The notes below the pieces were generated by a model. That model searched no databases, was not told where the DNA came from, and was given only the letters and a program-made list of their open reading frames with translations. From a virus (lineage: Duplodnaviria; Heunggongvirae; Uroviricota; Caudoviricetes): DNA of 64,000 bases. Each line of letters opens with the position of its first letter. Positions within the stretch are counted from its first letter, which is position 1. The stretch spans positions 18,526-82,525 of the IMG/VR virus record IMGVR_UViG_3300015615_001160; one strand, given 5' to 3'. Made by a program: the position numbers and the translations under genes. Shown piece after piece: positions 1 to 64,000 of this stretch.

Positions 1-3000
1 TCTCGGCCTTCCCCGGCCTGATCAATGGTCCGGTCGGCACCGGCACGCTCTCGATGGCCTCGGGCACGACGCTGCTCGTCGACAACGCCTCGCGCACGAT
101 TGCCAACACCGTCGTCTTCGCTGGCGACCCAATCTTCAAGAACATCGGCAACGCCGCCGTCAACCTCCTCCTCACCGGCGGACTCACCGTTCCGGACGCG
201 CTGGTGGTCAACGCGGTCACGCCGGGTCTCACCGTGGGTCTCAACGGCCAGATTTCGAATGCCGGCACCATCAGTTCCATCACGAAGAACGGTCTCGGCA
301 ACTTCTCGATCAACCTGACCGGCGTCGGCGCGAGTGTGCCGATCGACATCAACAACGGCGGCAACCTCACGCTGCTGCACGACGGCGACGGCACGGCCTC
401 GTTCGAGACCGTGAACCTCGGCGCGATCTCGTATGACGCCGCGCTCCCGACCGTCACGATCGACCGCGCCGGCACGACGCTTTACAACGCCACCGCGCGC
501 TTCAAGACCATCGCCCCGGCCAGCTTCAATGCGCCGGGTCTCGCAAACGGCCTCAACCTCACCAACAACAACGGTTACGGCCTGCTCCTCACGGACGATA
601 TCGCCTTCAACACCGTCACCGCCAATGTCGGCCCGACCTTCACGGTCTCGGGCGCGAGCGGTCCGCTCGTTCCGCATGGCTTGACCCTCGACGGTCAGCT
701 CACCGGTGGCCCGACTGGCGCGGGCAGCGTGGTGATGATCAAGGCGGGCGCGGGCACGCTCGTCCTCAACGATGCGACCAACAGCTTCGGCGGCGGCGGC
801 TCGGCCATCGACATCCAGGGCGGCTACCTCCAGGTCTCCGATCCGGGCGCCCTCGGCAATTCGGCCAACGTCATTCGCCTCTCCACGAACAGCCTCACGC
901 AGGGCTTCCGCGCGGATGGCACGTTCACGCTGAACAACACGGTCCTGCTCGACCGCGCGTCGAACACCATCGACGTCACCGGCGGCAACGAGATGACGCT
1001 CGGCAATCCGTTCATCTTCTCGAACGCGGCGAATAACCTCCAGAAGAACGACCGCGGCACCCTCGTCCTCGAGGACGCGCAGACGGGCTGGAACGGCAAC
1101 CTGATCGTCACCCAGGGTGTGCTCCGCGTGACCAACGGCGCGGCGCTCGGCACCACGACGGGCAACCTGCAACTCTCGAACCTCGGCAGCTCCCTCGAGC
1201 TCCCGGGCGGCGTCACCATCGCCGACGGCATCACCGTCAACGTCAGCAACAACGTCAACAACAACGGCGTCAACGGCGCCGGCGCGATCCGTAGCACCGG
1301 CGGCACAAACACCCTCTCGGGCCTCGTGCAGTTTGGTGTGACGGCCAACGACACCACCGCGCGTGCGGTCACCATCCTCGCGGATCTCGGCTCGACGCTG
1401 AACATCACCGGCGGCTTGACGGCCACGGTGGGTGGCGGCGGTTCGAACCGCGATGGCTGGTTTGGCATCGGCGGCGCGGGCACGGTCAACCTGACGACGA
1501 CTCCCTCGACCTTCGCGGGCGCTCTCGCCACGGGTGTTTATTGGCTGAACAAGATCGGCACGGGTACTCTGAACATCCAGGTGGCCAACGCGCACAACGG
1601 CCAGAACGTGGTCGTCAAGCAAGGCACGCTGTCGCTGAATGGTGCCGGCTCGCTCGGCGCTCCCGGCACCGGCGGTGGCACCGGTCAGGTCTCGGTCAAC
1701 CCAAGCGGCATCCTCACCCTCGACAACACGGGGACCGACGTCGACAACCGCCTCGGTAGCCGCAACCTGGTCTTCCATCAGGGCAATTTCAACATCCTCG
1801 GCGCCGCGACCGGCACGACGGAAACGACCACCGGCACGATGACCATCAACGCCGGCGCGACGACCTTCACGCTCGACGCCGACGCGGGTGGCGCGCTCGA
1901 CTTCACCACCGGCCAGGTCACGCGTAACGCGGGCAGCACCCTGCTCGTCCGCGCCGACAATCTCGGCAACGCTTCGGGCCCGGGTGTGGCCACCATCCAG
2001 GCTAATGGCGGTACCGCCTACACCTTCACTGCCGGCCAGCTCGGCGGCACGGACAGCACGTTCAAGTCGATCCTGCCGTGGGCGATCGGTGACACTTCGC
2101 TCAGCGGCAGCGGCATTGGCTTCCTCACCGCGAACTCGGCCCTCGCCGGCACGAACACGGGCACGAACCGCCTGCGCCTTCTCTCCGGCTCGGAACAGGT
2201 CACCGGCATCACCATGCCGGTCTCGCTCAACGCGTGGGAAAACCTGAACCTCTCCAGCACGCCGAGCAGCGTGAACCTGAACACGCCGTGGACGGTCAAC
2301 TCGCTCGTCCTTGGATCGAACGTGGACCTCGGCATCACCAACCACGTGCGTGCCTTTGCGATCGATACCGGCGGTTTGATCGCGTTCGGGAATAACGACA
2401 TCACCGGCAACGGCTATCTCTCGACGCTCGGCGGTCGTGAGTTGATCGTTCACGCCCTGGGCAACCTCACGCTCAACGTGCCGATTGCCGGCATCACTAG
2501 CGGTCTCACCAAGTCGGGCACAGGCACACTCGAACTCGCCGCCGGGAACACCTACACCGGCACGACCACCGTCAACAACGGCACCCTCAAGCTCAACGGC
2601 GACTTCAGCATCTTCCCGAACCAGGGCATGCAGTTGCTCGGGGGCATCCTCGACCTCAACGGCAGCTCGCAGCAGTTCAACACCCTGTCTGCGCAGAGCC
2701 AGACGTTCGCTCGTGGCGACCTGTTCCTCGAAGCCGGCGGCGGAAACGTCATCAATACCGCGGGTACGCAGGCGACGCTCGTGCTCGCGAATGCCAACGT
2801 GAGCTTTAATGGCCGTATCGGTAACGATACGCCCTCGGAGAGTAACATTGCCGTGGTGCGTGCGCAGGCCGCCGGCAGCACGAACGAATACAACCTCTAT
2901 TCAAACAACACCTACTCCGGTCCGACGCTCGTCGCTGGTGGCCGTATCCAGTTGATCGATAATGGCCGCCTTTCGGAGACTCCTTCCATCGAGCTGTCGC

Positions 3001-6000
3001 ATTCGACGCTGTTGCTCGGTTCGAACAACCTCTCCACGGAAACCTCGAATATCACTGATCGCGTCAACGACGATGCAACGATCACCCTGCGCGGTGGTAT
3101 GCTGCAAGTCCGCGGCCGTCCCGGCCTCTATGTCACCGAGACGTTCGGCGACGTCTACGTCTCCGAAGGCAACGGCGTTATCGACGTGTCCGAACCGGGC
3201 ACCGCGGTCAACCAGATCGACGTCACCATCGCCAGCCTCCAGCGCACCAATCCGGCTCTGCGCGGCACGCTGCGCATCGCGAATGTGGACGCCAGCATCC
3301 CGGGTCTCGCCCGAGTGTTCATCGACAACGCGCCGTCGCTCGACTCCACCGGCATCATCGGGCCGTGGGCGGTCTTTGATCGCGATTGGGCGACCTACAA
3401 TGACGGCCAGGGTCTCGGTGCCCTGAACACCGCGGGCTACACCGGCTATGCGCCGGCACTGCTCAACAACGCGGGCACCTTCGACAACGTCCGCATCCCG
3501 CTCCCAGTCGGGGGCCAGACCGTGACGCTGAACGGCGACCGGACCGTCTATACGCTGAACGTCGTCGCGGCGGGCGCCTCCACGGCCGGCAGCGCGCTGG
3601 ACCTCGGCGGCAACACCCTTACCCTCCTGGGTGGCGGTTTGATTCTCGCGCCGACCACGGACGGCTTCAATGTCACGCTCCAGAACGGTAATGTGACCGG
3701 CGGCGTCCTCGATTCCAACAGCGACCTCTACATCCACGCGCTGTCCTCCGCCGCGGCTGATGGTGACAACATCGGCAACCGCGATGTGATCATCTCCGCG
3801 AACATCGTGAACAACGGGACGGGCGAACTGACCACCGTCTTTAACAGCGGCCTCGGCCGCGGCACGCAGGTCGCGCTGAATGACACGTTCATCACCGGCA
3901 ACAACACCTACTCGGGCGGCACGTTCTTCAACAGCGGCCAGTTCATCCTGAACACCCCGGGCGCCGATGGCACGACGGTCCGCGCCACGGGCTCGGGTGA
4001 TGTGACCATCGTGGGTGGCACGAGCAACCAGAACGTCGCCTTCGAACATCGCCAGACGACGGTGACCCTGGGTTCGTCCAACCAGCTCGACAACACCGCC
4101 ACAGTCACGATCAAGGGCAGCGCCACGCTGAACCTGGCCAGCTTCAACCAGACGGTGGGTGAAGTGATCTTCGACAACACCGGCGGCAACACGCCGTTGC
4201 TGAATGCGAACAACGGCATCCTGACGCTCGGCGGCAACATCACGGCCAGCGGCCAGAATGTCGGCACCACCTCGACGCTCGGCAGCACGGCGATCGGTGC
4301 TGTGGACCTCGGCGGCAGCACGCGCACGGTCACGGTCAATCCTATCGAATGGAACGGCAAGCTTCTCAGCCCGATCCTGCCGAACCTGAACATCACCGCC
4401 CGCCTCATCGACCAGGCGGGTGAGGGGATCGTCAAGCAAGGCACCGGCATCCTGCAACTCAGCGCCACGACGAGCACCTTCGCGGGTGGCGTGGACCTGC
4501 AACAGGGCGGCCTCGCCATCGGCGGCAGCAGCACGCCGAACGTCCCTGGCAGCCCGGTTACTTCGGGCCCGCTGGGCACCGGCGTCCTGAACATCGGCAC
4601 CGGCACGTTCATCACCTCGAGCGCGTCGGCCAACATCGTCGCCAACGATTACATCATCAACGGCGACTTTTCGTTCCGCGGCAACCAGAACGTGACGCTG
4701 GCCGGCTCGAGCACCCTGCCGGCGGGCAACACCACCATCACGGTGGATCATCTGTTGATGACCGCCACGCTGGGCAGCACCACCGCACTCGGCAGCGTCC
4801 TCGCGGGCACGGACAACACGTCCGGCATCATCAAGCTCGGCCTCGGCACGCTGGCTATCGGCGGCACGAACACCTTCGAGGGCGGTATCACGATCAACGC
4901 GGGCAACCTCGCGCTCGTCGGTGTGAACGGGAACTCGACCTCGCCGGTCCTCGCGGGCACGGCGGTCACGATCAACGCCGAGAACAGCCTCCTGAGCTTC
5001 CTCAACAACGGTCTCGCGAGCAGCGGTGAAATCGCCTACGCCAACGACGTGGTCGTCCACTCCTCGCTCACCAGCGCGGGCATCCACGTGGGGAACAACG
5101 GCGCGAACACCGCCAACACCATCTCGGTGCCGAACCTCACGCTCAATGGCGGCCAGACCCTGAGCATCTCCAGCACGAACAACTACGTGCTGCGTCTCCA
5201 GAACGTCATCGGCGACACAGTCGGCGGCGATGTGCCGCAGATCAATGTGGCCTACGGCACGACCGCGCAGATCTTCAACTACTCGGGCGACAAGCCGGTG
5301 AACATCGGCCTCGGTACCCTGATCTTCCCGGATCTCATCAAGATCGGCCAGACCAACACGCTGCTCGGCGGCGACGCGACGTTCGACGGTAGCTTTACCA
5401 CCTTCCCGATCGTGGTGCAGCGGGCCAACCCGACCCCGGGTGTGGCGCCGGCCGGCTTCACGCAGGGTGGCCTCTCGTCGTCCTTCAGCAGCCTCGGCGC
5501 GGGCCAGGGCGTGGTGACCTCGAACGTGGGGGGCATCGGCCTCTCGGCTTCCGGGGTGACGACCAACCTCATCAGCGACCTCGGCTTCGCCAATCGTCCG
5601 TCTGCCACCAGCGCCGCCGCGGCGAACACCGTGGCGACGTTCAATGGCCTCATCGAGATCACCGCGGCCGGCGAATACTACTTCCGCACCGCGACGGACG
5701 ATCAGTCGGTCCTCTACATCGACGGCCAGCCGGTCGTGACGAACCTCACCGCCAACACGGATTCGACGATTGCCAAGATCGAACTGGAAGCCGGCTTCCA
5801 CACGATCACCTACAAGGCCTACAACGGCGGCGGTAGCGCGGCCTACCGTCTCCTGTATGCGGGCCCGGATACCCTCGGCAACAATCTGTCGGGCAGCCCC
5901 GACCCCGGCTTCGCCGGTGGTTTCCAGGCGATCCCGTCCGACCGGTTCTACTCGACCAGCCAGAACCCGACCGCGGCGAACGGCTACGGCTACGCGGCGC

Positions 6001-9000
6001 TCATCGACAACAACTTCACGGTCAATCCGGGCGTGGCGGGCGCGATCGATACCTTCACCTCGCAGTTCGGTGCGGTGATCAACACGGGCTTCACGCTCAC
6101 GCTGGGCAATAACTCCGTCTTCACCGTGGCCAACGGTCCGGCGGGCAGCCATGGCACCGGCTTCTTCGGCGCGGCGGGCGGCACGACGATCGGCAACGGC
6201 GTCATCATCAACGCCGGCTCGACGGCCACGCAGGGTCCGGGCACGCTGAACCTCATCGGTGCAGTCACCCAGACCGGCACCGGCGCGGACGCCCTCTTCA
6301 AGACGGGCATCGGCACCCTCGCCCTCGGCGCGGACAACTCCGCGACCTTCAGCGGCGAGCTCGTGGTCCAGGGCGGCACCGTGCTGCTCAACAACCCGTC
6401 GGCGCTGCCGACCGGTGGCACCACGATCCGCTTCGACAACTCGCAGGTGACCACCACGCCGACGAACACGCTCGGCACCAACGTCATCAACCTCGGCGGC
6501 ACGGACACCGCGACCTCGCTGCGTTTGCAGGTGGGTATGCAAATCGTGGGCGCCGGCATCCCGACGGGCTCCTTCGTCACCGCGATCAACAGCCCGACGC
6601 AGATCACCATCTCGCAGAACACGACCGCGGCGCTGAACGGGGTGTTGAACTACTTCTTCAATGCTTCCGGCATGCTCGACCTCAACGGGCAGGTGGGCGT
6701 GACGGGTAACATCACGATCAATGGCACCGGCTCGGCGATCCCGGGCACGACCATCGCCCCGACGGCGGTTCTCGCGGCCAATTCCAGTGGCGCGTTGTGG
6801 AACAGCAGCCCGAACCCGGCGAGCCTCGCCAGCCCGCTGACCCTCGGCTTCACCGGCAACAACTCCGTCGGCGGCTACGGCAACCTGACACTCAACGTCA
6901 TCAACTCCGCCTCCGGCCAGAACCTCGTCAAGACGGGCACCAACACGCTCATCCTGAACCAGGACAACGCGTCCACGTTCCAGAGCGGCCTCACGGTGAA
7001 CCTCGGCACCTTGAAGCCGGCTACCGGCATCACGGCCATCGGCAATACGGCTGCTGGGACGACGATCGCTGGCGGTGCGGTGTTCGATCTTAACGGCAAC
7101 GCCTACGGTGCCGAGCCGGTCACGATCTCGGGTGCCGGTTACGGCGGCGCGGGCACCATCACCGGTGTCGGCACCGTCAGTTCGCTCGGTTCGCTGATCA
7201 ATACCGCGAGCGGTGCGGCCAGCCTGGCTGGTCCGCTCACGCTCGGCGCGGCTTCGACCGTCGGCTCGAGCTACATCAACGCCACCAGCGGCGTCACCGA
7301 AGGCGGGGACATCACGCTCAGCGGCAACATCTCCGGCAACCAGACGCTGACCAAGACCGGCACCAACACGCTGTTGATCAACGGCGGCGCCAGCTACACC
7401 TACGACGGCACGACCCTCACCCTCGGCGACATCGTGGTGAGCGGCACCGGCCGCCTCGGTGATGCGGGCACGATCACCATCAACGCGGGCCCGTCCGCTG
7501 GTGGGGTGCCGCTGAATAAGATCACGCTCGACAACACCGGCGTGGCCGGCCTCTCGCGCATGCAGGGCCGTCCGCTGACCATGAACGGCGGCGAGCTCGC
7601 CATCATCAGCGGCACCTCGGCGACCACCGAGGCCACGACGGATCAGAACCTCTTGTTCAACAACGCGTTCAACATCGTTACGCTCAACAACAACTCGAGC
7701 CAGAACATCACGATCGCGCTGGGCGGCACGGGCACCATCGCCCGCGCCAGCCAGGCCACCGGCCTCGTCCGCGGCACCGGCCTCGGCACGGCTGCGGCGG
7801 GCCCCGGCACGACCAATGTGACGGCGGCTGGCACGTTGATCCCGATCGGCGGCGGCGCGGCGACCGACACCTTCGCGGGCGCGAGTGGCGCAACCTCAGC
7901 GGGCATTCTGCCGTGGTTGCTGGTCGACACGAACGCCACCGGCGAGGGCACCAGCTTCGCGACCTACAATGCCACGGGCGGCACGGCGAATACCTTCGGC
8001 CTCCAGGCGCTCTCGACGAGCAATTACGCCACGGCCCTGCCCACGGCGGGCACGGCGAATAACACCGGCGACGTCAACCTCCGCCCGAGCGCGGCCTTGA
8101 CGCAGACCAACACGGTCGGCGTTTACCAGAGCACGGGCATCAACTCGCTGACGCTCAATACCGCCATCGGCGGTTCGGCCCTCACGGTCAATTCCCTCGC
8201 GGCGATCTCGATCGACAGCGGCGGTCTCCTCGTCCTCGCCGACAACACGATCAGCGGCGGCGGTTCGCTCACCACGTTCAACAACCGTGAAGCGATCATC
8301 CACACTGTCGGCACGGGCACCGATCTCACGCTGAACGTCCCGCTCGGCGGCGCGGTGGCTCCGACCATCGGTGGCTTCACCAAGTCGGGCGCGGGCCGCG
8401 TGATCCTCGGCTCCACCACCGGCAACAACTACGCGGGCATCACCCGCATCAACAACGGCACGCTCGAAATCGCAGCCGGCGCGCCGGATACGAACGCGAT
8501 CCTCTACCGCTTCGGCGCCCCGGCGACGCTCACCGCCCTCACCACCACCAGCGGTGGCGATCCGCTCGTCGTGGCGGCGGGCGGCAAGCTCGACCTCAAT
8601 GGCAACTCGCAGATCTTCCAGCACATCCCGACGGCGGGTAGCCTGGCGGGCACGGGTGGCGAAATCACCTCCACACCGGCGGCGACGTTCACCACGAACA
8701 ACAGCACGGCCGCGACGTTTGCCGGCCGAATCACCGGCGGGTTGAACTTCGTCAAGGCGGGCACGGCCGCCCTCACGCTGGTGGATAACAACAGCTACAC
8801 CGGCACGACGACCGTGACGGGCAGCATCCTGTCCCTTGTGGATCAGGGCCGCCTCTCCGGCACCAGCAGCATCAGCATCCGCAATGCGGTCCTGCGCTGG
8901 GACGACTCCGGCATCCAGGCGATGGCCAATCGCCTCGGTGCGACCACTCCAGCGATCTCGCTCGATGGCGGTGCGTTTGAATTCATCAGCCGCAGCGGCA

Positions 9001-12000
9001 CGAATGGCGCCGTGACCCTCGATGATCTCTCCCTCACGGGTGGCGCGAACCTGCTGCGCATCAATGTCGGCGCCACCGGCCTCGGCACGGCCACGCTGAC
9101 AGTGGACGGCACCTTGAGCCGCAGCACCGGCTCGACCCTGAACTTCCAGGGCGTCGGCGGCACCGTCGGCGACAATCCGTTCGTCAAGTTCACCACCACG
9201 CCCACGCTCACCAACGGCATCATCGACGCTGCGTATACCGTCATCGGCCTCGACACGGCGGCGGCCTCGGCGGCCAATGCGGAGTTCGCCACCTACGACC
9301 CGGTCACGGGCGTGCGCGCGCTCTCGCTCTCGCACCTCACCAACTCGTTCCTGTCCTCGACAGCCACGAGCAACCTGCGCCTCGCCGGCGCGGCGAATAC
9401 CAACATCCCGAGTGGCGGCGCGACGGTCAACTCGCTCGCGTGGAACGGCCTCACCGCCGCGCGCACGCTGGTCTTCGACGCCCCGAACGACACGCTCACG
9501 CTGACCAGCGGCGGCTTTGTCGGTGGCCTCGACAACCAGATCCGCACGATCGGCACCCCGGCCGCGCGCGGCAAGATCACCACGCCGAACTCCGAGCTGT
9601 TCCTGCACAATGGCGGCAACACCCTCGTGGTGAACTCCGACATCACCGGCACGTTCAGCCTGGTGCTCGATTCGATGAGCCAGACGGCGAATGCGCCGAC
9701 GATCACGCTCGCCAATGCGAACACCTACGTCGGCACCACCTACGCCAACGCGGTCATCCTGAACCTGCGCAACAACACCGGCGCGGGCAACGCGATCACC
9801 GGCAACCTCATCATCACCGGCGGCAACAACGTCGGCACCGAATCGACGGCGATCACCAATGCGACCACCCGCAACCTCGGCGACCAGCAGATTGCCGATA
9901 CCGGCACGGTCACCGTGCGCGGTGGTGCTCAGTGGGAGCTCTTCGGCTTCGATGAAACCGTGGCGAACCTGAACTTCAACGGCCAGGGCGGCGGCACCGG
10001 CGGCAACGGCCCGACCGTCACCACCGGCTCCGGCGTGCTGAGCCTCACCGGCAACATCAACGCCACAAACCTCGACGACGTCCGCACCATCCCGGCGCTC
10101 CTCGGCCATCTCAGCCTGCCGGGCACCACGACCATCACGGTCGATCCAGTCGCTGGCGGTCTCACGGCGGTCAATGGCAACAGCCAGGTCGGCCTCGCGA
10201 TCAACTCGCACATCGTCAGCAGTGGCACGATCAACAAGGCCGGCAACGGCGTGCTCTCGCTCGGCGGCGTCAGCTACGGCACGAACACGATCAACGTGAG
10301 CGGCGGCGCGCTGGTCCTCGCGACCAACTCGAACTACGGTGACACCGCCGTCGATCTCGGGAACAACACGATCCTCGACCTCCGCGGCCAGACCAACCTG
10401 CAGATCGGCACGATCACCGGCAGCGCGAGCAGCACCGTCAAGAACTTCAGCCTCAACACCGTGGCGACGCTGGTGACCGGCGGCGACGACGGCAGCGGCA
10501 CCTTCGCGGGCACCCTGACCAGCGATTACACCACCGGCGCACTCAGCGTGAGCAAGATCGGCTCGGGCACGTGGACTTTGACCGGCGACAGCCGCAGCCA
10601 GATCCTCGGCGCCCTCACGGTCAACGCCGGCACGGTTTCCGTGGAAGGCGCGAACGGCACCATCGGCTTCGCGGTCCCGACCGTGAATACCGGCGGCAGC
10701 CTGATCCTCGACAACAGCACGAACGCGGTGACGCATCGCCTCGGCGGCAATCTCAACCTGACCAATGCCTTCTCCGGCGCGGCCCGCACCCTCACGGTGC
10801 GCGGCGGCACGTTCGGCATCATCGGCGGCGCCACGGCGGTGAGCGAAAGCGTCAACACCATCGACGTCAATAACGGCGGCGGCATCATCACGCTGAACGC
10901 CGCCGGCACCGGCGGCGTCAATCTCGCCATCTCGGCCGCCGCGACTCCGTTCTCGGCCCCGAACTCCACCGGCACGCTCCTCATCCGTGGCGACGGCCTT
11001 GGCAATGCGGCGGGCGCCAATGTGGCGACCGTCACCGCCAACGGCGCGCTCAACGTGGTCGGCACCCAGGGTGGTTTCACCTCGGGCACCGTCACGATGG
11101 GCATCCGCTCCGACATCCTCGCGGACGATTCCGCGACCGGCTTCGGCGACGGCTTCCTCACCCGCAATACCAATGGCACCCTGCGCGCACTGAACCAGAC
11201 GACGGAACTCGCGGGCGGCACGGCGACCAACTCGGTCCAACTCACCACCGGCACCACCACGACGAACGTCGGCCTCGGCGCGGTCACCTCGACGCTCCAG
11301 AGTAATCTCTACACGAACGTCGGCGTCAACTCGCTGACCCTGCTCTCCGGCAGCGGCTTCGCCAATTTCTTTGGCACGACCGGCGGCAGCTACGGCGCCG
11401 CGGGCTTCCTCACCACCACGGTGAACTCGGCCGGTATCCTCGACCTCGGCGGCGAAGTCGGCGACACCGCGTTGACCTCCGGCAGCACCTCGATGTTCCT
11501 GCACACGCCCGGTGCGAATACACTGACGCTGAACAAGCCGATCATCGGTAGCACCGGCGGCATCCTCAAGGCGGGCAATGGCACGCTGAACTTCGCGACC
11601 GCGCAGTATTACACCGGCGGCACCACGATGAACGGCGGCACGCTGAACCTGACTTCCGGCGCGAACGGCATCCTCGTCAATGCCGGCGCGGCCACACCGA
11701 CGCTCAACGACCTGCGCTTGAACGCGGGCACCGTGGACCTGAACGGCAACAACCAGGCCTTCGGCGCGCTCAGCAGCAGCAACCTCCTCCCCGGCCAGGC
11801 CGGCACGATCCAGAACAGCGGCGCTCTGGCCACCCTCACGGTGGCAGGTGCGGCGACGGACTTCGCGGGTTCGATCACGGGCAACATCAACTTCATCAAG
11901 ACCGGCACCAACACCCTGACCCTGCGCGGGGTGAGCGATTACTCCGGTTCGACCCTCCTGCGCGCGGGCCTGACCCTGCGCGACGACGGCGCCCTCACCG

Positions 12001-15000
12001 GCACCTCGGCCATCGCGGTTAATTACGCCGCCCTCACGCTCGACAACGCAGGCCTCACCGCCAGCACCAGCCGTATCCCGATCGGCGCGAACATCGCGAT
12101 GACCGGCGGCACGTTCTCGCTCCTCGCCCGCCAGGGCAATGAAGCGGTCAGCGTCGGCCCGGTGAGCATCGCCGCAGGCGCCAACGTCATCAACAACGGC
12201 CTGATCAATAGCAACGCCAGCGGCACGGGCGGCTCCGTCCTCACGCTCGCGAGCCTCACGCGCGCCGATAGCGCGGCGACACTGAACTTCACCAGCGCCG
12301 GCGGCACCCTCGGTGCGGCCACGGAAGGTGCGGATGGCAACTTCGCCACGAACGGCGGCGCCAACCCGCAGATCATCGTGGCTGGCGGTGTCACTCTCAC
12401 CGGCGACCTCGTCGGTCCTTGGGCGACGGTCAACGGCGCGGACTGGGCGACCTACACCAACCCGGTCGCCGGCCAGCCGAGCGGCGTGGCTGGCCTCGGC
12501 CAGACCATGCTCACCGCCATCGGCAGCGCGGTCACCACCTCGAACACCGTCACCCTGAACTCGGTCGATGGCCTCTCCGTCGGCATGGGCGTCGTCCTCG
12601 GGGGCGTCATCCAGCCGGGGGCGCGCATTACCGCCATCAACCCGACGCTGAACACGATCACGCTGAGCAGCACGGCCACGGCCACGAACACGCTGGCGAT
12701 GACCTTCACGGCCCGCGGTTATTCGACGAACAACCTCACCAACAGCGTCCTGGCCGACAACATCACGGAAAGCGGCGATCGTTTCGACGTCGTCACCCGC
12801 TCGATGAACACGCTGGCCATCCGCAATACTGGCGCGACCGCGTCGGCGACGATTGGCGCCCGTGCGCTCGACCAGATCCTCACGATCGGCAGCGGCGGTA
12901 TCCTCACGAACAACAACAGCCAGGCGATCAACTTCCAAGGCGGCCGCCTGACGGTCGGCGCGGGCAACCAGAACCTGTATGTGCACGCCAACAGCGGCAC
13001 GGTCACGTTCCAGAACCGCATCGAGAACAACGCCGGCGCGATCAACTTCGTGAAGTCCGGCGCCGCCACCGCGGCCCTCGCCGTTTCGCCGATCATCCGC
13101 CAGGCTTCCACGACGAGCGGCTCGGCCGTCGTCACCACGTCCGGCGCAAACAGCACGGCCGGCCTCGTGGTCGGCATGCGTCCCGGCACGGCGAACAGCA
13201 TTCCGGCGGGCGCGGTCATCACGCAGATCAACAGCGCCACGAGCTACACCATCAGCGTCCCGGTCACCACGAGCGACGCCACCGCGGCGCAGAACGCCAT
13301 GGGTGCCCCGACCACGGAAGTCCTCGGTTTCCAGACGCTGACCAGCGGCGCGAACACCGTCACCGTCCCGGTTGGCACGCGGGTCTATCCGGGCATGGTG
13401 GTGAGCACGGCCTCCGGTTCGACCGGCACGCTCGCGGCGAACACGACCGTCCTCAGCGTCTCCGGCACGACCGTCACGCTGTCCTCGAATGCGACCGCCG
13501 GCGGCACCGCCACGCTGCTCTTCGCCCCGGTGGCGAACCAGACCGGCATCTCCGGCACCACGACGCAGGGCAGCAACGTCCTGACCATCGCGCCGAACAC
13601 GATCGGCTTGAATGTCGGCCAGGTCATCGCGGGCAACGCGAACATCCCGGCGAACACGACCGTCACCGCTTACGACGTCACCACCGGCACCGTCACGCTG
13701 TCGGCCCCGGCGACAGCCTCGGCCACCACGAACACGACCTTCAACGGCGTGGCGGCGGCTTCGTTGATCGCCAGCACGACCAGCGGCAATGCGAACGTCA
13801 AGGTGCTCAGCACCACCGGCCTCTTCGTCGGCCAGCCGTTGCAAGGCGCGGGCATCCCGCGCGGCGCGACCATCCAGTCGATCATCGACGCGAACACCGT
13901 CCAGCTCTCGACCAACGCCACCGCGACGGGTGTGAGCAACGCCTACTTTGGCCCGGCGCCGTTCGGCATCACCGCCACCGGCGATGTCACCAGCGCCAGC
14001 AGCACCATCACCATGGTCAGCACCGCGGGCGTGGTGGCCGGCATGTCCGTCCAGGGCGCCGGCATCCCGCTCGGCGCGGTCGTCGGCAGCGTGGTCAGCC
14101 CGACGCAGATCATCCTCGCGAACTCCACGACGGGTGCGGCGCTCAATGCCACCGCGACCAACACGCAGGGTGAAGGGGTGAACCTCGTCTTCGGCGCGCC
14201 GATCGCGAACTACACGCCGAACCTCACGCAGAACTTCACCACCGGCACGGCAAATGCGACGCTCAGCGCCGGCACGACGACCGCCCTGGCGGTGGGCATG
14301 ACGGTGTCCGGCAACGGCATTCCGGCCGGCACGACGATCACCGCAGTCAACAGCGGCACGCAGATCACCCTTTCGAATACGCCGACCGTGGCCCAGACGG
14401 GCAACTCGCTCACCTTCGGCGCTCCGCTGCCGACGTATTCGAATACCTACACGGGCAACACGATCGTCAATCAGGGCACGCTCAATATCGGCGGCCCCAG
14501 CGGTGGCAGCACCGTGGGCGGCATCTACGTCCCGGGCAACCTGATCCTCAATAACGCCAACGCCACGCAGGTGAACCAGGGTGGCGGCTCGATCGCCTCG
14601 ACCAGCAACGTGACCATCAACGGCGCGGGCACCCTGACGATCCTGGCGGGCACGCAGCAAACGCTCAACACGCTGACCTACAATGGCACCGGTGGCGTCG
14701 GCGCGATCACGGTGACCGGCGGCACGGTCGCCCTTAGCGGCACGACCAACGCGATCACCGCAGTCAACGACAACCTCGGCACCACGCCGACGCTGGCCTC
14801 GCCGTGGGAACTCGCGGGTGCCAACCGCACCGTGACCACGTCCGGCCTCTCGCCGAACAGCTTGGTCATCAGCGGCGCGATCAGCAACACGATCGGCGGC
14901 ACCGCGGCTCCCGCGGGCGTCATCAAGGCCGGCCCCGGTTCGCTGGTGCTCTCCTCGACCGCCAGCAACTTCAATGGCGGCGTGCAACTCAATACCGGCA

Positions 15001-18000
15001 CGCTCATCGTCGGCGGCGGCAATAGCGCCGGCACCCCGGTGACGGCTGGTCCGCTTGGCACGGGCACTCTCACCATCGCGGGCGGCACCACCATCCTCTC
15101 GGATGCCAGCCGCTCGGTGGCGAACCTCGTGACGGTGAACGGCAACTTCTCCTTCGGCGGCCTCGTCGCGGGCAATGCCCTCACGCTGGCCGGCCCGATC
15201 AACTTCGGCAGCGCCACCCGCACGATCACCGTCCCGGCTCCGGCCGTGGTCGGCGTCCTCGGCGGTGCGATCACGGGCAGCGCGGGTGTGGGCCTGACGA
15301 AGGAAGGCAACGGCATCCTGCGCCTCTCCGGCGCCGGCTCGAACTACACGGGTGACACCACGGTCAATGGCGGTGTGCTGCAAGCCGGCATTAGCCTGCT
15401 GCTCACCAACTCCGCCCTCGTGGTCAATCCCGGCGCGGTGTTCGATCTCAACGGCGCCAACACGCCGGTCTTCGCCTCGCTCTCAGGCGACACGCCGACC
15501 ACCGGCGGTCTCGTCACCAACTCCGGCGCATCGGGCACCCTCACCGTCGGTGCGGACGACTCGAACAGCAGCTTCGGCGGCGCCTTCACGGCGGCCACGG
15601 GCACGGCGCAGGGCTTCAACCTGAACAAGATCGGCACCGGTACGCTGGTCCTCACCGGCAGCCGCAGCAATGCGACTGGCGGCACGGCTGGCCTGACTGT
15701 CTCTCGCGGTACGGTCGAGATCAGCGGGGAAGGCGCGACGGCGTTCACCAACAATGTCGTCCTCTCGGGCGGCACGCTGAACCTCGACAACACGACCTAC
15801 GCGATCGAAAGCGAGAACTTCGACACCACCAGCGGCAACGCGACGGTGACGACGGGCTCGACCACCGATCTTCGCGTGGGCATGTCGGTCAGCGGCGCAG
15901 GCATCCCGACCGGCGCCGTGGTCTCGAGCATCCCGAACGGCACGACCTTCGTGCTCTCGATCGCGGCCAACGCCACGAACGCCGCCAGCGCGCTCGACTT
16001 CACGACGAACCGCCTCGGCGGCAACACGAAGAACGTGAACCTCAACGGCGGCACGTTCACGATGAACGGCAACGGCTCGTCGCTCGTGAACGAGACGATC
16101 AACCAGCTCGTGCCGGTCAGCGGCGGCAGCTCGCTCGTCCTCAACGGCGGCGCCGGCGGCAGCACGCGCCTCTCGGTCCTCACGCTTCCGGCCCAGGTGA
16201 CGGGTGCGACCGCGGTTTACAGCGGCCTCAGCACGACGGTCGGCGCGGGCACCGCGAACCTGACGATCAACACGTTCAACCCGCTTGCGAACCAGGGCAA
16301 CGGCCCCGCCGGCACCACCACGATGAGCATTCGCTCCGACATCCTCGGCGATGCGACCGCGGGTGGCGCGGGCACCGGCTTCCTCGTGCGCGATCCGGCG
16401 ACCGGCTTCGTGCGTCCGCTCGATGTGGGCACCGAAGTGGACGCGGCGCTGCCGAATACTTCGTTCGGGATCCATTCCCAGACGAGCGGTAATGCGACGA
16501 TCACTGGCGCTTCGACAGCGGGCCTCGTCGTCGGCCAGGCCGTCAGCGGCGCCGGCATCCCGGCCGGGGCGCGCGTCGCCAGCATCGTCAACGGCAGCAC
16601 CTTCGTGCTCTCGGCGAACACGACCGCCACGAACGCGAACAATGCGCTGACCTTCACGGCCAACCCGCTGGCCAACTACGGCAACTTCAGCGCCGGGGAG
16701 ACCTACAACTCGAACGCCATCGTCAACAGCCTCACGCTGAACACGGCCAATGGCATCACGAGCAGCGGTGGAGGCCAGAGCGGCCAAAACTACGGCCCGA
16801 CCGGCCTGAACACGCTGAGCGTGAACACTGGCGGCATCCTCGCGCTGGCCAGCAGCACGCTCAACGTGGGCGCGCTGAGCACCATCGGCAATGCGCAGTT
16901 CATCTTCCACACGGTGGGCGCCGGCACCACGCTGAACGTCAACGGCTACCTCAATGGCACCACCGGCGGTCTTACCAAGACCGGCGCGGGCACGCTGAAC
17001 ATCAACACCCCGACGTTCCACACCGGCACGACGACCGTGAACAACGGCTCCCTGGTGCTGGCGGGTGGCAATAACACCCTCGTGGTCAGCCCGAGTGCTT
17101 CGGTCCCGACGGTGCAGGCCCTCGTGGTCAATGGCGGCACGCTGAACCTCGGCTCGAACAGCCAGGCGGTGGGCAACATCACCAGCAACAACGCTCTCGC
17201 CAACAGCGGCGGCACGATTACCGGCACCGGCGGCACGCTGACCACCAGCGGCACTGGTAACCCGGCGACCTTCGGCGGCGTCATTGGCGGCTCGCTGAAC
17301 TTCGTCAAGGCGAACACGTCCAACCAGATCCTGACCTCCGCGCAGACCTACAACGGTAGCACCACGGTCATGGGCGGCACCCTGACGCTGCGCGACAGCG
17401 CCACGCTGGCCAGCACGACGATCAACGTCAACGGCGGCACGCTGCTCCTCGATAACGCGCAACTCGGCAACATCGCCAATCGCCTCCCGGCGAATGCGCT
17501 GGTCTCCCTGCGCAACGGCACCCTGCAACTCACTGGCGCGAACGTCGCCACCACCTCGGCGACCGTGGGCGGCACCGGCAGTGTCGCTCTCGCGCAAGGC
17601 GCGAGCACGATCAACGTGACCTCGCCGGTGTTTGCGACCAACAACACCGCGGAGCTGACCATCGGCGACCTGACCCGCGTCGCGGGAACGGCGGTGAACT
17701 TCACCGGCACCAACCTCGGCCAGAACGTGGCGGGCACCGGCCAGATCTTCCTCTCGAAGGTCGGCGGCGCGGCGTTCAACAGCGGCAGCCTCACCAATGG
17801 CCTCATCGGCGGTTGGGCGACGGTCGGCGGCACGGACTTCGCCAGCTACGTCGACTCGAACGCGTTGCAGGGCGGCGTGGGCGCCATGGGCACCACCGGC
17901 TTCCCGGCCTACTCGCTCGTCGCGCTCGGCGCCGGCACGTCCACGGATAACATCAACGCCAGTGGCACCCTTTCGGGCATCACGTCGCGCACGATCAATT

Positions 18001-21000
18001 CGCTGCGCATCCCGGCGGCAGCGACCATCACGATGGCCAGCGGCACCGATCGCCTCACCATCGGCACCGGCGGCTTGCTCGCCAACGGCGCGGCCAGCGT
18101 CATCACCGGCGGTGAACTGACGGCCGGCACGGCCGCGGGCGCCGAACTGTTCGTCTTCGCGAACAACACGGTGACCATCGCCAGCGCGATCGTCGACAAT
18201 GTCGGCGGCGCGGTGACGCTCGTGAAGAACGGCACCAACGCCCTCACGATCACCGGCAACAACGCTCTCGGCTACAGCGGCGGCACCGTCGTCAATGCGG
18301 GCACGCTCACGCTGAATACCGCAAGCGCCGACGGCAGCACGATCACCGCGCTGCGTGGCGACCTCACGATCAACAGCGGCGGCACGGTGACCCTGAGCAC
18401 CGCCAACCAGCTCCAGCAGACGGCGAACGTCGTCATCAACGGCGGCGGCATCCTGAACCTCGTCGGCACGAACACGCTGAGCGGCGCCACCTTCAACGGC
18501 AACAGCAGCACGACGGCCCCGGCGATCAACGTCGGTGACAGCCTCGTGCTCACGGCGGCAGCGCTCACCTCGGTGAACGACAACTTCGCCACCACGCCGG
18601 CCATCGCGGGCCGTCGCCTCGAACTAACGAACGCGACGCCGAGCATCAATACCTCGGGCGCTTCGACCAACAACCTCAACATCACCGCGGGCATCCACGC
18701 CGCGGGCGGCAACGTCGAGAAGACGGGCGCCGGTTCGGTGGTGCTGGCTCCGGCCCTCGCCACCACGGGCAACGCCACGACCTCGGGCAACACCACGGTG
18801 ACCATGGGCTCGACCAACGGCTTCGCCGTCGGCCAGGCCGTCACCGGTGCGGGCATCCCGGCGGGCGCGACCATTGCGGCCATCGTCGACGGCACGCGGA
18901 TCCAGTTGAGCGCGGCGCCCACGGCTACGGCCACGGGGGTGACGCTCACGGTGGCGGGCAGCACGTTCAACACGGGCATGACGCTCAGCGACGGTTCGCT
19001 CATCATCGCCGGCAGCTCGACTTCGATCTCCGGCACGGTGGTTTCCGGTCCGGTCGGCACGGGCACGCTGACGATCAACAGCAGCACCGCCAGCCTCATC
19101 GGCGATGGCGGCGCGGTGCGCACGGTCGGCAACGCCGTGTCGCTGAATACGGACCTCACCTTCGGCGGCACGCTGGCCAACAGCATCAACCTGTCCGGCC
19201 CGGTGAACTTCAACGGTGTGGCGCGCAACATCGCCGTCACCAACCCGAACGTCGTCAGCACGATCAGCGGCCTCATCACCATCCAGCCGGCGCTGGGCGG
19301 TACGGGCCTGACTAAGACGGGCAAGGGCATCCTCGTCCTCAGCGGCGCGAACACCAACGCCAACTTCACGGCGGGCGACACCACGATCGTGGGCACCACG
19401 GTGGCGGACGGCATCCTGCGCCTCGGCGCGAGCAACGCGATCCCGAGCGGCAGCTTGCTGACGATCAATGCGGGCGCTGAGTTCGACATCGCGGGCTTCG
19501 CTCAGACCAGCCTGCAGATCGGCGGCACCGGTCTCGTGACCAACTCGGGCGCGGCGCAGACGCTCACGATCGGCGGCACCACCACCGGCGACGTCACCAC
19601 CGATGTGGACAGCACCTTCGGCGGTGTCCTCCTCAATGGCACGAACGCGCTGAACCTGGCGAAGGTCGGGGCGGGTGATCTCACCCTCACCGGTGCGAAC
19701 CTCTACACGGGCATCGCGACCATCCAATCCGGCAAACTGATCGTCGGCGCGACCAACACGTTGCCGGCAGCCAGCACGGTGCAGGTGGGTAATTCCCTCA
19801 CCACCGCTGGCGTCGTTGCGACGTTCGACGTGACCCAGTTCGACCAGACCATCGCCCGACTCACAGCCGGCGCGACGACCGCGACGGGCACAGCGGTGGT
19901 GGACATCGCCACGGGCCGCACGCTCACCACCACGGGCAACGTGGTGCTGGGTGCGGATGCCGCGGCCTCCTCGACCGTGGTGAACTTCACCGGCGACGGC
20001 TCGTATGTGGCCAATGGCGCCCTCTTCCAGGTTGGCGGCGGCACGGGTGGCACCAATGCCAACTCGGCCACGGTGAGCATGGCGAACCTAGCCAACTTCA
20101 CCGCGAACCTCGGCCCGGCCGGTATCTTCCGCGTCGGTGACAGCAGCACGACCACGACGGCCGGCAACTCGACCCTGACCCTGTCGCCGAACAGCTCCAT
20201 CACCGCGAACCTTATCGGCATCGGCGACAACGCCGGCGGCGACAACGGGGTGCATCGCCTGCGCCTCGGCAGCGGCACGAACGTGCTCAATGCGAACACG
20301 ATCAACGTGGGCTCCGCCGGCATCGGCGGCGCCGCCGCCCGCGCTGATGGGGTGCTCGACTTTGCCGGCGGGACTGGGTCGCTGACGATCCGCAGTCAGG
20401 CCGATCCGGTGAATGGGTATGCGACACTCAATGTCGCCGCGTCGGCTGCGGGCACCGCCGCCGACATCGCTGGGACGTTCGATACGACGGGTCACTTGGC
20501 GGACCTGAACTTCTCCCTGATGAGCATCGGTCAGCGCAGCAACCTTACCGGCACGGCCACGGGCGTATTCAGCTTCGGCAGCGCCGGGTCCACCTTAGTC
20601 GCGTTCAATGCTGTCGCGGGCTACAAGGCCACAGGTTCCACGACCACTGGGATCGTCGATGGCGTCATCAACCTGTCCAGCGGAACATCGACCTTCCACA
20701 ATACGAGCAACCCATTCGCTCTCGGCCAGAACGATACGACCACCGGAACGGGCCGCGGCACGCTGAACATCTCCGGCGATGCGGTGGTAAACGTTGCAGC
20801 AAACGGTGCCATCTCTCAGATCTCCTTTGAGCTGGGTCGCAAGAATAGCACCGGTGCGGCCGTTGGTGTGATCAACATCACCGGTGGTGTGCTGAACTCC
20901 GCAGGCAACATCTACACGTTCGGCAATGGCGATGGAACGGTGAACCTCAACGGCGGCACGCTCAACATGTCCGGCAAAGCGATTGGCCAAGGGGCGAGCC

Positions 21001-24000
21001 CGCTCACGGGCATCTTTGCCTCCGGCACGTTGCAGAACCTCGGTGAGTTCAACGGCGGCGCGACGCTCAGCAAGACCACGGCCGGCACACTCAATATCGG
21101 CGGCACGAACACCTACACTGGCACGACCAGCGTCGCCGGTGGCGTCCTCAACGTCATCAGCACCGCTGCGCTCGGCACGACTGGCGCCGGCACTTCGGTG
21201 ACCGCGGGTGCGACGCTGAACTTTGCTGGCGTCGCCTACGGCAACGAAGCGCTCACGCTTAACGGCAACGGCTTCGGCAGCAACGGCGCCCTCACCGGCA
21301 CCGGGACCGCTTCGCACTCCGGCACGATCAACCTGGCTACCACCAGCAGCATCGGCATTGGCGCAGGCGCGGATACGCTGACCCTCTCCGGCAGCATCAG
21401 CGGCGCGGGCGGCCTCACGAAGGTTGGCGCGGGCACGCTCGTCCTCTCCGGCACAAACAGCTACGCGGGCGCTACGACGATCGATCTCGGCACGCTGAAA
21501 CTCGGCGCGACCGACGTGATCCCGCATGGCGCGGGCACGGGCAATGTGGCCGTCAACGGCGGCACGCTCGACCTCGCCGGCTTCAATGAGGACATCAACG
21601 GCCTCAGCGGCGCGGGCACCATCGACAACTCCGGCGGCGGCACCTCGGTGCTCACCGTGGGCCTGAACGACGCGACCAGCACCTTCAGCGGCACGATCCA
21701 GAATACGACCGGTTCCGTGCAGGTGATCAAGAACGGCACCGGCTCGCTGACCCTCAGCGGCACCACGAGCACCTTCTCCGGCGGCATCACCGTCAACGAC
21801 GGCACGCTGGTGATCGGCGCGAACAGCGTTCCGACGAGCGGCACCGTGACGAGCGGCCCGCTGGGCACTGGCACGCTGACGCTGAACACGGGCGCTTCGA
21901 TCGCCGGCGCGGCCACCACCGTGGCCAACGCGGTGCAGATCGACGGCAGCTTCTCGGTCGTCGGTGCAGGCGCGGCGCAGAACCTCACGCTCAACGGCGT
22001 GACGACGCTGGCCAACGGCACCCACACCATCACGGTCAACGACACCGATGCGACCACGGCCTTCGACGCCGATCTAGTGGCGACGATCGGCGGCGCGGTG
22101 GGCGGCGCGGGCAACATCATCAAGGCCGGCCTCGGCACGCTCGTGCTCTCCGGCTCGAACAACTACGCTGGCTCGACCACGGTCAATGGCGGCATCCTGC
22201 GTGTCGGCTCGACCGGGGCGATCCCGAGCGGTTCGCAGCTCCAACTCGGCAACAGCGGTGTCTTCGACCTCAACGGCTTCAACACCACTGCTGGTTCGCT
22301 CAGCAGCACGACGCCGACCGCGAACACCGCGCAAGTCATCAATACCGGCTCGGCGGCGACGCTGACTGTCGGCGGCGATGGCAATAGCACGGCCTACGGT
22401 GGCACGATTACCGGCCTGACCGCGCTGGTGAAGGAGGGCGTGGGTGCCCTTACGCTGAACAACGGCACGAGCACCTTCACCAATGGCGTCACCGTCAACG
22501 GTGGCACACTCGTCATCGGCGCTAGCAGCGACGCGGGCCCGACACAAGGACCGCTGGGCACCGGCACCCTTACCCTCTCGGCCAACTCCTCGCTCCAAGG
22601 CGCCAACACCAGCGTGAGCAACCCGGTGACCGTCAATGGCGACTTCACCTTCGCCGGCGACGACGACGCGCACAACCTGACGCTCAGCGGCAACGTGCAG
22701 CTCGGCGGCGCGACGCGCACCATCACCGTCGAAGACGATGACAACAGCGGCAACGACCCGCACACCGCGACGCTCAGCGGCAGCATCGACGGCACGATGG
22801 GCTTCATCAAGGCGGGCGACGGTATCCTCGTCGTCTCCGGGGGCAACATCTACACCGGCGACACCACGGTCGATGCGGGCATCCTCCGCGTCGGCGCGGC
22901 GAACTCGCTGCCGACCGGCACGGCGCTCATCATCAACAGCAACGGCAACTTCGACCTCAACGGCTTCAGCCAGCAGGTCGCGTCGCTCGCCGGCTTCGGC
23001 ACGGTGACCAACACCCACGCGACGGCGAACGTCTCGCTCACCGTCGATGGCAGTGCGAACACCAGCTTCTTCGGCGCGATCACGAACGGCATGGGCAGCG
23101 GCAACGTGAGCCTCCTGAAGGCTGGCACCGGCACGCTCACCCTCGGCGGTGTGAACTCCTACAAGGGCGCCACGAGCATCACCGGCGGCATCCTGAGCAT
23201 CAGCAACAGCCTCGCCCTCGGCACGACCGACAACGGCACGAACGTCAACGGCGGCACGCTCGAGTTGCAGAACAACATCACCGTCTCCGGTGAGACGCTC
23301 CTCATCGCCGGCGCCAATAGCGGCAACGGCGCGCTGCGCAACCTGAGCGGTTCCAATACCTGGGCCGGCCCGGTCTTCCTGACCAACGACGCGACGGTGA
23401 ACACCGTGGCGGACGACCTCACCATCTCCGGTGCGATCGACGGCAGCTCGACCCTCACCAAGACGGGCGCGGGCACGCTGGTCCTCAGCGGCACGAACAC
23501 CACGTTCACCGGCCTCATCGAGATCAATGGCGGCACCCTCAGCGCCGGCGCGAGCAACAACCTCGGCGACGCCTCGGCGACCAACTCGCTGGTGATCAAT
23601 GGCGGTACGCTCGAGGCGACGGCGACGTTCGACCTCGGCGCGGACCGCGGCATCACGATCGGCACGAGCGGGGCGGGCATCAAGGTCACGGCCGGCAGCA
23701 ACCTCACGGTGCCCGGTTCGCTGACCAGCGCCACGCCGGGCTCCGGCACGCTGACCAAGACCGATGACGGCACGCTGACCCTCAGCGGCGACAACACGGC
23801 CTTCAGCGGCCCGATCGCCATCAACGGCGGCGTCCTGAGCATCGACGAGAGCATCAACCTCGGCGACGAGTCGGCCACGAATACACTGTCCTTCGCGGGC
23901 GGCACGCTCCGGGCGACCGACAGCATCGATCTCACGGCCTCGCGGACGATCGCCCTCGGCACCGGCGGCGGCACGCTCGACGTAACCGGCTCGAACAACC

Positions 24001-25841
24001 TCACGGTTTCGGGTGCGATCAGCGGTTCGACGGGCCTGACCAAGATCGGCACGGGCACGGCGACGCTGACGGCGAATAACAGCGTCGGCTTCAGCGGCCC
24101 GGTCGCGATCAATGGCGGCACCCTGAGCGTCGGCGCGAGCAACAACCTCGGCGATGCCAGCGCGACCAATACGCTCGCCCTCGCGGGTGGCGGTTCGTTG
24201 CAGGCGACCGCGGGCTTCGACCTCACGACGAACCGCACCGTGGCGATCGGCACCGGCGGCGGCACCTTCGACGTGACCGGCTCGAACAACCTCATCGTCT
24301 CGGGCGCAATCAGCGGCACCGACAGCCTCAGCAAGATCGGCACCGGCATCGCCACGCTCACCGCGGACAACAGCACGTTCAGCGGCTCGGTGGCGATCAA
24401 TGGCGGCACCCTGAGCATCGGCGCGAGCAACAACCTCGGCGACGCCAGCGCGACCAATACGTTGGCCATTGCCGGCGGCACGCTGCGCGCGACGAGCACC
24501 CTCGACCTCACGAGCACTCGCTCGGTCGCGGTCGGCACGGGGGGCGCGACGTTCGACGTGACCGGCTCGAACAACCTCACGGTTTCGGGCGCGATCAGCG
24601 GCACCGCGGGCCTCACGAAGATCGGCACCGGCACCGCGACCTTCTCCGCGGACAACAGCGGGTTCAGTGGCTCGGTGGCGATCAACGAAGGCACCCTGAG
24701 CGTCGGCGCGAGCAACAACCTCGGCGACGCCAGCGCGACCAATACGCTAGCCATCGCGGGCGGCACGCTGCGCGCCACGGCCAGCGTCGACCTCACCGGC
24801 AATCGCACCATCGCAGTCGGCACGGGCGGCGCCAACCTCCAGGTGACCAGCGGCAACACGCTGACCGCCTCCGGCGCGATCAGCGGCAGCGCGGGTCTCA
24901 CCAAGAGCGACGCCGGCACCCTCGTCCTGAGCGGCGACAACAGCGGCTTCTCCGGCGGCACCACCATCACCGGTGGCACGCTCTCGGTCGGCGCGGCGAA
25001 CCACCTCGGCAGCAGCAGCTCCGGCGTCACGTTCAACGGCACCGGCGTGAAGCTGGCGATCACCGAGTCCTTCACCTCGAACCACGGCCTCACCTTCACC
25101 AGCGTCGGCAGCATCGACGTGGCGACGGCCAGGACCCTCACCTACACCGGCACGATCGGTGCGGGTGGCGCGGGCCTGAACAAGACCGGCGCGGGCACGT
25201 TGCTCATCAACAGCAACAACAGCGCTTATACCGGCGCGGTCACGATCGAAGCCGGTACCTTCGGCGGCACCGGCTCGGTCGGTGGCGATGTCAATGTCGA
25301 CGGTGGTGCGTTCATCGCCCCCGGCGCCAGCATCGGCACCCTGAGCATGAGCACGCTGTCGCTCGACGATAGCGCGACCCTGAAGCTCGAGCTCGACCTG
25401 AGCCTGCCGAACACCATCGGCGGTTCCGATCTGCTCCAGCTCACCAGCGCCGGCCCCGGCGTGAAGCTCGACCTCACCGCGATCTCGTTCCTCGAGGTCA
25501 CGTCGCTCGGCACCCCGGGCAGCTACAGCATCGGCGACCACTGGACGATCGCGACCTACAGTGCCACTGGCACGTGGGATGGCGTCTTCCGGGCCCCGGG
25601 CTTCGGCTACGACCTCGTGGACTACACGGGCGATCTCGGCAGCGCGATCACCTTCCAGCTCCCGGGTGGGGGGCCGCTGGTGGCAGTCGACTACAACTAC
25701 GCCGACTCGAACTACCCGGGCGTCAACGCCGTGGCCCTTGTCGTGGTGCCCGAACCGGGCTCCATGGCCACGCTCGCCGGCGCCGCGGGTCTGCTCCTCG
25801 GTCTGCAGCGCTTCCGCCGCCGCAACACCAAGAAGGCGTAA
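1..25841 (+). CDS. Giant surface protein, 5'-partial (more than 8,595 aa). Autotransporter-associated beta-strand repeat protein with a PA14 domain and a C-terminal PEP-CTERM anchor
   Basis: The frame is open from nt 3 (SAFPGLINGPVGTGTL precedes the first Met), so the gene continues upstream of the window. There are hundreds of GTLTLSG.NTYTG.TTVNGGTL-type repeats. A PA14-like segment (GEYYFRTATDDQSVLYIDGQPV...HTITYKAYNGGG) lies at about nt 5600-5960. The C-terminus VPEPGSMATLAGAAGLLLGLQRFRRRNTKKA is a PEP-CTERM motif with a TM helix and a basic tail. Stop codon TAA at 25839-25841. Confidence 0.85.
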   Translation, partial: SAFPGLINGPVGTGTLSMASGTTLLVDNASRTIANTVVFAGDPIFKNIGNAAVNLLLTGGLTVPDALVVNAVTPGLTVGLNGQISNAGTISSITKNGLGNFSINLTGVGASVPIDINNGGNLTLLHDGDGTASFETVNLGAISYDAALPTVTIDRAGTTLYNATARFKTIAPASFNAPGLANGLNLTNNNGYGLLLTDDIAFNTVTANVGPTFTVSGASGPLVPHGLTLDGQLTGGPTGAGSVVMIKAGAGTLVLNDATNSFGGGGSAIDIQGGYLQVSDPGALGNSANVIRLSTNSLTQGFRADGTFTLNNTVLLDRASNTIDVTGGNEMTLGNPFIFSNAANNLQKNDRGTLVLEDAQTGWNGNLIVTQGVLRVTNGAALGTTTGNLQLSNLGSSLELPGGVTIADGITVNVSNNVNNNGVNGAGAIRSTGGTNTLSGLVQFGVTANDTTARAVTILADLGSTLNITGGLTATVGGGGSNRDGWFGIGGAGTVNLTTTPSTFAGALATGVYWLNKIGTGTLNIQVANAHNGQNVVVKQGTLSLNGAGSLGAPGTGGGTGQVSVNPSGILTLDNTGTDVDNRLGSRNLVFHQGNFNILGAATGTTETTTGTMTINAGATTFTLDADAGGALDFTTGQVTRNAGSTLLVRADNLGNASGPGVATIQANGGTAYTFTAGQLGGTDSTFKSILPWAIGDTSLSGSGIGFLTANSALAGTNTGTNRLRLLSGSEQVTGITMPVSLNAWENLNLSSTPSSVNLNTPWTVNSLVLGSNVDLGITNHVRAFAIDTGGLIAFGNNDITGNGYLSTLGGRELIVHALGNLTLNVPIAGITSGLTKSGTGTLELAAGNTYTGTTTVNNGTLKLNGDFSIFPNQGMQLLGGILDLNGSSQQFNTLSAQSQTFARGDLFLEAGGGNVINTAGTQATLVLANANVSFNGRIGNDTPSESNIAVVRAQAAGSTNEYNLYSNNTYSGPTLVAGGRIQLIDNGRLSETPSIELSHSTLLLGSNNLSTETSNITDRVNDDATITLRGGMLQVRGRPGLYVTETFGDVYVSEGNGVIDVSEPGTAVNQIDVTIASLQRTNPALRGTLRIANVDASIPGLARVFIDNAPSLDSTGIIGPWAVFDRDWATYNDGQGLGALNTAGYTGYAPALLNNAGTFDNVRIPLPVGGQTVTLNGDRTVYTLNVVAAGASTAGSALDLGGNTLTLLGGGLILAPTTDGFNVTLQNGNVTGGVLDSNSDLYIHALSSAAADGDNIGNRDVIISANIVNNGTGELTTVFNSGLGRGTQVALNDTFITGNNTYSGGTFFNSGQFILNTPGADGTTVRATGSGDVTIVGGTSNQNVAFEHRQTTVTLGSSNQLDNTATVTIKGSATLNLASFNQTVGEVIFDNTGGNTPLLNANNGILTLGGNITASGQNVGTTSTLGSTAIGAVDLGGSTRTVTVNPIEWNGKLLSPILPNLNITARLIDQAGEGIVKQGTGILQLSATTSTFAGGVDLQQGGLAIGGSSTPNVPGSPVTSGPLGTGVLNIGTGTFITSSASANIVANDYIINGDFSFRGNQNVTLAGSSTLPAGNTTITVDHLLMTATLGSTTALGSVLAGTDNTSGIIKLGLGTLAIGGTNTFEGGITINAGNLALVGVNGNSTSPVLAGTAVTINAENSLLSFLNNGLASSGEIAYANDVVVHSSLTSAGIHVGNNGANTANTISVPNLTLNGGQTLSISSTNNYVLRLQNVIGDTVGGDVPQINVAYGTTAQIFNYSGDKPVNIGLGTLIFPDLIKIGQTNTLLGGDATFDGSFTTFPIVVQRANPTPGVAPAGFTQGGLSSSFSSLGAGQGVVTSNVGGIGLSASGVTTNLISDLGFANRPSATSAAAANTVATFNGLIEITAAGEYYFRTATDDQSVLYIDGQPVVTNLTANTDSTIAKIELEAGFHTITYKAYNGGGSAAYRLLYAGPDTLGNNLSGSPDPGFAGGFQAIPSDRFYSTSQNPTAANGYGYAALIDNNFTVNPGVAGAIDTFTSQFGAVINTGFTLTLGNNSVFTVANGPAGSHGTGFFGAAGGTTIGNGVIINAGSTATQGPGTLNLIGAVTQTGTGADALFKTGIGTLALGADNSATFSGELVVQGGTVLLNNPSALPTGGTTIRFDNSQVTTTPTNTLGTNVINLGGTDTATSLRLQVGMQIVGAGIPTGSFVTAINSPTQITISQNTTAALNGVLNYFFNASGMLDLNGQVGVTGNITINGTGSAIPGTTIAPTAVLAANSSGALWNSSPNPASLASPLTLGFTGNNSVGGYGNLTLNVINSASGQNLVKTGTNTLILNQDNASTFQSGLTVNLGTLKPATGITAIGNTAAGTTIAGGAVFDLNGNAYGAEPVTISGAGYGGAGTITGVGTVSSLGSLINTASGAASLAGPLTLGAASTVGSSYINATSGVTEGGDITLSGNISGNQTLTKTGTNTLLINGGASYTYDGTTLTLGDIVVSGTGRLGDAGTITINAGPSAGGVPLNKITLDNTGVAGLSRMQGRPLTMNGGELAIISGTSATTEATTDQNLLFNNAFNIVTLNNNSSQNITIALGGTGTIARASQATGLVRGTGLGTAAAGPGTTNVTAAGTLIPIGGGAATDTFAGASGATSAGILPWLLVDTNATGEGTSFATYNATGGTANTFGLQALSTSNYATALPTAGTANNTGDVNLRPSAALTQTNTVGVYQSTGINSLTLNTAIGGSALTVNSLAAISIDSGGLLVLADNTISGGGSLTTFNNREAIIHTVGTGTDLTLNVPLGGAVAPTIGGFTKSGAGRVILGSTTGNNYAGITRINNGTLEIAAGAPDTNAILYRFGAPATLTALTTTSGGDPLVVAAGGKLDLNGNSQIFQHIPTAGSLAGTGGEITSTPAATFTTNNSTAATFAGRITGGLNFVKAGTAALTLVDNNSYTGTTTVTGSILSLVDQGRLSGTSSISIRNAVLRWDDSGIQAMANRLGATTPAISLDGGAFEFISRSGTNGAVTLDDLSLTGGANLLRINVGATGLGTATLTVDGTLSRSTGSTLNFQGVGGTVGDNPFVKFTTTPTLTNGIIDAAYTVIGLDTAAASAANAEFATYDPVTGVRALSLSHLTNSFLSSTATSNLRLAGAANTNIPSGGATVNSLAWNGLTAARTLVFDAPNDTLTLTSGGFVGGLDNQIRTIGTPAARGKITTPNSELFLHNGGNTLVVNSDITGTFSLVLDSMSQTANAPTITLANANTYVGTTYANAVILNLRNNTGAGNAITGNLIITGGNNVGTESTAITNATTRNLGDQQIADTGTVTVRGGAQWELFGFDETVANLNFNGQGGGTGGNGPTVTTGSGVLSLTGNINATNLDDVRTIPALLGHLSLPGTTTITVDPVAGGLTAVNGNSQVGLAINSHIVSSGTINKAGNGVLSLGGVSYGTNTINVSGGALVLATNSNYGDTAVDLGNNTILDLRGQTNLQIGTITGSASSTVKNFSLNTVATLVTGGDDGSGTFAGTLTSDYTTGALSVSKIGSGTWTLTGDSRSQILGALTVNAGTVSVEGANGTIGFAVPTVNTGGSLILDNSTNAVTHRLGGNLNLTNAFSGAARTLTVRGGTFGIIGGATAVSESVNTIDVNNGGGIITLNAAGTGGVNLAISAAATPFSAPNSTGTLLIRGDGLGNAAGANVATVTANGALNVVGTQGGFTSGTVTMGIRSDILADDSATGFGDGFLTRNTNGTLRALNQTTELAGGTATNSVQLTTGTTTTNVGLGAVTSTLQSNLYTNVGVNSLTLLSGSGFANFFGTTGGSYGAAGFLTTTVNSAGILDLGGEVGDTALTSGSTSMFLHTPGANTLTLNKPIIGSTGGILKAGNGTLNFATAQYYTGGTTMNGGTLNLTSGANGILVNAGAATPTLNDLRLNAGTVDLNGNNQAFGALSSSNLLPGQAGTIQNSGALATLTVAGAATDFAGSITGNINFIKTGTNTLTLRGVSDYSGSTLLRAGLTLRDDGALTGTSAIAVNYAALTLDNAGLTASTSRIPIGANIAMTGGTFSLLARQGNEAVSVGPVSIAAGANVINNGLINSNASGTGGSVLTLASLTRADSAATLNFTSAGGTLGAATEGADGNFATNGGANPQIIVAGGVTLTGDLVGPWATVNGADWATYTNPVAGQPSGVAGLGQTMLTAIGSAVTTSNTVTLNSVDGLSVGMGVVLGGVIQPGARITAINPTLNTITLSSTATATNTLAMTFTARGYSTNNLTNSVLADNITESGDRFDVVTRSMNTLAIRNTGATASATIGARALDQILTIGSGGILTNNNSQAINFQGGRLTVGAGNQNLYVHANSGTVTFQNRIENNAGAINFVKSGAATAALAVSPIIRQASTTSGSAVVTTSGANSTAGLVVGMRPGTANSIPAGAVITQINSATSYTISVPVTTSDATAAQNAMGAPTTEVLGFQTLTSGANTVTVPVGTRVYPGMVVSTASGSTGTLAANTTVLSVSGTTVTLSSNATAGGTATLLFAPVANQTGISGTTTQGSNVLTIAPNTIGLNVGQVIAGNANIPANTTVTAYDVTTGTVTLSAPATASATTNTTFNGVAAASLIASTTSGNANVKVLSTTGLFVGQPLQGAGIPRGATIQSIIDANTVQLSTNATATGVSNAYFGPAPFGITATGDVTSASSTITMVSTAGVVAGMSVQGAGIPLGAVVGSVVSPTQIILANSTTGAALNATATNTQGEGVNLVFGAPIANYTPNLTQNFTTGTANATLSAGTTTALAVGMTVSGNGIPAGTTITAVNSGTQITLSNTPTVAQTGNSLTFGAPLPTYSNTYTGNTIVNQGTLNIGGPSGGSTVGGIYVPGNLILNNANATQVNQGGGSIASTSNVTINGAGTLTILAGTQQTLNTLTYNGTGGVGAITVTGGTVALSGTTNAITAVNDNLGTTPTLASPWELAGANRTVTTSGLSPNSLVISGAISNTIGGTAAPAGVIKAGPGSLVLSSTASNFNGGVQLNTGTLIVGGGNSAGTPVTAGPLGTGTLTIAGGTTILSDASRSVANLVTVNGNFSFGGLVAGNALTLAGPINFGSATRTITVPAPAVVGVLGGAITGSAGVGLTKEGNGILRLSGAGSNYTGDTTVNGGVLQAGISLLLTNSALVVNPGAVFDLNGANTPVFASLSGDTPTTGGLVTNSGASGTLTVGADDSNSSFGGAFTAATGTAQGFNLNKIGTGTLVLTGSRSNATGGTAGLTVSRGTVEISGEGATAFTNNVVLSGGTLNLDNTTYAIESENFDTTSGNATVTTGSTTDLRVGMSVSGAGIPTGAVVSSIPNGTTFVLSIAANATNAASALDFTTNRLGGNTKNVNLNGGTFTMNGNGSSLVNETINQLVPVSGGSSLVLNGGAGGSTRLSVLTLPAQVTGATAVYSGLSTTVGAGTANLTINTFNPLANQGNGPAGTTTMSIRSDILGDATAGGAGTGFLVRDPATGFVRPLDVGTEVDAALPNTSFGIHSQTSGNATITGASTAGLVVGQAVSGAGIPAGARVASIVNGSTFVLSANTTATNANNALTFTANPLANYGNFSAGETYNSNAIVNSLTLNTANGITSSGGGQSGQNYGPTGLNTLSVNTGGILALASSTLNVGALSTIGNAQFIFHTVGAGTTLNVNGYLNGTTGGLTKTGAGTLNINTPTFHTGTTTVNNGSLVLAGGNNTLVVSPSASVPTVQALVVNGGTLNLGSNSQAVGNITSNNALANSGGTITGTGGTLTTSGTGNPATFGGVIGGSLNFVKANTSNQILTSAQTYNGSTTVMGGTLTLRDSATLASTTINVNGGTLLLDNAQLGNIANRLPANALVSLRNGTLQLTGANVATTSATVGGTGSVALAQGASTINVTSPVFATNNTAELTIGDLTRVAGTAVNFTGTNLGQNVAGTGQIFLSKVGGAAFNSGSLTNGLIGGWATVGGTDFASYVDSNALQGGVGAMGTTGFPAYSLVALGAGTSTDNINASGTLSGITSRTINSLRIPAAATITMASGTDRLTIGTGGLLANGAASVITGGELTAGTAAGAELFVFANNTVTIASAIVDNVGGAVTLVKNGTNALTITGNNALGYSGGTVVNAGTLTLNTASADGSTITALRGDLTINSGGTVTLSTANQLQQTANVVINGGGILNLVGTNTLSGATFNGNSSTTAPAINVGDSLVLTAAALTSVNDNFATTPAIAGRRLELTNATPSINTSGASTNNLNITAGIHAAGGNVEKTGAGSVVLAPALATTGNATTSGNTTVTMGSTNGFAVGQAVTGAGIPAGATIAAIVDGTRIQLSAAPTATATGVTLTVAGSTFNTGMTLSDGSLIIAGSSTSISGTVVSGPVGTGTLTINSSTASLIGDGGAVRTVGNAVSLNTDLTFGGTLANSINLSGPVNFNGVARNIAVTNPNVVSTISGLITIQPALGGTGLTKTGKGILVLSGANTNANFTAGDTTIVGTTVADGILRLGASNAIPSGSLLTINAGAEFDIAGFAQTSLQIGGTGLVTNSGAAQTLTIGGTTTGDVTTDVDSTFGGVLLNGTNALNLAKVGAGDLTLTGANLYTGIATIQSGKLIVGATNTLPAASTVQVGNSLTTAGVVATFDVTQFDQTIARLTAGATTATGTAVVDIATGRTLTTTGNVVLGADAAASSTVVNFTGDGSYVANGALFQVGGGTGGTNANSATVSMANLANFTANLGPAGIFRVGDSSTTTTAGNSTLTLSPNSSITANLIGIGDNAGGDNGVHRLRLGSGTNVLNANTINVGSAGIGGAAARADGVLDFAGGTGSLTIRSQADPVNGYATLNVAASAAGTAADIAGTFDTTGHLADLNFSLMSIGQRSNLTGTATGVFSFGSAGSTLVAFNAVAGYKATGSTTTGIVDGVINLSSGTSTFHNTSNPFALGQNDTTTGTGRGTLNISGDAVVNVAANGAISQISFELGRKNSTGAAVGVINITGGVLNSAGNIYTFGNGDGTVNLNGGTLNMSGKAIGQGASPLTGIFASGTLQNLGEFNGGATLSKTTAGTLNIGGTNTYTGTTSVAGGVLNVISTAALGTTGAGTSVTAGATLNFAGVAYGNEALTLNGNGFGSNGALTGTGTASHSGTINLATTSSIGIGAGADTLTLSGSISGAGGLTKVGAGTLVLSGTNSYAGATTIDLGTLKLGATDVIPHGAGTGNVAVNGGTLDLAGFNEDINGLSGAGTIDNSGGGTSVLTVGLNDATSTFSGTIQNTTGSVQVIKNGTGSLTLSGTTSTFSGGITVNDGTLVIGANSVPTSGTVTSGPLGTGTLTLNTGASIAGAATTVANAVQIDGSFSVVGAGAAQNLTLNGVTTLANGTHTITVNDTDATTAFDADLVATIGGAVGGAGNIIKAGLGTLVLSGSNNYAGSTTVNGGILRVGSTGAIPSGSQLQLGNSGVFDLNGFNTTAGSLSSTTPTANTAQVINTGSAATLTVGGDGNSTAYGGTITGLTALVKEGVGALTLNNGTSTFTNGVTVNGGTLVIGASSDAGPTQGPLGTGTLTLSANSSLQGANTSVSNPVTVNGDFTFAGDDDAHNLTLSGNVQLGGATRTITVEDDDNSGNDPHTATLSGSIDGTMGFIKAGDGILVVSGGNIYTGDTTVDAGILRVGAANSLPTGTALIINSNGNFDLNGFSQQVASLAGFGTVTNTHATANVSLTVDGSANTSFFGAITNGMGSGNVSLLKAGTGTLTLGGVNSYKGATSITGGILSISNSLALGTTDNGTNVNGGTLELQNNITVSGETLLIAGANSGNGALRNLSGSNTWAGPVFLTNDATVNTVADDLTISGAIDGSSTLTKTGAGTLVLSGTNTTFTGLIEINGGTLSAGASNNLGDASATNSLVINGGTLEATATFDLGADRGITIGTSGAGIKVTAGSNLTVPGSLTSATPGSGTLTKTDDGTLTLSGDNTAFSGPIAINGGVLSIDESINLGDESATNTLSFAGGTLRATDSIDLTASRTIALGTGGGTLDVTGSNNLTVSGAISGSTGLTKIGTGTATLTANNSVGFSGPVAINGGTLSVGASNNLGDASATNTLALAGGGSLQATAGFDLTTNRTVAIGTGGGTFDVTGSNNLIVSGAISGTDSLSKIGTGIATLTADNSTFSGSVAINGGTLSIGASNNLGDASATNTLAIAGGTLRATSTLDLTSTRSVAVGTGGATFDVTGSNNLTVSGAISGTAGLTKIGTGTATFSADNSGFSGSVAINEGTLSVGASNNLGDASATNTLAIAGGTLRATASVDLTGNRTIAVGTGGANLQVTSGNTLTASGAISGSAGLTKSDAGTLVLSGDNSGFSGGTTITGGTLSVGAANHLGSSSSGVTFNGTGVKLAITESFTSNHGLTFTSVGSIDVATARTLTYTGTIGAGGAGLNKTGAGTLLINSNNSAYTGAVTIEAGTFGGTGSVGGDVNVDGGAFIAPGASIGTLSMSTLSLDDSATLKLELDLSLPNTIGGSDLLQLTSAGPGVKLDLTAISFLEVTSLGTPGSYSIGDHWTIATYSATGTWDGVFRAPGFGYDLVDYTGDLGSAITFQLPGGGPLVAVDYNYADSNYPGVNAVALVVVPEPGSMATLAGAAGLLLGLQRFRRRNTKKA
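23455..25190 (+). repeat. Six tandem intragenic repeats of about 288 bp (about 96 aa) in the C-terminal part of the giant gene
   Basis: The peptide unit LTKIGTGTATL.ADNS.FSG.VAINGGTLS.GASNNLGDASATNTLA.AGGTLRAT...DLT..R..A.GTGG.TFDVTGSNNLTVSGAISG recurs six times. The repeats are near-identical at DNA level, e.g. gcgagcaacaacctcggcgacgccagcgcgaccaatacg. Confidence 0.7.
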
Positions 25842-25870
25842 GTCGAGAGGCCCTCGCCGAAACAATCACG

Positions 25871-25918
25871 ACCGGTGCCCGGGATCACGCGTCCCAGGCA
25901 CCGGTTTCGTTTTAGGGC
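25871..25918 (+). terminator. Rho-independent terminator of the giant gene
   Basis: Perfect 9-bp stem accggtgcc...ggcaccggt with a structured loop, followed by ttcgtttt. It lies 30 nt after the stop codon. Confidence 0.7.
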
Positions 25919-25966
25919 AGTCGCGGTTAGCGCCCTTCAAGAAGTGTGGTAGCCATCGCGAGCGCG

Positions 25967-26129
25967 CCTCCGCAGAGGCGAAAATGGTGGAACGGGCGCT
26001 CCGAGCCCGTTTGTGCAAGCCCTCTTCGCCGAAGGCGAACTGATCTGTGGGGAAGAGTGGCGGCTGCGCCGCCGGTGTGTTTCCAAACGGGCTCGGAGCG
26101 CCCGTTCCACCATCGTTTGACTGCGGAGG
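25967..26129. repeat. Long inverted repeat in the convergent intergenic region. A 30-bp perfect core plus a 9-bp outer match; the arms are separated by 71 nt
   Basis: Left arm 25967-26013: cctccgcag...atggtggaacgggcgctccgagcccgtttg. The right arm 26085-26129 is its reverse complement. Each arm also holds an internal acgggc/gcccgt palindrome. Confidence 0.7.
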
Positions 26130-26180
26130 CGGGATCGCCGCGGCTACGACTCTATTTCAACCGTTCTGGCGGTGCCAGCA

Positions 26181-26759
26181 TTAACCCAGGAAGTGCGCCC
26201 AGTCGGCTACGCCGTGCTGATTGCGGATGAACGCCGACGCGGGTTTCTCGCGCGGAGCGACCGGGTGCTGGTGCAGGCGCAGCCCGGCCTCGTGCGGCAG
26301 GCGGTCCGCTTTGGCGGAATTCACCTCGCGGTGCGCAAGCACGCAGTTCTCCCAGTTCGTCTTGCCGCCGCGGGAGCGGGGCACGACTTGGTCGATGTTG
26401 CCCTCCTTCGGCGAAAGCTTGCGGCCAGTGTATTGGCACACGCCGCCGTCGCGCTCCCAGATGCCGCGCATCCCAAAGCGCGGGCGGCGCATCGGCACGC
26501 GGGCGTAGTTCATCGCGATGACGACCGTCGGCACGCGCACTGGGCCGCGTGCGGTGTTTACTGCGTAGTCGCACTCCCGCACCGGCAGCGTGAGCCACGC
26601 ACTCCATTTCGTCGGCACAAACGCACCCTCGGAAATATCGAGCGCCGTGGCGGCGTCGGACGCCATCATGCAAAACGCCTCCGCGGGCGTCTTCACGTGG
26701 ATCGCCTGCCAATGCCGATTCAGCACCAGCACGGTCGTTTTGTTGAGGATGTTATTCAT
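26181..26759 (-). CDS. HNH endonuclease domain protein
   Basis: 192 aa. HNH core DQVVPRSRGGKTNWENCVLAHREVNSAKADR. It is the last gene of the minus-strand RtcB block and starts with MNN at 26757-26759. Confidence 0.7.
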   Translation of the reverse strand: MNNILNKTTVLVLNRHWQAIHVKTPAEAFCMMASDAATALDISEGAFVPTKWSAWLTLPVRECDYAVNTARGPVRVPTVVIAMNYARVPMRRPRFGMRGIWERDGGVCQYTGRKLSPKEGNIDQVVPRSRGGKTNWENCVLAHREVNSAKADRLPHEAGLRLHQHPVAPREKPASAFIRNQHGVADWAHFLG

Positions 26760-26870
26760 CGGAAAAAAGTTTAGCTAACAACTGATAGTCATAAGGTAGC
26801 GTGACCGCTTGGTGAATGGCAGCGCGCAGCGCTGCCATTCACCAATCACCGATCACACTTTACAAGTGTC

Positions 26871-28274
26871 TTAGTCTTCCGCGCGGTCACCCGCCGGACA
26901 CATCTTCACGAGTTTCGGGTCGAAGCGGCCGAGCACATCGACGAGGTCCGTCTGCGCCGACATCACTTGCGCGATGTCCTTGTAGACGCCCGGCACTTCG
27001 TCGAGGCCGGCGGAGAGCAGTTCCACGCCAGCGGCGGCGAGTTGTTTCTTCACCGCGCTCCACGTGAACGACTGCAATGCCTTGCTGCGGCTCATCACCC
27101 GGCCCGCGCCGTGCGACGCGCTGTGCAGCGACTCGGGCGAGCCCTTGCCGCGTACGACATAGCCCGGCGATGCCATGGAACCCGGGATAACACCCAGCAC
27201 TCCGGCGCCCGCCGGCGTCGCGCCCTTGCGGTGCACGACGACCTCGCGCTCTTCCCCATTCACGACATGCGTTTCTTTCCACGCGAAGTTGTGATGGTTT
27301 TCGATGTCGAGGATCACATGCCCACCGAGCTTTTTCGCGATGTGCCGGTGGATGAGTGCGTGGTTCGCCGCTGCGTAACGGCCCATCAAGTTCATCGCGG
27401 CCCAGTATTCCTGGCCGTCGGCGTCGTCGAGCGAGAGCCACGCGAGGTGCTTGAGTTCCTTCGGCAGGTGCTCGTGGCGGGCCATCGCGCGCTTGCTGTA
27501 GACTTCGCACACCTTCGCGCCGGTTCCGCGCGAGCCCGAGTGCGAGAGTAGCGCGAGATATTCTCCCGGCTCGAGGCCCAGGGTCTGTGCCTGCTCCGCA
27601 TCGACGGTGAACGCACCGAACTCGACGAAGTGGTTGCCACTTCCGCTCGTGCCGAGCTGCGACCACGCCTTGTCGCGCAGTTGCTTCGTCACGGGCGCCA
27701 CGGACCAGTCTTCGTCCATCACGTCGTGCTCGCGGCGCTGCTTGAACTGGCAGCCCATACCGAACCGCGTCTCGTCTTCGAGGATGTTCGCGAGCCGATC
27801 GCGCTGGCCGGCGAGGGTGCTCGCCTTGCGGTCATACACCGTCAGCTTCATGCGGCACGCGATGTCCACGCCGACGGCGTAAGGAATCACCGCGTTGTCG
27901 GTCGCGAGCACACCGCCGATCGGCAGGCCGTAGCCCACGTGCGCATCCGGCATCAACGCGCCCGCCACCGCGACCGGCAGCGCACACGCATTCGCCATTT
28001 GCTTCACCGCCTCGGCTTCGAGCCCTTCGCCCCACTGACGCCACGGCGCGAGTTCTGCGCGCGGCGTAAACGGCGGGCGATAGATCGCCCGCGCCAGCGG
28101 TGCCCGCAGCTCGTCGGCAAAGAAAGCCGTTGGATTGGCGACGATGTTGAAGATTTCGCCCTCCAGTAACGCGCCGTCATTTCCCCGCGCGATGAAGTTC
28201 TGGATGAACTCGTGCGCAACTTGGATCGGCCCGCCCATCGGCACGCCGAGGCGGATGAGGTCTTTGGTGTTCAT
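26871..28274 (-). CDS. rtcB: RtcB RNA ligase (joins 3'-phosphate/2',3'-cyclic phosphate to 5'-OH)
   Basis: RtcB family signatures MPDAHVGYGLPIGG, GSGNHF, SASHGAGR. Start chosen at MNTKDLIRLGVPMGG (ATG 28272-28274). An in-frame upstream ATG at 28307 would add 11 aa. Confidence 0.9.
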   Translation of the reverse strand: MNTKDLIRLGVPMGGPIQVAHEFIQNFIARGNDGALLEGEIFNIVANPTAFFADELRAPLARAIYRPPFTPRAELAPWRQWGEGLEAEAVKQMANACALPVAVAGALMPDAHVGYGLPIGGVLATDNAVIPYAVGVDIACRMKLTVYDRKASTLAGQRDRLANILEDETRFGMGCQFKQRREHDVMDEDWSVAPVTKQLRDKAWSQLGTSGSGNHFVEFGAFTVDAEQAQTLGLEPGEYLALLSHSGSRGTGAKVCEVYSKRAMARHEHLPKELKHLAWLSLDDADGQEYWAAMNLMGRYAAANHALIHRHIAKKLGGHVILDIENHHNFAWKETHVVNGEEREVVVHRKGATPAGAGVLGVIPGSMASPGYVVRGKGSPESLHSASHGAGRVMSRSKALQSFTWSAVKKQLAAAGVELLSAGLDEVPGVYKDIAQVMSAQTDLVDVLGRFDPKLVKMCPAGDRAED

Positions 28275-28408
28275 AGTGAGTTGGTTTGAAAATGTGCGTC
28301 GCCGCACGCGGACACAATGCGAGTGCGCAGCGGTGTTTGTTCTTTTTGTCGGAAAGTCTGCAGCCGGGAAGGGTTCATGCCCTCCCCGGCTGTACCACTA
28401 CTAGTTCC

Positions 28409-29218
28409 TCAATCGAGGAAGGCGACGTTCGCCATGGTGCGGGTGGTGTTCTCGGTGTTCATCCAGACTTGGTGCCAGCCATGCAGTGTGATGGTGGCGT
28501 GGTCCGGGTGCCGTATCGTGCCGCGCGCATAGACTTGCGCGTCACGTGTTCGGCGTTGCCAGCCCCAGTGGTTGGCTTCTGGCTGCTCCACGATGAGCTG
28601 CTTGTAGTGCTGGACTGTGATCCCATTCGGGAAACGCGCGCAGACATACACTTGCTCACCGCCAGTGCGGAACAGCTCTGCCACCCAGTGCGGCTTGCCA
28701 CCACCACCGCGGCTGATCGGCTCGTGACGATGCACGAGCTTCCCATCCACGTGCAGGCCTGGCACTGGCACGAAGAACCATTCACCCTGACGGATGAAGG
28801 CTCGGTTGTGACGCCGCACGCGTTGCCCGGGGTTCAAGCGAGCCTGATCCGCGGCTTCGCGAACCTTCGGCGGCAGCAGGGCGAGCTTCGCCTGCAATAC
28901 CGTCGAGGCACCGCCTGGCACCGCGGCCACGAACCATTCCCGCTCATCGTGACCACAGAGGAAGCGATCATTCGCTGCCGGTGTCTTGACGAGCAGAAGG
29001 AGGTGTCGGTCGTGTCGGTCGCACTGGAGCACATCCGCATCGAGGTGCGTTTCGCGCTGGGCGCTCAACTGCATCTCGAAAACCTGACCGCGTTTATCGG
29101 CGGCCAGGTCGATGGCATAGTCCGCACGTCGGCGGCTCCACGGTAGATTTTCTGGACGAACGATCCGGAACCGCGCGCCCATGTGGGCGAACTGGTTCGC
29201 GATCGATTTAGAGTTCAT
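28409..29218 (-). CDS. Hypothetical protein (about 270 aa) between rtcB and the nucleotidyltransferase gene
   Basis: Start chosen at MNSKSIANQF (29218). The longer ORF running to 29434 would overrun the tRNA-Lys-like gene and a hairpin. Confidence 0.5.
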   Translation of the reverse strand: MNSKSIANQFAHMGARFRIVRPENLPWSRRRADYAIDLAADKRGQVFEMQLSAQRETHLDADVLQCDRHDRHLLLLVKTPAANDRFLCGHDEREWFVAAVPGGASTVLQAKLALLPPKVREAADQARLNPGQRVRRHNRAFIRQGEWFFVPVPGLHVDGKLVHRHEPISRGGGGKPHWVAELFRTGGEQVYVCARFPNGITVQHYKQLIVEQPEANHWGWQRRTRDAQVYARGTIRHPDHATITLHGWHQVWMNTENTTRTMANVAFLD

Positions 29219-29230
29219 ATCTTGGAATTG

Positions 29231-29252
29231 GGTCGCGCGGCTTGGCGCGACC
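29231..29252. promoter_or_regulatory. Perfect 8-bp stem hairpin just upstream of the hypothetical gene start
   Basis: ggtcgcgc ggcttg gcgcgacc, followed on the plus strand by gattgcgttttctttcc. Confidence 0.3.
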
Positions 29253-29367
29253 GATTGCGTTTTCTTTCCGGGCCTTGCGAGCCCGAGACGACTTGATGCG
29301 GTAGTGGACAGACATTGGTTTTGATGGTGGTGGGTTGGTGAATTCGTGGCGTTGAAGACCACGATGT

Positions 29368-29439
29368 GAAAAAGTGAACCCGTAGGGACTTGCACCCTCC
29401 TCAGCCGCTTAAGAGGCGGCGGCTTCGCTCTCAAAGCTT
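29368..29439 (-). tRNA. tRNA-Lys(CTT)-like gene; non-canonical, no encoded CCA
   Basis: Minus-strand sense gaacccg aa gctt..aagc c gccgc ctcttaa gcggc .. gaggg tgcaagt cccta cgggttc a. Perfect 7-bp acceptor and 5-bp anticodon stem; loop cT-CTT-aa. T-loop is TGCAAGT (G55) and position 8 is A. A paralog with a TTT anticodon lies at 32518-32589. Confidence 0.55.
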
Positions 29440-29472
29440 CGGGTTCTTAAATTAAAGCAGTGGGGAGCGATG

Positions 29473-29513
29473 GCCCCGCCGGTGTTGCCCGATTGCAGTC
29501 ACCGGCGGGGCGT
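29473..29513 (-). terminator. Strong hairpin immediately after the nucleotidyltransferase stop codon (minus strand)
   Basis: 12-bp perfect GC-rich stem gccccgccggtg / caccggcggggc. It begins 8 nt past the TGA at 29521-29523. Confidence 0.5.
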
Positions 29514-29520
29514 CCTCCTC

Positions 29521-30297
29521 TCAAGCGGAGAGCGCGTAACGGCGGAAGAAGCTATTCAGCTCCTCGACGCTGCCTGCGGCGTCGTCGCGCTCGTTGAGCG
29601 CTTCGAGTCTTGGCAGTTCGGCCTCGATGAAGCGCGAGAGCACTTCGACCGGCGGCGCGACCGCCAGTTCGTCGCCGGCCTGTTTGCGCGCGATGAGTTC
29701 ATCGAGCGCGGCGCGCACGTCGGATTCTTCGAGTACACTCTCGACGAGTTGTGCGAAGAGCATGGGCACCTGGCCGAGTTGGCGCTCGATCCAGCGGCAC
29801 GCTAGCAGCGGTCGGAAGACGTAGAGATACTTCTTCAGGCTCACCATCTCGCGCCCGCGGAGGTAGTCGCGCCAGTTGCCGAAGGCCATGTGCAGGTAGT
29901 GGGCGAAGCAGCGCCGCTGCGAATAGAATTCCTCCGCGAGCGCGCCAAACTCGGCACTGAAGACCGGCTCGTGGCGATACACGATCGGTGACTTCAGCCA
30001 CTCGAGCAGCGGCGGGTTGCTCTTGCGGAGCAGGCGCAACGCCTTGCGCAGCTCCCAACCGCTGACGTCGAGATCGTCGGCGAGTGGGCGCTCGATCACG
30101 TCGCGCCGATCCTCGACCGAGAGATACCAGTCGCGCCGATGCACGTAGAGAAAGCGCACGTCGTAGTCGCTGTCGCGCGAGGCAAAGCCCCACGCACGGC
30201 TGCCGCTCTCGCACGCGAAGAGCACGCGGACGTTTCGCTCGGCCTCGACCTGAGCGAGCGCGTCGCGGACGCGCTGGAAAACTTCGTTCCCATTCAT
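29521..30297 (-). CDS. Predicted nucleotidyltransferase (Pol-beta/MNT superfamily) in the RtcB neighbourhood
   Basis: 258 aa. GS...D.D motif in VLFACESGSRAWGFASRDSDYDVRFLYV. A helical C-terminal domain follows. Confidence 0.65.
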   Translation of the reverse strand: MNGNEVFQRVRDALAQVEAERNVRVLFACESGSRAWGFASRDSDYDVRFLYVHRRDWYLSVEDRRDVIERPLADDLDVSGWELRKALRLLRKSNPPLLEWLKSPIVYRHEPVFSAEFGALAEEFYSQRRCFAHYLHMAFGNWRDYLRGREMVSLKKYLYVFRPLLACRWIERQLGQVPMLFAQLVESVLEESDVRAALDELIARKQAGDELAVAPPVEVLSRFIEAELPRLEALNERDDAAGSVEELNSFFRRYALSA

Positions 30298-30372
30298 GGG
30301 AACCTCCTTTCTGTTTGAGATGTGATTGGCGACGGGCGTCGCCGATGTTGTTGATCGCCTTGGCGTGCCTGC

Positions 30373-30900
30373 TTAGATGGGGAGCCGCACTTTTGCGTAG
30401 AGCAGGCCGTCGATGAATTCATCATCGCGGAAGTAGTATGCGCGCAATCGGCCTTCGTGCGTGTAGCCGGCCTTCTCCAGCACCCGAGCGGAAGCCGGGT
30501 TGCGTGCGAAGACATGGGCGTGCAACCGCACGAGGTTTAGCTCTCGGAAGGCCCATTCCGTCATCGCGTCGAGCGCTTCCGTGGCGATCCCGCGGCCCCA
30601 GAGTGTCTCGCCGAGCCAGTAGCCGATTTCCGCGGTATGCTGGCGCGCGGTTACACCGCTGGGGTTCACTTCGACGCCGATGCCACCGACGATCTGGTCG
30701 TCGATGGCGATGCCGAAGTTGGTTTCCGGATCCTGTTTAGTGGCAAAGTCGATCCACCATTCCGCATTCTGCAGCGAATAGGGATGGGGGATGTGTAACA
30801 TATTGCGCGCAACGCTGTAGCTGCCGATGTGCGTGGAAATCGACTCGGCGTCGCCGGGACGAAAGGAACGAATGGTGGATTTGGAGAGGGTGAGTTGCAT
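30373..30900 (-). CDS. GNAT family N-acetyltransferase (RimJ/RimL-like)
   Basis: 175 aa. IGYWLGETLWGRGIATEALDAMTEWAF ... ARNPASARVLEKAGYTHEGRLR matches Acetyltransf_3-type. Confidence 0.75.
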   Translation of the reverse strand: MQLTLSKSTIRSFRPGDAESISTHIGSYSVARNMLHIPHPYSLQNAEWWIDFATKQDPETNFGIAIDDQIVGGIGVEVNPSGVTARQHTAEIGYWLGETLWGRGIATEALDAMTEWAFRELNLVRLHAHVFARNPASARVLEKAGYTHEGRLRAYYFRDDEFIDGLLYAKVRLPI

Positions 30901-30930
30901 GGGGTGGATGGTGAAAGTTTCAGCCCGAAA

Positions 30931-30958
30931 CCCCGGTGGAGACAGAGATCCACCGGGG
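30931..30958. repeat. Palindromic (REP-like) element, copy 1
   Basis: ccccggtgga gacagaga tccaccgggg: a 10-bp perfect stem. It is near-identical in design to copy 2 at 31394. Confidence 0.5.
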
Positions 30959-31393
30959 TTGCGAGGTTACCGGATTGCAGCGCGAACCCGGTGTGCAAGT
31001 TCGGTCGGGCATGAAGTTCGGCGCCGGTGGAAGGGGTGATTTTTGGATTAGTACGATGGTTCGCGTGTTGATGGACGGATCATCAGCGTATCTCTCAGCA
31101 GGGCTCCGGGTCCGGCTCGCTCGCTCAGCAGAATCCGAAGCGGCACGCCCGCCAGCGATGTGCTGTGGGGCAACCGGTCGAACGGAGTTCCTTTGCGAGT
31201 ATGTCTCGCGATAGGCTGAGATCTCAGTCGAACAGCTCCGAGGAGGAAAACCCCGATGAGGATGACGCCATGACCCAGAATGGCTGGGTCGGGCATGGTG
31301 GGTGGGTGGGTTGGAAAATGAGCAAGCCCGCCCGATTGATCTCGGAAGGGATCGAGCGCGGAGAGCCGTGTGGGCGTTCGCGCGGAGGATCAC

Positions 31394-31458
31394 CCCGGCG
31401 GAGCGAGTTCTCCGCCGGGGCTTGTTCCTCCCTCGCAATTTTTTGTTTCACGTTTCGT
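31394..31458 (+). terminator. Palindromic element copy 2 plus a T-tract; a plus-strand rho-independent terminator-like structure
   Basis: ccccggcgga gcgagttc tccgccgggg followed by cttgttcctccctcgcaattttttgtttc. Confidence 0.4.
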
Positions 31459-32245
31459 CCGTCTCCGTTGCGGTTGGCTTGACGCCGCGCGTGTGGAGAG
31501 CGGGGAGCAGGGTCGACAGGTCGTTCATCACGAACGTCTGGCCTGCGGTGGACGCTTCGAGCGTTTGCAGGAAGCGGAGGGTGGCGAGTGCGGGCTGGCC
31601 TTCGATGAGGCGCGCGGCATTGGCGAGGTTGCGCAGCGCGGCGGATTCGGCGCGGGCGCGTTCGAGCGCGGCCTGGCCTTCCTGCTTCGCCTTGAGCACT
31701 TCGCTGAAGGCCTTGCGCAGTTCGCCCGGCAGCATCACATCGCGCACGTCGGCCGCGTGGACTTGCACGCCGACAGCTTCCGCTTGTGGCGCGATGAGTT
31801 CGCGGAGTTGCGCGCCGATGGCGACACGCTGCGTGAGCAGGGCTTCCATCGGCACTCCGGCAACGACGGTGCGAACGGCGGCCTGCGTGGCGTTGTAAAT
31901 GTGGGCCGCGTAGTTGTCCGCAGCCTGCACGCTCTTCGCCGCATCCACGATCTGCGTGGTGAGCACGACGCTGAGCTTCACGCCGACGTTGTCGGCGCTG
32001 AGCACTTCCTGGCCCGCGACCTGGAGGAGCGTCTTGCGGATGTCCACGGCGACGAGGCGGTAGTTGCGGCCCCAGCGGATGTGACGGCCCGCTGGCAGCG
32101 TGCTCACGAGCTGGCCTTCGTGGAAGAGCAGGCCCGCGTAGCCTTCGGTGACGATGAACTCGTGGTGGTAGCGAGTGCACGCAATATTAGTCACGAGCAA
32201 ACCGGCGCCAAGGAGAGCGACGATGAGAATATCTTGGGTGGTCAT
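31448..32245 (-). CDS. Band-7 / SPFH (stomatin-prohibitin) domain membrane protein
   Basis: 265 aa with an N-terminal TM segment (ILIVALLGAGLLVTNIA) followed by an SPFH domain. Band-7 proteins are recurrent partners of RtcB-type RNA repair operons. Confidence 0.8.
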   Translation of the reverse strand: MTTQDILIVALLGAGLLVTNIACTRYHHEFIVTEGYAGLLFHEGQLVSTLPAGRHIRWGRNYRLVAVDIRKTLLQVAGQEVLSADNVGVKLSVVLTTQIVDAAKSVQAADNYAAHIYNATQAAVRTVVAGVPMEALLTQRVAIGAQLRELIAPQAEAVGVQVHAADVRDVMLPGELRKAFSEVLKAKQEGQAALERARAESAALRNLANAARLIEGQPALATLRFLQTLEASTAGQTFVMNDLSTLLPALHTRGVKPTATETDET

Positions 32246-32278
32246 AGTGTGTGTTGGTTGGTGGTGGAAAGATTGCGA

Positions 32279-32292
32279 TCCGTGGCGGTGGC
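32279..32292. promoter_or_regulatory. Perfect 14-bp palindrome gcggtggccaccgc upstream of the band-7 start; a candidate operator
   Basis: Seen directly. It lies about 35-47 nt upstream of the minus-strand start at 32245. Confidence 0.3.
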
Positions 32293-32391
32293 CACCGCTT
32301 GTTCGCGGGCAGCGTGGCGTGAGCCGGCTGCGCAGGACGAAGTCGCGACTGCCTCTCGAGCAAGCTCGGGGCGGGTCACCGTCACGGATCG

Positions 32392-32420
32392 GTGGATGGA
32401 TGGGATTCGAACCCAGTCGG
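32392..32420 (-). other. tRNA 3'-end-like fragment with a canonical T-arm (GGGTTCGAATCCC) and no matching 5' acceptor strand
   Basis: Minus sense ...gactgggttcgaatcccatccatcca. No complementary acceptor strand was found within 120 nt. It may be an att-type remnant or a decayed unit. Confidence 0.3.
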
Positions 32421-32517
32421 CGGTGAGCCGATGACCAGCCGCCGGATGGTCGATGTGCAGGACCAGTCGCGGCGATGCCGCCTGGCTGCGGGTGTATTTT
32501 TCCGGCGGAAGAGGAAA

Positions 32518-32589
32518 TGAACCCGTAGGGACTTGCACCCTCCTCAGCCGCTTAAAAGGCGGCGGCTTCGCTCTCAAAGCTTCGGGTTC
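32518..32589 (-). tRNA. tRNA-Lys(TTT)-like; paralog of the 29368 unit
   Basis: Identical to the 29368 unit except the anticodon loop is cT-TTT-aa. Confidence 0.55.
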
Positions 32590-32594
32590 GGAAA

Positions 32595-32672
32595 TGGATA
32601 GTCGCGGCAGGATTTGCACCCGCACTGGCTGCGTTCTCGACGCAGTGCCTCTTCTCGTTGGGCTACGCGACC
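32595..32672 (-). tRNA. tRNA-like, Leu anticodon GAG, class-I architecture
   Basis: Acceptor ggtcgcg/cgcgact; anticodon stem ctgcg/cgcag with loop tcGAGaa (C33); T-arm gcggg TGCAAAT cctgc. Confidence 0.45.
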
Positions 32673-32753
32673 GTCGGTGATTTTGGAAATAGTCCTCCGG
32701 CATTGGGTGGCCGAAGGCCTGGAGCAAGTCTCGCGAAGCGAGACGCGTGGAAA

Positions 32754-32828
32754 GGCTCCCGTGGTGGGACTCGCACCCACTAGGACTCGTGTGAAAGACG
32801 AGACGCTCGGCTCTTTGCATTCACGGGC
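32754..32828 (-). tRNA. tRNA-Glu(TTC)-like
   Basis: Anticodon stem ctcgt/acgag with loop cT-TTC-ac; T-arm gtggg TGCGAGT cccac. Confidence 0.45.
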
Positions 32829-32840
32829 ATTTGCTGAAAG

Positions 32841-32931
32841 TGGCGGAACGCGGAGGGCATGCTCCCCAACCCGCAACGCGGATCGATCTCCTTAGCACGG
32901 AGTCCCGGCACGCTCGTCCGGTTCACGTTCC
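32841..32931 (-). tRNA. tRNA-Ser(GCT)-like, class II with a long variable arm
   Basis: Acceptor ggaacgt/gcgttcc + G + CCA; anticodon loop gT-GCT-aa; variable arm ccgc gtt gcgg; T-loop AGCATGC. Confidence 0.5.
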
Positions 32932-32937
32932 ACATCG

Positions 32938-33011
32938 TGCCCGCGGCGAGATTTGCACTCGCACTGTCCGAGGTTTGAGCTCGGTGGCTCTGCTCGTTGG
33001 CCTACGCGGGC
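32938..33011 (-). tRNA. tRNA-like, Leu anticodon CAA, class I
   Basis: Acceptor gcccgcg/cgcgggc perfect; anticodon stem ccgag/ctcgg with loop cT-CAA-ac; T-arm gcgag TGCAAAT ctcgc. Confidence 0.5.
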
Positions 33012-33022
33012 GTGGAAAAAAA

Positions 33023-33094
33023 TGCTCCCGGTCGGAGTCGCACCGACACTGCGCGGGGTTTAAGTCCGCTGCCTCTGCGTTGGGCTACGGGAGC
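33023..33094 (-). tRNA. tRNA-like, Leu anticodon TAA, class I
   Basis: Acceptor gctcccg/cgggagc perfect; loop cT-TAA-ac; T-arm gtcgg TGCGACT ccgac. Confidence 0.45.
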
Positions 33095-33103
33095 TTTGAA
33101 AAA

Positions 33104-33990
33104 TGGGACTGCGGGTTGAGACTAAACCCACAGGCATCATCTCCTTCGCGCGGATTATTCGAGGCTTGCGGCCTCTATTCCCGGCTTGTCCTCGGCGACT
33201 GACCCGAAAGTCACATCGACGAGCGATGACACGATTGCCTTTGTTAACGAGGTGGCATTTCCCCGTAGATGGTCAGCTACTCTACCTCCGTCCTACCGCC
33301 AGCCTTGCGGGCTGTGAGAGGCGCGACCCTCGACGTGCGGACTCGGGTAAACTTCGCGGGCCTTGCGGGCCGTGGAAGTCTCCATTGCCTTGCGGCTGAA
33401 GAATTAAATCGTTTTCGCTGACGACCGGCGGCGTCTTTGCATTTTTTTGGCGATGCAGGATTTCTCCTGCGACCTCCGGCTTTCGAAGCCGACGCTCTGT
33501 TCTGAGCTAATCGATAACCCACCACGATGTGCGCCGCCTGTCGTGCCGAATCCTTTTGGGACTCGATATGCGACACACCGTGTGACTTTCCCTTGCGGGT
33601 ACTCATCGTGTCCTGGCGATCGCGTCCGCCTCCTTGCCTTTTGGGCTCGGCAGCGTCCGCTTCCGCGCGACATGCAGCAGGCGCCTCGTTTGCGGCTTGG
33701 CGTCTACTGCTCCCCTTGTTCCCTCAACACTGGACGTTTTGCTGGAAAGGCACGCCTTGCGAAGGGGCGTTCCTGCTCCTACGGAGTTACCCTCGGAACA
33801 GTTTCCCTTTCCCGTCGTCATGTATACCTCGGCCGCATTTGACTGCGACAAGGCTATGGGACCTGGGTTTGCTTGAATGTCCTCGAGTGAACGAGGCGCG
33901 GGCGTGTGGGCCGTTTCCGCTTTTGGCCGTCTCGCGACGGTTTATCTTTCATCCCTTGCGGGACCTGGAGATCAAGCTCCCCAGTTTTTA
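33104..33990 (-). ncRNA. About 880-bp non-coding segment inside the array with a recurring CCTTGCGGG motif; candidate large structured RNA and/or decayed tRNA units
   Basis: No convincing ORF and no regular spacers. CCTTGCGG(G) occurs at 33304, 33361, 33385, 33590, 33764 and 33953. At least one tRNA-like unit (33448-33516) is embedded. Confidence 0.3.
33448..33516 (-). tRNA. tRNA-like unit with a good D-arm (gctc/gagc) and a T-loop-like anticodon loop ttCGAaa
   Basis: The acceptor is imperfect and the assignment is uncertain. Confidence 0.25.
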
Positions 33991-34018
33991 AATAGTGAAA
34001 TGGGTGATAGTAAGAAAG

Positions 34019-34095
34019 TGGTCCCGGCGGCAGGAGTTGCACCCGCACTGGCTCCGGTCTGAGCGGAGTGTCTCTGCTTGTTGGACTACGCCGGG
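34019..34095 (-). tRNA. tRNA-like, Leu anticodon CAG, class I
   Basis: Acceptor cccggcg/cgccggg perfect + A + CCA; anticodon stem ctccg/cggag with loop cT-CAG-ac; T-arm gcggg TGCAACT cctgc. Confidence 0.5.
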
Positions 34096-34104
34096 AAAAA
34101 GGAG

Positions 34105-34180
34105 TGGTGCTCTCGGCAGGAGTTTCGCCCGCAACCTCCGCGTTCGAAGCGCGGCACTCTAGACATTGAGCTACGAGAGC
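34105..34180 (-). tRNA. tRNA-Arg(TCG)-like
   Basis: Acceptor gctctcg/cgagagc; D-stem gctc/gagt; anticodon stem ccgcg/cgcgg with loop cT-TCG-aa; CCA encoded. Confidence 0.5.
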
Positions 34181-34191
34181 ATGGATGGAAA

Positions 34192-34268
34192 TGGCTGCCC
34201 CGGATGGATTCGCGCCATCAACCTCCCGGTTCAGAGCCGGGCGCTCTCGCTGTTTGAGCTACAGGGCA
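34192..34268 (-). tRNA. tRNA-Gln(CTG)-like
   Basis: D-stem gctc/gagc; anticodon stem cccgg/ccggg with loop cT-CTG-aa; T-arm gatgg CGCGAAT ccatc; disc G + CCA. Confidence 0.55.
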
Positions 34269-34273
34269 ACATG

Positions 34274-34345
34274 ATCCGCCAACCGGAGTTGCACCGGTCT
34301 CTCGCCGATACCAGCGGCGTGCGTCGCTCACAACGCTTTGGCGGA
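34274..34345 (-). tRNA. tRNA-Thr(GGT)-like
   Basis: Acceptor tccgcca/tggcgga perfect; D-stem gcgt/acgc; anticodon stem cgccg/cggcg with loop cT-GGT-at; T-arm accgg TGCAACT ccggt. Confidence 0.5.
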
Positions 34346-34355
34346 GTTTGAAATG

Positions 34356-34429
34356 ATCAGGCACCTCGGTGCTGCCCCGAGTATCTCGCCGATCCGAACG
34401 GCGCGGATTGCTGTCTTCCTCGTGCCTGA
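34356..34429 (-). tRNA. tRNA-Pro(CGG)-like
   Basis: Acceptor tcaggca/tgcctga perfect; anticodon stem cgccg/cggcg with loop tT-CGG-at; T-arm ctcgg GGCAGCA ccgag. Confidence 0.5.
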
Positions 34430-34431
34430 AT

Positions 34432-34572
34432 GAAATAACTGGAGCCACGGGGAATGCTCGCGCGGCAGCGCTTCGACACGAGTCGTGGAGCGCTGGCTGC
34501 ATAGCGGCAGGAGCCGCAATCGCACCCCGATCTGCGCAATGCCAATGCGTCGTCTGGCTATTGGACTATGGC
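34432..34572 (-). ncRNA. About 140-nt structured repeat. It has a nested-hairpin 5' half and a tRNA-like 3' half (possible Ala GGC loop). It is a paralog of the element at 35940-36080
   Basis: The ggagcgctggctgcat and caatcgcacc blocks are shared with the 35940 copy. There is a nested hairpin cagcgct...cgac acga gtcg...agcgctg. Confidence 0.3.
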
Positions 34573-34579
34573 CCCGACA

Positions 34580-34655
34580 TGGACGCGCGCCCCGGACTCG
34601 CACCGGGTAATTCGGTTTTGCAGACCGATGGTTCGACGGCTTTGCCTTGCGCGCG
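34580..34655 (-). tRNA. tRNA-Cys(GCA)-like
   Basis: Acceptor cgcgcgc/gcgcgcg; anticodon stem tcggt/accga with loop cT-GCA-aa; T-arm cccgg TGCGAGT ccggg; T + CCA. Confidence 0.5.
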
Positions 34656-34667
34656 TTTTTTTGTGAT

Positions 34668-34743
34668 GGGGGTGACCGTCGGGATTCGCACCCGAATCTT
34701 CTGGTTCACGGCCAGAAACTCTGACTCTTGAGCTACGGCCACA
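34668..34743 (-). tRNA. tRNA-His(GTG)-like
   Basis: Acceptor gtggccg/cggtcac (one G.U); anticodon stem tctgg/ccaga with loop cc-GTG-aa (C33); T-arm tcggg TGCGAAT cccga. Confidence 0.4.
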
Positions 34744-34766
34744 GCTTCTTCCTGTGTTGTGGAAAG

Positions 34767-34843
34767 TGGATCCTCCGGCCGGCGCTGCCCCGGCATGGTC
34801 TTCTTTACGAGAGAAGTGCATTGCTGGCCTCTGCCACGGAGGA
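34767..34843 (-). tRNA. tRNA-Thr(CGT)-like
   Basis: Acceptor tcctccg/cggagga perfect; anticodon stem cttct/agaag with loop cT-CGT-aa; T-arm gccgg GGCAGCG ccggc; T + CCA. Confidence 0.5.
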
Positions 34844-34853
34844 ACGGGATGAA

Positions 34854-34930
34854 TGGTGCTCCCGCGAGGACTTGCACCTCGAGCTTCCGCCTTCGCAGGG
34901 CAGCGTGCAGGACTCTTACACTTCGGGAGC
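34854..34930 (-). tRNA. tRNA-Arg(GCG)-like
   Basis: Acceptor gctcccg/cgggagc; anticodon stem ctgcc/ggcgg with loop cT-GCG-aa; T-arm cgagg TGCAAGT cctcg; A + CCA. Confidence 0.5.
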
Positions 34931-34939
34931 TAATGAAAA

Positions 34940-35014
34940 TGGTGCGCCATGCCGGTGCCGCCCCGGCGCTGTGTCTTTGGAAGAGACGCGTGCTCGCTGT
35001 TACACCAATGACGC
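34940..35014 (-). tRNA. tRNA-Gly(TCC)-like
   Basis: Acceptor gcgtcat/atggcgc; anticodon stem cgtct/agaca with loop cT-TCC-aa; T-arm gccgg GGCGGCA ccggc; A + CCA. Confidence 0.5.
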
Positions 35015-35024
35015 TTTGGAAAAA

Positions 35025-35099
35025 TGGTGGCTGCTTCCGGTATCGCGCCGGACTCCCCTCGGCTTCAGCGAGGTGCTAATCTATCTCAGCTACACAGCC
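35025..35099 (-). tRNA. tRNA-Phe(GAA)-like
   Basis: D-stem gctg/tagc; anticodon stem cctcg/cgagg with loop cT-GAA-gc; T-arm tccgg CGCGATA ccgga; A + CCA. Confidence 0.5.
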
Positions 35100-35153
35100 G
35101 TTCGACAGGCTCACGGCCTGCGGCCCTTCGACGAAGTTTCGTCTTTGGGCAAA
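35100..35153. other. Short non-tRNA spacer with two small hairpins (ggcc tgc ggcc; gacga agtt tcgtc followed by tttggg)
   Basis: It does not fold as a cloverleaf. It may be an intra-array processing or terminator-like element. Confidence 0.3.
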
Positions 35154-35154
35154 G

Positions 35155-35228
35155 TGGTCCCTCCGCGCGGTATCGCGCCGCGGTCTCTCGCTTATCGGGC
35201 GAGGGCTCTGCTTTTGAGCTACGGAGGG
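35155..35228 (-). tRNA. tRNA-Ile(GAT)-like
   Basis: Acceptor ccctccg/cggaggg perfect; D-arm gctc aaaagca gagc; anticodon stem ctcgc/gcgag with loop cc-GAT-aa (C33); T-arm cgcgg CGCGATA ccgcg; A + CCA. Confidence 0.5.
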
Positions 35229-35237
35229 TTTTGGAAA

Positions 35238-35311
35238 TGGTCGCTCGAGGTGGTAACGCTCCACCGTTTGTCGGATGTCGGCCGGCCGTTCTGCTTTTGA
35301 ACTATCGAGCG
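35238..35311 (-). tRNA. tRNA-Val(GAC)-like
   Basis: Acceptor cgctcga/tcgagcg + A + CCA; D-arm gttc aaaagca gaac; loop cc-GAC-at; T-arm ggtgg AGCGTTA ccacc. Paralog of the next unit, with compensatory stem changes. Confidence 0.5.
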
Positions 35312-35322
35312 ATGCGAAAGAA

Positions 35323-35396
35323 TGGTCGCCCGACGTGGTAACGCTCCACGGTCTTCCGGATGTGAGCCGGCCGTTCTCCTTTTGAACTATCAGGCG
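35323..35396 (-). tRNA. tRNA-Val(CAC)-like
   Basis: Acceptor cgcctga/tcgggcg; T-stem cgtgg/ccacg (compensatory relative to ggtgg/ccacc in the previous unit); loop cT-CAC-at. Confidence 0.5.
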
Positions 35397-35409
35397 AAAA
35401 TGAAAATGA

Positions 35410-35481
35410 TACCCGCGCCCGGTAATGCTCCGGGGTTTTCTGATGAAGAATCAGCCGTGCTGACGATTGCACCATGCGGGT
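35410..35481 (-). tRNA. tRNA-like unit, anticodon region ambiguous (possibly CTT)
   Basis: D-stem gtgc/gcac perfect; T-arm cccgg AGCATTA ccggg. The anticodon stem and loop can be drawn two ways (ttCTTca with a 4-bp stem, or a 5-nt loop). Confidence 0.3.
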
Positions 35482-35489
35482 TTTTGAAA

Positions 35490-35564
35490 TGGCTCCTCCC
35501 CTTGGCATCGCACCAAGCTCACACCGCTTAACAGGCGGGCCGCACACTCTGTGCGTTGAGAGGA
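35490..35564 (-). tRNA. tRNA-Asn(GTT)-like
   Basis: Acceptor tcctctc/gggagga; D-stem cgca/tgcg; loop cT-GTT-aa; T-arm cttgg TGCGATG ccaag; G + CCA. Confidence 0.45.
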
Positions 35565-35575
35565 ATGTGTCGTTT

Positions 35576-35650
35576 TACTCCCGGCAGGAGTTGCACCTGC
35601 GTAGTTCCATTTAGAAGATGGATGCCTATGTACTGCTCGGCCACGGGAGC
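35576..35650 (-). tRNA. tRNA-Arg(TCT)-like
   Basis: Anticodon stem tccat/atgga perfect with loop cT-TCT-aa; T-arm gcagg TGCAACT cctgc; no CCA. Confidence 0.45.
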
Positions 35651-35661
35651 GTGGATAGAAA

Positions 35662-35736
35662 GGGTCGCGCGCCTCGGTGCTGCCCCGAGTGTCTCCTCGT
35701 CCCAAGCGAGGCGGGTTGCTGTCTCCCTCGCGCGCG
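35662..35736 (-). tRNA. tRNA-Pro(TGG)-like
   Basis: Acceptor cgcgcgc/gcgcgcg; anticodon stem cctcg/cgagg with loop cT-TGG-ga; T-arm ctcgg GGCAGCA ccgag. Confidence 0.45.
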
Positions 35737-35759
35737 TCACGGTGTCGTGTCGTGTGAAA

Positions 35760-35836
35760 TGGCGGCCTGTGCGGGCTTTGCTCCCGCGCCCTTCCGCTCG
35801 ACAGGCGGCTGCTCTTCGTGGCTGAGCTAACAGGCC
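35760..35836 (-). tRNA. tRNA-Asp(GTC)-like
   Basis: Acceptor ggcctgt/acaggcc perfect; D-stem gctc/gagc; loop cT-GTC-ga; T-arm gcggg AGCAAAG cccgc; G + CCA. Confidence 0.5.
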
Positions 35837-35846
35837 ATGGTGAAAT

Positions 35847-35935
35847 TGGTGGGTTGTGTCGGTAATGCTCCGACGCTGGTCCGGCTGGACATCCGCTTTA
35901 CAGGCGGCTCGCGATCTTTACGTGACTAACAACCC
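35847..35935 (-). tRNA. tRNA-Tyr(GTA)-like, class II
   Basis: Acceptor gggttgt/acaaccc perfect + A + CCA; loop cT-GTA-aa; variable-arm hairpin gtcc agcc ggac; T-arm gtcgg AGCATTA ccgac. Confidence 0.5.
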
Positions 35936-35939
35936 GAAA

Positions 35940-36160
35940 TGGTTGCGGGACGTGGAATGCGTGGCGCGGTAGCGCCGTTGCTGGACGACGCGGAGCGCTG
36001 GCTGCATGGACGCCGGAGCGTCAATCGCACCACGATACGAGGGCGTATGAAACTCTCTTGGTTTTGCCGCTCCGGCGGCTATGCGAAGTGCGCTCCGCGT
36101 CCATGGTGTGAACGTGCTTGCGCGCGAGTGCATTCAACCTTCCCGCGATTGAATGGTGAA
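35940..36160 (-). ncRNA. Structured repeat(s) not resolved as tRNA; includes the paralog of the 34432 element
   Basis: Shares ggagcgctggctgcat...caatcgcacc with 34432-34572. Contains hairpins ggcgc ggta gcgcc and gcgctccg/cggagcgc. Confidence 0.3.
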
Positions 36161-36161
36161 A

Positions 36162-36236
36162 TGGTGGACCGCCACGGCTTTGCACCGTGCTCTTCCGCTT
36201 GCGAGGCGAATGACCTCCTGAATGATCGAGCGGCCC
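36162..36236 (-). tRNA. tRNA-Ala(CGC)-like
   Basis: Acceptor gggccgc/gcggtcc; anticodon stem ttcgc/gcgga with loop cT-CGC-aa; T-arm cacgg TGCAAAG ccgtg; A + CCA. Confidence 0.45.
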
Positions 36237-36244
36237 AGGAAAAT

Positions 36245-36321
36245 TGGTAGCGGGGGCCGGATTTGAACCGGCGAATTGACGGCTTATGAGGCCGTTGCCT
36301 TAACCACTTGGCGACCCCGCA
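36245..36321 (-). tRNA. tRNA-Met(CAT); the most canonical unit (GG in the D-loop, TTCAAAT T-loop), with a 1:72 mismatch (initiator-like)
   Basis: gcggggtcgccaaGTGGTTAAggca acggc cT-CAT-aa gccgt ... gccgg TTCAAAT ccggc ccccgct A CCA. Confidence 0.6.
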
Positions 36322-36333
36322 GTCTGTGGAAAG

Positions 36334-36408
36334 TGGCACAGCGTCTCGGTGCTGCCCCGAGCCCGCGGAGTTTTGGAGACTCTGCTGCGCGAGCTGGCGC
36401 CCGCTGTG
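36334..36408 (-). tRNA. tRNA-like unit (acceptor and T-arm clear; body unresolved)
   Basis: Acceptor cacagcg/cgctgtg; T-arm ctcgg GGCAGCA ccgag. Confidence 0.3.
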
Positions 36409-36426
36409 TTTCACGATTGGAAAAAT

Positions 36427-36500
36427 TGGTGCGGTCAGCCGGACTTGCACCGGCATCCTCTGATTGGCACTCAGACATCCTTCTCTTGAACGATGACCGC
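36427..36500 (-). tRNA. tRNA-Gly(GCC)-like
   Basis: Acceptor gcggtca/tgaccgc perfect + A + CCA; anticodon stem tctga/tcaga with loop gT-GCC-aa; T-arm gccgg TGCAAGT ccggc. Confidence 0.5.
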
Positions 36501-36502
36501 AT

Positions 36503-36544
36503 AGGAGCGGCGCGGGCTGCGATTCTGTGCGCACCCGCGCCGCT
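36503..36544. promoter_or_regulatory. 12-bp perfect-stem hairpin at the upstream (right) end of the array
   Basis: gagcggcgcggg ...17 nt... cccgcgccgctc. Confidence 0.3.
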
Positions 36545-37621
36545 CTTCTGACAAAAAAGAACAAACACCGCTGCCTCCCTTCCGACATAGTCGGGGACGC
36601 ACCCGCAGGATTGTTTCACGGCGGATCTTTCGGTGTTTCAGGCACACCTCCCGGTGCACGGATATGATAGTTATCCATGCGAAGCCTCTGGACTGGAAAA
36701 GCCAGGGGCGAGAAATCAGACAATGCAGACCTGCGAACGAGTGATAGCTATCGACTCGCTTGACAGTTTCACCATGAGCTGCCACCATTCGGTGGTTACT
36801 AACTCACGATCGTCTCGGCTAGGGACTTATCTGGATTGGTGACCGATTTCACCCCGTCGTCAGTTGCCGCTGGCGGCGGGGTTTTTATCGCCCACGTGGT
36901 GGTTTGAAATGTGGTGTTCGTTCGGTGGGGTTTTGTTGTGGGGTTAGGAGGCGGCAAGGCCGCGGCTGGAGAAAGTGGGAAAAACCCTCGGAAAATGAGA
37001 AACCCTGCTGGGCTTTTCGGCCGAGCAGGGTTCTCGAAATCTACGGATCTGGATGAGATCGTGAGTTACCTGCTGGCCTCCTTGGTAATGTTTTCTTCGG
37101 CGAAACTCGGTCGCGAATTGGTTGCCTGGGCATCGGACGTATAGCCGACCCAACCGTTGCCACGGAGCATACCCGAGCAACGCAACCTGTCGGTCGCCTG
37201 CGTATGTATGGGTGATGTTCTTAGTGGCTTCATTGGTAGTGAATGTGACGTTTGATAGACCCGTAAAATGAATGGGTCAATAGCAATTTTTAAAAAAGTT
37301 TAAGGGGAGATATGTTAGTGATGGATAACAAATGTGGAAATGCTCCGGCGCTGGAGAGCGTGAGGATATGAATTTTCATGGCCCAAGACGAGTGCAGTCT
37401 GCGGTGTGTCTTATGCGACTTAATTCGGCGGGATATTTGCGGGAATGGATGATAGTTCGAGATCGAACTTTAATCTGTCTGGGCGGCGAGAATCGAGTGT
37501 CTGTCGCAGGCGCGCGAGTGGCCTGGCTCTGGCAGCCGGATATGCGGCGACCGCTGGGCGTGTCGATGGCCACTACAGTTTCGTGGTTTGAGCACACGGA
37601 TGAAGCCTCCGTGTGTATCCC

Positions 37622-38434
37622 TTACTGCGGTTCTGGAAGTTCGGCCTCCGGCTCGATCGATGGTTGTGGGAGCGGCAGCTCGGGCGGGGGCACCTCGTCC
37701 GGGTCGAAGATCCCGCCAAACCAATTTTCGAGCCAGTTCGCGGCGGCGACACCCCCGACGAAGATGAAGCCGAAAAACATGAGCGTGAGGATGAACATGA
37801 CGATTCCGGCGATGACAAAGTAGCCGTCGCGCTCCATGAGGGCGGCGGCGAGGCAGATGATGGTCAAACCGGGCAGGAGATTGCTGAATGGAATCGGCAA
37901 CGGAAGCAGCAGGAGCATGCCGCTGATGAAGATCATCGCGCCGTATAGATGATGGAGGAGCACCCAATCGACGAGGACGCACCATCGCGGCTTGAGCAGC
38001 ACCTCGAGCCCGCGGGCCACGCCACGCGACGCGCGCAGAATGCGTGCGACGGTTGAGCCGGAAAGCGGTGCATCGAGCACTCGTGCGGGAAGCCACGGGT
38101 CGAGGCGCAAACTCAAGCGCAGCCCGATGATGGCGACGACAAAGCCGAGAGCTGTGGATAGGCCGGGTAACGGGAGCGGCAGGCAGAACGGCAGCGAAAG
38201 CAGGATCAACAACAGCGTGTAAGCCCGCCCATGGACGACGCGGATGATTTCGCGCAGGGTCACCACTCGTTCGCCGACCGCCTCGAGCAAGCCTTCAATT
38301 TCCTGCGACAGACGCCGAGGCCGCTGGGCCGATGGAGGGCCTGCGGTTTCGGTGGGTGTTTCGGTCGGCGTTTCAATCACTGGGCACCATTCTGCACGCA
38401 TCGAGCGAACTCGCCAACTCGCCCCGTCTGTCAC
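37622..38434 (-). CDS. ExoD-like exopolysaccharide synthesis membrane protein
   Basis: Pattern typical of ExoD: LLLILLSLPFCLPLPLPG ... LKPRW ... LLLLPLPIPFSNLLPG ... MERDG. Confidence 0.55.
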   Translation of the reverse strand: MTDGASWRVRSMRAEWCPVIETPTETPTETAGPPSAQRPRRLSQEIEGLLEAVGERVVTLREIIRVVHGRAYTLLLILLSLPFCLPLPLPGLSTALGFVVAIIGLRLSLRLDPWLPARVLDAPLSGSTVARILRASRGVARGLEVLLKPRWCVLVDWVLLHHLYGAMIFISGMLLLLPLPIPFSNLLPGLTIICLAAALMERDGYFVIAGIVMFILTLMFFGFIFVGGVAAANWLENWFGGIFDPDEVPPPELPLPQPSIEPEAELPEPQ

Positions 38435-38838
38435 CAGTCAAATTCCGCCGGGACGCCCTCGTGAAAAATCGCGCGATGAAGCCGGGTGCGCCGAGGGGTC
38501 GAGATGCCGTTGCTGCGTTGACGCAGTCTCGCCGTGGGTCTTTGCAAACGGGACACGGCTCAGTTCGCAGCGTTTGGCTGGAGGGGAGGTCGCAGACGCG
38601 ACTGGCGATGGCTCCTGAGGTAGGGATCGGTCGTAGTTCCTTCTGTAAGAGGCATTAACATACCACACCCAACAGAAGTAATCAAGCATACTCGGGAACT
38701 GCTTACGCTGGCACTTTCACCCCTCGGCACTGACAGTTTCACTGACACTTTAGTCGAGTCTCTCAGCCTTAACGGTCAGCGGCAGATTACCCGAAAAAAG
38801 AGGCCGGTCCAGCCTCGCAACTTTGTTCTTCGGAAAGC

Positions 38839-40083
38839 ATGCGAAGATCATGCTCCTGTTCGACCAACTCGAAACCCAGACGCCGTGTTGATGGTGGCCT
38901 GCCCGCGCGCGTCGTCGATAAGTTGACCAAAGACTCACTGCGCACTGCGGGTGTGGACCTGCGACAGTTGCGCAAGGAGCGAGTAAGGGGTGTGGGAGTA
39001 GTGCTAAGGCCGGGCACGATGACCGCCATCAAGAACGGAACTCGGGAGGAGCGTCATTGGGAGGAATACAAGAGGGTGTGGGCTTTGATAGGGGGCGAAA
39101 GACGGTTGCTCAAACGCCTCCGTGACCCGCTCCGTCACTTCGTCCGCAGCCATGACCGTGTATGGACTGGAGTGGCCACATTGAAGCAGCGGTCTGGGCG
39201 CACATGCCGGATAGCGGACGTGGGCAAGGTAAGGCGGCAACTTGTGCGAGCCGTCCGGCAGTTTTTCGAGGAGGTTGAGCGTCGGCGGCCCAAATCCTCA
39301 AGGACCGCTCCGGGTGAGAAGCGATACCCCGTCGAGCACTTTTTCTCGGTCGTGGAGGAAACCTTCAAGAAGCGAAAGGGTGAGGTCCAGCACCACGTCC
39401 ATGTCCACTTTCTGTTCTTGGTTGAGGATGCCGAGCACGACCCGCTTACCTCACGCTGGTATCGCAGCTTCTTACAGCGCTTCGGACAGGGCAGCGGGGT
39501 CCAGAAGGTCAAATCCAAGCAGCGGTTCGTCAGCTATCTCTTCAAGCGGCAGGAACGGAAATTCTTGGTGGATCACGGCTTGTTCGCCAACTGGTGCGAA
39601 CAGGTCAAAGGCACTCAGCGCGTGGCCGCCTACGGTTCCTTCGTCGAGCAGATGCGGGAACACGCCAAGAAAAAGGTAGCGCCCGTCATGTGCAGGCACC
39701 AGCGGAAGCTCCGTGTGCTTCCAGTGGTGAAGAAAAAGAAGAGGCCGGGGCCGGTCTTCGGCTCGTGCCGGTCACACACTCCCGGCGTGACCGCGCCAGA
39801 TACCTACCTTGGTAAACGGCGCACGACAAACCCTGATGGGAGCTGGAGCTACTGGGATTTCTTCCGAAACAAACAGAGCGCCACGGCGGCACTGTATCGA
39901 CGGCTCGGTATCAAGGAGCTTGCGGACGAGGCGACGGGACTGCGCGGATACTTGTCCTCAAACTACCACACCGCTGTGCCGCAAAAAGCATCCCGTCCGA
40001 CGATCACCTGCCAGCGGGCGACGATGAAAATCCCCATCGCTCCGACCGACCCCACCGAGCCCGACTTGGCCCGCGCAGCTTGA
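38839..40083 (+). CDS. HUH-motif protein; candidate rolling-circle replication initiator or relaxase-like
   Basis: VQHHVHVHFLFLVE fits an HUH motif, and there are downstream Tyr candidates (YLFKRQ). The start is uncertain; an alternative start is MTAIKNG at 39019. Confidence 0.35.
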   Translation: MRRSCSCSTNSKPRRRVDGGLPARVVDKLTKDSLRTAGVDLRQLRKERVRGVGVVLRPGTMTAIKNGTREERHWEEYKRVWALIGGERRLLKRLRDPLRHFVRSHDRVWTGVATLKQRSGRTCRIADVGKVRRQLVRAVRQFFEEVERRRPKSSRTAPGEKRYPVEHFFSVVEETFKKRKGEVQHHVHVHFLFLVEDAEHDPLTSRWYRSFLQRFGQGSGVQKVKSKQRFVSYLFKRQERKFLVDHGLFANWCEQVKGTQRVAAYGSFVEQMREHAKKKVAPVMCRHQRKLRVLPVVKKKKRPGPVFGSCRSHTPGVTAPDTYLGKRRTTNPDGSWSYWDFFRNKQSATAALYRRLGIKELADEATGLRGYLSSNYHTAVPQKASRPTITCQRATMKIPIAPTDPTEPDLARAA

Positions 40084-40233
40084 ACACAATGTCCTTATTG
40101 CCTGCTGTCGTCGTGACGGGGAAAGCTTGCCAACGGGGAGGGGTGCAGGGGAGTCGTCAGAAACCCCTTTCCAAAGGGATTTGCCGCGCTCTGCGCGGCA
40201 CTTTTCGTTGCCCGTATGCCCAGTGCAATTCCC

Positions 40234-40734
40234 TCAAGCCCCCTCGACGAGACGCGGCTTCGTAGAGTCGATGCACTCGACCCAGACGGGAGACCGTAGG
40301 GTTAGCTGCTGAACAATCAATGCAATGTCATCGTCTTGGACAGACGCTTCTCTCGCCCAGAATGAAATGACGGCTGCGAGGCCGAGGCCATCTAGCTGCA
40401 CGCCGCTCCAGAGCCGTGCCGACCGAGTTCTCTCCCGCAGTTCGCCCATGTCGCCGACGACGTTTGCGCAAAACCAGCGCAGGTCTTCCGCGTCGGGCAG
40501 GCGGGGGCGGAACTCGATGCCGTAGTCGGAATAGACAGTCTCGGGATCACCGCCTGAGACGACGCGCCGTAAGGCGTTGAAAATATAAGGATGCGTCCGT
40601 CTCGTGGTAGCAAGCACCTTTCCGATTACGGCTAAGGTTACAGCGTTTGGGTGCTGATGTTCGCCCACCACTCCTCCGGCCAGCCGAATCTCCTCTGGGC
40701 TTCGGGTAATCCGAGCGGTTGTGGGATTACTCAT
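40234..40734 (-). CDS. Hypothetical protein
   Basis: ORF with internal start MSNPTTARITRSPEE. Confidence 0.35.
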   Translation of the reverse strand: MSNPTTARITRSPEEIRLAGGVVGEHQHPNAVTLAVIGKVLATTRRTHPYIFNALRRVVSGGDPETVYSDYGIEFRPRLPDAEDLRWFCANVVGDMGELRERTRSARLWSGVQLDGLGLAAVISFWAREASVQDDDIALIVQQLTLRSPVWVECIDSTKPRLVEGA

Positions 40735-41062
40735 CGTTGGGTGTGGGCTGGCAGGTGTTGGGCGAAGAGCCAAGGGTGAGCAGGTTCCCCGCCGTATCGA
40801 AGCGGACAGCCTCACCCGAGACAGTCCGAAAGCGGTAGCTGACCACGCGGCCAAACGGAGTGACGATCTGCGGATCGTAATGCCGCTCGATGGTCGCCCG
40901 GATAACTTCCACCTGTTCAGGCCACGGGCGGCTCATCAAGTCGGCGGGCAATACCACTTGCCTAGCGATGCTGTAGGCCATGAGCAACGGCGTAGCCATT
41001 CGCTCTGGGCGCTGATGTTCGTATTCGATGCTAAGGTGAGGTCGCCGCGTGTCAGGACTCAT
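40727..41062 (-). CDS. Hypothetical protein
   Basis: ORF co-oriented and overlapping its neighbours by a few nt, which suggests an operon. Confidence 0.3.
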   Translation of the reverse strand: MSPDTRRPHLSIEYEHQRPERMATPLLMAYSIARQVVLPADLMSRPWPEQVEVIRATIERHYDPQIVTPFGRVVSYRFRTVSGEAVRFDTAGNLLTLGSSPNTCQPTPNDE

Positions 41063-41372
41063 TGCGCTCGATGGTCACGGTGAGCTTGTAGCCTTCGAGC
41101 CGCTGCTGTATCAGCTCCGCCCGCTCCAACGTAGTGAGGGCGATCACGCCTTTGCCTCGCCGATGAATCAAAGCGGTAAGGTGGAAGGCCCGGTGCCGTG
41201 GCAAGCCAAGGACAGCCTGCAACGCCATAACGGGCGTCTCGAAATGGATGCGGTCGTCGTTCCACAGCAGCACCCGGCGCATGGGCGAAAAGGCAGCGCG
41301 AATGGCGTCCTCGATTTCAACATCCGGCACGGCGACGGAGCTAGTGAAGGCTAGGCGGGGCTTCATTGGTTC
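41052..41372 (-). CDS. clpS: ClpS-like Clp protease adaptor
   Basis: RRVLLWNDDRIHFETPVMALQAVLGL...AFHLTALIHRRGKGVIALTTLERAELIQQRL matches the ClpS core. Start taken at MKPRL. Confidence 0.55.
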   Translation of the reverse strand, partial: EPMKPRLAFTSSVAVPDVEIEDAIRAAFSPMRRVLLWNDDRIHFETPVMALQAVLGLPRHRAFHLTALIHRRGKGVIALTTLERAELIQQRLEGYKLTVTIERNES

Positions 41373-41896
41373 GGCTGCCAGCACTGCACGAGACGAACTT
41401 GGGACCGAGTCTCTGGAGAAGGCCGAGTAAGACCATACCGCAAGCGCAGCACCGCAAGTGCTTGGATGGCCGCCTCTCCTTGAGCGATACCATGCCGGGC
41501 CAACCAGCTTCCGACCGCCACCCCAGACCTGCCGCGAGCACCAATGCAATGCAAAAACACGCGCTCGTCAGCAGCGAGAGCAACGTCGATAACATTGAGG
41601 ATGCCCGCTACACGCTCGGCATGGGGTGTCGCCCCGTTGCGCCACAGGAACATGTGCTGGCGTTTCAATCGCGGTGCCTCCTCCCACAACCACGGCTCAA
41701 GCATCTCATTCATGCCGGGACACAGATGCAGCTCTTCTCTAGCGATCAGGCTGACCACGACCTGCACACCGGCGGCCAGTAATGCTTCGACGCGATCGTA
41801 GGTGGTCTCCGGGTCGAGACTGAATGGCGTCGGTCCCACCAAAAACTGTTCGTTCACCCGGTAACAACCGTCATACGGCACCGGGGGCCACGTCAC
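41363..41896 (-). CDS. Cys-based protein phosphatase (dual-specificity/PTP-like, CX5R P-loop)
   Basis: VFLHCIGARGRSGVAVGSW contains HCxxGxxRS. Confidence 0.6.
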   Translation of the reverse strand: MTWPPVPYDGCYRVNEQFLVGPTPFSLDPETTYDRVEALLAAGVQVVVSLIAREELHLCPGMNEMLEPWLWEEAPRLKRQHMFLWRNGATPHAERVAGILNVIDVALAADERVFLHCIGARGRSGVAVGSWLARHGIAQGEAAIQALAVLRLRYGLTRPSPETRSQVRLVQCWQPNQ

Positions 41897-42219
41897 CCCG
41901 CCTCCTCCTCATCATCCGGGTGAATCAGAACCTCTTGAAGAGATTCTTTGCCACCCTCCTCGATGATCTCGAAGACCCGAAGATTACGCGCCCACGCCGT
42001 TTCAAAGGCCAACTCCGCGTCGGCAAAGCGTAAGGCGTCACTGATATTTTGGTCATCCGCACACGGCGCACCTTCAATCGGCACGAGTGTGCAAAATCCA
42101 TCACCGGCGGAGCCAATGACGAACGCGCGAGACTGTGCTCGCGCTGCGGTGCGAAGCACCTTGTCTTTTGCTCTCTGACGGATGGCTTCGTTGATCGAGT
42201 TGGGTGTCTCGCGGTTCAT
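41893..42219 (-). CDS. Hypothetical protein
   Basis: ORF with start MNRETPNSINEAIRQRAK. Confidence 0.3.
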   Translation of the reverse strand: MNRETPNSINEAIRQRAKDKVLRTAARAQSRAFVIGSAGDGFCTLVPIEGAPCADDQNISDALRFADAELAFETAWARNLRVFEIIEEGGKESLQEVLIHPDDEEEAG

Positions 42220-42265
42220 GTGGGTGGCTTCGACTGCGAAAAAGAGGTGGCCTGAGCACAACCTC

Positions 42266-42520
42266 TCACATTAGGTAACGAGCTTGGTCGGGATGAAATG
42301 GTAGTCGCTGATAAGACTTCACTGCCGTCCCCTTCGGGTCAGGCGGGAAGTCATTTTGGCTCTGAGTTGTCTCGGCGGGTATATCCTCCGCTGAGTTAGC
42401 CGGTCCCGTTGTGCCGCCGCCGGACTTCGTATCAGTTTCGGGTGCGTCCTCGGCGGGCACGCCCGCAACTATAGCAGAATGGCTAACAAAAGTCAATGGA
42501 GCGCTCTGCCCGGTCTTCAT
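42266..42520 (-). CDS. Small hypothetical protein
   Basis: 84-aa ORF in the operon. Confidence 0.25.
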   Translation of the reverse strand: MKTGQSAPLTFVSHSAIVAGVPAEDAPETDTKSGGGTTGPANSAEDIPAETTQSQNDFPPDPKGTAVKSYQRLPFHPDQARYLM

Positions 42521-42714
42521 CGGGTGAGAAGGGTGCCGAGAAGATTTCCCTGCCCGATTATGTTGAACCGGGCATCCTTGGTCTGGTTGCTGCGCGGATC
42601 GTAGTATCCTCGAATGTTGTAGTGGGCATCCTTCAACACCAGTGTGCCGTTGGGCTGCGTCTCGATATAGCCGATGATGTTGTAGTTCTTATCTTTGAGG
42701 ACTTGTTTACTCAT
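42517..42714 (-). CDS. Small protein with three YNIIGY-type beta-strand repeats
   Basis: KNYNIIGYIE / AHYNIRGYYD / ARFNIIGQGN. Confidence 0.3.
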   Translation of the reverse strand: MSKQVLKDKNYNIIGYIETQPNGTLVLKDAHYNIRGYYDPRSNQTKDARFNIIGQGNLLGTLLTR

Positions 42715-42748
42715 CTTCGTGGTCAGTTCGTTGCGGGCATTGCGGCAG

Positions 42749-43414
42749 CTAAGTGGCCCACTCGCGCAACGGCACTGGATCGGTTTGCGATCCGTCTGGG
42801 GCGACGTGAATGATCTCTTCTATCCCGAGCACCCTGACGTTGGCCGGTCGCAAAGAGAATTCGCCAAGGAGTTCCCGCTTCAAAGTCTCGCCGTATGCCG
42901 GGGATGGCGTCTGCGAACCGAAAATTGCCCTTGGGCCGTCCTTAATGACGTAGCTCCAGCCGTTGGTAAGAGCGCTTCGCCGAAGACTCTCCAGAGCGTG
43001 ACGTTGTGCGCAAGCGCGTGAAGGGTCCATGGTGTCGAAGATGTCCTCTCCGTGGGTTTCCACGATCAGCTTGAGCACCTTCGGAATCCAAGGAAAGTGC
43101 CGGGCCAGCATTTCGATGTTGGCGACGATGGCCCATGCCGGTTCCGAGTCCCCTTGAGCGGTAAAGGCCCCACCGCCGCGTGCCAGCAGGATGGTGTAGT
43201 GGCGCAGAAGCTTTAGTTTGAAATAAAAGGACTCATCGCCACCACCGTCGAACTCGACCGTGGGAAGCACCCAGTATCCTGCCGCCTCTGCGGACGCCGC
43301 CGAGGTGTTCGGGGAGAGAGGCTTCGGTGTTGGGGAGAGGCTTTGTCCGCCGTCGCTACTCACGACTGCGACCACGACGACGAGGCCGACAATAATCGCA
43401 ACGATCAGGAGCAT
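42749..43414 (-). CDS. Membrane-anchored hypothetical protein
   Basis: N-terminal TM segment LLIVAIIVGLVVVVAVV. It is the first gene of the minus-strand operon. Confidence 0.4.
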   Translation of the reverse strand: MLLIVAIIVGLVVVVAVVSSDGGQSLSPTPKPLSPNTSAASAEAAGYWVLPTVEFDGGGDESFYFKLKLLRHYTILLARGGGAFTAQGDSEPAWAIVANIEMLARHFPWIPKVLKLIVETHGEDIFDTMDPSRACAQRHALESLRRSALTNGWSYVIKDGPRAIFGSQTPSPAYGETLKRELLGEFSLRPANVRVLGIEEIIHVAPDGSQTDPVPLREWAT

Positions 43415-43565
43415 GTGGTTATGCGGTTGGAGAAAATGGAGGTTGCGAGGAAGAGGGCTGTCCTCCGCGACGACCTGCGCTTTTAGCAGGTGAGGTCGGG
43501 GAACGTCAATGCTCCCTTAAGGGCGCACCAAGACAGCGAGCGACTCTTACGGTCCCGCTCCGCTG

Positions 43566-43871
43566 ATGGAGCAACGCCCGCCAATCAACATCGTTGGCCC
43601 GCAGATAAAATATCTGCGCGAACAGGCTGGTCTGACGCAGGATATGCTCGCCGCGCGCTTGCAGGTCGTGGGTTGCGATCTTACGCGAGGAACGATTGCG
43701 AAGATTGAAGGTCGAATCCGGGGCGTCTCGGATCACGAGTTGCCATTCATTGCGGCTGCCCTCCGAGTCCCGATAGCCTCCCTTTTTCCTCCGAAGCCGG
43801 TTTCAGTTTACCGCAAGCCGAGGAATCCGGGCAGCACCCGTCGAACGCGACCCTCTCGGAAGGGTCGATAA
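43566..43871 (+). CDS. XRE-family helix-turn-helix transcriptional regulator
   Basis: IKYLREQAGLTQDMLAARLQV...TIAKIEGRIRGVSDHEL. It is divergent from the upstream operon. Confidence 0.65.
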   Translation: MEQRPPINIVGPQIKYLREQAGLTQDMLAARLQVVGCDLTRGTIAKIEGRIRGVSDHELPFIAAALRVPIASLFPPKPVSVYRKPRNPGSTRRTRPSRKGR

Positions 43872-44310
43872 GCAGCTCGGTTTAGACCAAAAACCGAGCG
43901 TCAAACTGTCAATCTGGAAGAGCCTACCCCCTCAGGCGCGCACGAGGGGACGGGTGGGCGAGGCCCCGAGGTCACGCACGACAAATAAAGCCTGCAATCT
44001 CAATGAATTTTGGCAGTCGTGTCGGTGTCTCCAAGCCCTTATACAAAGTGCTTAATTGCCGGGCAGATCGTCGCAGCACAGAGGAACGCCAGCGGGGCGC
44101 TGCCCGTTTTCAAAATTTTGTCCAGCTTCCGGGCCGTCTGACGCCCACCCTGTTATCCTTGGTCAGCGAATGAGACGGGGTGTGCTCAAAAAATCATTCG
44201 CTGAATTCCACCGACCGGCACACAGGGAGGAGACGGCCATTGTCGGGGGGTGTGGCGTATTCACAAAACCAGTTGATTATTTGAATACAGCGTGGTAGCT
44301 TTGTCGCTTA

Positions 44311-44961
44311 ATGAGCAGCTCGAAAACGCCTGTCGTCCTCCTAGTCAGAGTATCCACAGTTCGGCAAGAGACCTCACGCCAGATTTCGGAGTTGGAGGCT
44401 TACGCTGCCAGCAAGGGCTACGAGGTCGTCGAACTGTGCAAGGAGACGATCTCGGGCCGGGCTGACGAGGACGACCGCCACGGGTTGAAGCGAGCCGAAG
44501 CACTCGCCCGCGCTGGAGCGATCAAGAAAGTCCTCGTCCACGAGGTTTCCCGTTTGGCCCGGCGGAACAGCATCACACATCGGTTCGTTGAGGTGTTGGA
44601 GGAATGCGGAGTTTCGCTCTACTGGCACGCGCAGGGGATTGAAACCCTCCTGCCGAGCGGCAAGCGAAACCCAGCAGCGGGCATCATGCTCGCGCTGCTC
44701 GCCGAAATGGCGCGCGGGGAGGTTGAGACGCTGCGGGAGCGGATCAAGTCCGGGTTGGCCGAAGCTCGGCGCAAAGGGGTGAGGCTGGGCAGGCCGGAGG
44801 GCACATCGCTCGACCGGGACATCTTCCTTCAAAAGCACAAGGACATCGCACGATGGCTCAAGGCTGGTCAGTCGATCCGCAACGCTGCCAAGATCACGGG
44901 GAAGGGTATCTCGACGGTGCAGCGCGTGAAGACGGCGCTCGCCGAGCATGCATGCGCATAG
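44311..44961 (+). CDS. Small serine recombinase (resolvase/invertase family)
   Basis: N-terminal VVLLVRVSTVRQ with the catalytic Ser, and a C-terminal HTH. Confidence 0.8.
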   Translation: MSSSKTPVVLLVRVSTVRQETSRQISELEAYAASKGYEVVELCKETISGRADEDDRHGLKRAEALARAGAIKKVLVHEVSRLARRNSITHRFVEVLEECGVSLYWHAQGIETLLPSGKRNPAAGIMLALLAEMARGEVETLRERIKSGLAEARRKGVRLGRPEGTSLDRDIFLQKHKDIARWLKAGQSIRNAAKITGKGISTVQRVKTALAEHACA

Positions 44962-45455
44962 CGATGGGAACAAACCTTGAACTACCTAACTGGACAGCGG
45001 ATGCAGGCGGAAGAGAGCGATGGCTGGCTTGGATCGAGTCTCAGACCAAGCGGTGCTATCGTCGAGCAAAGGAGTGGGTAGCTCGATGCGACTCGAATAG
45101 ATCGTTACCCACGCGCTCCGAGTGGAGAGCAGCAATTACCAAGGCAGTGCGTGAGTCGGATGGGGTGGCATTTTTTTCTCGGCTACCGCTCTCGCTCGGG
45201 ACGGAACGAACCAACACTCATGCGCTCTGGCCGTCGGTCGATCACTGCGAGCACCCTACTGTGGCAGCCGTCGTGATCGAAACGCGGCTCATAAACGACA
45301 TGAAGACGATCCTGTCGCAGACGGAATTCCGTGAGGTGATTGCTCACCTCGCCGTGACTCTTCAAATCCAGCCGCAGCAACTACCGTCCGACTGGAAGAG
45401 CAACAGAAGCTTTGCGAGAGAACAGATCACTGACGAGCCACCGCTCCCTGCCTGA
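44952..45455 (+). CDS. Hypothetical protein
   Basis: ORF starting MRIAMGTNLELPNWT, overlapping the recombinase stop. Confidence 0.35.
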   Translation: MRIAMGTNLELPNWTADAGGRERWLAWIESQTKRCYRRAKEWVARCDSNRSLPTRSEWRAAITKAVRESDGVAFFSRLPLSLGTERTNTHALWPSVDHCEHPTVAAVVIETRLINDMKTILSQTEFREVIAHLAVTLQIQPQQLPSDWKSNRSFAREQITDEPPLPA

Positions 45456-45466
45456 GTCTCTGGAGG

Positions 45467-46240
45467 TCAATTCAGCACCGCGACTCCCAGCCGGGCCGCC
45501 ATTTCGGCGACGAATGCTGCCATTTCGGCGGGAACGCTCGACCGCCATGCAGACAAATGTTCCGACAAGGTTTGCCCGGTAGTTCGCTTGCCGAGGCGTA
45601 GAAAAGCGAGAGACTTCCACCCGGAGGGTTTTTCCTCGAAGAGGGGGAGCAGTTCCATCGCGACGATGAAGTTTCTGTCCCGAAGGATCGAATCCAGCCG
45701 CATCGCTGGTTCGTTATCTGACAGCCAATCCCCGAAGACCTTTCCATTTCTGCTGTGCTCGGGCTTCGCGATGAGGTTCGCCACGTATGCCCACATTCGG
45801 GGAGCGATGCCCACACACTCCTCCCATGGCGGCTCTTCCCTCCATGATGTGGCCAATTTTCGCATGGCGAAAAGAGCTGCGAGTTCGCAGAGACTCTCTT
45901 CCAGCCACATGTTGGGGTGCTTCCCGCGCGGCTTAGAGGCCGAATCATCCGTGTGGGTTGTGAGGACGTGGCAGAACTCGTGACCGAATTGGTAGGCAAG
46001 TTGCAGCCAGTCGGAATCTCGGCTTTTGATTAGGACTTGAGCATGACCTGCCCCGCTGTGTGCGTCCACACAGCGGGGGCCGTAGTCGCTGCGGATCACG
46101 TCAATCGGCAGCACCCCTATCCCTGCGCAGTGCTTCCAGATTTCAAAAGCGGTTGACTGGCAGGTCAAATGCACCCGTTCGGACGGGGACGTGCCCCAAT
46201 CGCCGGGCAGGACGTTGAAGTTTAGTGTTGGCGCGGTCAT
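45467..46240 (-). CDS. HExxH-motif protein; putative zinc metallopeptidase
   Basis: AYQFGHEFCHVL. Confidence 0.4.
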   Translation of the reverse strand: MTAPTLNFNVLPGDWGTSPSERVHLTCQSTAFEIWKHCAGIGVLPIDVIRSDYGPRCVDAHSGAGHAQVLIKSRDSDWLQLAYQFGHEFCHVLTTHTDDSASKPRGKHPNMWLEESLCELAALFAMRKLATSWREEPPWEECVGIAPRMWAYVANLIAKPEHSRNGKVFGDWLSDNEPAMRLDSILRDRNFIVAMELLPLFEEKPSGWKSLAFLRLGKRTTGQTLSEHLSAWRSSVPAEMAAFVAEMAARLGVAVLN

Positions 46241-46372
46241 GAGATTGCGAGGCTGGATCGGGTGGCGGAGCTGGCATCCGATTCTAGCCCCTCGGACTGA
46301 TGTGTATTTGTTCCCTTATCAGAACAAAACCTTGTCGTTTCGCTCAGTGGTAGATATTACGCGCTGAGTCCT

Positions 46373-47632
46373 ATGAAAGCCAATCGGATAACCCTCAGTG
46401 CGGCCATCATTGCAGTGGTGACATTGCCTTCTAGTGGTGCCAGTGAGCGCGAAACAATGGAAGAGGGGGCGAAGGCAGGAAGCGCTCACGCTCAAGCGTG
46501 GCTCGCGCGGCGCTACTTTTATGGTGATGTGCTGGGTCTTGATCTCAACCGCGCACGCCAGTGGGCCAAGGCCGCTGCGGCTCAGGGAGACCCTCTCGGC
46601 ATCTTCATGTCCGCGCAGTTTGCGGGGAGCAATGACGTGCAAGCCAGTCTCAATGCGAGTGCGGCCTACACTCGGTGCTTGCCCGGATTGAAAGCACTTG
46701 CTGACGAAGGTGATGCCGACGGTCAAGCCGCTCTCGGGTTCCTCTACCTGATGGGGCTCGCGGTTCCGCAGGACGCGAAGGAGGCGTTGAGACTGTTTCG
46801 GGCCGCCGCCGAACAAGGGGATGCCGTAGGCGAAACCTCATTGGCCATGATGTATAGCGATGGTTTAGGCGTCGCAAAAGACTCAGCGGAGTCTTTGAGG
46901 TGGTGGAGAAGAGCTGCTGAGCGAGGGCACGCTTTCGCTCAGACGGCGCTGGGTGTAAGTTATGTGCGCGGCGAAGGCACGCCGCGCAACGTCGAAGAAG
47001 GCGCGCGTTGGCTACGCATGAGTGCAGAGCAGGGCGTCGCGGACGGACAATACGAGCTAGCCTGTTTGTATGATCGAGGATTGCTCCGGTCCAACAACGC
47101 ATTCGCGGTCACCGTTCAACTGCTCGGGATGGCCGCGCGCCAAGGACACGCCAATGCCAAAACGAGGCTTTCACAAATGCTTTCCGCACGGGATGTGGAC
47201 CAACTTATCAGTGGAAACAAAAGTGCGCGAAGTGCCAATGCCACGACCACAGTGCCGAGAGTCAACGTAGGCAAGTCCACGAGCGCGGCTTCGTCGCAAA
47301 CTCGACCTTCGGCACCTACGCCGCAGCCGCTACGACCAGCCAACCCGGACAGCAGTATTCCCCGCGCCGAACCGCGCGCTGATGCCGCCGAGGGACCAAG
47401 CGACGAGGCTGTGCGAAAGAAGCTATCGCTGTTGTTCGGCTCGGGAGCGAGCGAGTTCACAAGTTTCAAACGCGGCACCGTGGTCCAAGGTGCTGGTGGT
47501 CTCATACCCAAGGGAGTGCCAGTCTATCCGATTCGGATCGAAAAGCAGGGACATCCGTTCGACATCTACTTTTTCCAAGACGAGTTCGGCGACTGGAAGT
47601 GCAACCTCAAGGGGACGCGGCTTGTTCAGTGA
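46373..47632 (+). CDS. Sel1-repeat (TPR-like) protein with a signal peptide
   Basis: Multiple Sel1 units (AQ..LG..Y..G.GV..D...A..W...AA.QG) and an N-terminal signal MKANRITLSAAIIAVVTLPSSGA. Confidence 0.75.
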   Translation: MKANRITLSAAIIAVVTLPSSGASERETMEEGAKAGSAHAQAWLARRYFYGDVLGLDLNRARQWAKAAAAQGDPLGIFMSAQFAGSNDVQASLNASAAYTRCLPGLKALADEGDADGQAALGFLYLMGLAVPQDAKEALRLFRAAAEQGDAVGETSLAMMYSDGLGVAKDSAESLRWWRRAAERGHAFAQTALGVSYVRGEGTPRNVEEGARWLRMSAEQGVADGQYELACLYDRGLLRSNNAFAVTVQLLGMAARQGHANAKTRLSQMLSARDVDQLISGNKSARSANATTTVPRVNVGKSTSAASSQTRPSAPTPQPLRPANPDSSIPRAEPRADAAEGPSDEAVRKKLSLLFGSGASEFTSFKRGTVVQGAGGLIPKGVPVYPIRIEKQGHPFDIYFFQDEFGDWKCNLKGTRLVQ

Positions 47633-47690
47633 ACGCCGCGCGAGACTGGCTGTTTTGCTGCCGCTTCTTGATTCGCCTCCCCGATGTAAG

Positions 47691-48578
47691 CTACAAGCTC
47701 TGGAGCATGGGCGGGATTTCGCCGTCACGTTCCACCACGACGCCTTTTTCGATGAAGAAGTCGTCGAGAGCACGACCGAGGTCCGAACGAATCGCCTCAC
47801 GGCTGCGTTCCTGCGAGGTTTCGACGAGCGCATCCGGCAGCATTGCCTTAATGGTTTCTTCTACCGCAATAGCTTCGGTTTCGACCAAGTGGGGCGAGAT
47901 GAGGACTTCTTTGATAAGTGCCCCAGCATCTACTGGTAGGATGACTCCGCTCCGTCCGCTGTCGTCCGCGAACGCGAAGCGCACCTCCTTTTCGTGCTGG
48001 TAGCAACGCTGCTTGAAAAAGTATGGTCGCCACAAAAGTGCCTCGTGGTGAAAGAGTGAGTGAGGCCGTATGCGGTCCACATACTCAACTCGTCCGCAGA
48101 GAGCCTCAATGTCGCACTTGGAGAACGCAGCCTCAATCGACTGGATGTCGCTGCGGACGGCGACACCCTGATGTGCGTAGATGTGCCAAAGAGCCATCGA
48201 CTCGATGTCAGCAGCGTGCCAGCACCAAACGCATCGACGGGCGGCCAGTTCACGGAGCCAGATTTGCAGGATGATTCTTTGCCAAGCGTTGGAGTCCCCG
48301 TTGTTCTTGATGAAGGAGGTTTCCCACCTTTCGGCGCGTCCCAAAAACCATTCCGAATGGTCTGTCAGGTCGGCCAGCCGAGGCACCATCGTAAAATCGG
48401 CGTCGGCGGGAATGCAGGCCTCATTCGGATCGTCCTTCTGTAGCTGACGAACCGTGGGAATGAAGATTCGACCTTGGAGCAGCAACAGCAAAGTGCTCAA
48501 ACGCATGTAACGCCAGAGTGGCTCTGTATCTCTGACGCTTCGCTCTGGATGCTCGGGGAAAACTTGATGGATTTTCAT
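47691..48578 (-). CDS. DUF2971-like hypothetical protein
   Basis: The N-terminus MKIHQVF...LWRYMRLSTLLLLLQGRIFIP...DDPNE resembles the DUF2971 signature. Start at ATG 48576-48578. Confidence 0.4.
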   Translation of the reverse strand: MKIHQVFPEHPERSVRDTEPLWRYMRLSTLLLLLQGRIFIPTVRQLQKDDPNEACIPADADFTMVPRLADLTDHSEWFLGRAERWETSFIKNNGDSNAWQRIILQIWLRELAARRCVWCWHAADIESMALWHIYAHQGVAVRSDIQSIEAAFSKCDIEALCGRVEYVDRIRPHSLFHHEALLWRPYFFKQRCYQHEKEVRFAFADDSGRSGVILPVDAGALIKEVLISPHLVETEAIAVEETIKAMLPDALVETSQERSREAIRSDLGRALDDFFIEKGVVVERDGEIPPMLQSL

Positions 48579-48658
48579 GAACTGGTCGAGTGAGTGCGTC
48601 GTCGAACCGTCGCAGCGTGGCCGCAGCGTGCCCTTGAATCGTTTTGCATCGTCACGCG

Positions 48659-49660
48659 CTATAGCAAATGCACTCGGGCTTCGACCTTTTTGGCCGGGAA
48701 TAGCTTCGAGAGCAATTCGATGGCCACTTCCACGTCGTCCTGACCGGTATGTCTGAGGCTTGCGTGCGCCCCTACGATATGGTTGACGGTTCCCAGCAGA
48801 TGCTGCGTAGCGGTTACGAGGTTTGCAGGATTGGAGACTGCATCCGCCAACCAAGCAGCAAATTGCTCCCCGATTTTGGCGAGGCGGTTGATGGCACGTT
48901 GCGGGTCGGTGGCGACCAGTTGACGCGGCTCAGAACCCTCGTTCTGCGCGACGGCAGGTGCTGGAGATGCGATTTCGGCCTCACGCTGCGGCGGGAACAT
49001 TGAGGTCACGGAAGCCTTGACGATTTTTGCGGTCACGGGTCCGGGAGCAGAAGCGCAGGCATGCTGCCACGCCGCAACTTGGTTTGCGGGACTTAATCCT
49101 ACGAGCGGCCTGATCTGGGACTCATGCGTCGGCAGTGGCATGTCGCCAATTGGCAACAGATTCGCCGCGACCTCCGCCGCCTGCATCCACCGATATGCTT
49201 GGGAGCGGTGAACCTCGAACCTGTCGCGGACATACTCCTCGAACGTCTCATGGGTCCGCAGGAAGAGCCGCTGGTCGCGGATTTGTTTTAAGGCTTCCCC
49301 GGCTTCCCACGCACACTTGAAGCCGCGTTCGACGACCTCCTCATATTGCGCCAAGGTCATGCTGCGTTCGTCTGCCTCGGCTGTGCTCGGCTCTGGCGCT
49401 GATGTCGACGAGTCGACCATAGGCTGCATGATCTCGGCTTCATTTCGCCACGTCCGCCACGCGGTCAAAACCTCGACTGCACGTTGATGCCCCCTTAGTC
49501 TGAGGGGCCGGACGAGGGCGCTTGGCGTGATCGCGACGCCCTGTGCTTGCAGGGCTTCAATCGCACCGAAATGCTTCTCCATTTCAGCAGATGGGTGCCG
49601 AGAGACCTCGTGTCGCACGGTGGCTTGGGCACTTTGGATTTCGTGTAAGGGTGTAGTCAT
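48659..49660 (-). CDS. Hypothetical protein
   Basis: ORF with start MTTPLHEIQSA. Confidence 0.4.
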   Translation of the reverse strand: MTTPLHEIQSAQATVRHEVSRHPSAEMEKHFGAIEALQAQGVAITPSALVRPLRLRGHQRAVEVLTAWRTWRNEAEIMQPMVDSSTSAPEPSTAEADERSMTLAQYEEVVERGFKCAWEAGEALKQIRDQRLFLRTHETFEEYVRDRFEVHRSQAYRWMQAAEVAANLLPIGDMPLPTHESQIRPLVGLSPANQVAAWQHACASAPGPVTAKIVKASVTSMFPPQREAEIASPAPAVAQNEGSEPRQLVATDPQRAINRLAKIGEQFAAWLADAVSNPANLVTATQHLLGTVNHIVGAHASLRHTGQDDVEVAIELLSKLFPAKKVEARVHLL

Positions 49661-49701
49661 TCCATGTAAGAACAAGAAATGCGGAGCAAGAATGTGACGA
49701 T

Positions 49702-50061
49702 TTAAGCCGCCGCTGCGCTCTCGGTCAGACAAGGACGCAGCGCTGGCTTCCGGGTGGCAGGAGCGTTCTTTTCTGCCCAGTGCTTCGTGATTGCTTTGGT
49801 TGCTTTGGAAAGCCACTCGGCGCTTTGGGCTATTCCTTCCACGTGGACCGCCGCGAAATACTTGGGCGCGTTGGCGGCTGGGCTACCTAAGGGTTTGAGC
49901 AGTCCTGCCCGGTTCAGGATTGGAATGTCGTGCGGCAGGAAGCCGAGCAAGAAGGCTGTCTGCTCTACGTTGAGACGCGCTGGCAACCTCGTGGCGTTCA
50001 ACACGAATTGCGGAGGCAGGGACTGCGCGGATGGCGAATGCGCAGGTGGATTGAGATTCAT
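49702..50061 (-). CDS. Excisionase/AlpA-like helix-turn-helix DNA-binding protein
   Basis: A small HTH protein immediately downstream of the integrase on the same strand. Confidence 0.45.
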   Translation of the reverse strand: MNLNPPAHSPSAQSLPPQFVLNATRLPARLNVEQTAFLLGFLPHDIPILNRAGLLKPLGSPAANAPKYFAAVHVEGIAQSAEWLSKATKAITKHWAEKNAPATRKPALRPCLTESAAAA

Positions 50062-50261
50062 TGGTCACTTCTGACGATGCGAACACCCGCAACGGCCTCA
50101 AGCTCTCGCCCAGTTTCCGAGAAAGAGGCTACGCGCATGTCCAAATTCGGTTGTTAAACTGAACTGGGCGTCAGAAGGCTCCCGCGCAGCCTCCGGCTGC
50201 TTGCTACCTTTAGCTATGCTTTGGGAAGAGGCGCTTGCGGCTTGGCGGCGTGGCCCCTGTT

Positions 50262-51470
50262 CTAGCTGGCTTGTGACGCCGGGTCATTCACGTCGGTCGC
50301 GGTTCCTGTCAAATTGTTTCCCGCTGGAGCTTCAAAAGGCACGATTTTCGACGTGTTTGGCTCCCACGTTTCAAGAGGTGGGCATTCCACTTTGGCGCTG
50401 CGGGCGTAGGCGCGATGGACGGCTTTGCTGGCGTGTCCGAGGGCTGCTTGGGCGAACCTTTCCGGGTATCCGTTCGCGTAGGCGCGTTCCGCCCACCCGT
50501 ATCGAAAACTGTGGAGGCTGATGCCAGTGATTCGGAGGACCCTGCACCTCCGCCGAAATTCAGAAGAACGGCGGCCAGCGTCTTCGCGAGTGATGATCGG
50601 AAACAGTGCCCCAGTTCTCGGGAGAGTGTGAAGTAACGCTTCGAGGGTTGGACCGATCTTGAGGCGGCATGGCGCGCTGTCGTTCCTCAGTTTTTTTCGG
50701 GAGTAGATCAGCACGCGGTTCGCCCAGTCGATGTTCTCCGCCGTCAGCATAGCGGCGTCGGTCTGGGCGGCCCCAGTCTCCCAAAGCAGTCGGTAATAGG
50801 CGCATCGTTCGGCGTTCTTCTCCGCCGCTACAATCGCCTCGAATTGCTCTCGCGTGATCCCTTTTCTTCTGGTTGCGGGCAATGACGGCCACGCCTTTGG
50901 TGGGAGAATCGGCCCGAGAAGCCATCCGAGATTCAGCGCGAGATTGTGGAAGCGTCGCAGGTAGTTATTCGTGGCGGCTCCGCCGCCTTTGAGGACCGCC
51001 AATAAATCTTCCGCCTCCGTTTCAATGATGACCTTGTCGCGGATCGAATCGAAGCTTCGGCTGGCGGCTGCCCGGCGACTGCGTTCCTGCGATGATTCAC
51101 GCCCATGGCTGGCGAACATCGCGAATGCCTCACTCCATGTCCGTTTCAGCATCTTCGGGTCTTGCGCGGCTAGAAACGCCTTTGCCATCGCTCGGTTCAA
51201 GATTGGCTGCTGGGCCGCCATGTTTTTGGCCACCAAGATGGTTACGCGCACGCGTTCGCCCTTCGCGTTGATCATCGTGAATCGCTTCGACGCCTTCTGC
51301 GCGGCTTCGAGGCCGGCGAAGAACGCCGCTTCCAGCGCGGCCTCGACGAGCCAGACGGCGTGCTCGTGAAAATCGAGGCTGTCGCTCTTGCGGGCATCGA
51401 GCGTTTCGAGTCCGAGGACGTTCTTGGCGATGTCCTCGATGGTCTTGCGGTGGTGCTTGGGCAGGCTCAT
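50262..51470 (-). CDS. Tyrosine site-specific recombinase (phage integrase family)
   Basis: C-terminal catalytic region LHSFRYGWAERAY...LGHASKAVHRAYARS, which supplies the R/H/R/Y residues. Confidence 0.85.
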   Translation of the reverse strand: MSLPKHHRKTIEDIAKNVLGLETLDARKSDSLDFHEHAVWLVEAALEAAFFAGLEAAQKASKRFTMINAKGERVRVTILVAKNMAAQQPILNRAMAKAFLAAQDPKMLKRTWSEAFAMFASHGRESSQERSRRAAASRSFDSIRDKVIIETEAEDLLAVLKGGGAATNNYLRRFHNLALNLGWLLGPILPPKAWPSLPATRRKGITREQFEAIVAAEKNAERCAYYRLLWETGAAQTDAAMLTAENIDWANRVLIYSRKKLRNDSAPCRLKIGPTLEALLHTLPRTGALFPIITREDAGRRSSEFRRRCRVLRITGISLHSFRYGWAERAYANGYPERFAQAALGHASKAVHRAYARSAKVECPPLETWEPNTSKIVPFEAPAGNNLTGTATDVNDPASQAS

Positions 51471-51844
51471 TTCGTGGCTCCTTTCTTCGCGAGCTTCGCG
51501 GCGGCGATTTGCCGCGCTTTGTCAAAGCCGACCCACTTCGCGCTCTCGTCCTGCCCGCGCGCTGCCAGCTCGATGATCGCGAGCGCGTTGAGGTCGAGTT
51601 CGCCGCGGGCGACCGCGGCGAGCGCCGCGCTGCCCATGCATTGAAGCTGCCCGCTCGCTTCGTTTTCGGCGTCAAAATACCCGCCCGCGAGGAACGCTTC
51701 GACGTGGTCTTGGGTCTTGAGGCCGGGCTTCGCGCTCGGCGCTTTTGGCTGGCGTGGAGTGGTTTTCATCGTGGCGACGTGTTCGCTCCACGCCCGAAAA
51801 CCAGCAAGGTAATCACCCCGATTTATCTCCCATTTTGGGTGCAT
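51467..51844 (-). CDS. Hypothetical protein overlapping the integrase start
   Basis: The 4-nt overlap suggests translational coupling with int. An alternative start is MKTTPRQ at 51769. Confidence 0.35.
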   Translation of the reverse strand: MHPKWEINRGDYLAGFRAWSEHVATMKTTPRQPKAPSAKPGLKTQDHVEAFLAGGYFDAENEASGQLQCMGSAALAAVARGELDLNALAIIELAARGQDESAKWVGFDKARQIAAAKLAKKGATK

Positions 51845-51910
51845 TGATGCGCGAAGTGGCGCAGATGTTGATTAGTTGGCCGACCAGATCGCCCGGACTT
51901 TCTTTCCCGA

Positions 51911-54900
51911 TTGAAGCAGGCGTCTGTATGGTTCTCGCCCGTATGGCCACTTCCGATGGAAATAATCGACAACATCAACCACCTGCTCGGCGATAGCCTG
52001 AAGCAGACGATCACGCCGGGGGCGAAGCTCAAGATCGCCGCGTCGTGTTTTTCGATTTACGCGTTTGAAGCGCTCAAGGCCGAGCTGGAGAAAATCGAGT
52101 CGCTCCATTTCATTTTCACCTCGCCGACGTTCGTGCCCGGCGATGTCACCGACAAGGTCAAGAAGGAGCACCGCGAATTTCATATTCCGAAGCTCGAACG
52201 CGAGCGGAGTCTTTACGGCAGCGAGTTCGAGGTTCGGCTCCGCAATGAACTGACGCAAAAGGCTATCGCCAAAGAGTGCGCGACGTGGATGCGAGACAAG
52301 GCGGTTTTTCGCTCGAATCGCGGGTGCGCCCCGATGCAGCAGTTCGCGGGTGTCAGCGCGGACGGCAAAGAGTCCGTCTATCTCCCGCTTCACGGATTCA
52401 CGGCCGTCGATCTCGGCTACGAGAAGGGCAACGCCATCTCGAACTTCGTGAATCGAATGGACGAGCAGCCGCTCACCACGACCTACCTCTCGCTGTTCGA
52501 TCAAATCTGGAACGACCCGGAGAAGCTGGAGGACGTGACCGCGAAGCTCTGCGAGCACATCGCGTCCGTGTATCAGGAGAACTCGCCGGAGCGCATCTAC
52601 TTCCTGATGCTCTACAACATCTTCAGCGAGTTTCTGGAGGACATCAGCGCGGACGTGCTGCCGAACGACCGCACCGGCTACCAGGACAGCCTCGTTTGGA
52701 AGAAGCTCTACAACTTCCAGCGCGACGCGGCGACGGGCGTGATCAACAAGCTGGAGACTTACAACGGCTGCATCCTTGCCGACAGCGTGGGCCTCGGGAA
52801 GACGTTCACCGCGCTGGCCGTGGTGAAATACTACGAGCTGCGAAACAAGTCGGTGCTCGTCCTCTGCCCGAAGAAGCTGGCCGACAACTGGCTCACTTAC
52901 AAAGGCAACCTCGTCACGAACATCTTCGCCAAAGACCGCTTCGGCTACGACGTGCTCTGCCACACCGATCTCCTCCGCGAGAGCGGTTACTCGTTCGGCA
53001 TGGCGCTCAATCGCGTGAACTGGGGCAACTACGACCTCGTCGTCATCGATGAGTCGCACAATTTCCGCAACAACACGGCGTTCGAGGATCGCGAGACGCG
53101 GTATCAGCGCCTGCTGAACCAAGTAGTCCGGCAGGGCGTGAAAACGAAAGTGCTCATGCTCTCGGCGACCCCGGTGAATAATCGCTTCACCGACCTGCGG
53201 AATCAGCTTGCGCTCGCCTACGAGGGCGACCCGGAAAACCTGAGCGCGAAGCTGAAATCGAAGAAGACGATTGATGAAATCTTCCGGCGCGCACAGACGG
53301 CGTTCAACGCATGGTCGCTGCTCCCCGCCGAGCAGCGCACCGCCGCAGCCATCCTCGATGCGCTCGACTTCGATTTCTTCGAGGTGCTCGACAGCGTGAC
53401 GATTGCGCGCTCGCGCCGACACATCCAGACCTACTACGACACGAAGGACATCGGCACCTTCCCTGAGCGATTGAAGCCGCTGTCCTTCCACTGCCAGCTC
53501 ACTCACCGCAAGGACGTCATCGGCTTCAACGAAATCTTCGCGCGCCTGAGTATGCTCACGCTCGCAGTGTATGCGCCGTTGAGCTACGTGCAGCCGAGCC
53601 GGTTGCGGAAATACGAAGAGCTTTACGATCCGGGCGATGAGATCGGTCACGGCAACCTCGGGCAGTCAGGACGCGAGAAGGGCATCCAGGCCCTGATGAC
53701 CGTGAACCTGCTCAAGCGCCTCGAAAGCTCCGTGCATTCGTTCCGCCTCACGCTCCAGAGTCTTGCGGACAATCACGAGCGCACGCTGGCGAAAATCGCC
53801 GCGTTCAAGAAGACCGGTCGCGACGCCACGTTTGCCGATGTCTCGCCTGCTTTCGCCGACGTGGAGCCGGAGGACGACGACGAAATTCCCGATCCGGACG
53901 ACGCGCAGATTGGGAGCAACGTGCAGATCAATCTCTCCGACATGGATCTCCCGCGCTGGGAGCACGAACTGCGCGCCGACCTCGCCATCATCGAAGCATT
54001 GCTCGCCGAGATGCGGAAGATTACGCCCTCTGACGACGCGAAGCTCCAGCACATCAAGACGACGATCCTCAGCAAACTGGCGTCGCCCATCAATTTGGCG
54101 AACAAGAAAGTCCTGGTGTTCACCGCCTTCGCCGACACTGCGGATTACCTCTATGAGCATCTCGCGCCGTTCTTCCTCGAAAAGGCAGGGCTTCAATCCG
54201 GCAAGGTCACGGGTGCGGGCAGCCCGAAGAGCACGCTGAAAAAGAGCTACGACTTCCAGTCGTTGCTCACGCTGTTTTCTCCACGCTCAAAGGAGAAAGC
54301 GGCCATTCTGCCCAAAGAGCCCGGCGAGATTGATCTACTCATCGGCACCGACTGCATTTCCGAGGGGCAGAACCTCCAGGACTGCGACTACCTCATCAAC
54401 TACGACATCCACTGGAACCCCGTCCGCATCATCCAGCGCTTCGGGCGCATCGACCGCATCGGCTCGCAGAACCGCTGCATCCAGCTCGTGAACTACTGGC
54501 CGGACATCACGCTCGACGAATACATCAACCTCAAGGAGCGCGTCGAAAGCCGCATGGTCATCGCCGACGTCACTGCCACGGGCGACGACAATCCCCTCGA
54601 CGCCAAGGCCAATGATGTCGCCTACCGTCGCGAGCAGCTTCGCCGTCTTCAGGAGGAAGTCATCGAACTGGAAGACCTCAAGACCGGCATCTCCATCACC
54701 GATCTCGGCTTGAACGATTTCCGCATGGACTTGGTGAACTACGTGAAAACGCACAGCGACCTCGCCAGCCTGCCAAACGGAATGCACGCCGTTGTCCCTG
54801 CGGCTCCCGAACGCGGCCTCGTCCCCGGCGTCATCTTCGCCCTGCGGAATCGCAACGACGGCGTGAACATCAACCAGCAGAACCGCCTGCACCCCTACTA

Positions 54901-55240
54901 CCTCGTCTATGTCGCGCAGGACGGTAGCGTCGTCGTCAACCACACTGACGCCAAGCGCCTCCTCGATCTTGCCCGCGCCGCTTGCAAAGACCGCAGCGAA
55001 CCAATCACGGAGGTCTATCAGCCGTTCAATCTCGCCACGAAGGACGGACGCCGCATGGACGCATATTCCGCGCTGTTGCAAAAGGGCATCCAGTCCATGA
55101 TCGCGCTGAAGGAGGAGAAGGACATTGATAGTCTCTTCAGCGGCGGCCCCGGCGGCAAGACCACCGCGTTGTTGAACACGATCACCGGCCTTGGCGACTT
55201 CGAGTTGATCGCCTTCCTCGTGGTGCAGCCCCGCGCATGA
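51911..55240 (+). CDS. SNF2/RAD54-family helicase
   Basis: DSVGLGKTFTALAV (motif I), VVIDESHNFRN (motif II), LMLSATPVNNRF, LIGTDCISEGQNLQDCDYLINYDIHWNPVRIIQRFGRIDRIGS (motifs V-VI). Confidence 0.85.
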   Translation: MKQASVWFSPVWPLPMEIIDNINHLLGDSLKQTITPGAKLKIAASCFSIYAFEALKAELEKIESLHFIFTSPTFVPGDVTDKVKKEHREFHIPKLERERSLYGSEFEVRLRNELTQKAIAKECATWMRDKAVFRSNRGCAPMQQFAGVSADGKESVYLPLHGFTAVDLGYEKGNAISNFVNRMDEQPLTTTYLSLFDQIWNDPEKLEDVTAKLCEHIASVYQENSPERIYFLMLYNIFSEFLEDISADVLPNDRTGYQDSLVWKKLYNFQRDAATGVINKLETYNGCILADSVGLGKTFTALAVVKYYELRNKSVLVLCPKKLADNWLTYKGNLVTNIFAKDRFGYDVLCHTDLLRESGYSFGMALNRVNWGNYDLVVIDESHNFRNNTAFEDRETRYQRLLNQVVRQGVKTKVLMLSATPVNNRFTDLRNQLALAYEGDPENLSAKLKSKKTIDEIFRRAQTAFNAWSLLPAEQRTAAAILDALDFDFFEVLDSVTIARSRRHIQTYYDTKDIGTFPERLKPLSFHCQLTHRKDVIGFNEIFARLSMLTLAVYAPLSYVQPSRLRKYEELYDPGDEIGHGNLGQSGREKGIQALMTVNLLKRLESSVHSFRLTLQSLADNHERTLAKIAAFKKTGRDATFADVSPAFADVEPEDDDEIPDPDDAQIGSNVQINLSDMDLPRWEHELRADLAIIEALLAEMRKITPSDDAKLQHIKTTILSKLASPINLANKKVLVFTAFADTADYLYEHLAPFFLEKAGLQSGKVTGAGSPKSTLKKSYDFQSLLTLFSPRSKEKAAILPKEPGEIDLLIGTDCISEGQNLQDCDYLINYDIHWNPVRIIQRFGRIDRIGSQNRCIQLVNYWPDITLDEYINLKERVESRMVIADVTATGDDNPLDAKANDVAYRREQLRRLQEEVIELEDLKTGISITDLGLNDFRMDLVNYVKTHSDLASLPNGMHAVVPAAPERGLVPGVIFALRNRNDGVNINQQNRLHPYYLVYVAQDGSVVVNHTDAKRLLDLARAACKDRSEPITEVYQPFNLATKDGRRMDAYSALLQKGIQSMIALKEEKDIDSLFSGGPGGKTTALLNTITGLGDFELIAFLVVQPRA

Positions 55241-55246
55241 TTCCCC

Positions 55247-55903
55247 ATGTTCGCTTACCCGAAACAAGCCGAATTCAATCGCGTGGTTCCGAAGAACAAG
55301 ATCTACGCGCACGCAAAAGCGTCGAAGCGCGTCCGGGAATTGTTTGTGGCCGAGGTCGGAGAGATTCTCTGGAAATACAAACTCTCCCCGGAAACGATCA
55401 ACCTCCCGGCGCGCCACGGCATCACCGAGATTCAGGTTTTTGAAATTGCCCTCAAAACTCCCGCACTCGACGAGGTGGTGATTCAGGCGATGGACAAGGC
55501 TATTCCGTTTCCGCTGCTCTTCCACTTCATCCACGGTGGTCAGGTTCGCTTCGCCGCCTCCTACAAGCGGCCCAGCGATGCGGATTCGTCGAAGTGGGTC
55601 ATCGAGGCGAGCTTTCAGACCGAGCCACAGCCGCTCGCAGCCGAGCGCCCGCCGCTGCCTGTCGCGCTCGATCTCGCCAGTCTCTACGAACAGATTGTCC
55701 GCTGCCACATCCCGCTCTCTCCGCGCACGGGCGAAAGCCTCGGGGAGCAGGTCACCCGCTACCGCGCGATTCAGTCGAAGCAGCACGAGCAGCGGCAGCT
55801 TGAGGCGCGGCTCGAAAAAGAAATTCAATTCAACCGCAAGGTGGAACTAAATGCGATTTTGCGTTCGGTCTCGAATGATCTCCGGACTTTGAACAAGATT
55901 TAA
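55247..55903 (+). CDS. DUF4391-like protein
   Basis: A 218-aa protein immediately downstream of the SNF2 gene, with gene order typical of SNF2-DUF4391 defence modules. Confidence 0.45.
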   Translation: MFAYPKQAEFNRVVPKNKIYAHAKASKRVRELFVAEVGEILWKYKLSPETINLPARHGITEIQVFEIALKTPALDEVVIQAMDKAIPFPLLFHFIHGGQVRFAASYKRPSDADSSKWVIEASFQTEPQPLAAERPPLPVALDLASLYEQIVRCHIPLSPRTGESLGEQVTRYRAIQSKQHEQRQLEARLEKEIQFNRKVELNAILRSVSNDLRTLNKI

Positions 55904-55912
55904 GACGACTCG

Positions 55913-56974
55913 ATGAACATCACAATTCACACGCAACTTCCCGCCTGTCCGAAGGCGGATACACTCGACCAGACAATCTCCATTCTATCATCGAGCCAGC
56001 AGTGGGAGCAGTTGTCTGTGGCGGTCGCTTATTCGTCGTTGGCGGGGGTCGCTCGGCTCCACGAGGTTGTGTATACGGCTCACCCCGACGCATCATTTCG
56101 TTGGCTGCTTGGTCTCGACGACTATGTGACCCAGCCGGGTGCAATCGACTTCTGTTGTTCGATCAAGAACGCAGATGTGCGGGTGTATTCGTCCAAGCGT
56201 CCGAATACACGCTTTCATCCAAAAGTGCTGCTTTTTGATGCTCCCAAAAAGGGGGCGGTATCATCGATGCTAATCGGTTCAGCCAACTTGACCTTTGCAG
56301 CACTGAACCGAAACTGCGAGGCAGTCGCGGTCATCGAAGCGCAGCGCCGAGCGGAGCGAATGGTGATGCGCGCCCGCTTCGAATCACTCTGGTCTTTGGG
56401 CGCCGCGCCCACTGGAAAGACCTTGTCAGATTACAAGCAGCAATTTGAAAAGCTCCGAAAATCGCGGTCGTTTCTCTTGGACGTGGAGTCTGAGCCACCT
56501 GCAACGCCAAAAACTATACTGCATTCTGACTCGGCTCAGATCAATCCGGGAACCGCCACTGTATGCTGGATTGAAGTCGGCAAGAACACTGCGATGGGCA
56601 GAGAGCTTGAAGTAAAAGGAGAGCAAGCGTGGTTCTTTGGACTTGAACCCACTGGTGGCACTGCCGCTTTCCGTGATTTCCTTGTCTCCAGCGGAGACAC
56701 AGTGCCATTGCGCTTAAAGTATCAGGGCAATGCGATGTGGCGCTTACAACTGCGCGCAGGAGTTCCAGAGGTCGATGCAGGGCTTCGACCGGTAATCAAC
56801 GGAAAACTTGGCAGAAGTCCATATGTGGCTGTTTTTAAGCGGACGCAAACCAAAGGCCTGTTCACGCTTTCGTTCCCGCGGCGAGATTCAAGAGCATTTG
56901 AAGCTATCCGTAAACAGTCAGAGAAAACCGGGACGATTGGGAGCACCGCTGCCCGCGAATATGGCTGGTATTGA
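55913..56974 (+). CDS. PLD-family (HKD) nuclease, NgoFVII/Nuc-like
   Basis: RFHPKVLLFD........MLIGSANLT is a single HxK(x4)D(x6)GSxN motif. Confidence 0.7.
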   Translation: MNITIHTQLPACPKADTLDQTISILSSSQQWEQLSVAVAYSSLAGVARLHEVVYTAHPDASFRWLLGLDDYVTQPGAIDFCCSIKNADVRVYSSKRPNTRFHPKVLLFDAPKKGAVSSMLIGSANLTFAALNRNCEAVAVIEAQRRAERMVMRARFESLWSLGAAPTGKTLSDYKQQFEKLRKSRSFLLDVESEPPATPKTILHSDSAQINPGTATVCWIEVGKNTAMGRELEVKGEQAWFFGLEPTGGTAAFRDFLVSSGDTVPLRLKYQGNAMWRLQLRAGVPEVDAGLRPVINGKLGRSPYVAVFKRTQTKGLFTLSFPRRDSRAFEAIRKQSEKTGTIGSTAAREYGWY

Positions 56975-58853
56975 ACTGATTGGCATGACTAAACTCAAAC
57001 TCCACACCACTGACGGCATCAAGGAGCAGGCAAGCAGGCTTGCCGCTCTATTCCCCCAATGCATCACCGAGGCAAAAAATGCGGATGGTGAAATTGTCGC
57101 GGCACTAGATTTCGACCTGCTTCGCCAAGAACTATCATCTGTCATCGTTGATGGCCCGTCCGAACGATATGGCTTAAATTGGCCGGGGAAGCGGGAATCG
57201 CTGATTACCGCAAATCTACCTGTGGCAAAGACCCTGCGACCGTCTCGGGCAGAAAGCATTGATTTTGAGACTACGCGCAACCTCTTTATCGAAGGTGACA
57301 ATCTCGATGGACTCAAGCTCCTCCAAGAGACTTTCCTCAATCGAATCAAAGTCATCTGCATCGATCCTCCCTACAACACAGGCCACGATTTTCTCTATGA
57401 GGACGACTTCGCTGAGGATGTCGCAAGTTACTTGGAAAAGAGCAATCAGAAGGACGAGGCTGGCAGTCGGCTTGTTACGAACGCCGAATCAAACGGACGT
57501 TTTCATTCGGACTGGCTTTCGATGATCTATCCGCGACTCCGATTGGCGCGTAACCTACTACGAGATGATGGTGTCATCTTTATTACGATCTCTGACGTAG
57601 AGGTGGGGAACCTTAGGAAGGTGTGCGACGAGGTCTTCGGAGAAGGAAATTTTGTTGCGAACATTGTTTGGCAAAAAAAATATACGCGCGCGAATGACGC
57701 GAAATGGTTTTCCGACAACCATGACCACGTCCTTTGTTTTGCGAGAGACAAAGCCAGTCTTCGACTGAACAGCCTTCCGCGGAACGAGGAACAACTTAGT
57801 GCCTATTCAAACCCGGATAATCATCCCAAGGGCCGATGGAAAGCCACTCCACTCCACGCGAAGAGCGGAACAAACACTAATGCCTACATATTCCGCAATG
57901 GCGTTACGTGGACGCCGCCCGCTGGGACTTTCCGTCGTTTTAATGACGAGTCGATGCGGACAATGGATGAGGGCAACGAGATTTGGTTCGGTTCGGACGG
58001 GAAGCAAATCCCAAGCAGGAAGAGCTTTCTTAGTGAAATCAAAGATGGGGTCGTGCCAGTAACCATCTGGCCCTACGAGGAAGTCGGACACAATCACGAA
58101 GCTAACAACGAACTTAAGGAGTTGGGGCTAAACGGCGTGTTTGATAATCCCAAGCCATCGCGATTGTTCAAACGAGCCATTTATTTGGCGAGTTCAGCGG
58201 AGAAGGATGATATCATTCTCGATTTCTTTGCAGGCTCATCCACAACGGCGAGTGCGGTGATGTCGCTGAACGCAGAGGATGGTGGAACACGGCGCTTTAT
58301 CATGATGCAATTGCCGGAACCGTGCGATCAGGCTTCGGAGGCATTTAAGGCGGGATTCACTTCAATCGTTGAGGTTAGCAAGGAGCGCATTCGTCGTGCA
58401 GGGGCAAAAGTCAAAGCGGCCAACGCCACCACTGCACCGCGTCTTGATACTGGTTTCCGTGTCCTGAAGATCGACACATCAAACATGGCGGACGTATATT
58501 ACGCGCCGGACGCGGTTAAGCAGGCCGACCTCGTGGCGCACACGGACAACATCAAACCGGATCGCACGCCGGAAGACCTGCTCTTTCAAGTGCTGGTGGA
58601 TTGGGGCGTGGACTTGTCCTTGCCCATCACGCAGGAGACCATCGCCGGAAAGATGGTCTTCTTCGTGGATGGGAACGCCCTTGCCGCCTGCTTCGACCCG
58701 AAGGTGAGCGAAGACCTTGTGAAGGAACTAGCGAAGCGCAAGCCGTTGCGTGCCGTCTTCCGCGACAGCAGCTACGACAGCGACAGTGTGAAGATCAACG
58801 TGGAGCAAATCTTCAAGCTCCTCAGCCCCGAGACCGAAGTGAAGTCGCTGTAG
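56961..58853 (+). CDS. mod: Type III-like adenine-specific DNA methyltransferase (Mod)
   Basis: VICIDPPYNTGHDF (DPPY motif IV) and ILDFFAGSSTTASAV (motif I). The start overlaps the PLD stop; an alternative start is at 56988. Confidence 0.8.
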   Translation: MAGIELIGMTKLKLHTTDGIKEQASRLAALFPQCITEAKNADGEIVAALDFDLLRQELSSVIVDGPSERYGLNWPGKRESLITANLPVAKTLRPSRAESIDFETTRNLFIEGDNLDGLKLLQETFLNRIKVICIDPPYNTGHDFLYEDDFAEDVASYLEKSNQKDEAGSRLVTNAESNGRFHSDWLSMIYPRLRLARNLLRDDGVIFITISDVEVGNLRKVCDEVFGEGNFVANIVWQKKYTRANDAKWFSDNHDHVLCFARDKASLRLNSLPRNEEQLSAYSNPDNHPKGRWKATPLHAKSGTNTNAYIFRNGVTWTPPAGTFRRFNDESMRTMDEGNEIWFGSDGKQIPSRKSFLSEIKDGVVPVTIWPYEEVGHNHEANNELKELGLNGVFDNPKPSRLFKRAIYLASSAEKDDIILDFFAGSSTTASAVMSLNAEDGGTRRFIMMQLPEPCDQASEAFKAGFTSIVEVSKERIRRAGAKVKAANATTAPRLDTGFRVLKIDTSNMADVYYAPDAVKQADLVAHTDNIKPDRTPEDLLFQVLVDWGVDLSLPITQETIAGKMVFFVDGNALAACFDPKVSEDLVKELAKRKPLRAVFRDSSYDSDSVKINVEQIFKLLSPETEVKSL

Positions 58854-58856
58854 CCC

Positions 58857-61800
58857 ATGAAGCTGAAATTCAAACAGCAGGCATTCCAGACAGACGCCGT
58901 GAAGGCGGTGGTGGATTGCTTCGCCGGACAGCCGAAGAGCACCGGCTCCAAGTATGCGATTGACCGTGGACACGAGGACGCTGGGGGCCAGCAGATGCTC
59001 CGCAGCGTGGACGCGGACGGTTTTGCCAATGCAAACCTCGGGATCGCGCCCAAGCAGCTTTTGGAGAATGTGCAGACGGTGCAGCGACGGCAGGGACTGC
59101 CCGTTGCTCCCGAGCTGGTGGTCTCGTCCGTAAGCAAGGTGAACCTCGACATCGAGATGGAGACGGGGACGGGCAAGACCTACTGCTACATCAAAACGAT
59201 GTTCGAGCTGAACCGTGACTACGGATGGAGCAAGTTCATCGTGGTGGTGCCGAGCATCGCCATCCGCGAAGGGGTGCTGAAGTCCTTCGAGATCATGGCG
59301 GAACACTTCCACGAGGAATACAAAAAGAAGGCGCGGTATTTCGTCTATAACTCGAAGCAGCTTCACAATCTGGAGAGCTTCTCGTCGGACGCTGGGATCA
59401 ACGTGATGATTATCAACGTGCAGGCATTCAACGCGCGCGGCGAGGACGCGCGACGCATCTACCTGGAGTTGGATGATTTTCAGTCACGCCGACCGATTGA
59501 CGTCATCAAGAAGAACCGGCCCATCCTCGTCCTCGACGAGCCGCAGAAGATGGAGGGCAAGGCCACGACGGAGAAGCTGACGGAGTTCGACCCGCTGATG
59601 ATCCTGCGCTACTCCGCCACGCACAAGACAGAGCACAACAAGGTGTATCGGCTCGATGCGATTGACGCCTACAACCAGAAGCTCGTGAAGAAGATCGCCG
59701 TGCGCGGCATCACGGTGCGCGGGTTGGCTGGGACGAACGCCTACCTTTACCTCGAAGGCATCCGCATCGCGACGACCAAGCCGCCGGAAGCCCGCGCGGA
59801 ACTGGAAATCCAGCAGAAGAGCGGCATCAAGCGCGTGCTGCGTATGCTGCGGAAGAACGACAATCTGCACGACCTGTCCGACGGGCTGGAGCAGTATCGC
59901 GGCTTCGTGGTGTCGGACATCAACGCCATCGAGAACACGATCAGCTTCACTAACGGCGTGGTGCTCGGCGCTGGCGAGGCTACGGGGGATGTGAACGAAT
60001 CCGCCCTGCGGCGCATCCAGATCCGCGAGGCAATCAAAGCGCACTTCGAAAAGGAGAAGGCGCTCTTTGCCCAAGGAGTGAAGGTGCTCTCACTGTTCTT
60101 TATTGATGAGGTCGCGAAGTATCGCAGCTACGACGAGGCCGGTGAAGTCGCGGGCGAATACGCGCAGATGTTCGAGGAGGAATACAACAGCCAGCTTAAT
60201 GAGGTGCTGACGCTGGAGGACACGCCCTACAACCGCTACCTGCGCGGCATCACTGCCACCAAGACGCACAACGGCTACTTCTCCATTGATAAGAAAACGA
60301 AGCGACTGGTGAACCCGGACGTGAAGACTCGTGGCGAATCCGCCGGGGAGGCCGACGACGTGGACGCCTACGATCTCATTTTGAAAGACAAGGAACGGCT
60401 GCTGACCTTCGCCGAGCCGGTGCGGTTCCTATTTTCCCACTCGGCGCTGCGCGAAGGCTGGGACAACTCGAATGTCTTCGTGATCTGCACGCTCAAGCAC
60501 AGCGACAACACGATTTCGCGCAGGCAGGAAGTCGGGCGCGGGATGCGCTTGGCGCGCAACCAGAGCGGAGATCGGATCGACGACCCTGCCATCGTGCATC
60601 AGGTGAACGTGCTCACGGTCGTGGCCAACGAGAGCTACAAGGACTTCGTGGCCGGACTGCAAAAGGACATCAGCGCCTCGCTCTCCGCACGCCCGAAGCA
60701 GGCCAACGCTGAGTATTTCCAAGACAAGGTGCTCAAGACGCCAACCGGCGACGTGAAGGTGACGCCACAGTTGGCGAAGCTGATCGAGCGATACCTCGTG
60801 AAGAACGACTACTCGGACACGGACGAGCGGATCACTGAGGAGTATCACGCTGCAAAGAAGGAAGGCACGCTCGCGGCTTTGCCTGCCGAACTGGAGCCGT
60901 TAAAAGAGCAGGTCTTCCAACTGATCGACAGCGTCTTCAGCACCGCCCAGCTTCCTGAGATCGAGGACGACCGAAAGGGCAAGGTGAACCCGCTCAATGC
61001 GAACTTCGAGAAGCGGGAGTTCCAAGAGCTATGGAGCCGGATCAACCGCAAGGCCATCTACGCGGTGGATTTTCAAACCAGTGAGCTGATCGAGAAGTGC
61101 ATCGCGGCGCTCGACAAGGAACTCAAGGTGACGCCGCTCCAATACACGGTGACCGCTGGCGAGCAGACCGAGGAAGCAACCTACGATGCGGTGAAGAAAG
61201 GCGAGGCGTTTGTGGTGAAAGAAAACGAAACGGATCATCTGACGAGTTCAGCGCGTTCCGCTGTGAAGTATGACCTCATCGGCAAACTGGCGGAGGACAC
61301 TCAACTCACGCGCCATACCGTCGCGACCATCCTGCAAGGCATCAACGTCGCTGTCTTTGCCCAATACAAAACGAATCCCGAGGACTTCATCCTCAAAGCG
61401 GGCACGCTGATCAACGAGCAGAAGGCCACTGTGATCGTCGAGCACCTCGCCTACAACCCGGTGGAGGACACGCACAGCACCGACATTTTCACCCAGCAGA
61501 AGAAGGAAGACCTCAGCCGGGGTTTCCGTGCGACTCGACACATCTACGACTACGTCTTCACCGATTCGACGAACGAGCGAACCTTCGTCGGCGAACTGGA
61601 TGCCAGCAGCGAAGTGGTCGTCTATGCGAAGCTGCCCAAGAGCTTTCACATCCCAACGCCTGTCGGAAACTACAACCCCGATTGGGCCATCGCCTTCGAA
61701 GCCGGCAAGGTGAAGCACGTCTATTTCATCGCGGAGACGAAAGGCTCAATGTCCTCGATGGACTTGCGGAAGATCGAGGAATCCAAGATCGAATGCGCCC

Positions 61801-61886
61801 GGAAGTTCTTCAGCAAAATCACGTCCGACAAAGTGAAATATGAGGTGGTGAACAGTTACGGGAAGCTGATGGAACTGGTGAAATAG
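58857..61886 (+). CDS. res: Type III restriction enzyme Res subunit (SF2 helicase-nuclease)
   Basis: [17 protein letters not shown] (Walker A) and LVLDEPQKM (DExx). About 1,009 aa, located 3 nt after the Mod stop. Confidence 0.85.
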
Positions 61887-61981
61887 GCAGCGCGCGCAAG
61901 CCATTGCAGCAGGTCGGTGAAACCGGGAATCGCCCCGGAAGTCCTCGCCTGACTGCGGCCTTAGAGCTACGTCTCGCGCGG

Positions 61982-62557
61982 ATGCCACGACGCAAGAAAC
62001 CTGCACCCAAAACGCTCGACGCTCTCGTCGCCTGCGCCCGCGATTACGCGGAGTTCGCCATGCGAAACATCGGGCGCGTTCCGCCGACGATGTTCGCCGC
62101 CACGCCCGGAGGACTGCTCAACTTTCTGCCCGAAAGTTTGGAGAACGAACGCGCCAAGACGGACTTCGCCAATACGGGCCGGATGATCTGCGTGGCGTTC
62201 GGCGCGGAGGCGGTCGTGATGGTGCTAGAGTCGTGGGTGACGTTCGCCAAGCCGGGCGAATCGCTCGACATGACGCCACCGTCCGAGTCGTTCGAGCGAA
62301 AGGAATTCGTGGTGCTGATGGCCGAGGAGCGCGGCGCGCAGCAGCAGCAGCTACTGCCGATCCTCCGCACCGACGCGGGCGGTTTCTTCGGTTTCGGCGA
62401 GTTCGACGCATCGAAGTTCGACGGCTTCCAAGGCCGCTTCGCTGGAATGCTGCCGCCAAAAGCTCCGACCGACGAGATGCGCGCCGTCGCGCAGGCCGTC
62501 CTCGCTGTAATGGGTGTCACCCGCGATTCGCTGACGCCGAAACTCGGAAACAACTGA
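61982..62557 (+). CDS. Hypothetical protein
   Basis: ORF starting MPRRKKPAPKTL, downstream of res. Confidence 0.35.
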   Translation: MPRRKKPAPKTLDALVACARDYAEFAMRNIGRVPPTMFAATPGGLLNFLPESLENERAKTDFANTGRMICVAFGAEAVVMVLESWVTFAKPGESLDMTPPSESFERKEFVVLMAEERGAQQQQLLPILRTDAGGFFGFGEFDASKFDGFQGRFAGMLPPKAPTDEMRAVAQAVLAVMGVTRDSLTPKLGNN

Positions 62558-62563
62558 GCCGCG

Positions 62564-62854
62564 TCACCTCTTCAGCCGCTCCTTGAGTTGCTCCATCACC
62601 ACCGAGTTGTGGGCGATGATCTCGCTGCTCTTCGTGAGCGCGGCGACCATCTCGGCGTTCGCGGTTTTCAGGTGCTCCTCAAACTCGCTACGCGTAGCGA
62701 CAATTTCCCGCTGCAAGGCCTCGATCTGCCGCATGAAGTAGCGGGCGAGCACGAAGACCGTAATCAGCCCGATCACGAGCAGCGCGACGAACATCCAGCG
62801 GTCGTCCATGCTGGCGGCGTGATCGATGGTCTTGATGGCTTCGTTGACGTCCAT
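62564..62854 (-). CDS. Small membrane protein (one TM segment)
   Basis: WMFVALLVIGLITVFVLA. Confidence 0.35.
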   Translation of the reverse strand: MDVNEAIKTIDHAASMDDRWMFVALLVIGLITVFVLARYFMRQIEALQREIVATRSEFEEHLKTANAEMVAALTKSSEIIAHNSVVMEQLKERLKR

Positions 62855-62887
62855 GCCCGATGCCGGGTGTCAAACTGCAAGCGCCGG

Positions 62888-63625
62888 TCAGACGCAGTCC
62901 TCGAAACGAATCCGCCCGTGCTGCTGCCAGTAGGCGAGGAATCGCTCCGACTCGTGACCCCACTGGTAGGCGGTGCGCTCCCGCAGCGCGAGGCGCTCGG
63001 CGAGATGGTCGAGCACGATGGCGTTCCACTTGTAGTGCAAGACTCGGCCGCTGCGCGGGAACAGTCGCTCGTCCGGCATGCTGTGGTGACCGCGTGCGAC
63101 GGATTGGAAACCGCGAGTGAGGATCAGCTTCCGGTCGCAGCCGCCGAGGATGCGCTTGGTGATGCGCGTCTCGACGGGGAACTGCTCGCGGATCGGAACG
63201 TCGTCACGGATCAGCGGCAGCGAACCGTCGGCGGCAATGCGATCCACGAACCAGCCTTGGACGCAGTTCGCTTCGCCAGCAGTCGCCGCGAGGTCGGCCA
63301 GAGGCAGCGGGTTTTCGTAAAACTCGTCGAGATCAGCCTGCGCCGACCATTCGTGGCGATCCTCGACGTAGCGCGCCCGCAGCCCGTTCAGGACGGCGGT
63401 GTCGCGACCATTGTCGAAGACGCCGCTGTAGAGCGGCTCGACGTGAACCGTGGCATCGCCTGCGGCTTCGCGGATCATCGCCCACGGAATGTCCCGGCAC
63501 AGATCGCCCGCCGCGAGCACCACATCGGTGAACCCCAGCGCAGCGTAGTGCCGGACGAAGTGCGCGAGCAGCGGCGTCGGGCGATAGATGACGGTGAATA
63601 CTTTCCAGCGGGTCTGCGTGTTCAT
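62888..63625 (-). CDS. Hypothetical protein (possible glycosyltransferase-like)
   Basis: Start MNTQTRWKVFTVIYRPTPLL. There is an ATGA start/stop overlap with the upstream gene. Confidence 0.35.
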   Translation of the reverse strand: MNTQTRWKVFTVIYRPTPLLAHFVRHYAALGFTDVVLAAGDLCRDIPWAMIREAAGDATVHVEPLYSGVFDNGRDTAVLNGLRARYVEDRHEWSAQADLDEFYENPLPLADLAATAGEANCVQGWFVDRIAADGSLPLIRDDVPIREQFPVETRITKRILGGCDRKLILTRGFQSVARGHHSMPDERLFPRSGRVLHYKWNAIVLDHLAERLALRERTAYQWGHESERFLAYWQQHGRIRFEDCV

Positions 63626-64000
63626 GATTTGAGATGCCTCACCACTTCCGTGCAGTGCTTCTGCCGCCCCTCGACGTCGTAGTTGCTGTAACGATGCCGG
63701 GCGATGTCGGAGTCGCCGAGCGCCTGCCAGATGAGATTCGGGAACGCGGCGTAAGTCGGGAGCTTTTCGTGGAGCGAGGTCAGCAGCACATCCGTGCATT
63801 GGCCGCGTGCAGTCGTGCGCCCTCGCATGACCTTTCGCACTTCGCGGTAAGCACTGCGCCGAAACGCCACCGCGTGCGTGTCGAGAGCGCGGGCGACGCG
63901 CACGACGCCTTCATTCACGCGCTTCGGCGGCGCGAGGTGCTGACAGCCGAAATAGAAAATCTCCCAGTCGTCCGGCAGTTCGAGCGCGGCCACGCGTTCG
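63622..64000 (-). CDS. 3' part of a gene that continues beyond the window (glycosyltransferase family 25-like C-terminus)
   Basis: The ORF is open to the window's right edge on the minus strand. Confidence 0.3.
   Translation of the reverse strand, partial: ERVAALELPDDWEIFYFGCQHLAPPKRVNEGVVRVARALDTHAVAFRRSAYREVRKVMRGRTTARGQCTDVLLTSLHEKLPTYAAFPNLIWQALGDSDIARHRYSNYDVEGRQKHCTEVVRHLKS

Follow-up and report, generated by a model that had tools for sequence, protein, structure and literature searches.

How does a tRNA with a leucine anticodon fare without a long variable arm? In the textbook view such an arm is required for bacterial tRNA-Leu. However, the stretch of DNA analysed here (64,000 nucleotides, hereafter the window) contains a tRNA array in which four units carry the leucine anticodons GAG, CAA, TAA and CAG on a class I framework. 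The original prediction was that these units may be mis-acylating or decoy species, or else tRNAs charged by a non-standard identity mechanism, and it raised the question of whether they arose by anticodon switching from another isotype. Thus, several questions are raised. Are the four units genuine tRNA genes? Where do they come from? Which amino acid do they carry? Are they used in translation at all?

All four short leucine units are genuine tRNA genes. ARAGORN calls each of them on the minus strand (Table 1), they score 42.6-49.9 bits with the Rfam tRNA model RF00005, whose gathering score is 29, and the minimum-energy fold given by ViennaRNA is in all four cases the same cloverleaf with no extra arm, consisting of an acceptor stem of 7 bp, a D stem of 3 bp, an anticodon stem of 5 bp with a 7-nt loop and a T stem of 5 bp. 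By these three tools, the class I architecture, the leucine anticodons at positions 34-36 and the discriminator A73 are all as predicted for the four units. The variable loops are short, as had been claimed, but not of 4-5 nt, as all four have 5 nt. A long variable arm was sought by re-folding and is ruled out by the 5-nt loops that both ARAGORN and ViennaRNA return; it would have no room, since the units measure only 72-74 nt up to the discriminator. A misplaced anticodon in Leu(GAG) is likewise rejected: inspection by eye found no alternative register giving a paired stem, and the oddity of this loop is explained by C33, which is simply present. The long arms that had been assigned to the Ser(GCT) and Tyr(GTA) units are there as well. 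In addition to A73, all four leucine units have A46 G47 U48 in the variable loop, and a CCA end is encoded in Leu(CAG) alone. The D-loop of Leu(UAA) is shorter (CAACGCAGA), position 18 being absent, and the CUN-reading units have A37 rather than G37. A scan for a sigma-70-like promoter detected none.

Table 1. Coordinates of the tRNA genes and neighbouring features in the window
Feature	Position	Strand	Details
RtcB RNA ligase	26871..28307	-	PF01139, E 3.5e-87
Solitary tRNA-Lys(CUU)	29374..29446	-	Same as array Lys(UUU) (32518-32589) except anticodon base 34
RlaP nucleotidyltransferase	29521..30297	-	PF10127, E 5.7e-92
GNAT acetyltransferase	30373..30900	-	PF13302
SPFH/Band-7 protein	31448..32245	-	PF01145
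Whole tRNA array	32368..36500	-	About 35 units on one strand, most amino acids
Class I tRNA-Leu(GAG)	32599..32672	-	74 nt to A73; no CCA encoded; variable loop CCAGT (5 nt); anticodon loop UCGAGAA (C33); D-loop CAACGAGAAGA (A18 G19); T-loop TGCAAAT (G55); ARAGORN: gag, 32599-32672, 74 nt
tRNA-Glu(UUC)	32756..32828	-	G73; T-loop of the G55 type
Class II tRNA-Ser(GCU)	32841..32931	-	Long variable arm; 91 nt with CCA; missed by ARAGORN
Class I tRNA-Leu(CAA)	32938..33011	-	74 nt to A73; no CCA encoded; variable loop ACAGT; A18 G19 / G55; ARAGORN: caa, 32937-33011, 75 nt
Class I tRNA-Leu(UAA)	33023..33094	-	72 nt to A73; variable loop GCAGT; T-loop TGCGACT; ARAGORN: taa, 33023-33094, 72 nt
GOLLD RNA core	33113..33583	-	RF02032; 165.4 bits (threshold 150); E 1e-44; match spans the full model, 1-416
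tRNA-like element inside GOLLD	33447..33516	-	RF00005, 38.7 bits
Class I tRNA-Leu(CAG)	34019..34095	-	74 nt to A73, plus encoded CCA; variable loop CCAGT; A18 G19 / G55; ARAGORN: cag, 34019-34095, 77 nt with CCA counted
Class II tRNA-Tyr(GUA)	35847..35935	-	Long variable arm; 89 nt

A D-arm motif, GTAGNCCAAC(2-4)AGAGNCA, is common to the four units and occurs four times in the window, as against 0.00 expected from shuffles. The units are each other's nearest neighbours, with a mutual identity of 62-74% versus a mean of 46% to the other units. A search with a D-arm pattern that did not include the anticodon matched at least 120 IMG/VR contigs; among the matches listed, 106 of 124 sit in tRNAs of 72-78 nt, 105 of which have a leucine anticodon and one of which has an anticodon that ARAGORN could not call. 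Together with a MAG locus (L127) and additional loci from viruses and metagenomes, the IMG/VR matches listed gave 225 unique units. Every one of them has a leucine anticodon (TAA 80, GAG 68, CAA 41, CAG 17, TAG 15 and AAG 4), A73 is found in 222 and a 5-nt variable loop NNAGU in 219, and A46, G47 and T48 occur in 205, 214 and 215, respectively. The D-arm signature of the family, G10 N11 C12 C13 A14 A15 C16...R18/G19...A20a G21 A22 G23 N24 C25 A26, is matched by all four window units and, among the 225 recovered units, occurs only with leucine anticodons. Given this exclusiveness and the mutual clustering of the four units, an origin by anticodon switching from another isotype is not supported. 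Switching of base 34 within an isotype does occur, as the two lysine genes of the window illustrate, and a Leu(TAG) at one related locus (L225) and a Leu(CAG) at another (L236) differ at base 34 alone. A scan of genome contigs with an A18-specific pattern retrieved one true relative, the Kofleriaceae MAG contig L127, and nine chance matches. The four units are thus members of an extensive family of short-arm leucine tRNAs, found in phages and mobile tRNA arrays, that has received little discussion; such genes are unusual but already catalogued, and no new mechanism is implied.

The four units are also conserved and structurally constrained tRNA genes. Across the 225 units, stem pairs are canonical in 98% of cases versus 63% after shuffling; most stem positions show four to six pair types, with two at 7-66, while the search regex itself dictated 53-61. 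No filter was applied to the 11-24 pair, and it covaries in the family (CG 131, TA 67 and AT 21). Gene order in the array is the same in three IMG/VR contigs (L132, L139 and L141), and the changes between the window units and their orthologues there are compensatory. This last point bears on the reading that the units are decaying pseudogenes, the domesticated remnant of a phage tRNA array for which selection has gone in this genome. Such a reading could draw on the finding of no phage structural genes in the window, whereas a terminase and an M15 peptidase adjoin the array in L141, the closest relative, and on the loss, in three of the four leucine units, of the CCA that their orthologues encode. 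Moreover, insertions break up two neighbours, Ala(GGC) and a unit with the anticodon of Met(CAT), so that the window's copy of the array shows some decay. However, all four leucine units fold as perfect cloverleaves with their identity elements intact, and A18/G55 in Leu(GAG) is a coordinated rather than a random change, so that decay is quite improbable as an account of these four genes.

Which amino acid would they carry? A D-loop of the form A14 A15 Y16 N17 R18 G19 N20 A20a G21 A22 on a 3-bp stem is common to class I and class II leucine tRNAs of the same loci, and these positions are the ones listed as the identity set of E. coli tRNALeu (Fan et al., 2019; PMC6614811). A strict D-arm regex matches 59% of short leucine tRNAs and 28% of long ones, 5.9% of other short tRNAs and 0% of long-armed Ser and Tyr tRNAs. 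The window units share loop length, A14, A15, G19, A20a and A73 with class II tRNA-Leu and differ from it in that position 18 holds A, or is missing, instead of G, and in that positions 12 and 23 form a C-G instead of a G-C pair. It had been proposed that the units may be mis-acylated; read as deliberate recoding, this would insert another amino acid at leucine codons, and in general terms loss of the class II arm does remove one distinction between leucine and class I isotypes. The family, however, retains leucine anticodons throughout, A73 almost throughout, and the leucine-type D-loop and U48, known identity elements for E. coli LeuRS; G3:U70 is absent; and the leucine anticodons lack C35, which ArgRS needs, as well as the other class I anticodon determinants. 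Besides, the same arrays carry a separate, properly marked gene for every other amino acid, and the other units of the window's array keep their own identity marks (G3:U70 in Ala, C73 in His, U73 in Cys and G73 in Gln, Asp, Asn and Glu). Mis-acylation is thus scarcely credible.

Because the family keeps the leucine D-loop (A14 A15 .. G19 .. A20a), U48 and A73, the likeliest mechanism suggested by these sequences is ordinary, anticodon-independent leucylation by host LeuRS. Streptomyces coelicolor has a type I tRNALeu(CAA) whose variable loop measures 5 nt; the cognate enzyme, ScoLeuRS, leucylates it in vitro, and deletion of the arm from a type II tRNALeu leaves charging unharmed (PMC6614811). 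The non-standard identity mechanism that had been invoked is not needed, although part of that idea finds some support: E. coli LeuRS was unable to charge the Streptomyces type I tRNA, so that charging may depend on the host LeuRS (PMC6614811). In its strong form, the units would work only with a Streptomyces-like LeuRS or with a dedicated factor encoded by the element, and the leucine-specific domain of ScoLeuRS indeed conferred the ability to charge type I tRNALeu (PMC6614811). However, hmLeuRS too charged the type I tRNA (PMC6614811), the window ORFs that were scanned include no synthetase gene, and members of the family are found in phages that infect, among others, E. coli, Vibrio, Pseudomonas and Actinobacteria, a range of very different hosts that argues for broad acceptance by LeuRS. 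The need for a special enzyme is therefore highly improbable. Some features do speak against leucine charging or against working isoacceptors. G18G19-U55C56 counts as one of the leucine identity elements of E. coli, and neither G18 nor U55 is present in the window units; in addition, three of the four lack CCA, Leu(GAG) has C33 and the CUN readers have A37. With these weighed, the four units are probably working leucine isoacceptors of a distinct class I tRNA-Leu lineage that travels with phages and mobile long arrays.

An outline of how such isoacceptors would work is as follows: the array would be transcribed and processed, and CCA would be added to the three leucine units without it. Host LeuRS, which does not read the anticodon, would then charge them with leucine by way of the retained A73, U8-A14, A15-U48, G19-C56 and A20a and the leucine-type D-loop geometry with its 3-bp D stem, the long arm presumably being dispensable for leucylation. 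In decoding, GAG would read CUU/CUC, CAG would read CUG, and UAA and CAA would read UUA/UUG. The leucine units would thereby belong to an almost full reserve of tRNAs with an RtcB-RlaP RNA-repair cassette linked to it, and this reserve may plausibly keep translation going when host tRNAs are damaged or in short supply, as in phage infection, under tRNA-targeting toxins or during translational stress.

In its one-strand density, isotype coverage and synteny in unrelated contexts, the array, whose roughly 35 units exceed the minimum of 20 genes for this class, is a long, horizontally transferred tRNA array, and resolvase, integrase and defence genes lie near it. It adjoins an RNA-repair cassette made up of RtcB, RlaP, GNAT and SPFH. 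Arrays retrieved by the leucine pattern alone are flanked by homologues of RtcB, RlaP and SPFH with identity of up to 89-91%. Look-ups of the exact proteins gave no match for RlaP or SPFH, and for the GNAT just one metagenome contig of 2 kb. RlaP functions in the repair of tRNA 3' ends, and an earlier account (PMC8421152) describes long arrays that have RtcB as a neighbour. GOLLD RNA is not a constant partner of these arrays: the tRNA-free interval of 924 nt that holds it (33095-34018), between Leu(CAG) and Leu(UAA), is absent in the three syntenic contigs, where the two genes are 5-6 nt apart, and among 16 related loci only L236 has GOLLD.

A less expected feature of the array than the short leucine arms is its elbow. 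G55 is present in every checkable unit apart from Met(CAT) (36245-36321) and a fragment resembling a tRNA (32368-32443); the change from G18/U55 to A18/G55 is array-wide and covaries across about 2,000 tRNAs. Met(CAT), probably the initiator, is the most frequent exception, with a canonical elbow in 20 of 60 G55-dominated arrays sampled. In the library searched, literature on a natural A18/G55 elbow or phage class I tRNALeu yielded nothing specific beyond PMC6582537 and PMC6614811. This elbow, C33 and the absence of CCA could be in keeping with RNAs not tuned for translation, and, with the RNA-repair cassette next to the array, they lend something to the idea of decoys or sponges, that is, tRNAs that are transcribed and, with little or no use in translation, absorb tRNA-targeting nucleases or toxins and so spare the housekeeping pool. 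The sponge idea has been put forward for the long-array tRNAs of Anabaena, where cleavage of the operon tRNAs was seen (PMC8421152). However, decoys should resemble the target, and the leucine units differ from it at conserved sites, having no long arm, G55 and C33; moreover, A73, the leucine D-loop, U48 and the coupling of anticodon to isotype across the 225 units are needs of charging and decoding, not of nuclease binding. We thus regard a decoy role as unlikely. More tentatively, and still with considerable doubt, the array might be a deliberate set of alternative architecture (the A18-G55 elbow, short-arm leucine tRNAs, C33 and T54-A58 swaps) that travels with the RtcB-RlaP-SPFH cassette and evades nucleases, transferases and modification enzymes reading canonical features such as T54-Psi55 of the T-loop, the anticodon loop or the long variable arm. 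If this is the case, the element, or a host under attack, could keep translating while canonical tRNAs are destroyed.

The window units and several hundred relatives indicate that mobile elements routinely carry short-arm leucine tRNAs that keep every other leucine identity mark. The family supports the view that bacterial LeuRS recognises the D-loop and core together with A73, not the arm, and provides a natural substrate series for probing that recognition. For annotation, short leucine calls in phage or island tRNA arrays are genuine genes, not software errors. As to the ways in which mobile elements safeguard the tRNA pool or supply a replacement for it, more may be learned from the A18/G55 elbow and the conserved repair cassette than from the leucine units themselves.

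Several known systems can be compared with this locus. Contrary to the original premise, a class II structure is not universal in bacterial tRNA-Leu, short-arm genes being annotated in many cultured phages and known from mycobacterial clusters and from Streptomyces. Genes annotated as tRNA-Leu are found in Vibrio phage KVP40 (tRNA-Leu-3, 78 nt), Escherichia Felixounavirus vB_EcoM_ESCO50 (77 nt) and Corynebacterium phage Lederberg (77 nt), and further matches under this annotation in Gordonia, Streptomyces, Pseudomonas and Cronobacter phages and in M. abscessus prophages; except for Lederberg, these are BLAST matches of 74-87% identity, and length was confirmed for the three named phages only. 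In Lederberg, the sequence of which was read, the gene (anticodon CAA) adjoins an RtcB-like ligase and resembles the window units in its D-arm (GTAGCCCAAC..GGCAGAGGC), its 5-nt variable loop GCAGT and A73. It has the canonical elbow G18 G19 / U55, as do most T55 members of the IMG/VR family, in contrast to A18 G19 / G55 in the window, and the window copy differs from this and the other phage copies in lying in a bacterial island without phage structural genes. A short-loop tRNA-Leu was mentioned in passing in mycobacterial tRNA clusters in 2019 (PMC6582537); compared by description, such a cluster is also horizontally acquired and has GOLLD inside, placed between tRNAs and with a pseudo-tRNA embedded in it, but it has a single short-loop isoacceptor and a host of another phylum.

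The type I tRNALeu(CAA) of S. coelicolor, likened here by description and not by sequence, also has a 5-nt loop, coexists with type II isoacceptors and depends less on its elbow than type II tRNA does; it differs in being an essential chromosomal housekeeping gene in which A73 is no identity element (PMC6614811). The class I tRNA-Leu of animal mitochondria shares the short variable loop and A73 but belongs to another lineage and sequence style, the window units having full-size D and T arms and bacterial-type leucine D-loops. Human mitochondrial tRNA is not charged by ScoLeuRS (PMC6614811). In the passages searched of the 2021 account of the Anabaena long array, there is no mention of a G55 elbow or class I tRNA-Leu, and the gene flanking that array encodes an HNH endonuclease, in contrast to RlaP, GNAT and SPFH in the window (PMC8421152). 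Nevertheless, what is described in those passages and by Morgado and Vicente (2018; PMC5966550) is much like the array of the window: dozens of genes on one strand covering most amino acids, horizontal spread, RtcB or other RNA-processing neighbours, and tRNAs unlike the housekeeping ones.

The short-arm Leu units of the window are real tRNA genes, of a kind that is known but under-described. ARAGORN at default settings finds 15 tRNAs, nearly all on the minus strand at 32.5-36.5 kb, and once ARAGORN at a lower threshold is combined with an Rfam E-value scan and a simple cloverleaf finder, the array grows to about 35 units, all on one strand, for most amino acids. In the ARAGORN drawings, each of the four Leu units has a 7-bp acceptor stem, U8 and A9, a 3-bp D stem, a 5-bp anticodon stem with a 7-nt loop holding the anticodon at 34-36, a 5-nt variable loop, a 5-bp T stem and discriminator A73. 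They score 42.6-49.9 bits with the Rfam tRNA model (gathering score, 29), and the ViennaRNA minimum-energy structure is the same cloverleaf in all four, so that re-folding uncovers no long arm. The original prediction of short-arm units with Leu anticodons at 34-36, set beside truly long-armed Ser(GCT) and Tyr(GTA) units, therefore holds. The window has four copies of the D-arm motif common to the four units, GTAGNCCAAC(2-4)AGAGNCA, where shuffled sequence predicts 0.00, and no further copy was found there with three mismatches allowed. Position 33 of Leu(GAG), where U is near-universal, is C (anticodon loop UCGAGAA), as it is in 48 of the 68 distinct Leu(GAG) family members among the matches listed, and the CUN-reading units have A37, as against the G37 typical of bacterial tRNA-Leu(CUN).

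Features of the tRNA array and its surroundings (window positions)
Feature	Position	Strand	Remark
ORF of 8,595 codons	54-25841	+	PATR autotransporter-type repeats, PA14 domain
RtcB	26871-28307	-
tRNA-Lys(CUU)	29374-29446	-	solitary; between RlaP and RtcB
RlaP	29521-30297	-
GNAT	30373-30900	-
ORF		-	between SPFH and GNAT
SPFH protein	31448-32245	-	downstream of array
tRNA-like fragment	32368-32443	-	downstream end of array
tRNA-Lys(UUU)	32518-32589	-
tRNA-Leu(GAG)	32599-32672	-	ARAGORN; variable loop CCAGT
tRNA-Ser(GCT)	32841-32931	-	long extra arm, 91 nt; missed by ARAGORN
tRNA-Leu(CAA)	32937-33011	-	ARAGORN; variable loop ACAGT
tRNA-Leu(UAA)	33023-33094	-	ARAGORN; variable loop GCAGT
GOLLD RNA (RF02032) core	33113-33583	-	165 bits, E 1e-44; between Leu(CAG) and Leu(UAA)
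tRNA-like element	33447-33516	-	inside GOLLD
tRNA-Leu(CAG)	34019-34095	-	ARAGORN; variable loop CCAGT
Interrupted tRNA unit	~34432-34575	-
tRNA-Tyr(GTA)	35847-35935	-	ARAGORN; long arm, 89 nt
Interrupted tRNA unit	~35945-36090	-
tRNA-Met(CAT)	36245-36321	-	canonical elbow

The four units belong to a family of class I tRNA-Leu genes in phages and mobile tRNA arrays. The D-arm motif was found in at least 120 IMG/VR contigs; 106 of the 124 matches listed fall within 72-78-nt tRNAs called by ARAGORN, and the anticodon is Leu in 105 of these 106, being not callable in the other. Since the anticodon lies outside every search pattern, this exclusive pairing is an independent result. A second pattern, joining the D-arm to a G55-type T-loop, occurs in 20 viral and at least 120 metagenome contigs, and when genomes were scanned for an A18-specific pattern, a single true relative emerged, a contig of a Kofleriaceae MAG with a 25-tRNA array. 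From the matches listed, 225 distinct units were parsed, with anticodons TAA (80), GAG (68), CAA (41), CAG (17), TAG (15) and AAG (4); among them A73 is present in 222, a 5-nt variable loop in 219, A46 in 205, G47 in 214, T48 in 215 and an encoded CCA in 138. Stem positions in these listed units are 98% canonical versus 63% when shuffled, a figure partly inflated by filtering for pairing; most show four to six pair types, and the 11-24 pair, which was unfiltered, covaries (CG 131, TA 67, AT 21). Three IMG/VR contigs, L132, L139 and L141, share the gene order of the window from Gly(GCC) through Leu(CAG)-Leu(UAA)-Leu(CAA)-Leu(GAG)-Lys(UUU), and their Leu genes differ from those of the window by compensatory stem changes. 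Just past the array, L141 encodes the large subunit of a terminase together with an M15 peptidase, so the closest relatives are phage-borne.

Are these units charged with leucine? Neither the long arm nor the anticodon is among the identity elements of E. coli tRNALeu, and removal of the arm from type II tRNALeu leaves charging unharmed (Fan et al., 2019; PMC6614811). According to consensus sequences, class I and class II Leu units of the same loci share a D-loop, A14 A15 Y16 N17 R18 G19 N20 A20a G21 A22, on a 3-bp stem in both classes. A strict regular expression for this D-arm matches 59% of the short-armed Leu units and 28% of the long-armed ones, 5.9% of other short tRNAs and no long-armed Ser or Tyr, and the last base of the 5-nt variable loop is U48, which partners A15. 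Because the Leu D-loop is shared and U48 is kept, we infer that the host LeuRS would charge the four units with leucine in the standard, anticodon-independent manner. Presumably transcribed, processed and, in the three that lack an encoded CCA, completed by CCA addition, they would then decode CUU/CUC, CUG and UUA/UUG on the ribosome. The non-standard identity mechanism once proposed is not needed; Leu identity nucleotides are retained. Nor is mis-acylation, the charging of the units with another amino acid, which is extremely improbable, as identity elements of other isotypes are absent. Descent from another isotype by anticodon switching, which had been suggested for checking, is out: the four units resemble one another most, with 62-74% identity, whereas their identity to other units averages 46%. 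Switching within an isotype is seen, in Lys CUU/UUU of the window and in Leu TAG/CAG of L225 and L236, two other array loci.

The main caveat to leucylation is that E. coli LeuRS fails to charge the S. coelicolor chromosomal type I tRNALeu(CAA), which has a 5-nt loop and is a substrate of both ScoLeuRS and human mitochondrial LeuRS (Fan et al., 2019; PMC6614811). This failure could mean that the units need a special LeuRS, a requirement that is very unlikely for a family found in phages of many host phyla. The second caveat is that the window units lack G18/U55, the usual contact of D-loop and T-loop.

This elbow variant, A18/G55, is array-wide and not Leu-specific. With the exception of Met(CAT) at 36245-36321, all checkable window units carry G55 in the T-loop and have no D-loop GG, most having AG where GG is expected. 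Among the 225 listed Leu units, 96 combine GG with T55 and 127 combine G55 with no GG, with two exceptions. Over loci L001-L268 (IMG/VR, metagenome and MAG), the matches listed hold 2,126 unique tRNAs of all isotypes: T55 occurs with GG in 1,010 and without it in 54, and G55 with GG in 84 and without it in 912, giving 138 exceptions to the coupling. The association persists inside 40 arrays mixing both types (odds ratio, 221), which makes it per-molecule covariation of the 18-55 tertiary contact, beyond a lineage marker; the Leu(GAG) orthologue is canonical in L132, L139 and L141 and A18/G55 in the window. A54-T58 replaces T54-A58 in 152 G55 tRNAs. Met(CAT) is the commonest T55 exception (20 of 60 G55-dominated arrays). 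The window copy, alone among the array units, has a canonical elbow (GG in the D-loop, TTCAAAT as T-loop) and may be an initiator because of its 1-72 mismatch, T1 opposite T72. No description of a natural A18/G55 elbow was found in the searchable literature. Cleavage by some CdiA toxins falls between T54 and Psi55. MenT3 uses the long arm of tRNA-Ser, showing that recognition of canonical tRNA features exists, and one may speculate that array tRNAs are built to evade factors of this kind. A decoy or sponge role has already been proposed for L-array tRNAs (Santamaria-Gomez et al., 2021; PMC8421152); a decoy should mimic canonical tRNAs, whereas the Leu units deviate at exactly the universal sites, which makes such a role unlikely here.

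The GOLLD-containing 924-nt block at 33095-34018 is as a whole an insertion relative to L132, L139 and L141, as Leu(CAG) and Leu(UAA) are 5-6 nt apart there; among 16 related loci, GOLLD is present in L236 only (4531-4960), at another array position. Homologous inserts, 65 and 67 nt long and both including CATGCAGCCAGCGCTCC...GCATT, split two array units, Ala(GGC), which has G3:U70, and a second Met(CAT), directly after the T-loop TGCGATT. Their orthologues in L132, L139 and L141 have no inserts, and other loci gave no convincing match, only a single one of 32 nt in L227. The inserts may be tiny introns or a miniature mobile element. These two interrupted neighbours, the loss of CCA from three Leu units and the absence of phage genes from the window would suit a decaying remnant, a distinctly unlikely reading given that the Leu folds are intact and their changes compensatory. 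Many array units bear the identity marks expected from their anticodons (Ala G3:U70, His C73, Cys U73, and G73 in Gln, Asp, Asn and Glu).

Adjoining the array is a cassette in the order RtcB - tRNA-Lys - RlaP - GNAT - ORF - SPFH (26871-32245, minus strand). Beside arrays found solely via the Leu pattern, homologues of RtcB occur at about 30 loci (up to 89% identity), of RlaP at 8 (up to 91%) and of SPFH at about 10, recurring at L139, L141, L175, L225, L236 and others, which points to the array and RNA-repair cassette as a conserved module. The two tRNA-Lys genes, identical but for base 34, bracket the RlaP-GNAT-SPFH block as a 72-nt direct repeat and look like a recent duplication with anticodon change. 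The fragment at the downstream end of the array has a canonical GGGTTCGAATCCC T-arm and receives a weak Ser(cga) call from ARAGORN at lowered threshold only; possible identities are a degenerate class II tRNA and an integration-site remnant. The surroundings are those of a genomic island within a GC-rich bacterial replicon, with GC of 0.64-0.69 in the 8,595-codon ORF versus 0.52-0.65 in the island to its right. Right of the array are ExoD, ClpS and a mobility/defence-like cluster (44311-63682) with a resolvase, a Sel1-repeat protein, a tyrosine integrase with DUF6900, an SNF2-type helicase, an adenine methyltransferase, a type III restriction enzyme with endonuclease domain and a PLD-like protein weakly similar to DISARM DrmC; no phage structural genes were seen in the window.

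The Leu units alone are of modest interest; what deserves following is the signature at family level, together with the A18/G55 elbow and the conserved repair cassette. Short-arm tRNA-Leu genes of phages and arrays are already known and thinly described, and no paper treating them as a family was found in the searched literature. The variable loop is short in a mycobacterial tRNA-Leu(TAG) encoded in a tRNA cluster, and GOLLD, itself enclosing a pseudo-tRNA, lies within a cluster of 32 tRNAs (Behra et al., 2019; PMC6582537). Long arrays are horizontally transferred, have RtcB among their neighbours and are induced by translational stress, according to Santamaria-Gomez et al. (2021; PMC8421152), and RlaP extends damaged 3′ ends of RNA by one or two nucleotides and is required if repaired tRNA is to be charged again (2025 preprint). 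BLAST against GenBank phages matched the family to genes annotated as tRNA-Leu from several hosts: Corynebacterium phage Lederberg (77 nt, UUG), Vibrio phage KVP40 (tRNA-Leu-3, 78 nt), Escherichia Felixounavirus (77 nt), phages of Gordonia, Streptomyces, Pseudomonas and Cronobacter, and M. abscessus prophages, lengths being taken from the first three only and sequence from Lederberg only. The Lederberg tRNA-Leu resembles the window units in its D-arm motif, 5-nt variable loop and A73, and, as in the window, an RtcB-like ligase is encoded nearby, in Lederberg directly upstream of the tRNA.

What the first reader, a model, noticed from the sequence alone, without database searches (positions are those of the whole stretch)
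33104..33990. 880-bp ORF-less insert inside the array with six copies of CCTTGCGG(G); candidate large structured ncRNA
The regular spacer/unit rhythm stops for about 880 bp. The segment has no credible ORF, many local hairpins and a recurring 8-9-mer. Large ornate ncRNAs (GOLLD and ROOL classes) are characteristically found next to tRNA clusters in prophage-like DNA. A group II or other intron, or a block of decayed units, are alternatives.
Basis: inference. Interest (0 to 1): 0.55.

Follow-up and report, generated by a model that had tools for sequence, protein, structure and literature searches.

The report
GOLLD RNA gene inside tRNA array
The 880-bp gap in the tRNA gene array is a minus-strand gene for a GOLLD RNA, a known giant structured non-coding RNA that forms RNA-only nanocages, so it is a real feature but a new member of a known family, not a new kind of element.

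Summary
Window 33103-33989 (minus strand) is a GOLLD RNA gene.

- **3' half (33113-33583):** it matches Rfam RF02032 end to end at 165.4 bits (gathering score 150, E about 1e-44). Its consensus helices covary across 13 relatives.
- **5' half (33584-33985):** no Rfam model covers it. It is 82-87% conserved in three metagenome contigs, with compensatory changes and a covarying long-range loop pairing.
- **The recurring CCTTGCGG:** on the RNA strand it reads CCGCAAGG, the cap of a GCAA-tetraloop hairpin. There are seven CGCAAG cores, all in one orientation.
- **tRNA-like insert (33447-33516):** a degenerate tRNA-like element sits in the linker where other GOLLDs carry a tRNA.
- **No conserved ORF** lies in the block.
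- **Clean 919-nt indel:** the block lies between tRNA-Leu(CAG) and tRNA-Leu(UAA). Sister Chthoniobacterales arrays lack it or carry it at another slot.

The setting is a chromosomal long tRNA array next to RtcB, RlaP and HNH genes in a verrucomicrobial genome, and I found no sign of a prophage. GOLLD in tRNA arrays, embedded tRNAs and a verrucomicrobial GOLLD are all already published. Cage assembly and biological function are inferred, not shown.

The parts
33103..33989 (-). Whole GOLLD RNA gene (about 880 nt): the block conserved in metagenome relatives
   Evidence: blastn gives 87.1% identity over 877 nt to L093/L082 (window 33110-33983) and 83.3% over 904 nt to L089 (window 33103-33989). 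nhmmer gives full-length matches of 688 and 613 bits.
33113..33583 (-). Conserved GOLLD 3' domain
   Evidence: Rfam RF02032 match at 165.4 bits (gathering 150), E 1.3e-44, model 1-416 of 416, not truncated. In the window, 86 of 97 consensus pairs are standard pairs. Across 13 distinct relatives, 82.7% of cells are paired against 31-45% in shifted registers, and 43 pairs show double changes against 7-23.
33584..33985 (-). Lineage-specific GOLLD 5' domain, not covered by the Rfam model
   Evidence: Conserved in L082/L093 and L089. RNAalifold predicts 129 pairs with 98% of cells paired. Twelve pairs have double changes against 5.7 +/- 1.6 in shuffles (1 of 500 as high) and 1-2 in slid registers. 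The first ~150 nt and the junction also align with Prosthecobacter-type copies.
33447..33516 (-). Degenerate tRNA-like insert in the single-stranded linker of the 3' domain (J13/15 in published numbering)
   Evidence: Rfam tRNA match at 38.7 bits (gathering 29) inside the GOLLD match. ARAGORN does not call it. It has two acceptor-stem mismatches, no GG in the D loop, a 6-nt T loop (AGAAAU) and the anticodon loop UUCGAAA. The same slot holds better tRNAs in L082 (55.7 bits, called Leu-CAA) and L089 (64.7 bits, called Val-UAC). Prosthecobacter-type copies have none.
33164..33171 (-).
33303..33310 (-). CCGCAAGG tetraloop hairpin cap (Rfam helix at model positions 254-270)
33361..33368 (-). CCGCAAGG tetraloop hairpin cap (Rfam helix with consensus loop CGCAA)
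33388..33395 (-). CCGCAAGG tetraloop hairpin cap (first hairpin inside the multibranch helix)
33591..33598 (-). CCGCAAGG tetraloop hairpin cap at the junction of the 5' and 3' domains
   Evidence: alignment A1, columns 394-403
33755..33762 (-). UCGCAAGG variant in a 5' domain hairpin
33954..33961 (-). CCGCAAGG tetraloop hairpin cap, second hairpin of the 5' domain
   Evidence: alignment A1, columns 21-34; the closing pair covaries U-A to G-C
33972..33977 (-). Hairpin-loop hexamer GCUUGA of the first 5' domain hairpin, partner of 33871-33876
   Evidence: Covaries with its partner across lineages.
33871..33876 (-). UCAAGC, the 3' partner of the loop hexamer, directly 5' of a conserved AARCC motif
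   Evidence: Window GCUUGA:UCAAGC; L082 GCUUGA:UUAAGC; Prosthecobacter type GCAUGG:CCAUGC; L081 GCAUAG:CUAUGC.
33095..34013 (-). The 919-nt presence/absence block, relative to arrays that lack GOLLD
   Evidence: Empty sites read ...GGGACCA-CTTTC-GCTCCCGTAGCC... (L006, L008, L007, L016, L049). The window has the block exactly between CTTTC and GCTCCC.
34019..34095 (-). tRNA-Leu(CAG), the upstream neighbour on the RNA strand
   Evidence: ARAGORN; Rfam tRNA at 42.6 bits
33023..33094 (-). tRNA-Leu(UAA), the downstream neighbour on the RNA strand
   Evidence: ARAGORN; Rfam tRNA at 45.6 bits
32518..36500 (-). Long same-strand tRNA array hosting the GOLLD gene: at least 16 called tRNA genes plus tRNA-like units
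   Evidence: It is syntenic with arrays in Chthoniobacterales and Verrucomicrobiaceae genomes.
26181..30297 (-). Downstream RNA-repair and homing-endonuclease genes on the same strand: RlaP 29521-30297, tRNA-Lys(CUU) 29374-29446, RtcB 26871-28307, HNH 26181-26759
   Evidence: Pfam: RlaP 5.7e-92, RtcB 3.5e-87; HNH 3.7e-06.

Best explanation
Window 33103-33989 encodes, on the minus strand, a GOLLD-family non-coding RNA of about 880 nt inside a long chromosomal tRNA array of a Chthoniobacterales-like (Verrucomicrobiota) bacterium.

Shown here:
- The 3' half is a full-length, above-threshold match to the GOLLD covariance model, and its helices covary.
- The 5' half is a conserved, structured, lineage-specific domain.
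- The repeated CCTTGCGG is the DNA image of C-GCAA-G tetraloop hairpin caps.
- A decayed tRNA-like element occupies the linker.
- The block carries no conserved protein-coding frame.
- The gene is a discrete cassette that is present, absent or placed at another slot in otherwise syntenic arrays.

Inferred:
- The RNA is transcribed with the array. It lies on the same strand, the spacers are short, and a leader shared with L093 lies at about 36505-36580.
- It is released by the tRNA-processing enzymes that cut its flanking tRNAs.
- By homology with the two GOLLD RNAs solved by cryo-EM, the 3' domains would form a ring and the 5' domains a cap of a homo-oligomeric RNA-only cage. The GNRA tetraloops and kissing loops would make the contacts, and the linker with its tRNA-like insert would point into the lumen.
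- The cellular role of GOLLD is unknown in the field. Given the adjacent RtcB ligase, RlaP nucleotidyltransferase and supernumerary tRNAs, the most likely setting is tRNA supply, storage or repair during translational stress or phage-host conflict.
For: - **Family match:** Rfam GOLLD at 165.4 bits against gathering 150, E 1.3e-44, model 1-416 of 416, minus strand only.
- **3' domain structure:** 86 of 97 consensus pairs are standard in the window. Across 13 distinct relatives, 82.7% of cells are paired against 31-45% when slid, and 43 pairs show double changes against 7-23. The 10-bp multibranch closing helix covaries completely.
- **Relatives confirmed independently:** 13 relatives in genome and metagenome contigs also pass the GOLLD threshold at 151.9-210 bits.
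- **5' domain:** 82-87% identical in L082/L093 and L089. Twelve pairs have double changes against 5.7 +/- 1.6 in shuffles. The loop-strand pairing GCUUGA:UCAAGC covaries in three lineages.
- **Strand:** all seven CGCAAG cores are in the RNA-sense orientation. Fold z is -3.2 for the minus strand and -1.1 for the plus strand.
- **Not coding:**
- **Cassette behaviour:**
- **Literature:** GOLLD RNAs exceed 800 nt, have a conserved 3' and a variable 5' domain, lie near tRNA islands, sometimes carry tRNAs in the linker, and form 12- or 14-mer cages (PMC12286853, PMC12990946). GOLLD has been reported inside mycobacterial tRNA clusters together with an internal pseudo-tRNA and an HNH gene (PMC6582537).
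Against: - There are no expression data, so transcription, the RNA ends and processing are inferred.
- No sigma-70-like promoter was found in 32400-37400, though the scan is a simple consensus one.
- The Rfam score is only 15 bits above threshold, and 11 of 97 consensus pairs are non-standard in this copy. With the decayed internal tRNA, this leaves room for a degenerating copy.
- The 5' domain covariation rests on three close sequences, and the structure was predicted from those same sequences.
- The 3' domain counts use a MAFFT alignment, not one fitted to the model.
- I could not show that this 5' domain corresponds helix for helix to the solved 5' domains. Sequence-only comparison with env-38 detects nothing, not even the shared 3' domain.
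- Cage formation and any link to RtcB/RlaP are extrapolations.
Confidence: 0.93

Rival explanations
1. It is a decaying, no longer functional GOLLD relic left in the array after horizontal transfer.
For: The score is only modestly above threshold. Eleven consensus pairs are non-standard. The internal tRNA is more degenerate (38.7 bits, no ARAGORN call) than in L082 (55.7 bits) or L089 (64.7 bits). Most sister arrays lack the gene altogether.
Against: Substitutions between the window and its 82-87% identical relatives are preferentially compensatory in both domains, which indicates continuing selection on structure. All GC-rich verrucomicrobial copies score similarly (152-170 bits), so the modest score reflects the lineage and not decay in this copy.
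Confidence: 0.05
2. The block is a string of mutated tRNA units, or a group I/II intron or other known RNA, rather than GOLLD.
For: One 70-nt segment does score as a tRNA, and the block sits in a tRNA array.
Against: No other part of the block scores as a tRNA. No intron, RNase P, tmRNA or ROOL model matches at E <= 1. No intron-encoded protein frame is conserved. The tRNA-like piece lies in the GOLLD linker, where tRNAs are documented (PMC12286853, PMC12990946).
Confidence: 0.01
3. The block encodes a small protein (for example the 154-aa + strand ORF at 33527-33991) and the RNA match is incidental.
For: A stop-free frame of 157-203 codons exists on the + strand in all three close copies.
Against: The frames are not the same. 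Protein similarity jumps between frames along the copies because of 1- and 2-nt indels, and substitutions show no third-position excess (18/20/14). High G+C content makes such open frames common.
Confidence: 0.01

Closest known systems
GOLLD RNA family (Rfam RF02032), including the cryo-EM-solved env-38 (14-mer, PDB 9MEE) and Streptococcus agalactiae (12-mer, PDB 9L0R) members
   Same: Full-length match to the 3' domain model with covarying helices. Total size is about 880 nt. It has a two-domain layout with a variable 5' half, many GNRA-capped hairpins, a single-stranded linker that can hold a tRNA, and a location among tRNA genes (PMC12286853, PMC12990946).
   Different: It is GC-rich (about 60%), and its 5' domain has no detectable sequence similarity to env-38. 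It has extra lineage-specific hairpins, for example the GCCGCAAGCC hairpin before the AUAAUCC motif. It lies in a chromosomal array with no phage genes nearby. Oligomer state is unknown.
GOLLD genes inside Mycobacterium/Mycolicibacterium tRNA arrays (Behra 2019, PMC6582537; Morgado 2020, cited in PMC12990946)
   Same: GOLLD is embedded mid-array with tRNA genes on both sides. It has an internal tRNA or pseudo-tRNA. An HNH endonuclease gene lies next to the array, and the array appears to have been acquired horizontally.
   Different: The phylum differs (Verrucomicrobiota, not Actinomycetota). The module here also carries RtcB and RlaP. In this lineage the internal tRNA-like element changes its anticodon loop between close copies (CGA, CAA, UAC). 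The GOLLD slot differs between syntenic arrays.
Long horizontally transferred tRNA arrays ('L-arrays', Santamaria-Gomez 2021, PMC8421152)
   Same: It is a same-strand array of at least 16 tRNA genes contributing extra isoacceptors. The neighbourhood is enriched in RNA-processing genes, including rtcB and a homing-type endonuclease.
   Different: That paper does not mention GOLLD (0 occurrences). Here a giant ncRNA gene is one of the array units.
ROOL RNA (the other cage-forming ornate RNA found near tRNA islands)
   Same: A large ornate RNA near tRNA clusters that forms RNA-only cages (PMC12286853).
   Different: No ROOL model match in the region at E <= 1. Sequence and secondary structure are unrelated.

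Membership tests
GOLLD RNA (RF02032) | Match to the curated covariance model at or above its gathering score, over the whole model | tested here: met
   165.4 bits against 150, E 1.3e-44, model 1-416 of 416, not truncated, minus strand.
GOLLD RNA (RF02032) | Conserved 3' domain secondary structure maintained by compensatory changes | tested here: met
   86 of 97 consensus pairs are standard in the window. In 13 relatives, 82.7% of cells are paired against 31-45% when slid, and 43 pairs show double changes against 7-23.
GOLLD RNA (RF02032) | Overall length of about 700-900 nt, with a less conserved but structured 5' domain upstream of the 3' domain | tested here: met
   The conserved block is 887 nt. 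The 5' half has 12 pairs with double changes against 5.7 +/- 1.6 and a covarying loop pairing.
GOLLD RNA (RF02032) | 5' domain homologous helix for helix to the published P1-P13 architecture | tested here: inconclusive
   Sequence-only comparison with env-38 finds nothing, not even the shared 3' domain. The published secondary-structure figure is not available to the tools.
GOLLD RNA (RF02032) | Location next to or within tRNA gene clusters | tested here: met
   It is flanked directly by tRNA-Leu genes inside an array of at least 16 tRNA genes.
GOLLD RNA (RF02032) | Phage or prophage context (frequent, not obligatory) | tested here: not met
   No phage structural family was found among about 37 ORFs scanned. 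There was no match in the phage collection or in viral contigs. L093 is flanked by ordinary chromosomal genes. An integrase lies 16 kb away.
GOLLD RNA (RF02032) | tRNA embedded in the single-stranded linker (optional feature of some members) | tested here: met
   A tRNA-model match of 38.7 bits at 33447-33516 lies within the linker columns of the GOLLD alignment. It is degenerate here and better formed in L082 and L089.
GOLLD RNA (RF02032) | Self-assembly into a dihedral homo-oligomeric RNA cage | not testable with these tools
   This needs in vitro transcription followed by cryo-EM or mass photometry. The published contact nucleotides were not mapped onto this copy.
GOLLD RNA (RF02032) | Expressed as a stable RNA | not testable with these tools
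   No transcriptome data are available.
   None is listed at E <= 1 in 32900-34200, nor at gathering score in the whole window.
Long tRNA array (L-array) | Many same-strand, closely spaced tRNA genes with patchy distribution, and RNA-processing or homing-endonuclease neighbours | tested here: met
   The array content varies between related genomes.

The most novel reading that the evidence does not exclude
In Verrucomicrobiota, GOLLD behaves as a movable unit of chromosomal tRNA arrays that are physically coupled to an RtcB-RlaP tRNA-repair module. Its lumen-facing tRNA-like insert changes anticodon loop quickly between 82-87% identical copies (CGA, CAA, UAC). One reading not excluded by the evidence is that the cage stores, shields or displays a tRNA-shaped bait or substrate as part of a response to anticodon nucleases or translational stress. 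That would give GOLLD its first functional context outside phages.
Probability: 0.1. Interest if true: 0.6.

Novelty: new member of a known kind. Interest (0 to 1): 0.28.

Why it matters
GOLLD is one of the few natural RNAs known to build a closed cage larger than a ribosome, and its function is still unknown. This copy adds no new principle. It does supply a GC-rich verrucomicrobial lineage in which:
- the 5' domain is conserved and covaries;
- empty-site, alternative-slot and with- or without-tRNA variants sit side by side in syntenic arrays;
- the neighbours are tRNA-repair enzymes rather than phage genes.

That natural variation is useful for testing what the cage and its internal tRNA do. 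For annotation, the practical point is that the whole 880 bp should be labelled GOLLD, not only the 471 bp that the Rfam model covers.

Tried and rejected
- **Phage collection:** blastn of the block against 50,697 phage records gave no match.
- **Viral contigs:** two lineage-specific patterns, one from the 3' domain and one from the 5' domain, gave 0 matches.
- **Loci near RlaP:** nhmmer with the whole block against 80 such loci found only six Prosthecobacter/Verrucomicrobiaceae copies, and only their 3' domain matched. The 5' domain needed the metagenome scan.
- **Comparison with env-38:** a sequence-only profile detects nothing, not even the homologous 3' domain, so it cannot test 5' domain homology. 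My transcription of env-38 from the supplement has 815 nt against the published 833.
- **Promoters:** the sigma-70 scan was empty both in the window array and upstream of GOLLD in L093. The only terminator-like site inside the block is the final GOLLD hairpin.
- **Rejected readings:** protein-coding, decayed tRNA units, introns or ROOL, and prophage.
- **Not attempted:** building my own covariance model of the full RNA, because it exceeds the size that can be calibrated; and mapping the published intermolecular contact nucleotides onto this copy.

Full report
**1. The observation**

ARAGORN and Rfam place same-strand (minus) tRNA genes from 32518 to 36500. tRNA-Leu(UAA) lies at 33023-33094 and tRNA-Leu(CAG) at 34019-34095, leaving a 924-bp gap where neither tool calls a free-standing tRNA gene.

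CCTTGCGG occurs five times exactly in the gap. With two one-off variants, the core CTTGCG occurs seven times, at 7.6 per kb against 0.36 per kb elsewhere (Poisson P = 7e-8). It is always on the + strand.

Mechanical ORFs of up to 154 aa exist but are not conserved (section 4).

**2. What it is**

A whole-window scan against Rfam 15 gives one non-tRNA hit: GOLLD (RF02032) at 33113-33583 on the minus strand. It scores 165.4 bits against a gathering score of 150, with E 1.3e-44, and covers model positions 1-416 of 416. A permissive scan of 32900-34200 lists no ROOL, intron, RNase P or tmRNA match at E <= 1.

On the RNA strand it reads C-GCAA-G, a GNRA tetraloop closed by a C-G pair, which matches the model's own 'CGCAA' loops.

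Transferring the Rfam consensus structure to the window gives 86 standard pairs out of 97.

**3. Relatives and covariation**

*Finding relatives.* I anchored on the neighbouring RlaP gene and fetched 80 genomic loci. The best (up to 92% amino-acid identity) are Chthoniobacter, Chthoniobacterales and Verrucomicrobiaceae genomes, so the host is probably a member of Chthoniobacterales.

Only six of these loci carry a GOLLD, all of Prosthecobacter or Verrucomicrobiaceae type, and three of the six pass the Rfam threshold. A 3'-end pattern that matched exactly the seven known copies then retrieved 14 metagenome loci. Ten of these pass the GOLLD threshold at 155-210 bits.

*3' domain.* I projected the Rfam structure onto 13 distinct 3' domains. 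82.7% of cells are paired, against 31-45% in registers slid by 1-3 columns, and 43 pairs show double changes against 7-23. The 10-bp helix that closes the multibranch core reads:
- GGUCGUCAGC/GCUGACCAUC in the window
- GAUCGUAAGU/GCUUACGAUC in L082
- GGCGUGACGA/UCGUCACGCG in L029

*5' domain.* The Rfam model stops at 33583, but three metagenome contigs match the window across the whole block: L082 and L093 (identical to each other in this region) and L089. MAFFT identities are 85% and 82%; blastn identities are 87% and 83%.

RNAalifold on the three distinct 5' halves predicts 129 pairs. 98% of cells are paired. Twelve pairs have changes on both sides, against 5.7 +/- 1.6 in column shuffles (1 of 500 as high) and 1-2 in slid registers. 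One helix reads GCAGUAG/CUGCUGC, GCUAUAG/UUAUAGC and GCCACGG/UCGCGGC in the three copies.

The caveat is that the structure was predicted from these same three sequences.

*Independent support.* A hairpin-loop hexamer pairs with the six bases just 5' of a conserved AARCC motif, and the pairing covaries between deep lineages:
- window: GCUUGA:UCAAGC
- L082: GCUUGA:UUAAGC
- Prosthecobacter type: GCAUGG:CCAUGC
- L081: GCAUAG:CUAUGC

The first ~150 nt and the domain junction also align between lineages, while the middle of the 5' domain does not. This fits the published description of a variable 5' domain (PMC12286853).

*Strand.* The minus strand folds with z = -3.2 and the plus strand with z = -1.1.

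**4. Not coding**

The stop-free frames on the + strand are different frames in different copies. Protein similarity jumps from one frame to another along the alignment because of 1- and 2-nt indels. Substitutions between the window and L082 fall 18/20/14 on the three codon positions.

**5. The internal tRNA-like element**

Inside the GOLLD linker, 33447-33516 scores 38.7 bits with the tRNA model, but ARAGORN does not call it. It has:
- two acceptor-stem mismatches
- no GG in the D loop
- a shortened T loop without UUC
- the anticodon loop UUCGAAA

The same slot holds a better tRNA in L082 (55.7 bits, called Leu-CAA) and L089 (64.7 bits, called Val-UAC), and a tRNA-like element with a canonical T loop in L081. 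Prosthecobacter-type copies have a short linker and no tRNA.

So the tRNA shape is retained while the anticodon is not. Published work describes tRNAs in this linker (J13/15), pointing into the cage (PMC12286853, PMC12990946), and a pseudo-tRNA inside a mycobacterial GOLLD (PMC6582537).

**6. A cassette in the array**

The closest arrays (L006, L007, L008, L016, L049) read ...GGGACCA-CTTTC-GCTCCCGTAGCC..., with the two Leu tRNAs five bases apart. The window has 919 nt (33095-34013) exactly between CTTTC and GCTCCC.

The L093/L082 array is syntenic with the window's array: the leader at window 36531-36894 corresponds to L093 8060-8432, and the first tRNA at window 36500 corresponds to L093 9459. 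Yet its GOLLD, 87% identical, sits between the leader and the first tRNA.

In L089 the gene follows a protein-coding gene. In Prosthecobacter-type arrays it lies next to tRNA-Glu(UUC) and tRNA-Leu(GAG).

The gene is therefore gained, lost or moved as a unit. I did not establish the mechanism, and I saw no target-site duplication.

**7. Surroundings**

Downstream on the same strand lie:
- an SPFH protein
- an unknown ORF
- a GNAT acetyltransferase
- RlaP (5.7e-92)
- tRNA-Lys(CUU)
- an unknown ORF
- RtcB (3.5e-87)
- an HNH endonuclease

This is the neighbourhood described for horizontally transferred long tRNA arrays (PMC8421152). RlaP has recently been shown to act on damaged tRNA 3' ends (PMC12776372).

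No phage structural family was found among the ORFs scanned. L093 is flanked by ordinary chromosomal genes, and phage and viral collections gave nothing. An integrase, a resolvase and a type III-like restriction-modification cluster lie 10-28 kb away. I found no evidence that they belong to the same element.

**8. How it most likely works**

Shown: family membership, structure conservation in both halves, strand, and cassette behaviour.

Inferred from the solved structures (PMC12286853, PMC12990946): the 3' domains form a ring and the 5' domains a cap of a dihedral homo-oligomer. Contacts are made by tetraloop/A-minor interactions and kissing loops, and the linker with its tRNA-like insert lies inside.

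Inferred from gene order: transcription runs with the array from a leader near 36505-36580, and the RNA is released by tRNA-processing enzymes.

Function is unknown in the field. The link to tRNA repair or stress is a hypothesis.

**9. Novelty**

The following are already published:
- GOLLD in tRNA arrays
- internal tRNAs or pseudo-tRNAs
- an adjacent HNH gene
- a verrucomicrobial member: ABOX02000006.1 is in the published alignment, and ABOX is Pedosphaera parvula

This is a new member of a known kind. The modest additions are the conserved 5' domain of this lineage, the empty-site and alternative-slot variants, the drifting anticodon of the insert, and the RtcB-RlaP linkage.

**10. Limits**

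- No expression data.
- Small alignments.
- The 3' domain counts rest on a MAFFT alignment, not a model-fitted one.
- The correspondence of this 5' domain to the solved ones could not be tested.

Noticed in passing
window 54-25841 (+): A single 8,595-aa ORF (25.8 kb) with passenger-associated transport repeats (PATR, nine stretches in the C-terminal half) and a PA14 domain. It looks like a giant surface or adhesin-type protein. Its G+C (about 67%) is higher than that of the array region (about 60%).
   Followed up: partly
window 35989-36019 (-) and 36069-36099 (+); L064 10224-10295, L070, L073, L078, L015, L021, L049, L082: A ~70-nt dispersed repeat occurs as an inverted pair in a spacer of the tRNA array. 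In several relatives it sits inside the RlaP reading frame, at the position of window 29922/29923, and shifts the frame there. It may be a MITE/REP-like element, and those RlaP copies may be pseudogenes.
   Followed up: partly
window 32747-32829 (-) and 32838-32932 (-): Two array units that neither ARAGORN nor Rfam calls read by eye as non-canonical tRNAs. One is Glu(UUC)-like with an odd D arm. The other is Ser(GCU)-like with a long variable arm and an encoded CCA end. Both are conserved in related arrays.
   Followed up: no
window 34108-34180, 35158-35228, 35326-35396 (-); 34175-34250 (+): Three tRNAs are called by Rfam only (44-58 bits). One ARAGORN call, tRNA-Arg(TCG), lies on the opposite strand and overlaps tRNA-Gln(CTG), so it is probably a mirror-image artefact.
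   Followed up: no
window 26181-32245 (-): An RNA-repair style gene row lies downstream of the array: SPFH, an unknown 172-aa ORF, GNAT, RlaP, tRNA-Lys(CUU), an unknown ORF of up to 341 aa (28409-29434, its start overlapping the tRNA), RtcB and HNH. The two unknown ORFs have no Pfam or PHROG match but are conserved at the DNA level in relatives.
   Followed up: partly
window 36505-36580 (-) and 36851-36882 (+); L093 8060-8432: The array leader is conserved with L093: a T-rich stretch followed by a GC-rich hairpin (GCGGCGCGG...CCGCGCCGC) directly before the first array gene. A strong terminator-like hairpin of the upstream region is also conserved. No sigma-70 consensus was found.
   Followed up: partly
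window 44311-44961 (+), 50262-51470 (-), 51911-61886 (+): A serine resolvase, a tyrosine integrase with a DUF6900 N-terminus, and a cluster of SNF2-type helicase, N6/N4 DNA methylase and type III restriction helicase-endonuclease. This is probably a separate integrative or defence island next to the array.
   Followed up: no
L029 5893-5935, L030, L035, L038 (downstream of GOLLD): Prosthecobacter-type GOLLD genes are followed by an extra conserved hairpin (for example CGCGGTCTGCATGCCGGGACCGCG) before the next tRNA. The window copy lacks it.
   Followed up: no

Follow-up and report, generated by a model that had tools for sequence, protein, structure and literature searches.

A long tRNA gene array of probable horizontal origin with an A18/G55 variant of the tRNA elbow

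The DNA analysed here is a stretch of 64,000 nucleotides from an IMG/VR virus record (the window). Between positions 36500 and 32518 of its minus strand, and with one more gene standing alone at 29446-29375, it carries about 33 tRNA genes, which share one orientation and cover all 20 amino acids (Table 1); codon coverage is incomplete, as no cognate tRNA for Ser UCN is present in the array. General tools recognize only part of the set: ARAGORN reports 14 minus-strand tRNAs within or near the interval 34019-36500, and the Rfam tRNA model gives 15 matches at gathering score, rising to 20 at E<=10. A covariance model made from the array's own units (R1) detects 32, and two extra units, Ser-GCU and the Met-like gene broken by insertions, were parsed by hand. 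Damage is visible in two units split by a mobile element, in one with an aberrant anticodon loop, which is probably degenerating (35410-35481), and in several that lack CCA. A search for a sigma-70-like promoter of the array found none.

Table 1 Features of the tRNA array and its surroundings in the window
Feature	Position	Strand	Remarks
Conserved structured leader	36501-36680	-	upstream of first tRNA; terminator-like and competing hairpins
tRNA-Gly(GCC)	36430-36500	-	first gene of array; T-loop TGCAAGT; D loop AAGAGAA; ACCA encoded
tRNA-Trp(CCA)	36337-36407	-	T-loop GGCAGCA; discriminator G73, then CCA
tRNA-Met(CAT)	36248-36321	-	1:72 mismatch; D loop AGTGGTTA; T-loop TTCAAAT; sole canonical unit
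tRNA-Ala(CGC)	36165-36236	-	G3:U70; T-loop TGCAAAG
Met-like tRNA(CAT)	35940-36147	-	orthologue of L001:6225-6296; interrupted by two ~68-nt MITE-like copies
MITE-like copies in Met-like tRNA(CAT)	35956-36026; 36063-36127		first in T-loop; second antisense
tRNA-Tyr(GTA)	35847-35935	-	long variable arm; T-loop AGCATTA (A54/U58)
tRNA-Asp(GTC)	35763-35836	-	T-loop AGCAAAG; G73
tRNA-Pro(TGG)	35665-35736	-	C1:G72, A73; T-loop GGCAGCA; D loop GACAGCA
tRNA-Arg(TCT)	35576-35650	-	T-loop TGCAACT
tRNA-Asn(GTT)	35493-35564	-	T-loop TGCGATG; G73
tRNA-Glu(CTC) orthologue	35410-35481	-	anticodon loop altered (TTCTTCA); TCA replaces CCA; T-loop AGCATTA
tRNA-Val(CAC)	35326-35396	-	T-loop AGCGTTA (A54/U58); D loop AAAAGGA
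tRNA-Val(GAC)	35241-35311	-	C33; T-loop AGCGTTA
tRNA-Ile(GAT)	35158-35228	-	C33; T-loop CGCGATA; D loop AAAAGCA
tRNA-Phe(GAA)	35028-35099	-	T-loop CGCGATA; D loop AGATAGAT
tRNA-Gly(TCC)	34943-35014	-	T-loop GGCGGCA
tRNA-Arg(GCG)	34857-34930	-	T-loop TGCAAGT
tRNA-Thr(CGT)	34770-34843	-	T-loop GGCAGCG
tRNA-His(GTG)	34671-34742	-	C33, C73; T-loop TGCGAAT
tRNA-Cys(GCA)	34583-34655	-	U73; T-loop TGCGAGT
tRNA-Ala(GGC)	34440-34575	-	G3:U70; orthologue of L001:7656-7726; 66-68-nt MITE-like element in T-loop (34455-34521)
tRNA-Pro(CGG)	34357-34428	-	T-loop GGCAGCA
tRNA-Thr(GGT)	34274-34345	-	A8/U14; T-loop TGCAACT
tRNA-Gln(CTG)	34195-34268	-	U1:A72, G73; T-loop CGCGAAT
tRNA-Arg(TCG)	34108-34180	-	T-loop CGAAACT (G55, A56); D loop AATGTCTA, U facing A56
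tRNA-Leu(CAG)	34022-34095	-	short (class I) variable arm; T-loop TGCAACT
GOLLD RNA, conserved 3' half	33113-33583	-	RF02032, 165 bits; interrupts array
tRNA-like insert within GOLLD	33447-33516
Distal array part	32518-33094	-	six units, all G55
tRNA-Leu(TAA)	33023-33094	-	distal part, G55
tRNA-Leu(CAA)	32938-33011	-	distal part, G55
tRNA-Ser(GCT)	32841-32931	-	distal part, G55
tRNA-Glu(TTC)	32756-32828	-	distal part, G55
tRNA-Leu(GAG)	32599-32672	-	distal part, C33, G55
tRNA-Lys(TTT)	32518-32589	-	distal part, G55
Co-oriented downstream genes	26181-32245	-
SPFH/Band-7	31448-32245	-
GNAT	30373-30900	-
RlaP nucleotidyltransferase	29521-30297	-
tRNA-Lys(CTT)	29375-29446	-	G55 type, T-loop TGCAAGT; between RlaP and RtcB
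Hypothetical protein	28409-29218	-
RtcB RNA ligase	26871-28307	-
HNH endonuclease	26181-26759	-

The array belongs to an already known class, the long tRNA arrays (L-arrays) acquired by horizontal transfer. L-arrays reportedly spread by horizontal gene transfer, are induced by translational stress and are regulated together with rtcB and a homing endonuclease (PMC8421152). The occurrence of GOLLD inside tRNA arrays is likewise known (PMC6582537); in the window the variable 5' half of GOLLD probably reaches to about position 34000. The array on pCC7120delta of Anabaena sp. PCC 7120 (PMC8421152) and the mycobacterial arrays (PMC6582537) resemble the one described here in their dozens of tightly packed, co-oriented tRNA genes in excess of the housekeeping set, in the many units with encoded CCA, in class I short-arm tRNA-Leu with the D loop AAYNGGCAG or AAYNAGCAG, in an HNH homing-type endonuclease and rtcB nearby and GOLLD within the array, and in their patchy occurrence in mobile or phage-like settings. 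In contrast to these arrays, RlaP, which repairs tRNA 3' ends after damage (PMC12776372), and RtcB are physically joined to the array of the window, and the repressor-bound direct repeats of Anabaena are replaced by a structured leader. The gene order array-(SPFH)-RlaP-(hypothetical)-RtcB-HNH is conserved in the loci L001-L035. Among loci fetched solely by their T-loop pattern, RtcB occurs in 16 of 182 and HNH in 29 of 182, and nothing obvious marks the recurring neighbours RtcB, RlaP and HNH as partners specific to the elbow.

The units are set apart by their elbow nucleotides. In a cloverleaf parse, G55 is present in 29 of 31 units, the exceptions being the tRNA-like insert within GOLLD and Met(CAT) at 36321-36248, which a previous reading of the sequence alone had already singled out for its TTCAAAT T-loop and GG-containing D loop. 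The T-loops listed in this sequence-only reading (TGCAAGT, TGCGAGT, AGCGTTA, CGCGATA, GGCAGCA, AGCATTA) are recovered exactly, as are the swapped 54/58 nucleotides (A54/U58 in Val-CAC, Val-GAC, Tyr and the 35481 unit) and C33 next to several anticodons starting with G (Val-GAC, Ile-GAU, His-GUG, Leu-GAG). The D loops (AAAAGCA, AAACAGCGA, AGATAGAT and similar) are without GG and have AG in nearly all cases; the claim that G18G19 is absent thus holds for G18, whereas G19 is kept and forms a co-varying Watson-Crick pair with C56. The 54.58 combinations are U.A, C.A, G.G, A.U and A.A, while G53:C61, R57 and the length of 7 nt are preserved in the T-loop. That canonical GG and T-psi-C elements are present and were simply mis-registered, a caveat of the sequence-only reading itself and the sole support for this view, has a negligible chance of being correct: the re-parse with the Rfam tRNA covariance model rules it out, as it sets G at position 55 (e.g., GGUGCAAGUCC against the consensus GGUUCgAaUCC) and finds no GG, and a separate model and a separate script agree on the register.

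Alignment of the units reveals compensatory evolution of the stems and coupling of the elbow positions. In 149 distinct sequences, 96.1% of the cells in the cloverleaf stems pair, compared to 55% after shuffling and about 40% in slid controls, and double changes occur at 20 of 21 stem pairs. Tertiary covariation was analysed in 908 unique units, taken from the window, from relatives in the Verrucomicrobiota and from viral contigs. Where positions 55-56 are GC (n = 708), the D loop has AG in 660 units; the corresponding pairs are UC with GG (137 of 139), GA with AU (17 of 21), GG with AC (6 of 10), UA with GU (7 of 7), UG with GC (5 of 6) and UU with GA (5 of 5). A18 accompanies G55 and G18 accompanies U55, and 19:56 is Watson-Crick whatever the base at 56, in all four combinations; units with a base other than C56 have its complement at 19 in 47 of 53 cases versus 23.3 +/- 3.6 in permutations. 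Both couplings were replicated in independent metagenome loci. G55 is not always accompanied by A18: some Leu units have C or U at position 18, and Verrucomicrobial Arg-UCG may have G there. Leu-GAG of the window has the D loop AACGAGAAG and the T-loop TGCAAAT; its orthologues in L001, L007, L009, L010, L024 and L029 have the D loops AACTGGAAG, AAACGGAAG or AATCGGAAG, all with GG, and the T-loop TTCAAAT or TTCGACT. Positions 8.14 and 54.58 drift among isosteric-looking alternatives in G55 and U55 array tRNAs alike.

Bacterial identity elements are preserved in the sequences: G3:U70 is found in 39 of 39 Ala units and in 2 of 704 others, and the remaining elements comprise Cys U73 (25/25), Asp G73 (23/23), Pro A73 (49/49) and C1:G72 (47/49), Asn G73 (23/24) and Trp G73 (7/7), with CCA encoded in approximately 73% of the units. 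The array genes are therefore predicted to encode real, aminoacylatable tRNAs. A graveyard of decaying tRNA pseudogenes, or a selfish repeat derived from tRNAs, whose odd loops are accumulated mutations, would fit the failure of ARAGORN and the Rfam gathering threshold to find about half of the units, the damage seen in a few, and the description of L-arrays as cryptic and poorly expressed (PMC8421152). We regard this as very improbable, as compensatory changes maintain the stems, positions 18/55 and 19/56 co-vary, identity elements are kept and loop types recur per isoacceptor across genomes of 34-70% GC; the covariation contradicts decay.

Orthologous arrays in more than 20 other genomes share the deviation, while housekeeping tRNAs (Pro, Glu, Lys, initiator Met) on related Chthoniobacterales contigs have canonical GG and TTCGA, and for both reasons the deviation is not due to chance. 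A search with the T-loop pattern, which the sequence-only reading had proposed, retrieved 62 stretches from IMG/VR, with GC from 0.34 to 0.70, and over 120 from metagenomes. In contrast to the nearly uniform A18/G55 of the window, all parsed units of six cultured-phage arrays (X1, Naboo, CcrColossus, S-CREM1, RcXuper, Bxz1) have U55 and GG, as do all units but one of the experimentally studied Anabaena array, and published functional data are for this reason not directly transferable to the G55 flavour. No description of the 18/55 variant was found in the literature searched. Based on gene structure, covariation, identity elements, conservation and neighbour linkage, we consider it likely that the interval is the core of an L-array carried on a genomic island by a bacterium of the Chthoniobacterales (Verrucomicrobiota), and that it encodes aminoacylatable tRNAs with an elbow variant that form an alternative pool.

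In ordinary tRNAs, G18 contacts pseudouridine 55, and the 19:56 face is what the ribosome, RNase P and other proteins or RNAs that bind the elbow recognize. The array tRNAs retain the outer G19:C56 pair and would lock the L-shape by a variant D-loop/T-loop elbow with U/C-G-N-R-A, G-G-N-A-G or A-G-N-R-U T-loops, in which A18 is predicted, by analogy to riboswitch T-loops, to insert itself between bases 57 and 58, in contact with G55. The covariation, the identity elements and the conservation across Verrucomicrobiota, IMG/VR and metagenomes uphold the earlier view of a shared, systematic deviation other than random decay and place it under selection. The distinct elbow architecture proposed earlier is not upheld: the T-loop is still a T-loop, and only the G18.U55 contact is exchanged for a predicted A18.G55. 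Judged by its sequence, the elbow design is conserved, with a T-loop of the riboswitch/rRNA flavour (YGNRA or GGNAG plus intercalating adenosine) rather than the tRNA flavour (UUCRA plus G18). Documented T-loop classes include YGNRA, in which the position-2 G forms a hydrogen bond with an intercalating adenosine, and the GGAAG rRNA type (bioRxiv 10.1101/2022.12.26.521914). FMN and cobalamin riboswitches and rRNAs share with the window the UGCRA, CGCRA and GGCAG loops, the purine at position 4 and a partner loop that gives an adenosine exactly at the expected intercalating site (same source); unlike these, the loops of the window, known here from sequence, belong to a tRNA elbow that has a Watson-Crick 19:56 pair besides, and also occur in A54/U58 and A54/A58 versions. 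tRNAPyl and animal mitochondrial type II tRNAs (PMC7609411) are functional tRNAs lacking the G18G19 and U54-U55 signatures as well, but these have lost or rebuilt the D/T contact, with small D loops, no 19:56 pair and mutation-driven erosion, whereas the window has normal loop sizes, a conserved, co-varying G19:C56 and a coordinated two-site swap over the full isoacceptor set.

Array tRNAs with G55 cannot receive pseudouridine 55 because they have no U55, many cannot receive m5U54 because position 54 is not U, and those without G18 cannot carry Gm18. The alternative pool, probably made during translational stress or tRNA-directed attack and located beside the RtcB/RlaP repair genes, would, by its altered elbow, do without, or go unseen by, proteins that recognize the T-psi-C/GG signature of canonical tRNAs. 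Candidate reasons for the variant are the evasion of T-loop-reading enzymes or nucleases and modification-independent folding, and the earlier proposal that such RNAs evade nucleases or modifying enzymes, or depend on a partner of their own, is plausible as a candidate role. The G55/A18 combination may instead have been selected only for stable folding without modification, UGNRA plus A being the lock of unmodified RNAs, so that the array would work immediately in whatever host it enters, or when highly expressed, unlinked to nuclease or defence evasion. This appears possible, though rather doubtful: unmodified riboswitch T-loops are overwhelmingly YGNRA with an intercalating A (bioRxiv 10.1101/2022.12.26.521914), the arrays span a very broad GC and host range, as expected for a host-independent design, and 8.14 and 54.58 also drift; but mobility alone does not require G55, since the equally mobile cultured-phage and Anabaena arrays keep U55/GG, and the linkage to RtcB and RlaP points toward RNA-damage conflicts.

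Less probable still are non-translational tRNA-like RNAs, comparable to the Y RNAs of rsr-rtcB operons, that act as decoys or sponges for anticodon nucleases, as substrates or cargo of GOLLD cages, or as sensors of the repair operon. The units adjoin RtcB, RlaP and GOLLD, whose cages were proposed to house phage tRNAs (PMC12286853), and tRNA-Lys(UUU), a favoured nuclease target (PMC13056530), is the unit that stays next to the repair genes, in Chthoniobacter flavus too. However, GOLLD is missing from nine related arrays, all 20 amino acids are covered, and identity elements for many synthetases in acceptor stem and discriminator position, none of which a decoy for anticodon nucleases would need, are strictly kept. 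Phage tRNAs that escape tRNA-targeting defences (PMC10264068, PMC11555353) carry their escape mutations in the anticodon loop, whereas the change in the window is at 18/55, and escape is a candidate role only. Like the array tRNAs, they are mobile-element duplicates of host specificities that differ at conserved positions, and the window has C33 and other anticodon-loop deviations, with tRNA-Lys prominent.

The minus-strand tRNA genes of the window form a long array, nearly all members of which share one deviation from canonical tRNAs: they carry G at position 55 together with A18 (AG in the D loop), here designated G55 type, in place of U55 and GG. Between 29374 and 36500, ARAGORN predicts 14 tRNA genes on the minus strand. 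Rfam returns 15 tRNA matches at the gathering score and 20 at E ≤ 10 in the window, and RF00005 scores 38–60 bits for 15–20 units, the gathering score being 29. Reading of the strand revealed many further minus-strand units of equal length, which typically end in NCCA, after which comes a T-rich spacer. A script was set to demand an acceptor stem of 7 bp and a T stem of 5 bp closing a 7-nt loop; cloverleaf parsing of its output gave 31 units. The covariance model R1, built from 30 of these 31 (alignment A4), recovered 32 window units, with no convincing match beyond these, and two additional units were resolved by hand. The resulting array of about 33 co-oriented genes with operon-like spacing and 4 kb of tRNA-coding sequence falls within the L-array class (at least 20 such genes). 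It offers 31 different anticodons for 20 of 20 amino acids with incomplete codon coverage, and it is supernumerary, canonical housekeeping tRNAs being present elsewhere on related contigs. Since standard annotation misses about half of the array genes, the number of tRNAs counted in phages and islands is probably too low. One unit (35410-35481) is the orthologue of tRNA-Glu(CUC) of the related IMG/VR contig L001; its anticodon loop is TTCTTCA, in which a CUU reading places a pyrimidine at 37; positions 7:66 are mismatched, the 3' end is TCA rather than CCA, and the unit is probably an inactivated copy.

Coordinates of the array and of neighbouring features in the window
Feature	Position	Strand	Remark
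Open reading frame, 8595 aa	54-25841	+	Single ORF, repetitive Gly/Thr/Asn/Leu segments; ends just before the HNH gene
Downstream gene cluster	26181-32245	-	Co-oriented with the array
Outlying tRNA unit	29446-29375		
Hairpin pair	~32395-32440	-	Between tRNA-Lys(UUU) and SPFH
tRNA array	36500-32518	-	
tRNA-Leu(GAG)	32599-32672	-	C33; class I variable arm, 5 nt
tRNA-Leu	32938-33011	-	Class I variable arm, 5 nt
tRNA-Leu	33023-33094	-	Class I variable arm, 5 nt
GOLLD (RF02032)	33113-33583	-	165 bits; between Leu(CAG) and Leu(UAA)
tRNA-like insert	33447-33516		Degenerate; in GOLLD linker
tRNA-Leu	34022-34095	-	Class I variable arm, 5 nt
tRNA-Arg(tcg) of ARAGORN	34175-34250	+	Rejected as antisense artefact; overlaps minus-strand Gln and Arg units
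~68-nt element	34455-34521	-	In a tRNA T-loop
tRNA-His(GUG)	34671-34742	-	C33
tRNA-Ile(GAU)	35158-35228	-	C33
tRNA-Val(GAC)	35241-35311	-	C33
Probable inactivated tRNA-Glu(CUC)	35410-35481	-	
~68-nt element	35956-36026	-	In a tRNA T-loop
~68-nt element	36063-36127	+	Antisense copy
tRNA-Met(CAT)	36321-36248		Sole canonical unit
Leader	36501-36680	-	~170 nt, upstream of the first tRNA
Resolvase	44311-44961		
Integrase with DUF6900	51470-50262		
SNF2-type helicase, PLD-family nuclease, DNA methylase, ResIII helicase-endonuclease	51911-61886		

Relatives were fetched via the nucleotidyltransferase RlaP encoded beside the array and comprised L001 and 34 Chthoniobacterales/Verrucomicrobiaceae loci, including Chthoniobacter flavus Ellin428; in most of them a homologous array is located just upstream of RlaP. 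The units form a tRNA cloverleaf with an acceptor stem of 7 bp, a D stem of 3–4 bp, and anticodon and T stems of 5 bp each. Among 149 distinct array tRNAs, 96.1% of the cells of the four helices are paired (shuffles, 55%; slid controls, about 40%), and compensatory double changes occur at 20 of the 21 helix pairs. The predicted synthetase identity elements and the 3' CCA are likewise in place: G3:U70 is found in 39/39 G55-type tRNA-Ala versus 2/704 others, U73 in 25/25 Cys, G73 in 23/23 Asp, 23/24 Asn and 7/7 Trp, and A73 and C1:G72 in 49/49 and 47/49 Pro units, respectively; the Cys, Asp, Asn, Pro, Trp, His and Gln units obey the bacterial discriminator rules, and CCA is encoded in about 73% of the units. 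Retention of the identity elements disfavours the view that the units are non-translational decoys. Pseudogene decay, against which the sequence-only reading had argued because the deviation is shared, is contradicted by the data: the stem covariation and the bacterial identity elements, together with the canonical housekeeping tRNAs, argue for function.

In the anticodon loop, purine 37 is retained in nearly all units. U33 is near-universal in tRNAs; the replacement by C33 that had been noticed in several anticodons starting with G was recovered in the Val-GAC, Ile-GAU, His-GUG and Leu-GAG units, and it occurs in 34 of the 95 G34 units of the Verrucomicrobial set as well as in Ile-GAU, Val and Pro tRNAs of the cultured phages X1, RcXuper, CcrColossus and Bxz1. 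The short variable arm is a property of all four tRNA-Leu of the window and is also present in tRNA-Leu of related arrays and of the Anabaena pCC7120delta array (L225). To our knowledge, a long variable arm is universal in bacterial tRNA-Leu.

As far as we know, U55 (pseudouridine) and G18 are treated as invariant in cytoplasmic tRNAs, and tRNA finders and several enzymes rely on both. From the universal elbow set G18/G19/U54/U55/C56/A58, the array tRNAs have kept G19 and C56, have exchanged G18 for A and U55 for G, and are variable at 54.58 (U.A, G.G, A.U, C.A and A.A); the 8.14 pair varies likewise. T-loops in the window include TGCAAGT, TGCGAGT, TGCAACT, TGCGAAT, AGCGTTA, AGCATTA, CGCGATA, CGCGAAT, GGCAGCA and GGCGGCA. 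The cloverleaf parse bears out the T-loops listed by the sequence-only reading, and also its exception, Met(CAT), which combines TTCAAAT with GG in the D loop. Its further claim that the D loops lack G18G19 was half right: as AG is found in nearly all D loops, G19 is present and G18 is replaced by A. Mis-parsing, by which canonical elements would have been overlooked through misalignment, is contradicted by the Rfam tRNA model, which itself aligns G to position 55, so that re-parsing rescues no canonical reading.

Because position 19 was split over two columns of the model-based alignment, the 19:56 pair was scored by a register-free script with a permutation control. The counts obtained for 908 unique units from the window, Verrucomicrobiota relatives and viral contigs show that position 18 tracks position 55 (A with G55, G with U55) and that positions 19 and 56 remain a Watson-Crick pair whichever of the four combinations is present. 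A complementary base at 19 was present in 47 of the 53 units with a base other than C at 56 (permutation 23.3 ± 3.6, maximum 35 in 2000 trials), and the pattern was reproduced on independently drawn metagenome loci.

Association of T-loop positions 55-56 with the D-loop dinucleotide
55-56	Units	D-loop dinucleotide	Units with this dinucleotide
GC	708	AG	660 (93%)
UC	139	GG	137
GA	21	AU	17
GG	10	AC	6
UA	7	GU	7
UG	6	GC	5
UU	5	GA	5
GU	4	AA	3

Both states occur within one tRNA, Leu-GAG, which in the window has the D loop AACGAGAAG and the T-loop TGCAAAT and in six relatives with identical acceptor stem has the GG D loops AACTGGAAG, AAACGGAAG or AATCGGAAG and TTCAAAT/TTCGACT. Since the elbow contacts co-vary, we infer that the fold is kept. 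At the level of sequence it is well supported that the array units are genuine tRNAs with a conserved, re-wired elbow. Whole tRNA sets replace U55/G18 by this coordinated A18/G55 swap, by which nature provides a double-mutant cycle of the tRNA elbow that is statistically clean.

tRNA T-loops belong to the class UUCRA, and UGNRA, CGNRA and GGNAG are T-loop classes of riboswitches and rRNA, in which a receptor adenosine intercalates between loop positions 4 and 5 and forms a hydrogen bond with the sugar edge of G2 of the loop (bioRxiv 10.1101/2022.12.26.521914). Among 681 unique units from viral loci, both 55 types included, TGCRA was counted 355, GGCAG/GGCGG 61 and CGCRA 35 times, and the sequences match the riboswitch/rRNA type (YGNRA or GGNAG plus an A in the partner loop). 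By analogy, A18 would replace G18 as the intercalating base, G55 would replace pseudouridine 55, and loop positions 1 and 5 would form a trans Watson-Crick/Hoogsteen pair, with the G19:C56 platform unchanged; tRNA-type and riboswitch-type T-loop locks would then be interchangeable in nature. The array tRNAs differ from the 'elbow-less' tRNAs of the mitochondrial or tRNAPyl type, which lose 19:56, whereas here this pair is kept and co-varies in all four Watson-Crick combinations. They also differ on both counts from the Y RNA-like tRNA mimic of rsr-rtcB operons, as Rfam gave no Y RNA/YrlA-type match in the window and no Ro (TROVE) domain was present among the neighbour genes scanned. The predicted consequence that array tRNAs cannot receive pseudouridine 55, and often cannot receive m5U54 or Gm18 either, is well supported.

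The co-oriented genes downstream of the array encode an SPFH/Band-7 protein, a GNAT protein, RlaP (PF10127), a hypothetical protein of 269 aa, the RNA ligase RtcB and an HNH endonuclease; tRNA-Lys(CUU) is placed between RlaP and the hypothetical-protein gene. This gene order is conserved in the Chthoniobacterales and Verrucomicrobiaceae relatives; an exact-sequence look-up of the SPFH protein found no record. RlaP adds nucleotides to damaged tRNA 3' ends in repair (PMC12776372). The upstream side of the array harbours, between 44311 and 62000, a resolvase, an integrase and a restriction/defence cluster. There is good support for assigning these tRNAs to a mobile array coupled to tRNA repair, and the link to RtcB, RlaP, HNH and GOLLD ties the elbow variant to the question why mobile elements carry tRNA arrays. 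The GOLLD RNA, which interrupts the array, probably extends to about 34000. It is missing from L001 and eight further related arrays with the same elbow and is therefore a lineage-specific insertion that the elbow variant does not need; as a reason for the odd tRNAs it was ruled out. The leader is strongly conserved, with homologues in L001, L002, L004, L007, L008, L024 and L035. It contains a long helix AAACACCG/CGGTGTTT around two hairpins, with a U run after it in a terminator-like arrangement, an upstream GGTGT that is able to compete for ACACC in the manner of an antiterminator, and an additional GC-rich hairpin with covariation directly before tRNA-Gly. It has no Rfam match and might control the array as an attenuator or a riboswitch; a sigma-70 promoter scan found none. 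The 8595-aa ORF beyond the HNH gene probably encodes a giant surface or adhesin-like protein.

Horizontal spread is known for long tRNA arrays, and in Anabaena translational stress induces the array, which is regulated together with rtcB and a homing endonuclease (PMC8421152); mycobacterial tRNA arrays contain GOLLD and HNH (PMC6582537). As such arrays have been described, the array as a system is already known. Its distribution is patchy, as expected for horizontal gene transfer, the array being present, absent or reshuffled among close relatives. IMG/VR contigs carry related arrays. HNH and RtcB genes adjoin the array of the window, with an integrase and a resolvase in its vicinity. A search of IMG/VR for three consecutive G55-type T arms gave 62 stretches, about 45 of them real arrays, with GC contents of 0.34–0.70 and on contigs of up to 343 kb. 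In metagenomes, where the sequence-only reading had proposed to look for the T-loop signature, at least 120 stretches were obtained, and 87/120 among the matches listed contain three or more G55 units; beside arrays found by this pattern, homologues of RtcB and HNH recur. BLAST of the array against cultured phages gave single-tRNA matches only (73–89% identity), and the six phages followed up (X1, Naboo, CcrColossus, S-CREM1, RcXuper and Bxz1) all have canonical U55/GG elbows, so that neither route yielded a cultured phage carrying a G55 array. The Anabaena 7120 L-array, which has been studied experimentally, is also canonical, in contrast to that of the window, except for one Ile(GAU) unit (NC_003273.1, ~54500-54580, minus strand) with T-loop GGCAGTA and D loop AAAAGTG, i.e. 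of the G55/A18 type. The cultured-phage and Anabaena arrays share the short-arm tRNA-Leu and C33 with the window array as family traits. A G55/A18 class goes unmentioned in the open-access literature covered (reviews on T-loop conservation and on non-canonical tRNAs, and the papers on arrays), by which measure the elbow variant is new.

tRNA-directed immunity and the escape of phage tRNAs from it are established for the anticodon loop (PMC10264068; PMC11555353; PMC13056530), and tRNA-Lys is a favoured target of such attack (PMC13056530). It is also tRNA-Lys that has been retained next to the repair genes, and this holds even for C. flavus. In this organism (L016) there is no array, and a single G55-type tRNA-Lys(UUU) without CCA (L016 2615-2686 = NZ_ABVL01000011.1 154248-154319; D loop TGATAGCG, T-loop TGCAAAT) precedes the same SPFH-RlaP-RtcB-HNH genes. 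The array tRNAs are proposed to form a reserve that takes over when canonical tRNAs or translation come under attack, and the swap at the elbow would make them independent of, or invisible to, proteins reading T-psi-C/GG. A rival reading, with which the present data are also compatible, is that the swap serves modification-independent folding. A speculative extension, which we consider rather unlikely, is that the A18/G55 tRNAs represent a distinct, widely spread lineage of mobile 'attack-proof' tRNAs: with the T-psi-C/GG signature replaced and the 19:56 platform kept, they would, as a complete set for decoding, be non-substrates for T-loop- or elbow-reading nucleases, toxins and modification enzymes, and with RtcB/RlaP repair the carrier (phage, island or host) would translate on while canonical tRNAs are destroyed. 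If true, tRNA immune evasion would have a second axis besides the mutations already known from the anticodon loop. The elbow variant provides a concrete hypothesis that is testable in a cultured organism, C. flavus Ellin428, via its retained tRNA-Lys(UUU).

The hairpin pair between tRNA-Lys(UUU) and SPFH consists of a hairpin followed by a second one with a canonical T-loop, GGGTTCGAATCCC, and has neither acceptor stem nor D arm; C. flavus has a counterpart with the canonical T-loop hairpin GGGTTCAAGCCCC (L016 ~2760-2815). The pair may be what is left of a tRNA, or else serve as an attachment site or a cis element.

Two window tRNAs are interrupted in their T-loops by an element of about 68 nt, of which about 50 copies occur in L002-L035, L040, L060, L197 and L216. 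It has two conserved hairpins (TTGCCGCTCCGGCGGC..CATGCAG..AGCGCTCCGCG..GCGCT..CGCGCCACGCRTT) and is found mostly within G55-type T-loops, in either orientation, and also in spacers. Insertion is always after (A/G)TT, at a target similar to ATT^CGCACC, whose antisense reads GGTGCG^AAT. The long units L1 and L2 had been considered as tRNAs with T-loop introns spliced by the adjacent RtcB; because of the two orientations, the spacer copies and the constant insertion point, this was dropped in favour of a MITE-like element acting at the DNA level. The element looks like a MITE or an IS200/IS605-PATE-type element homing on T-arm DNA. It also interrupts RtcB of L005, L009 and L025, and in L025-L030 a frameshifting copy of 68 nt is inserted at about codon 126 of RlaP, the precise removal of which restores the reading frame.
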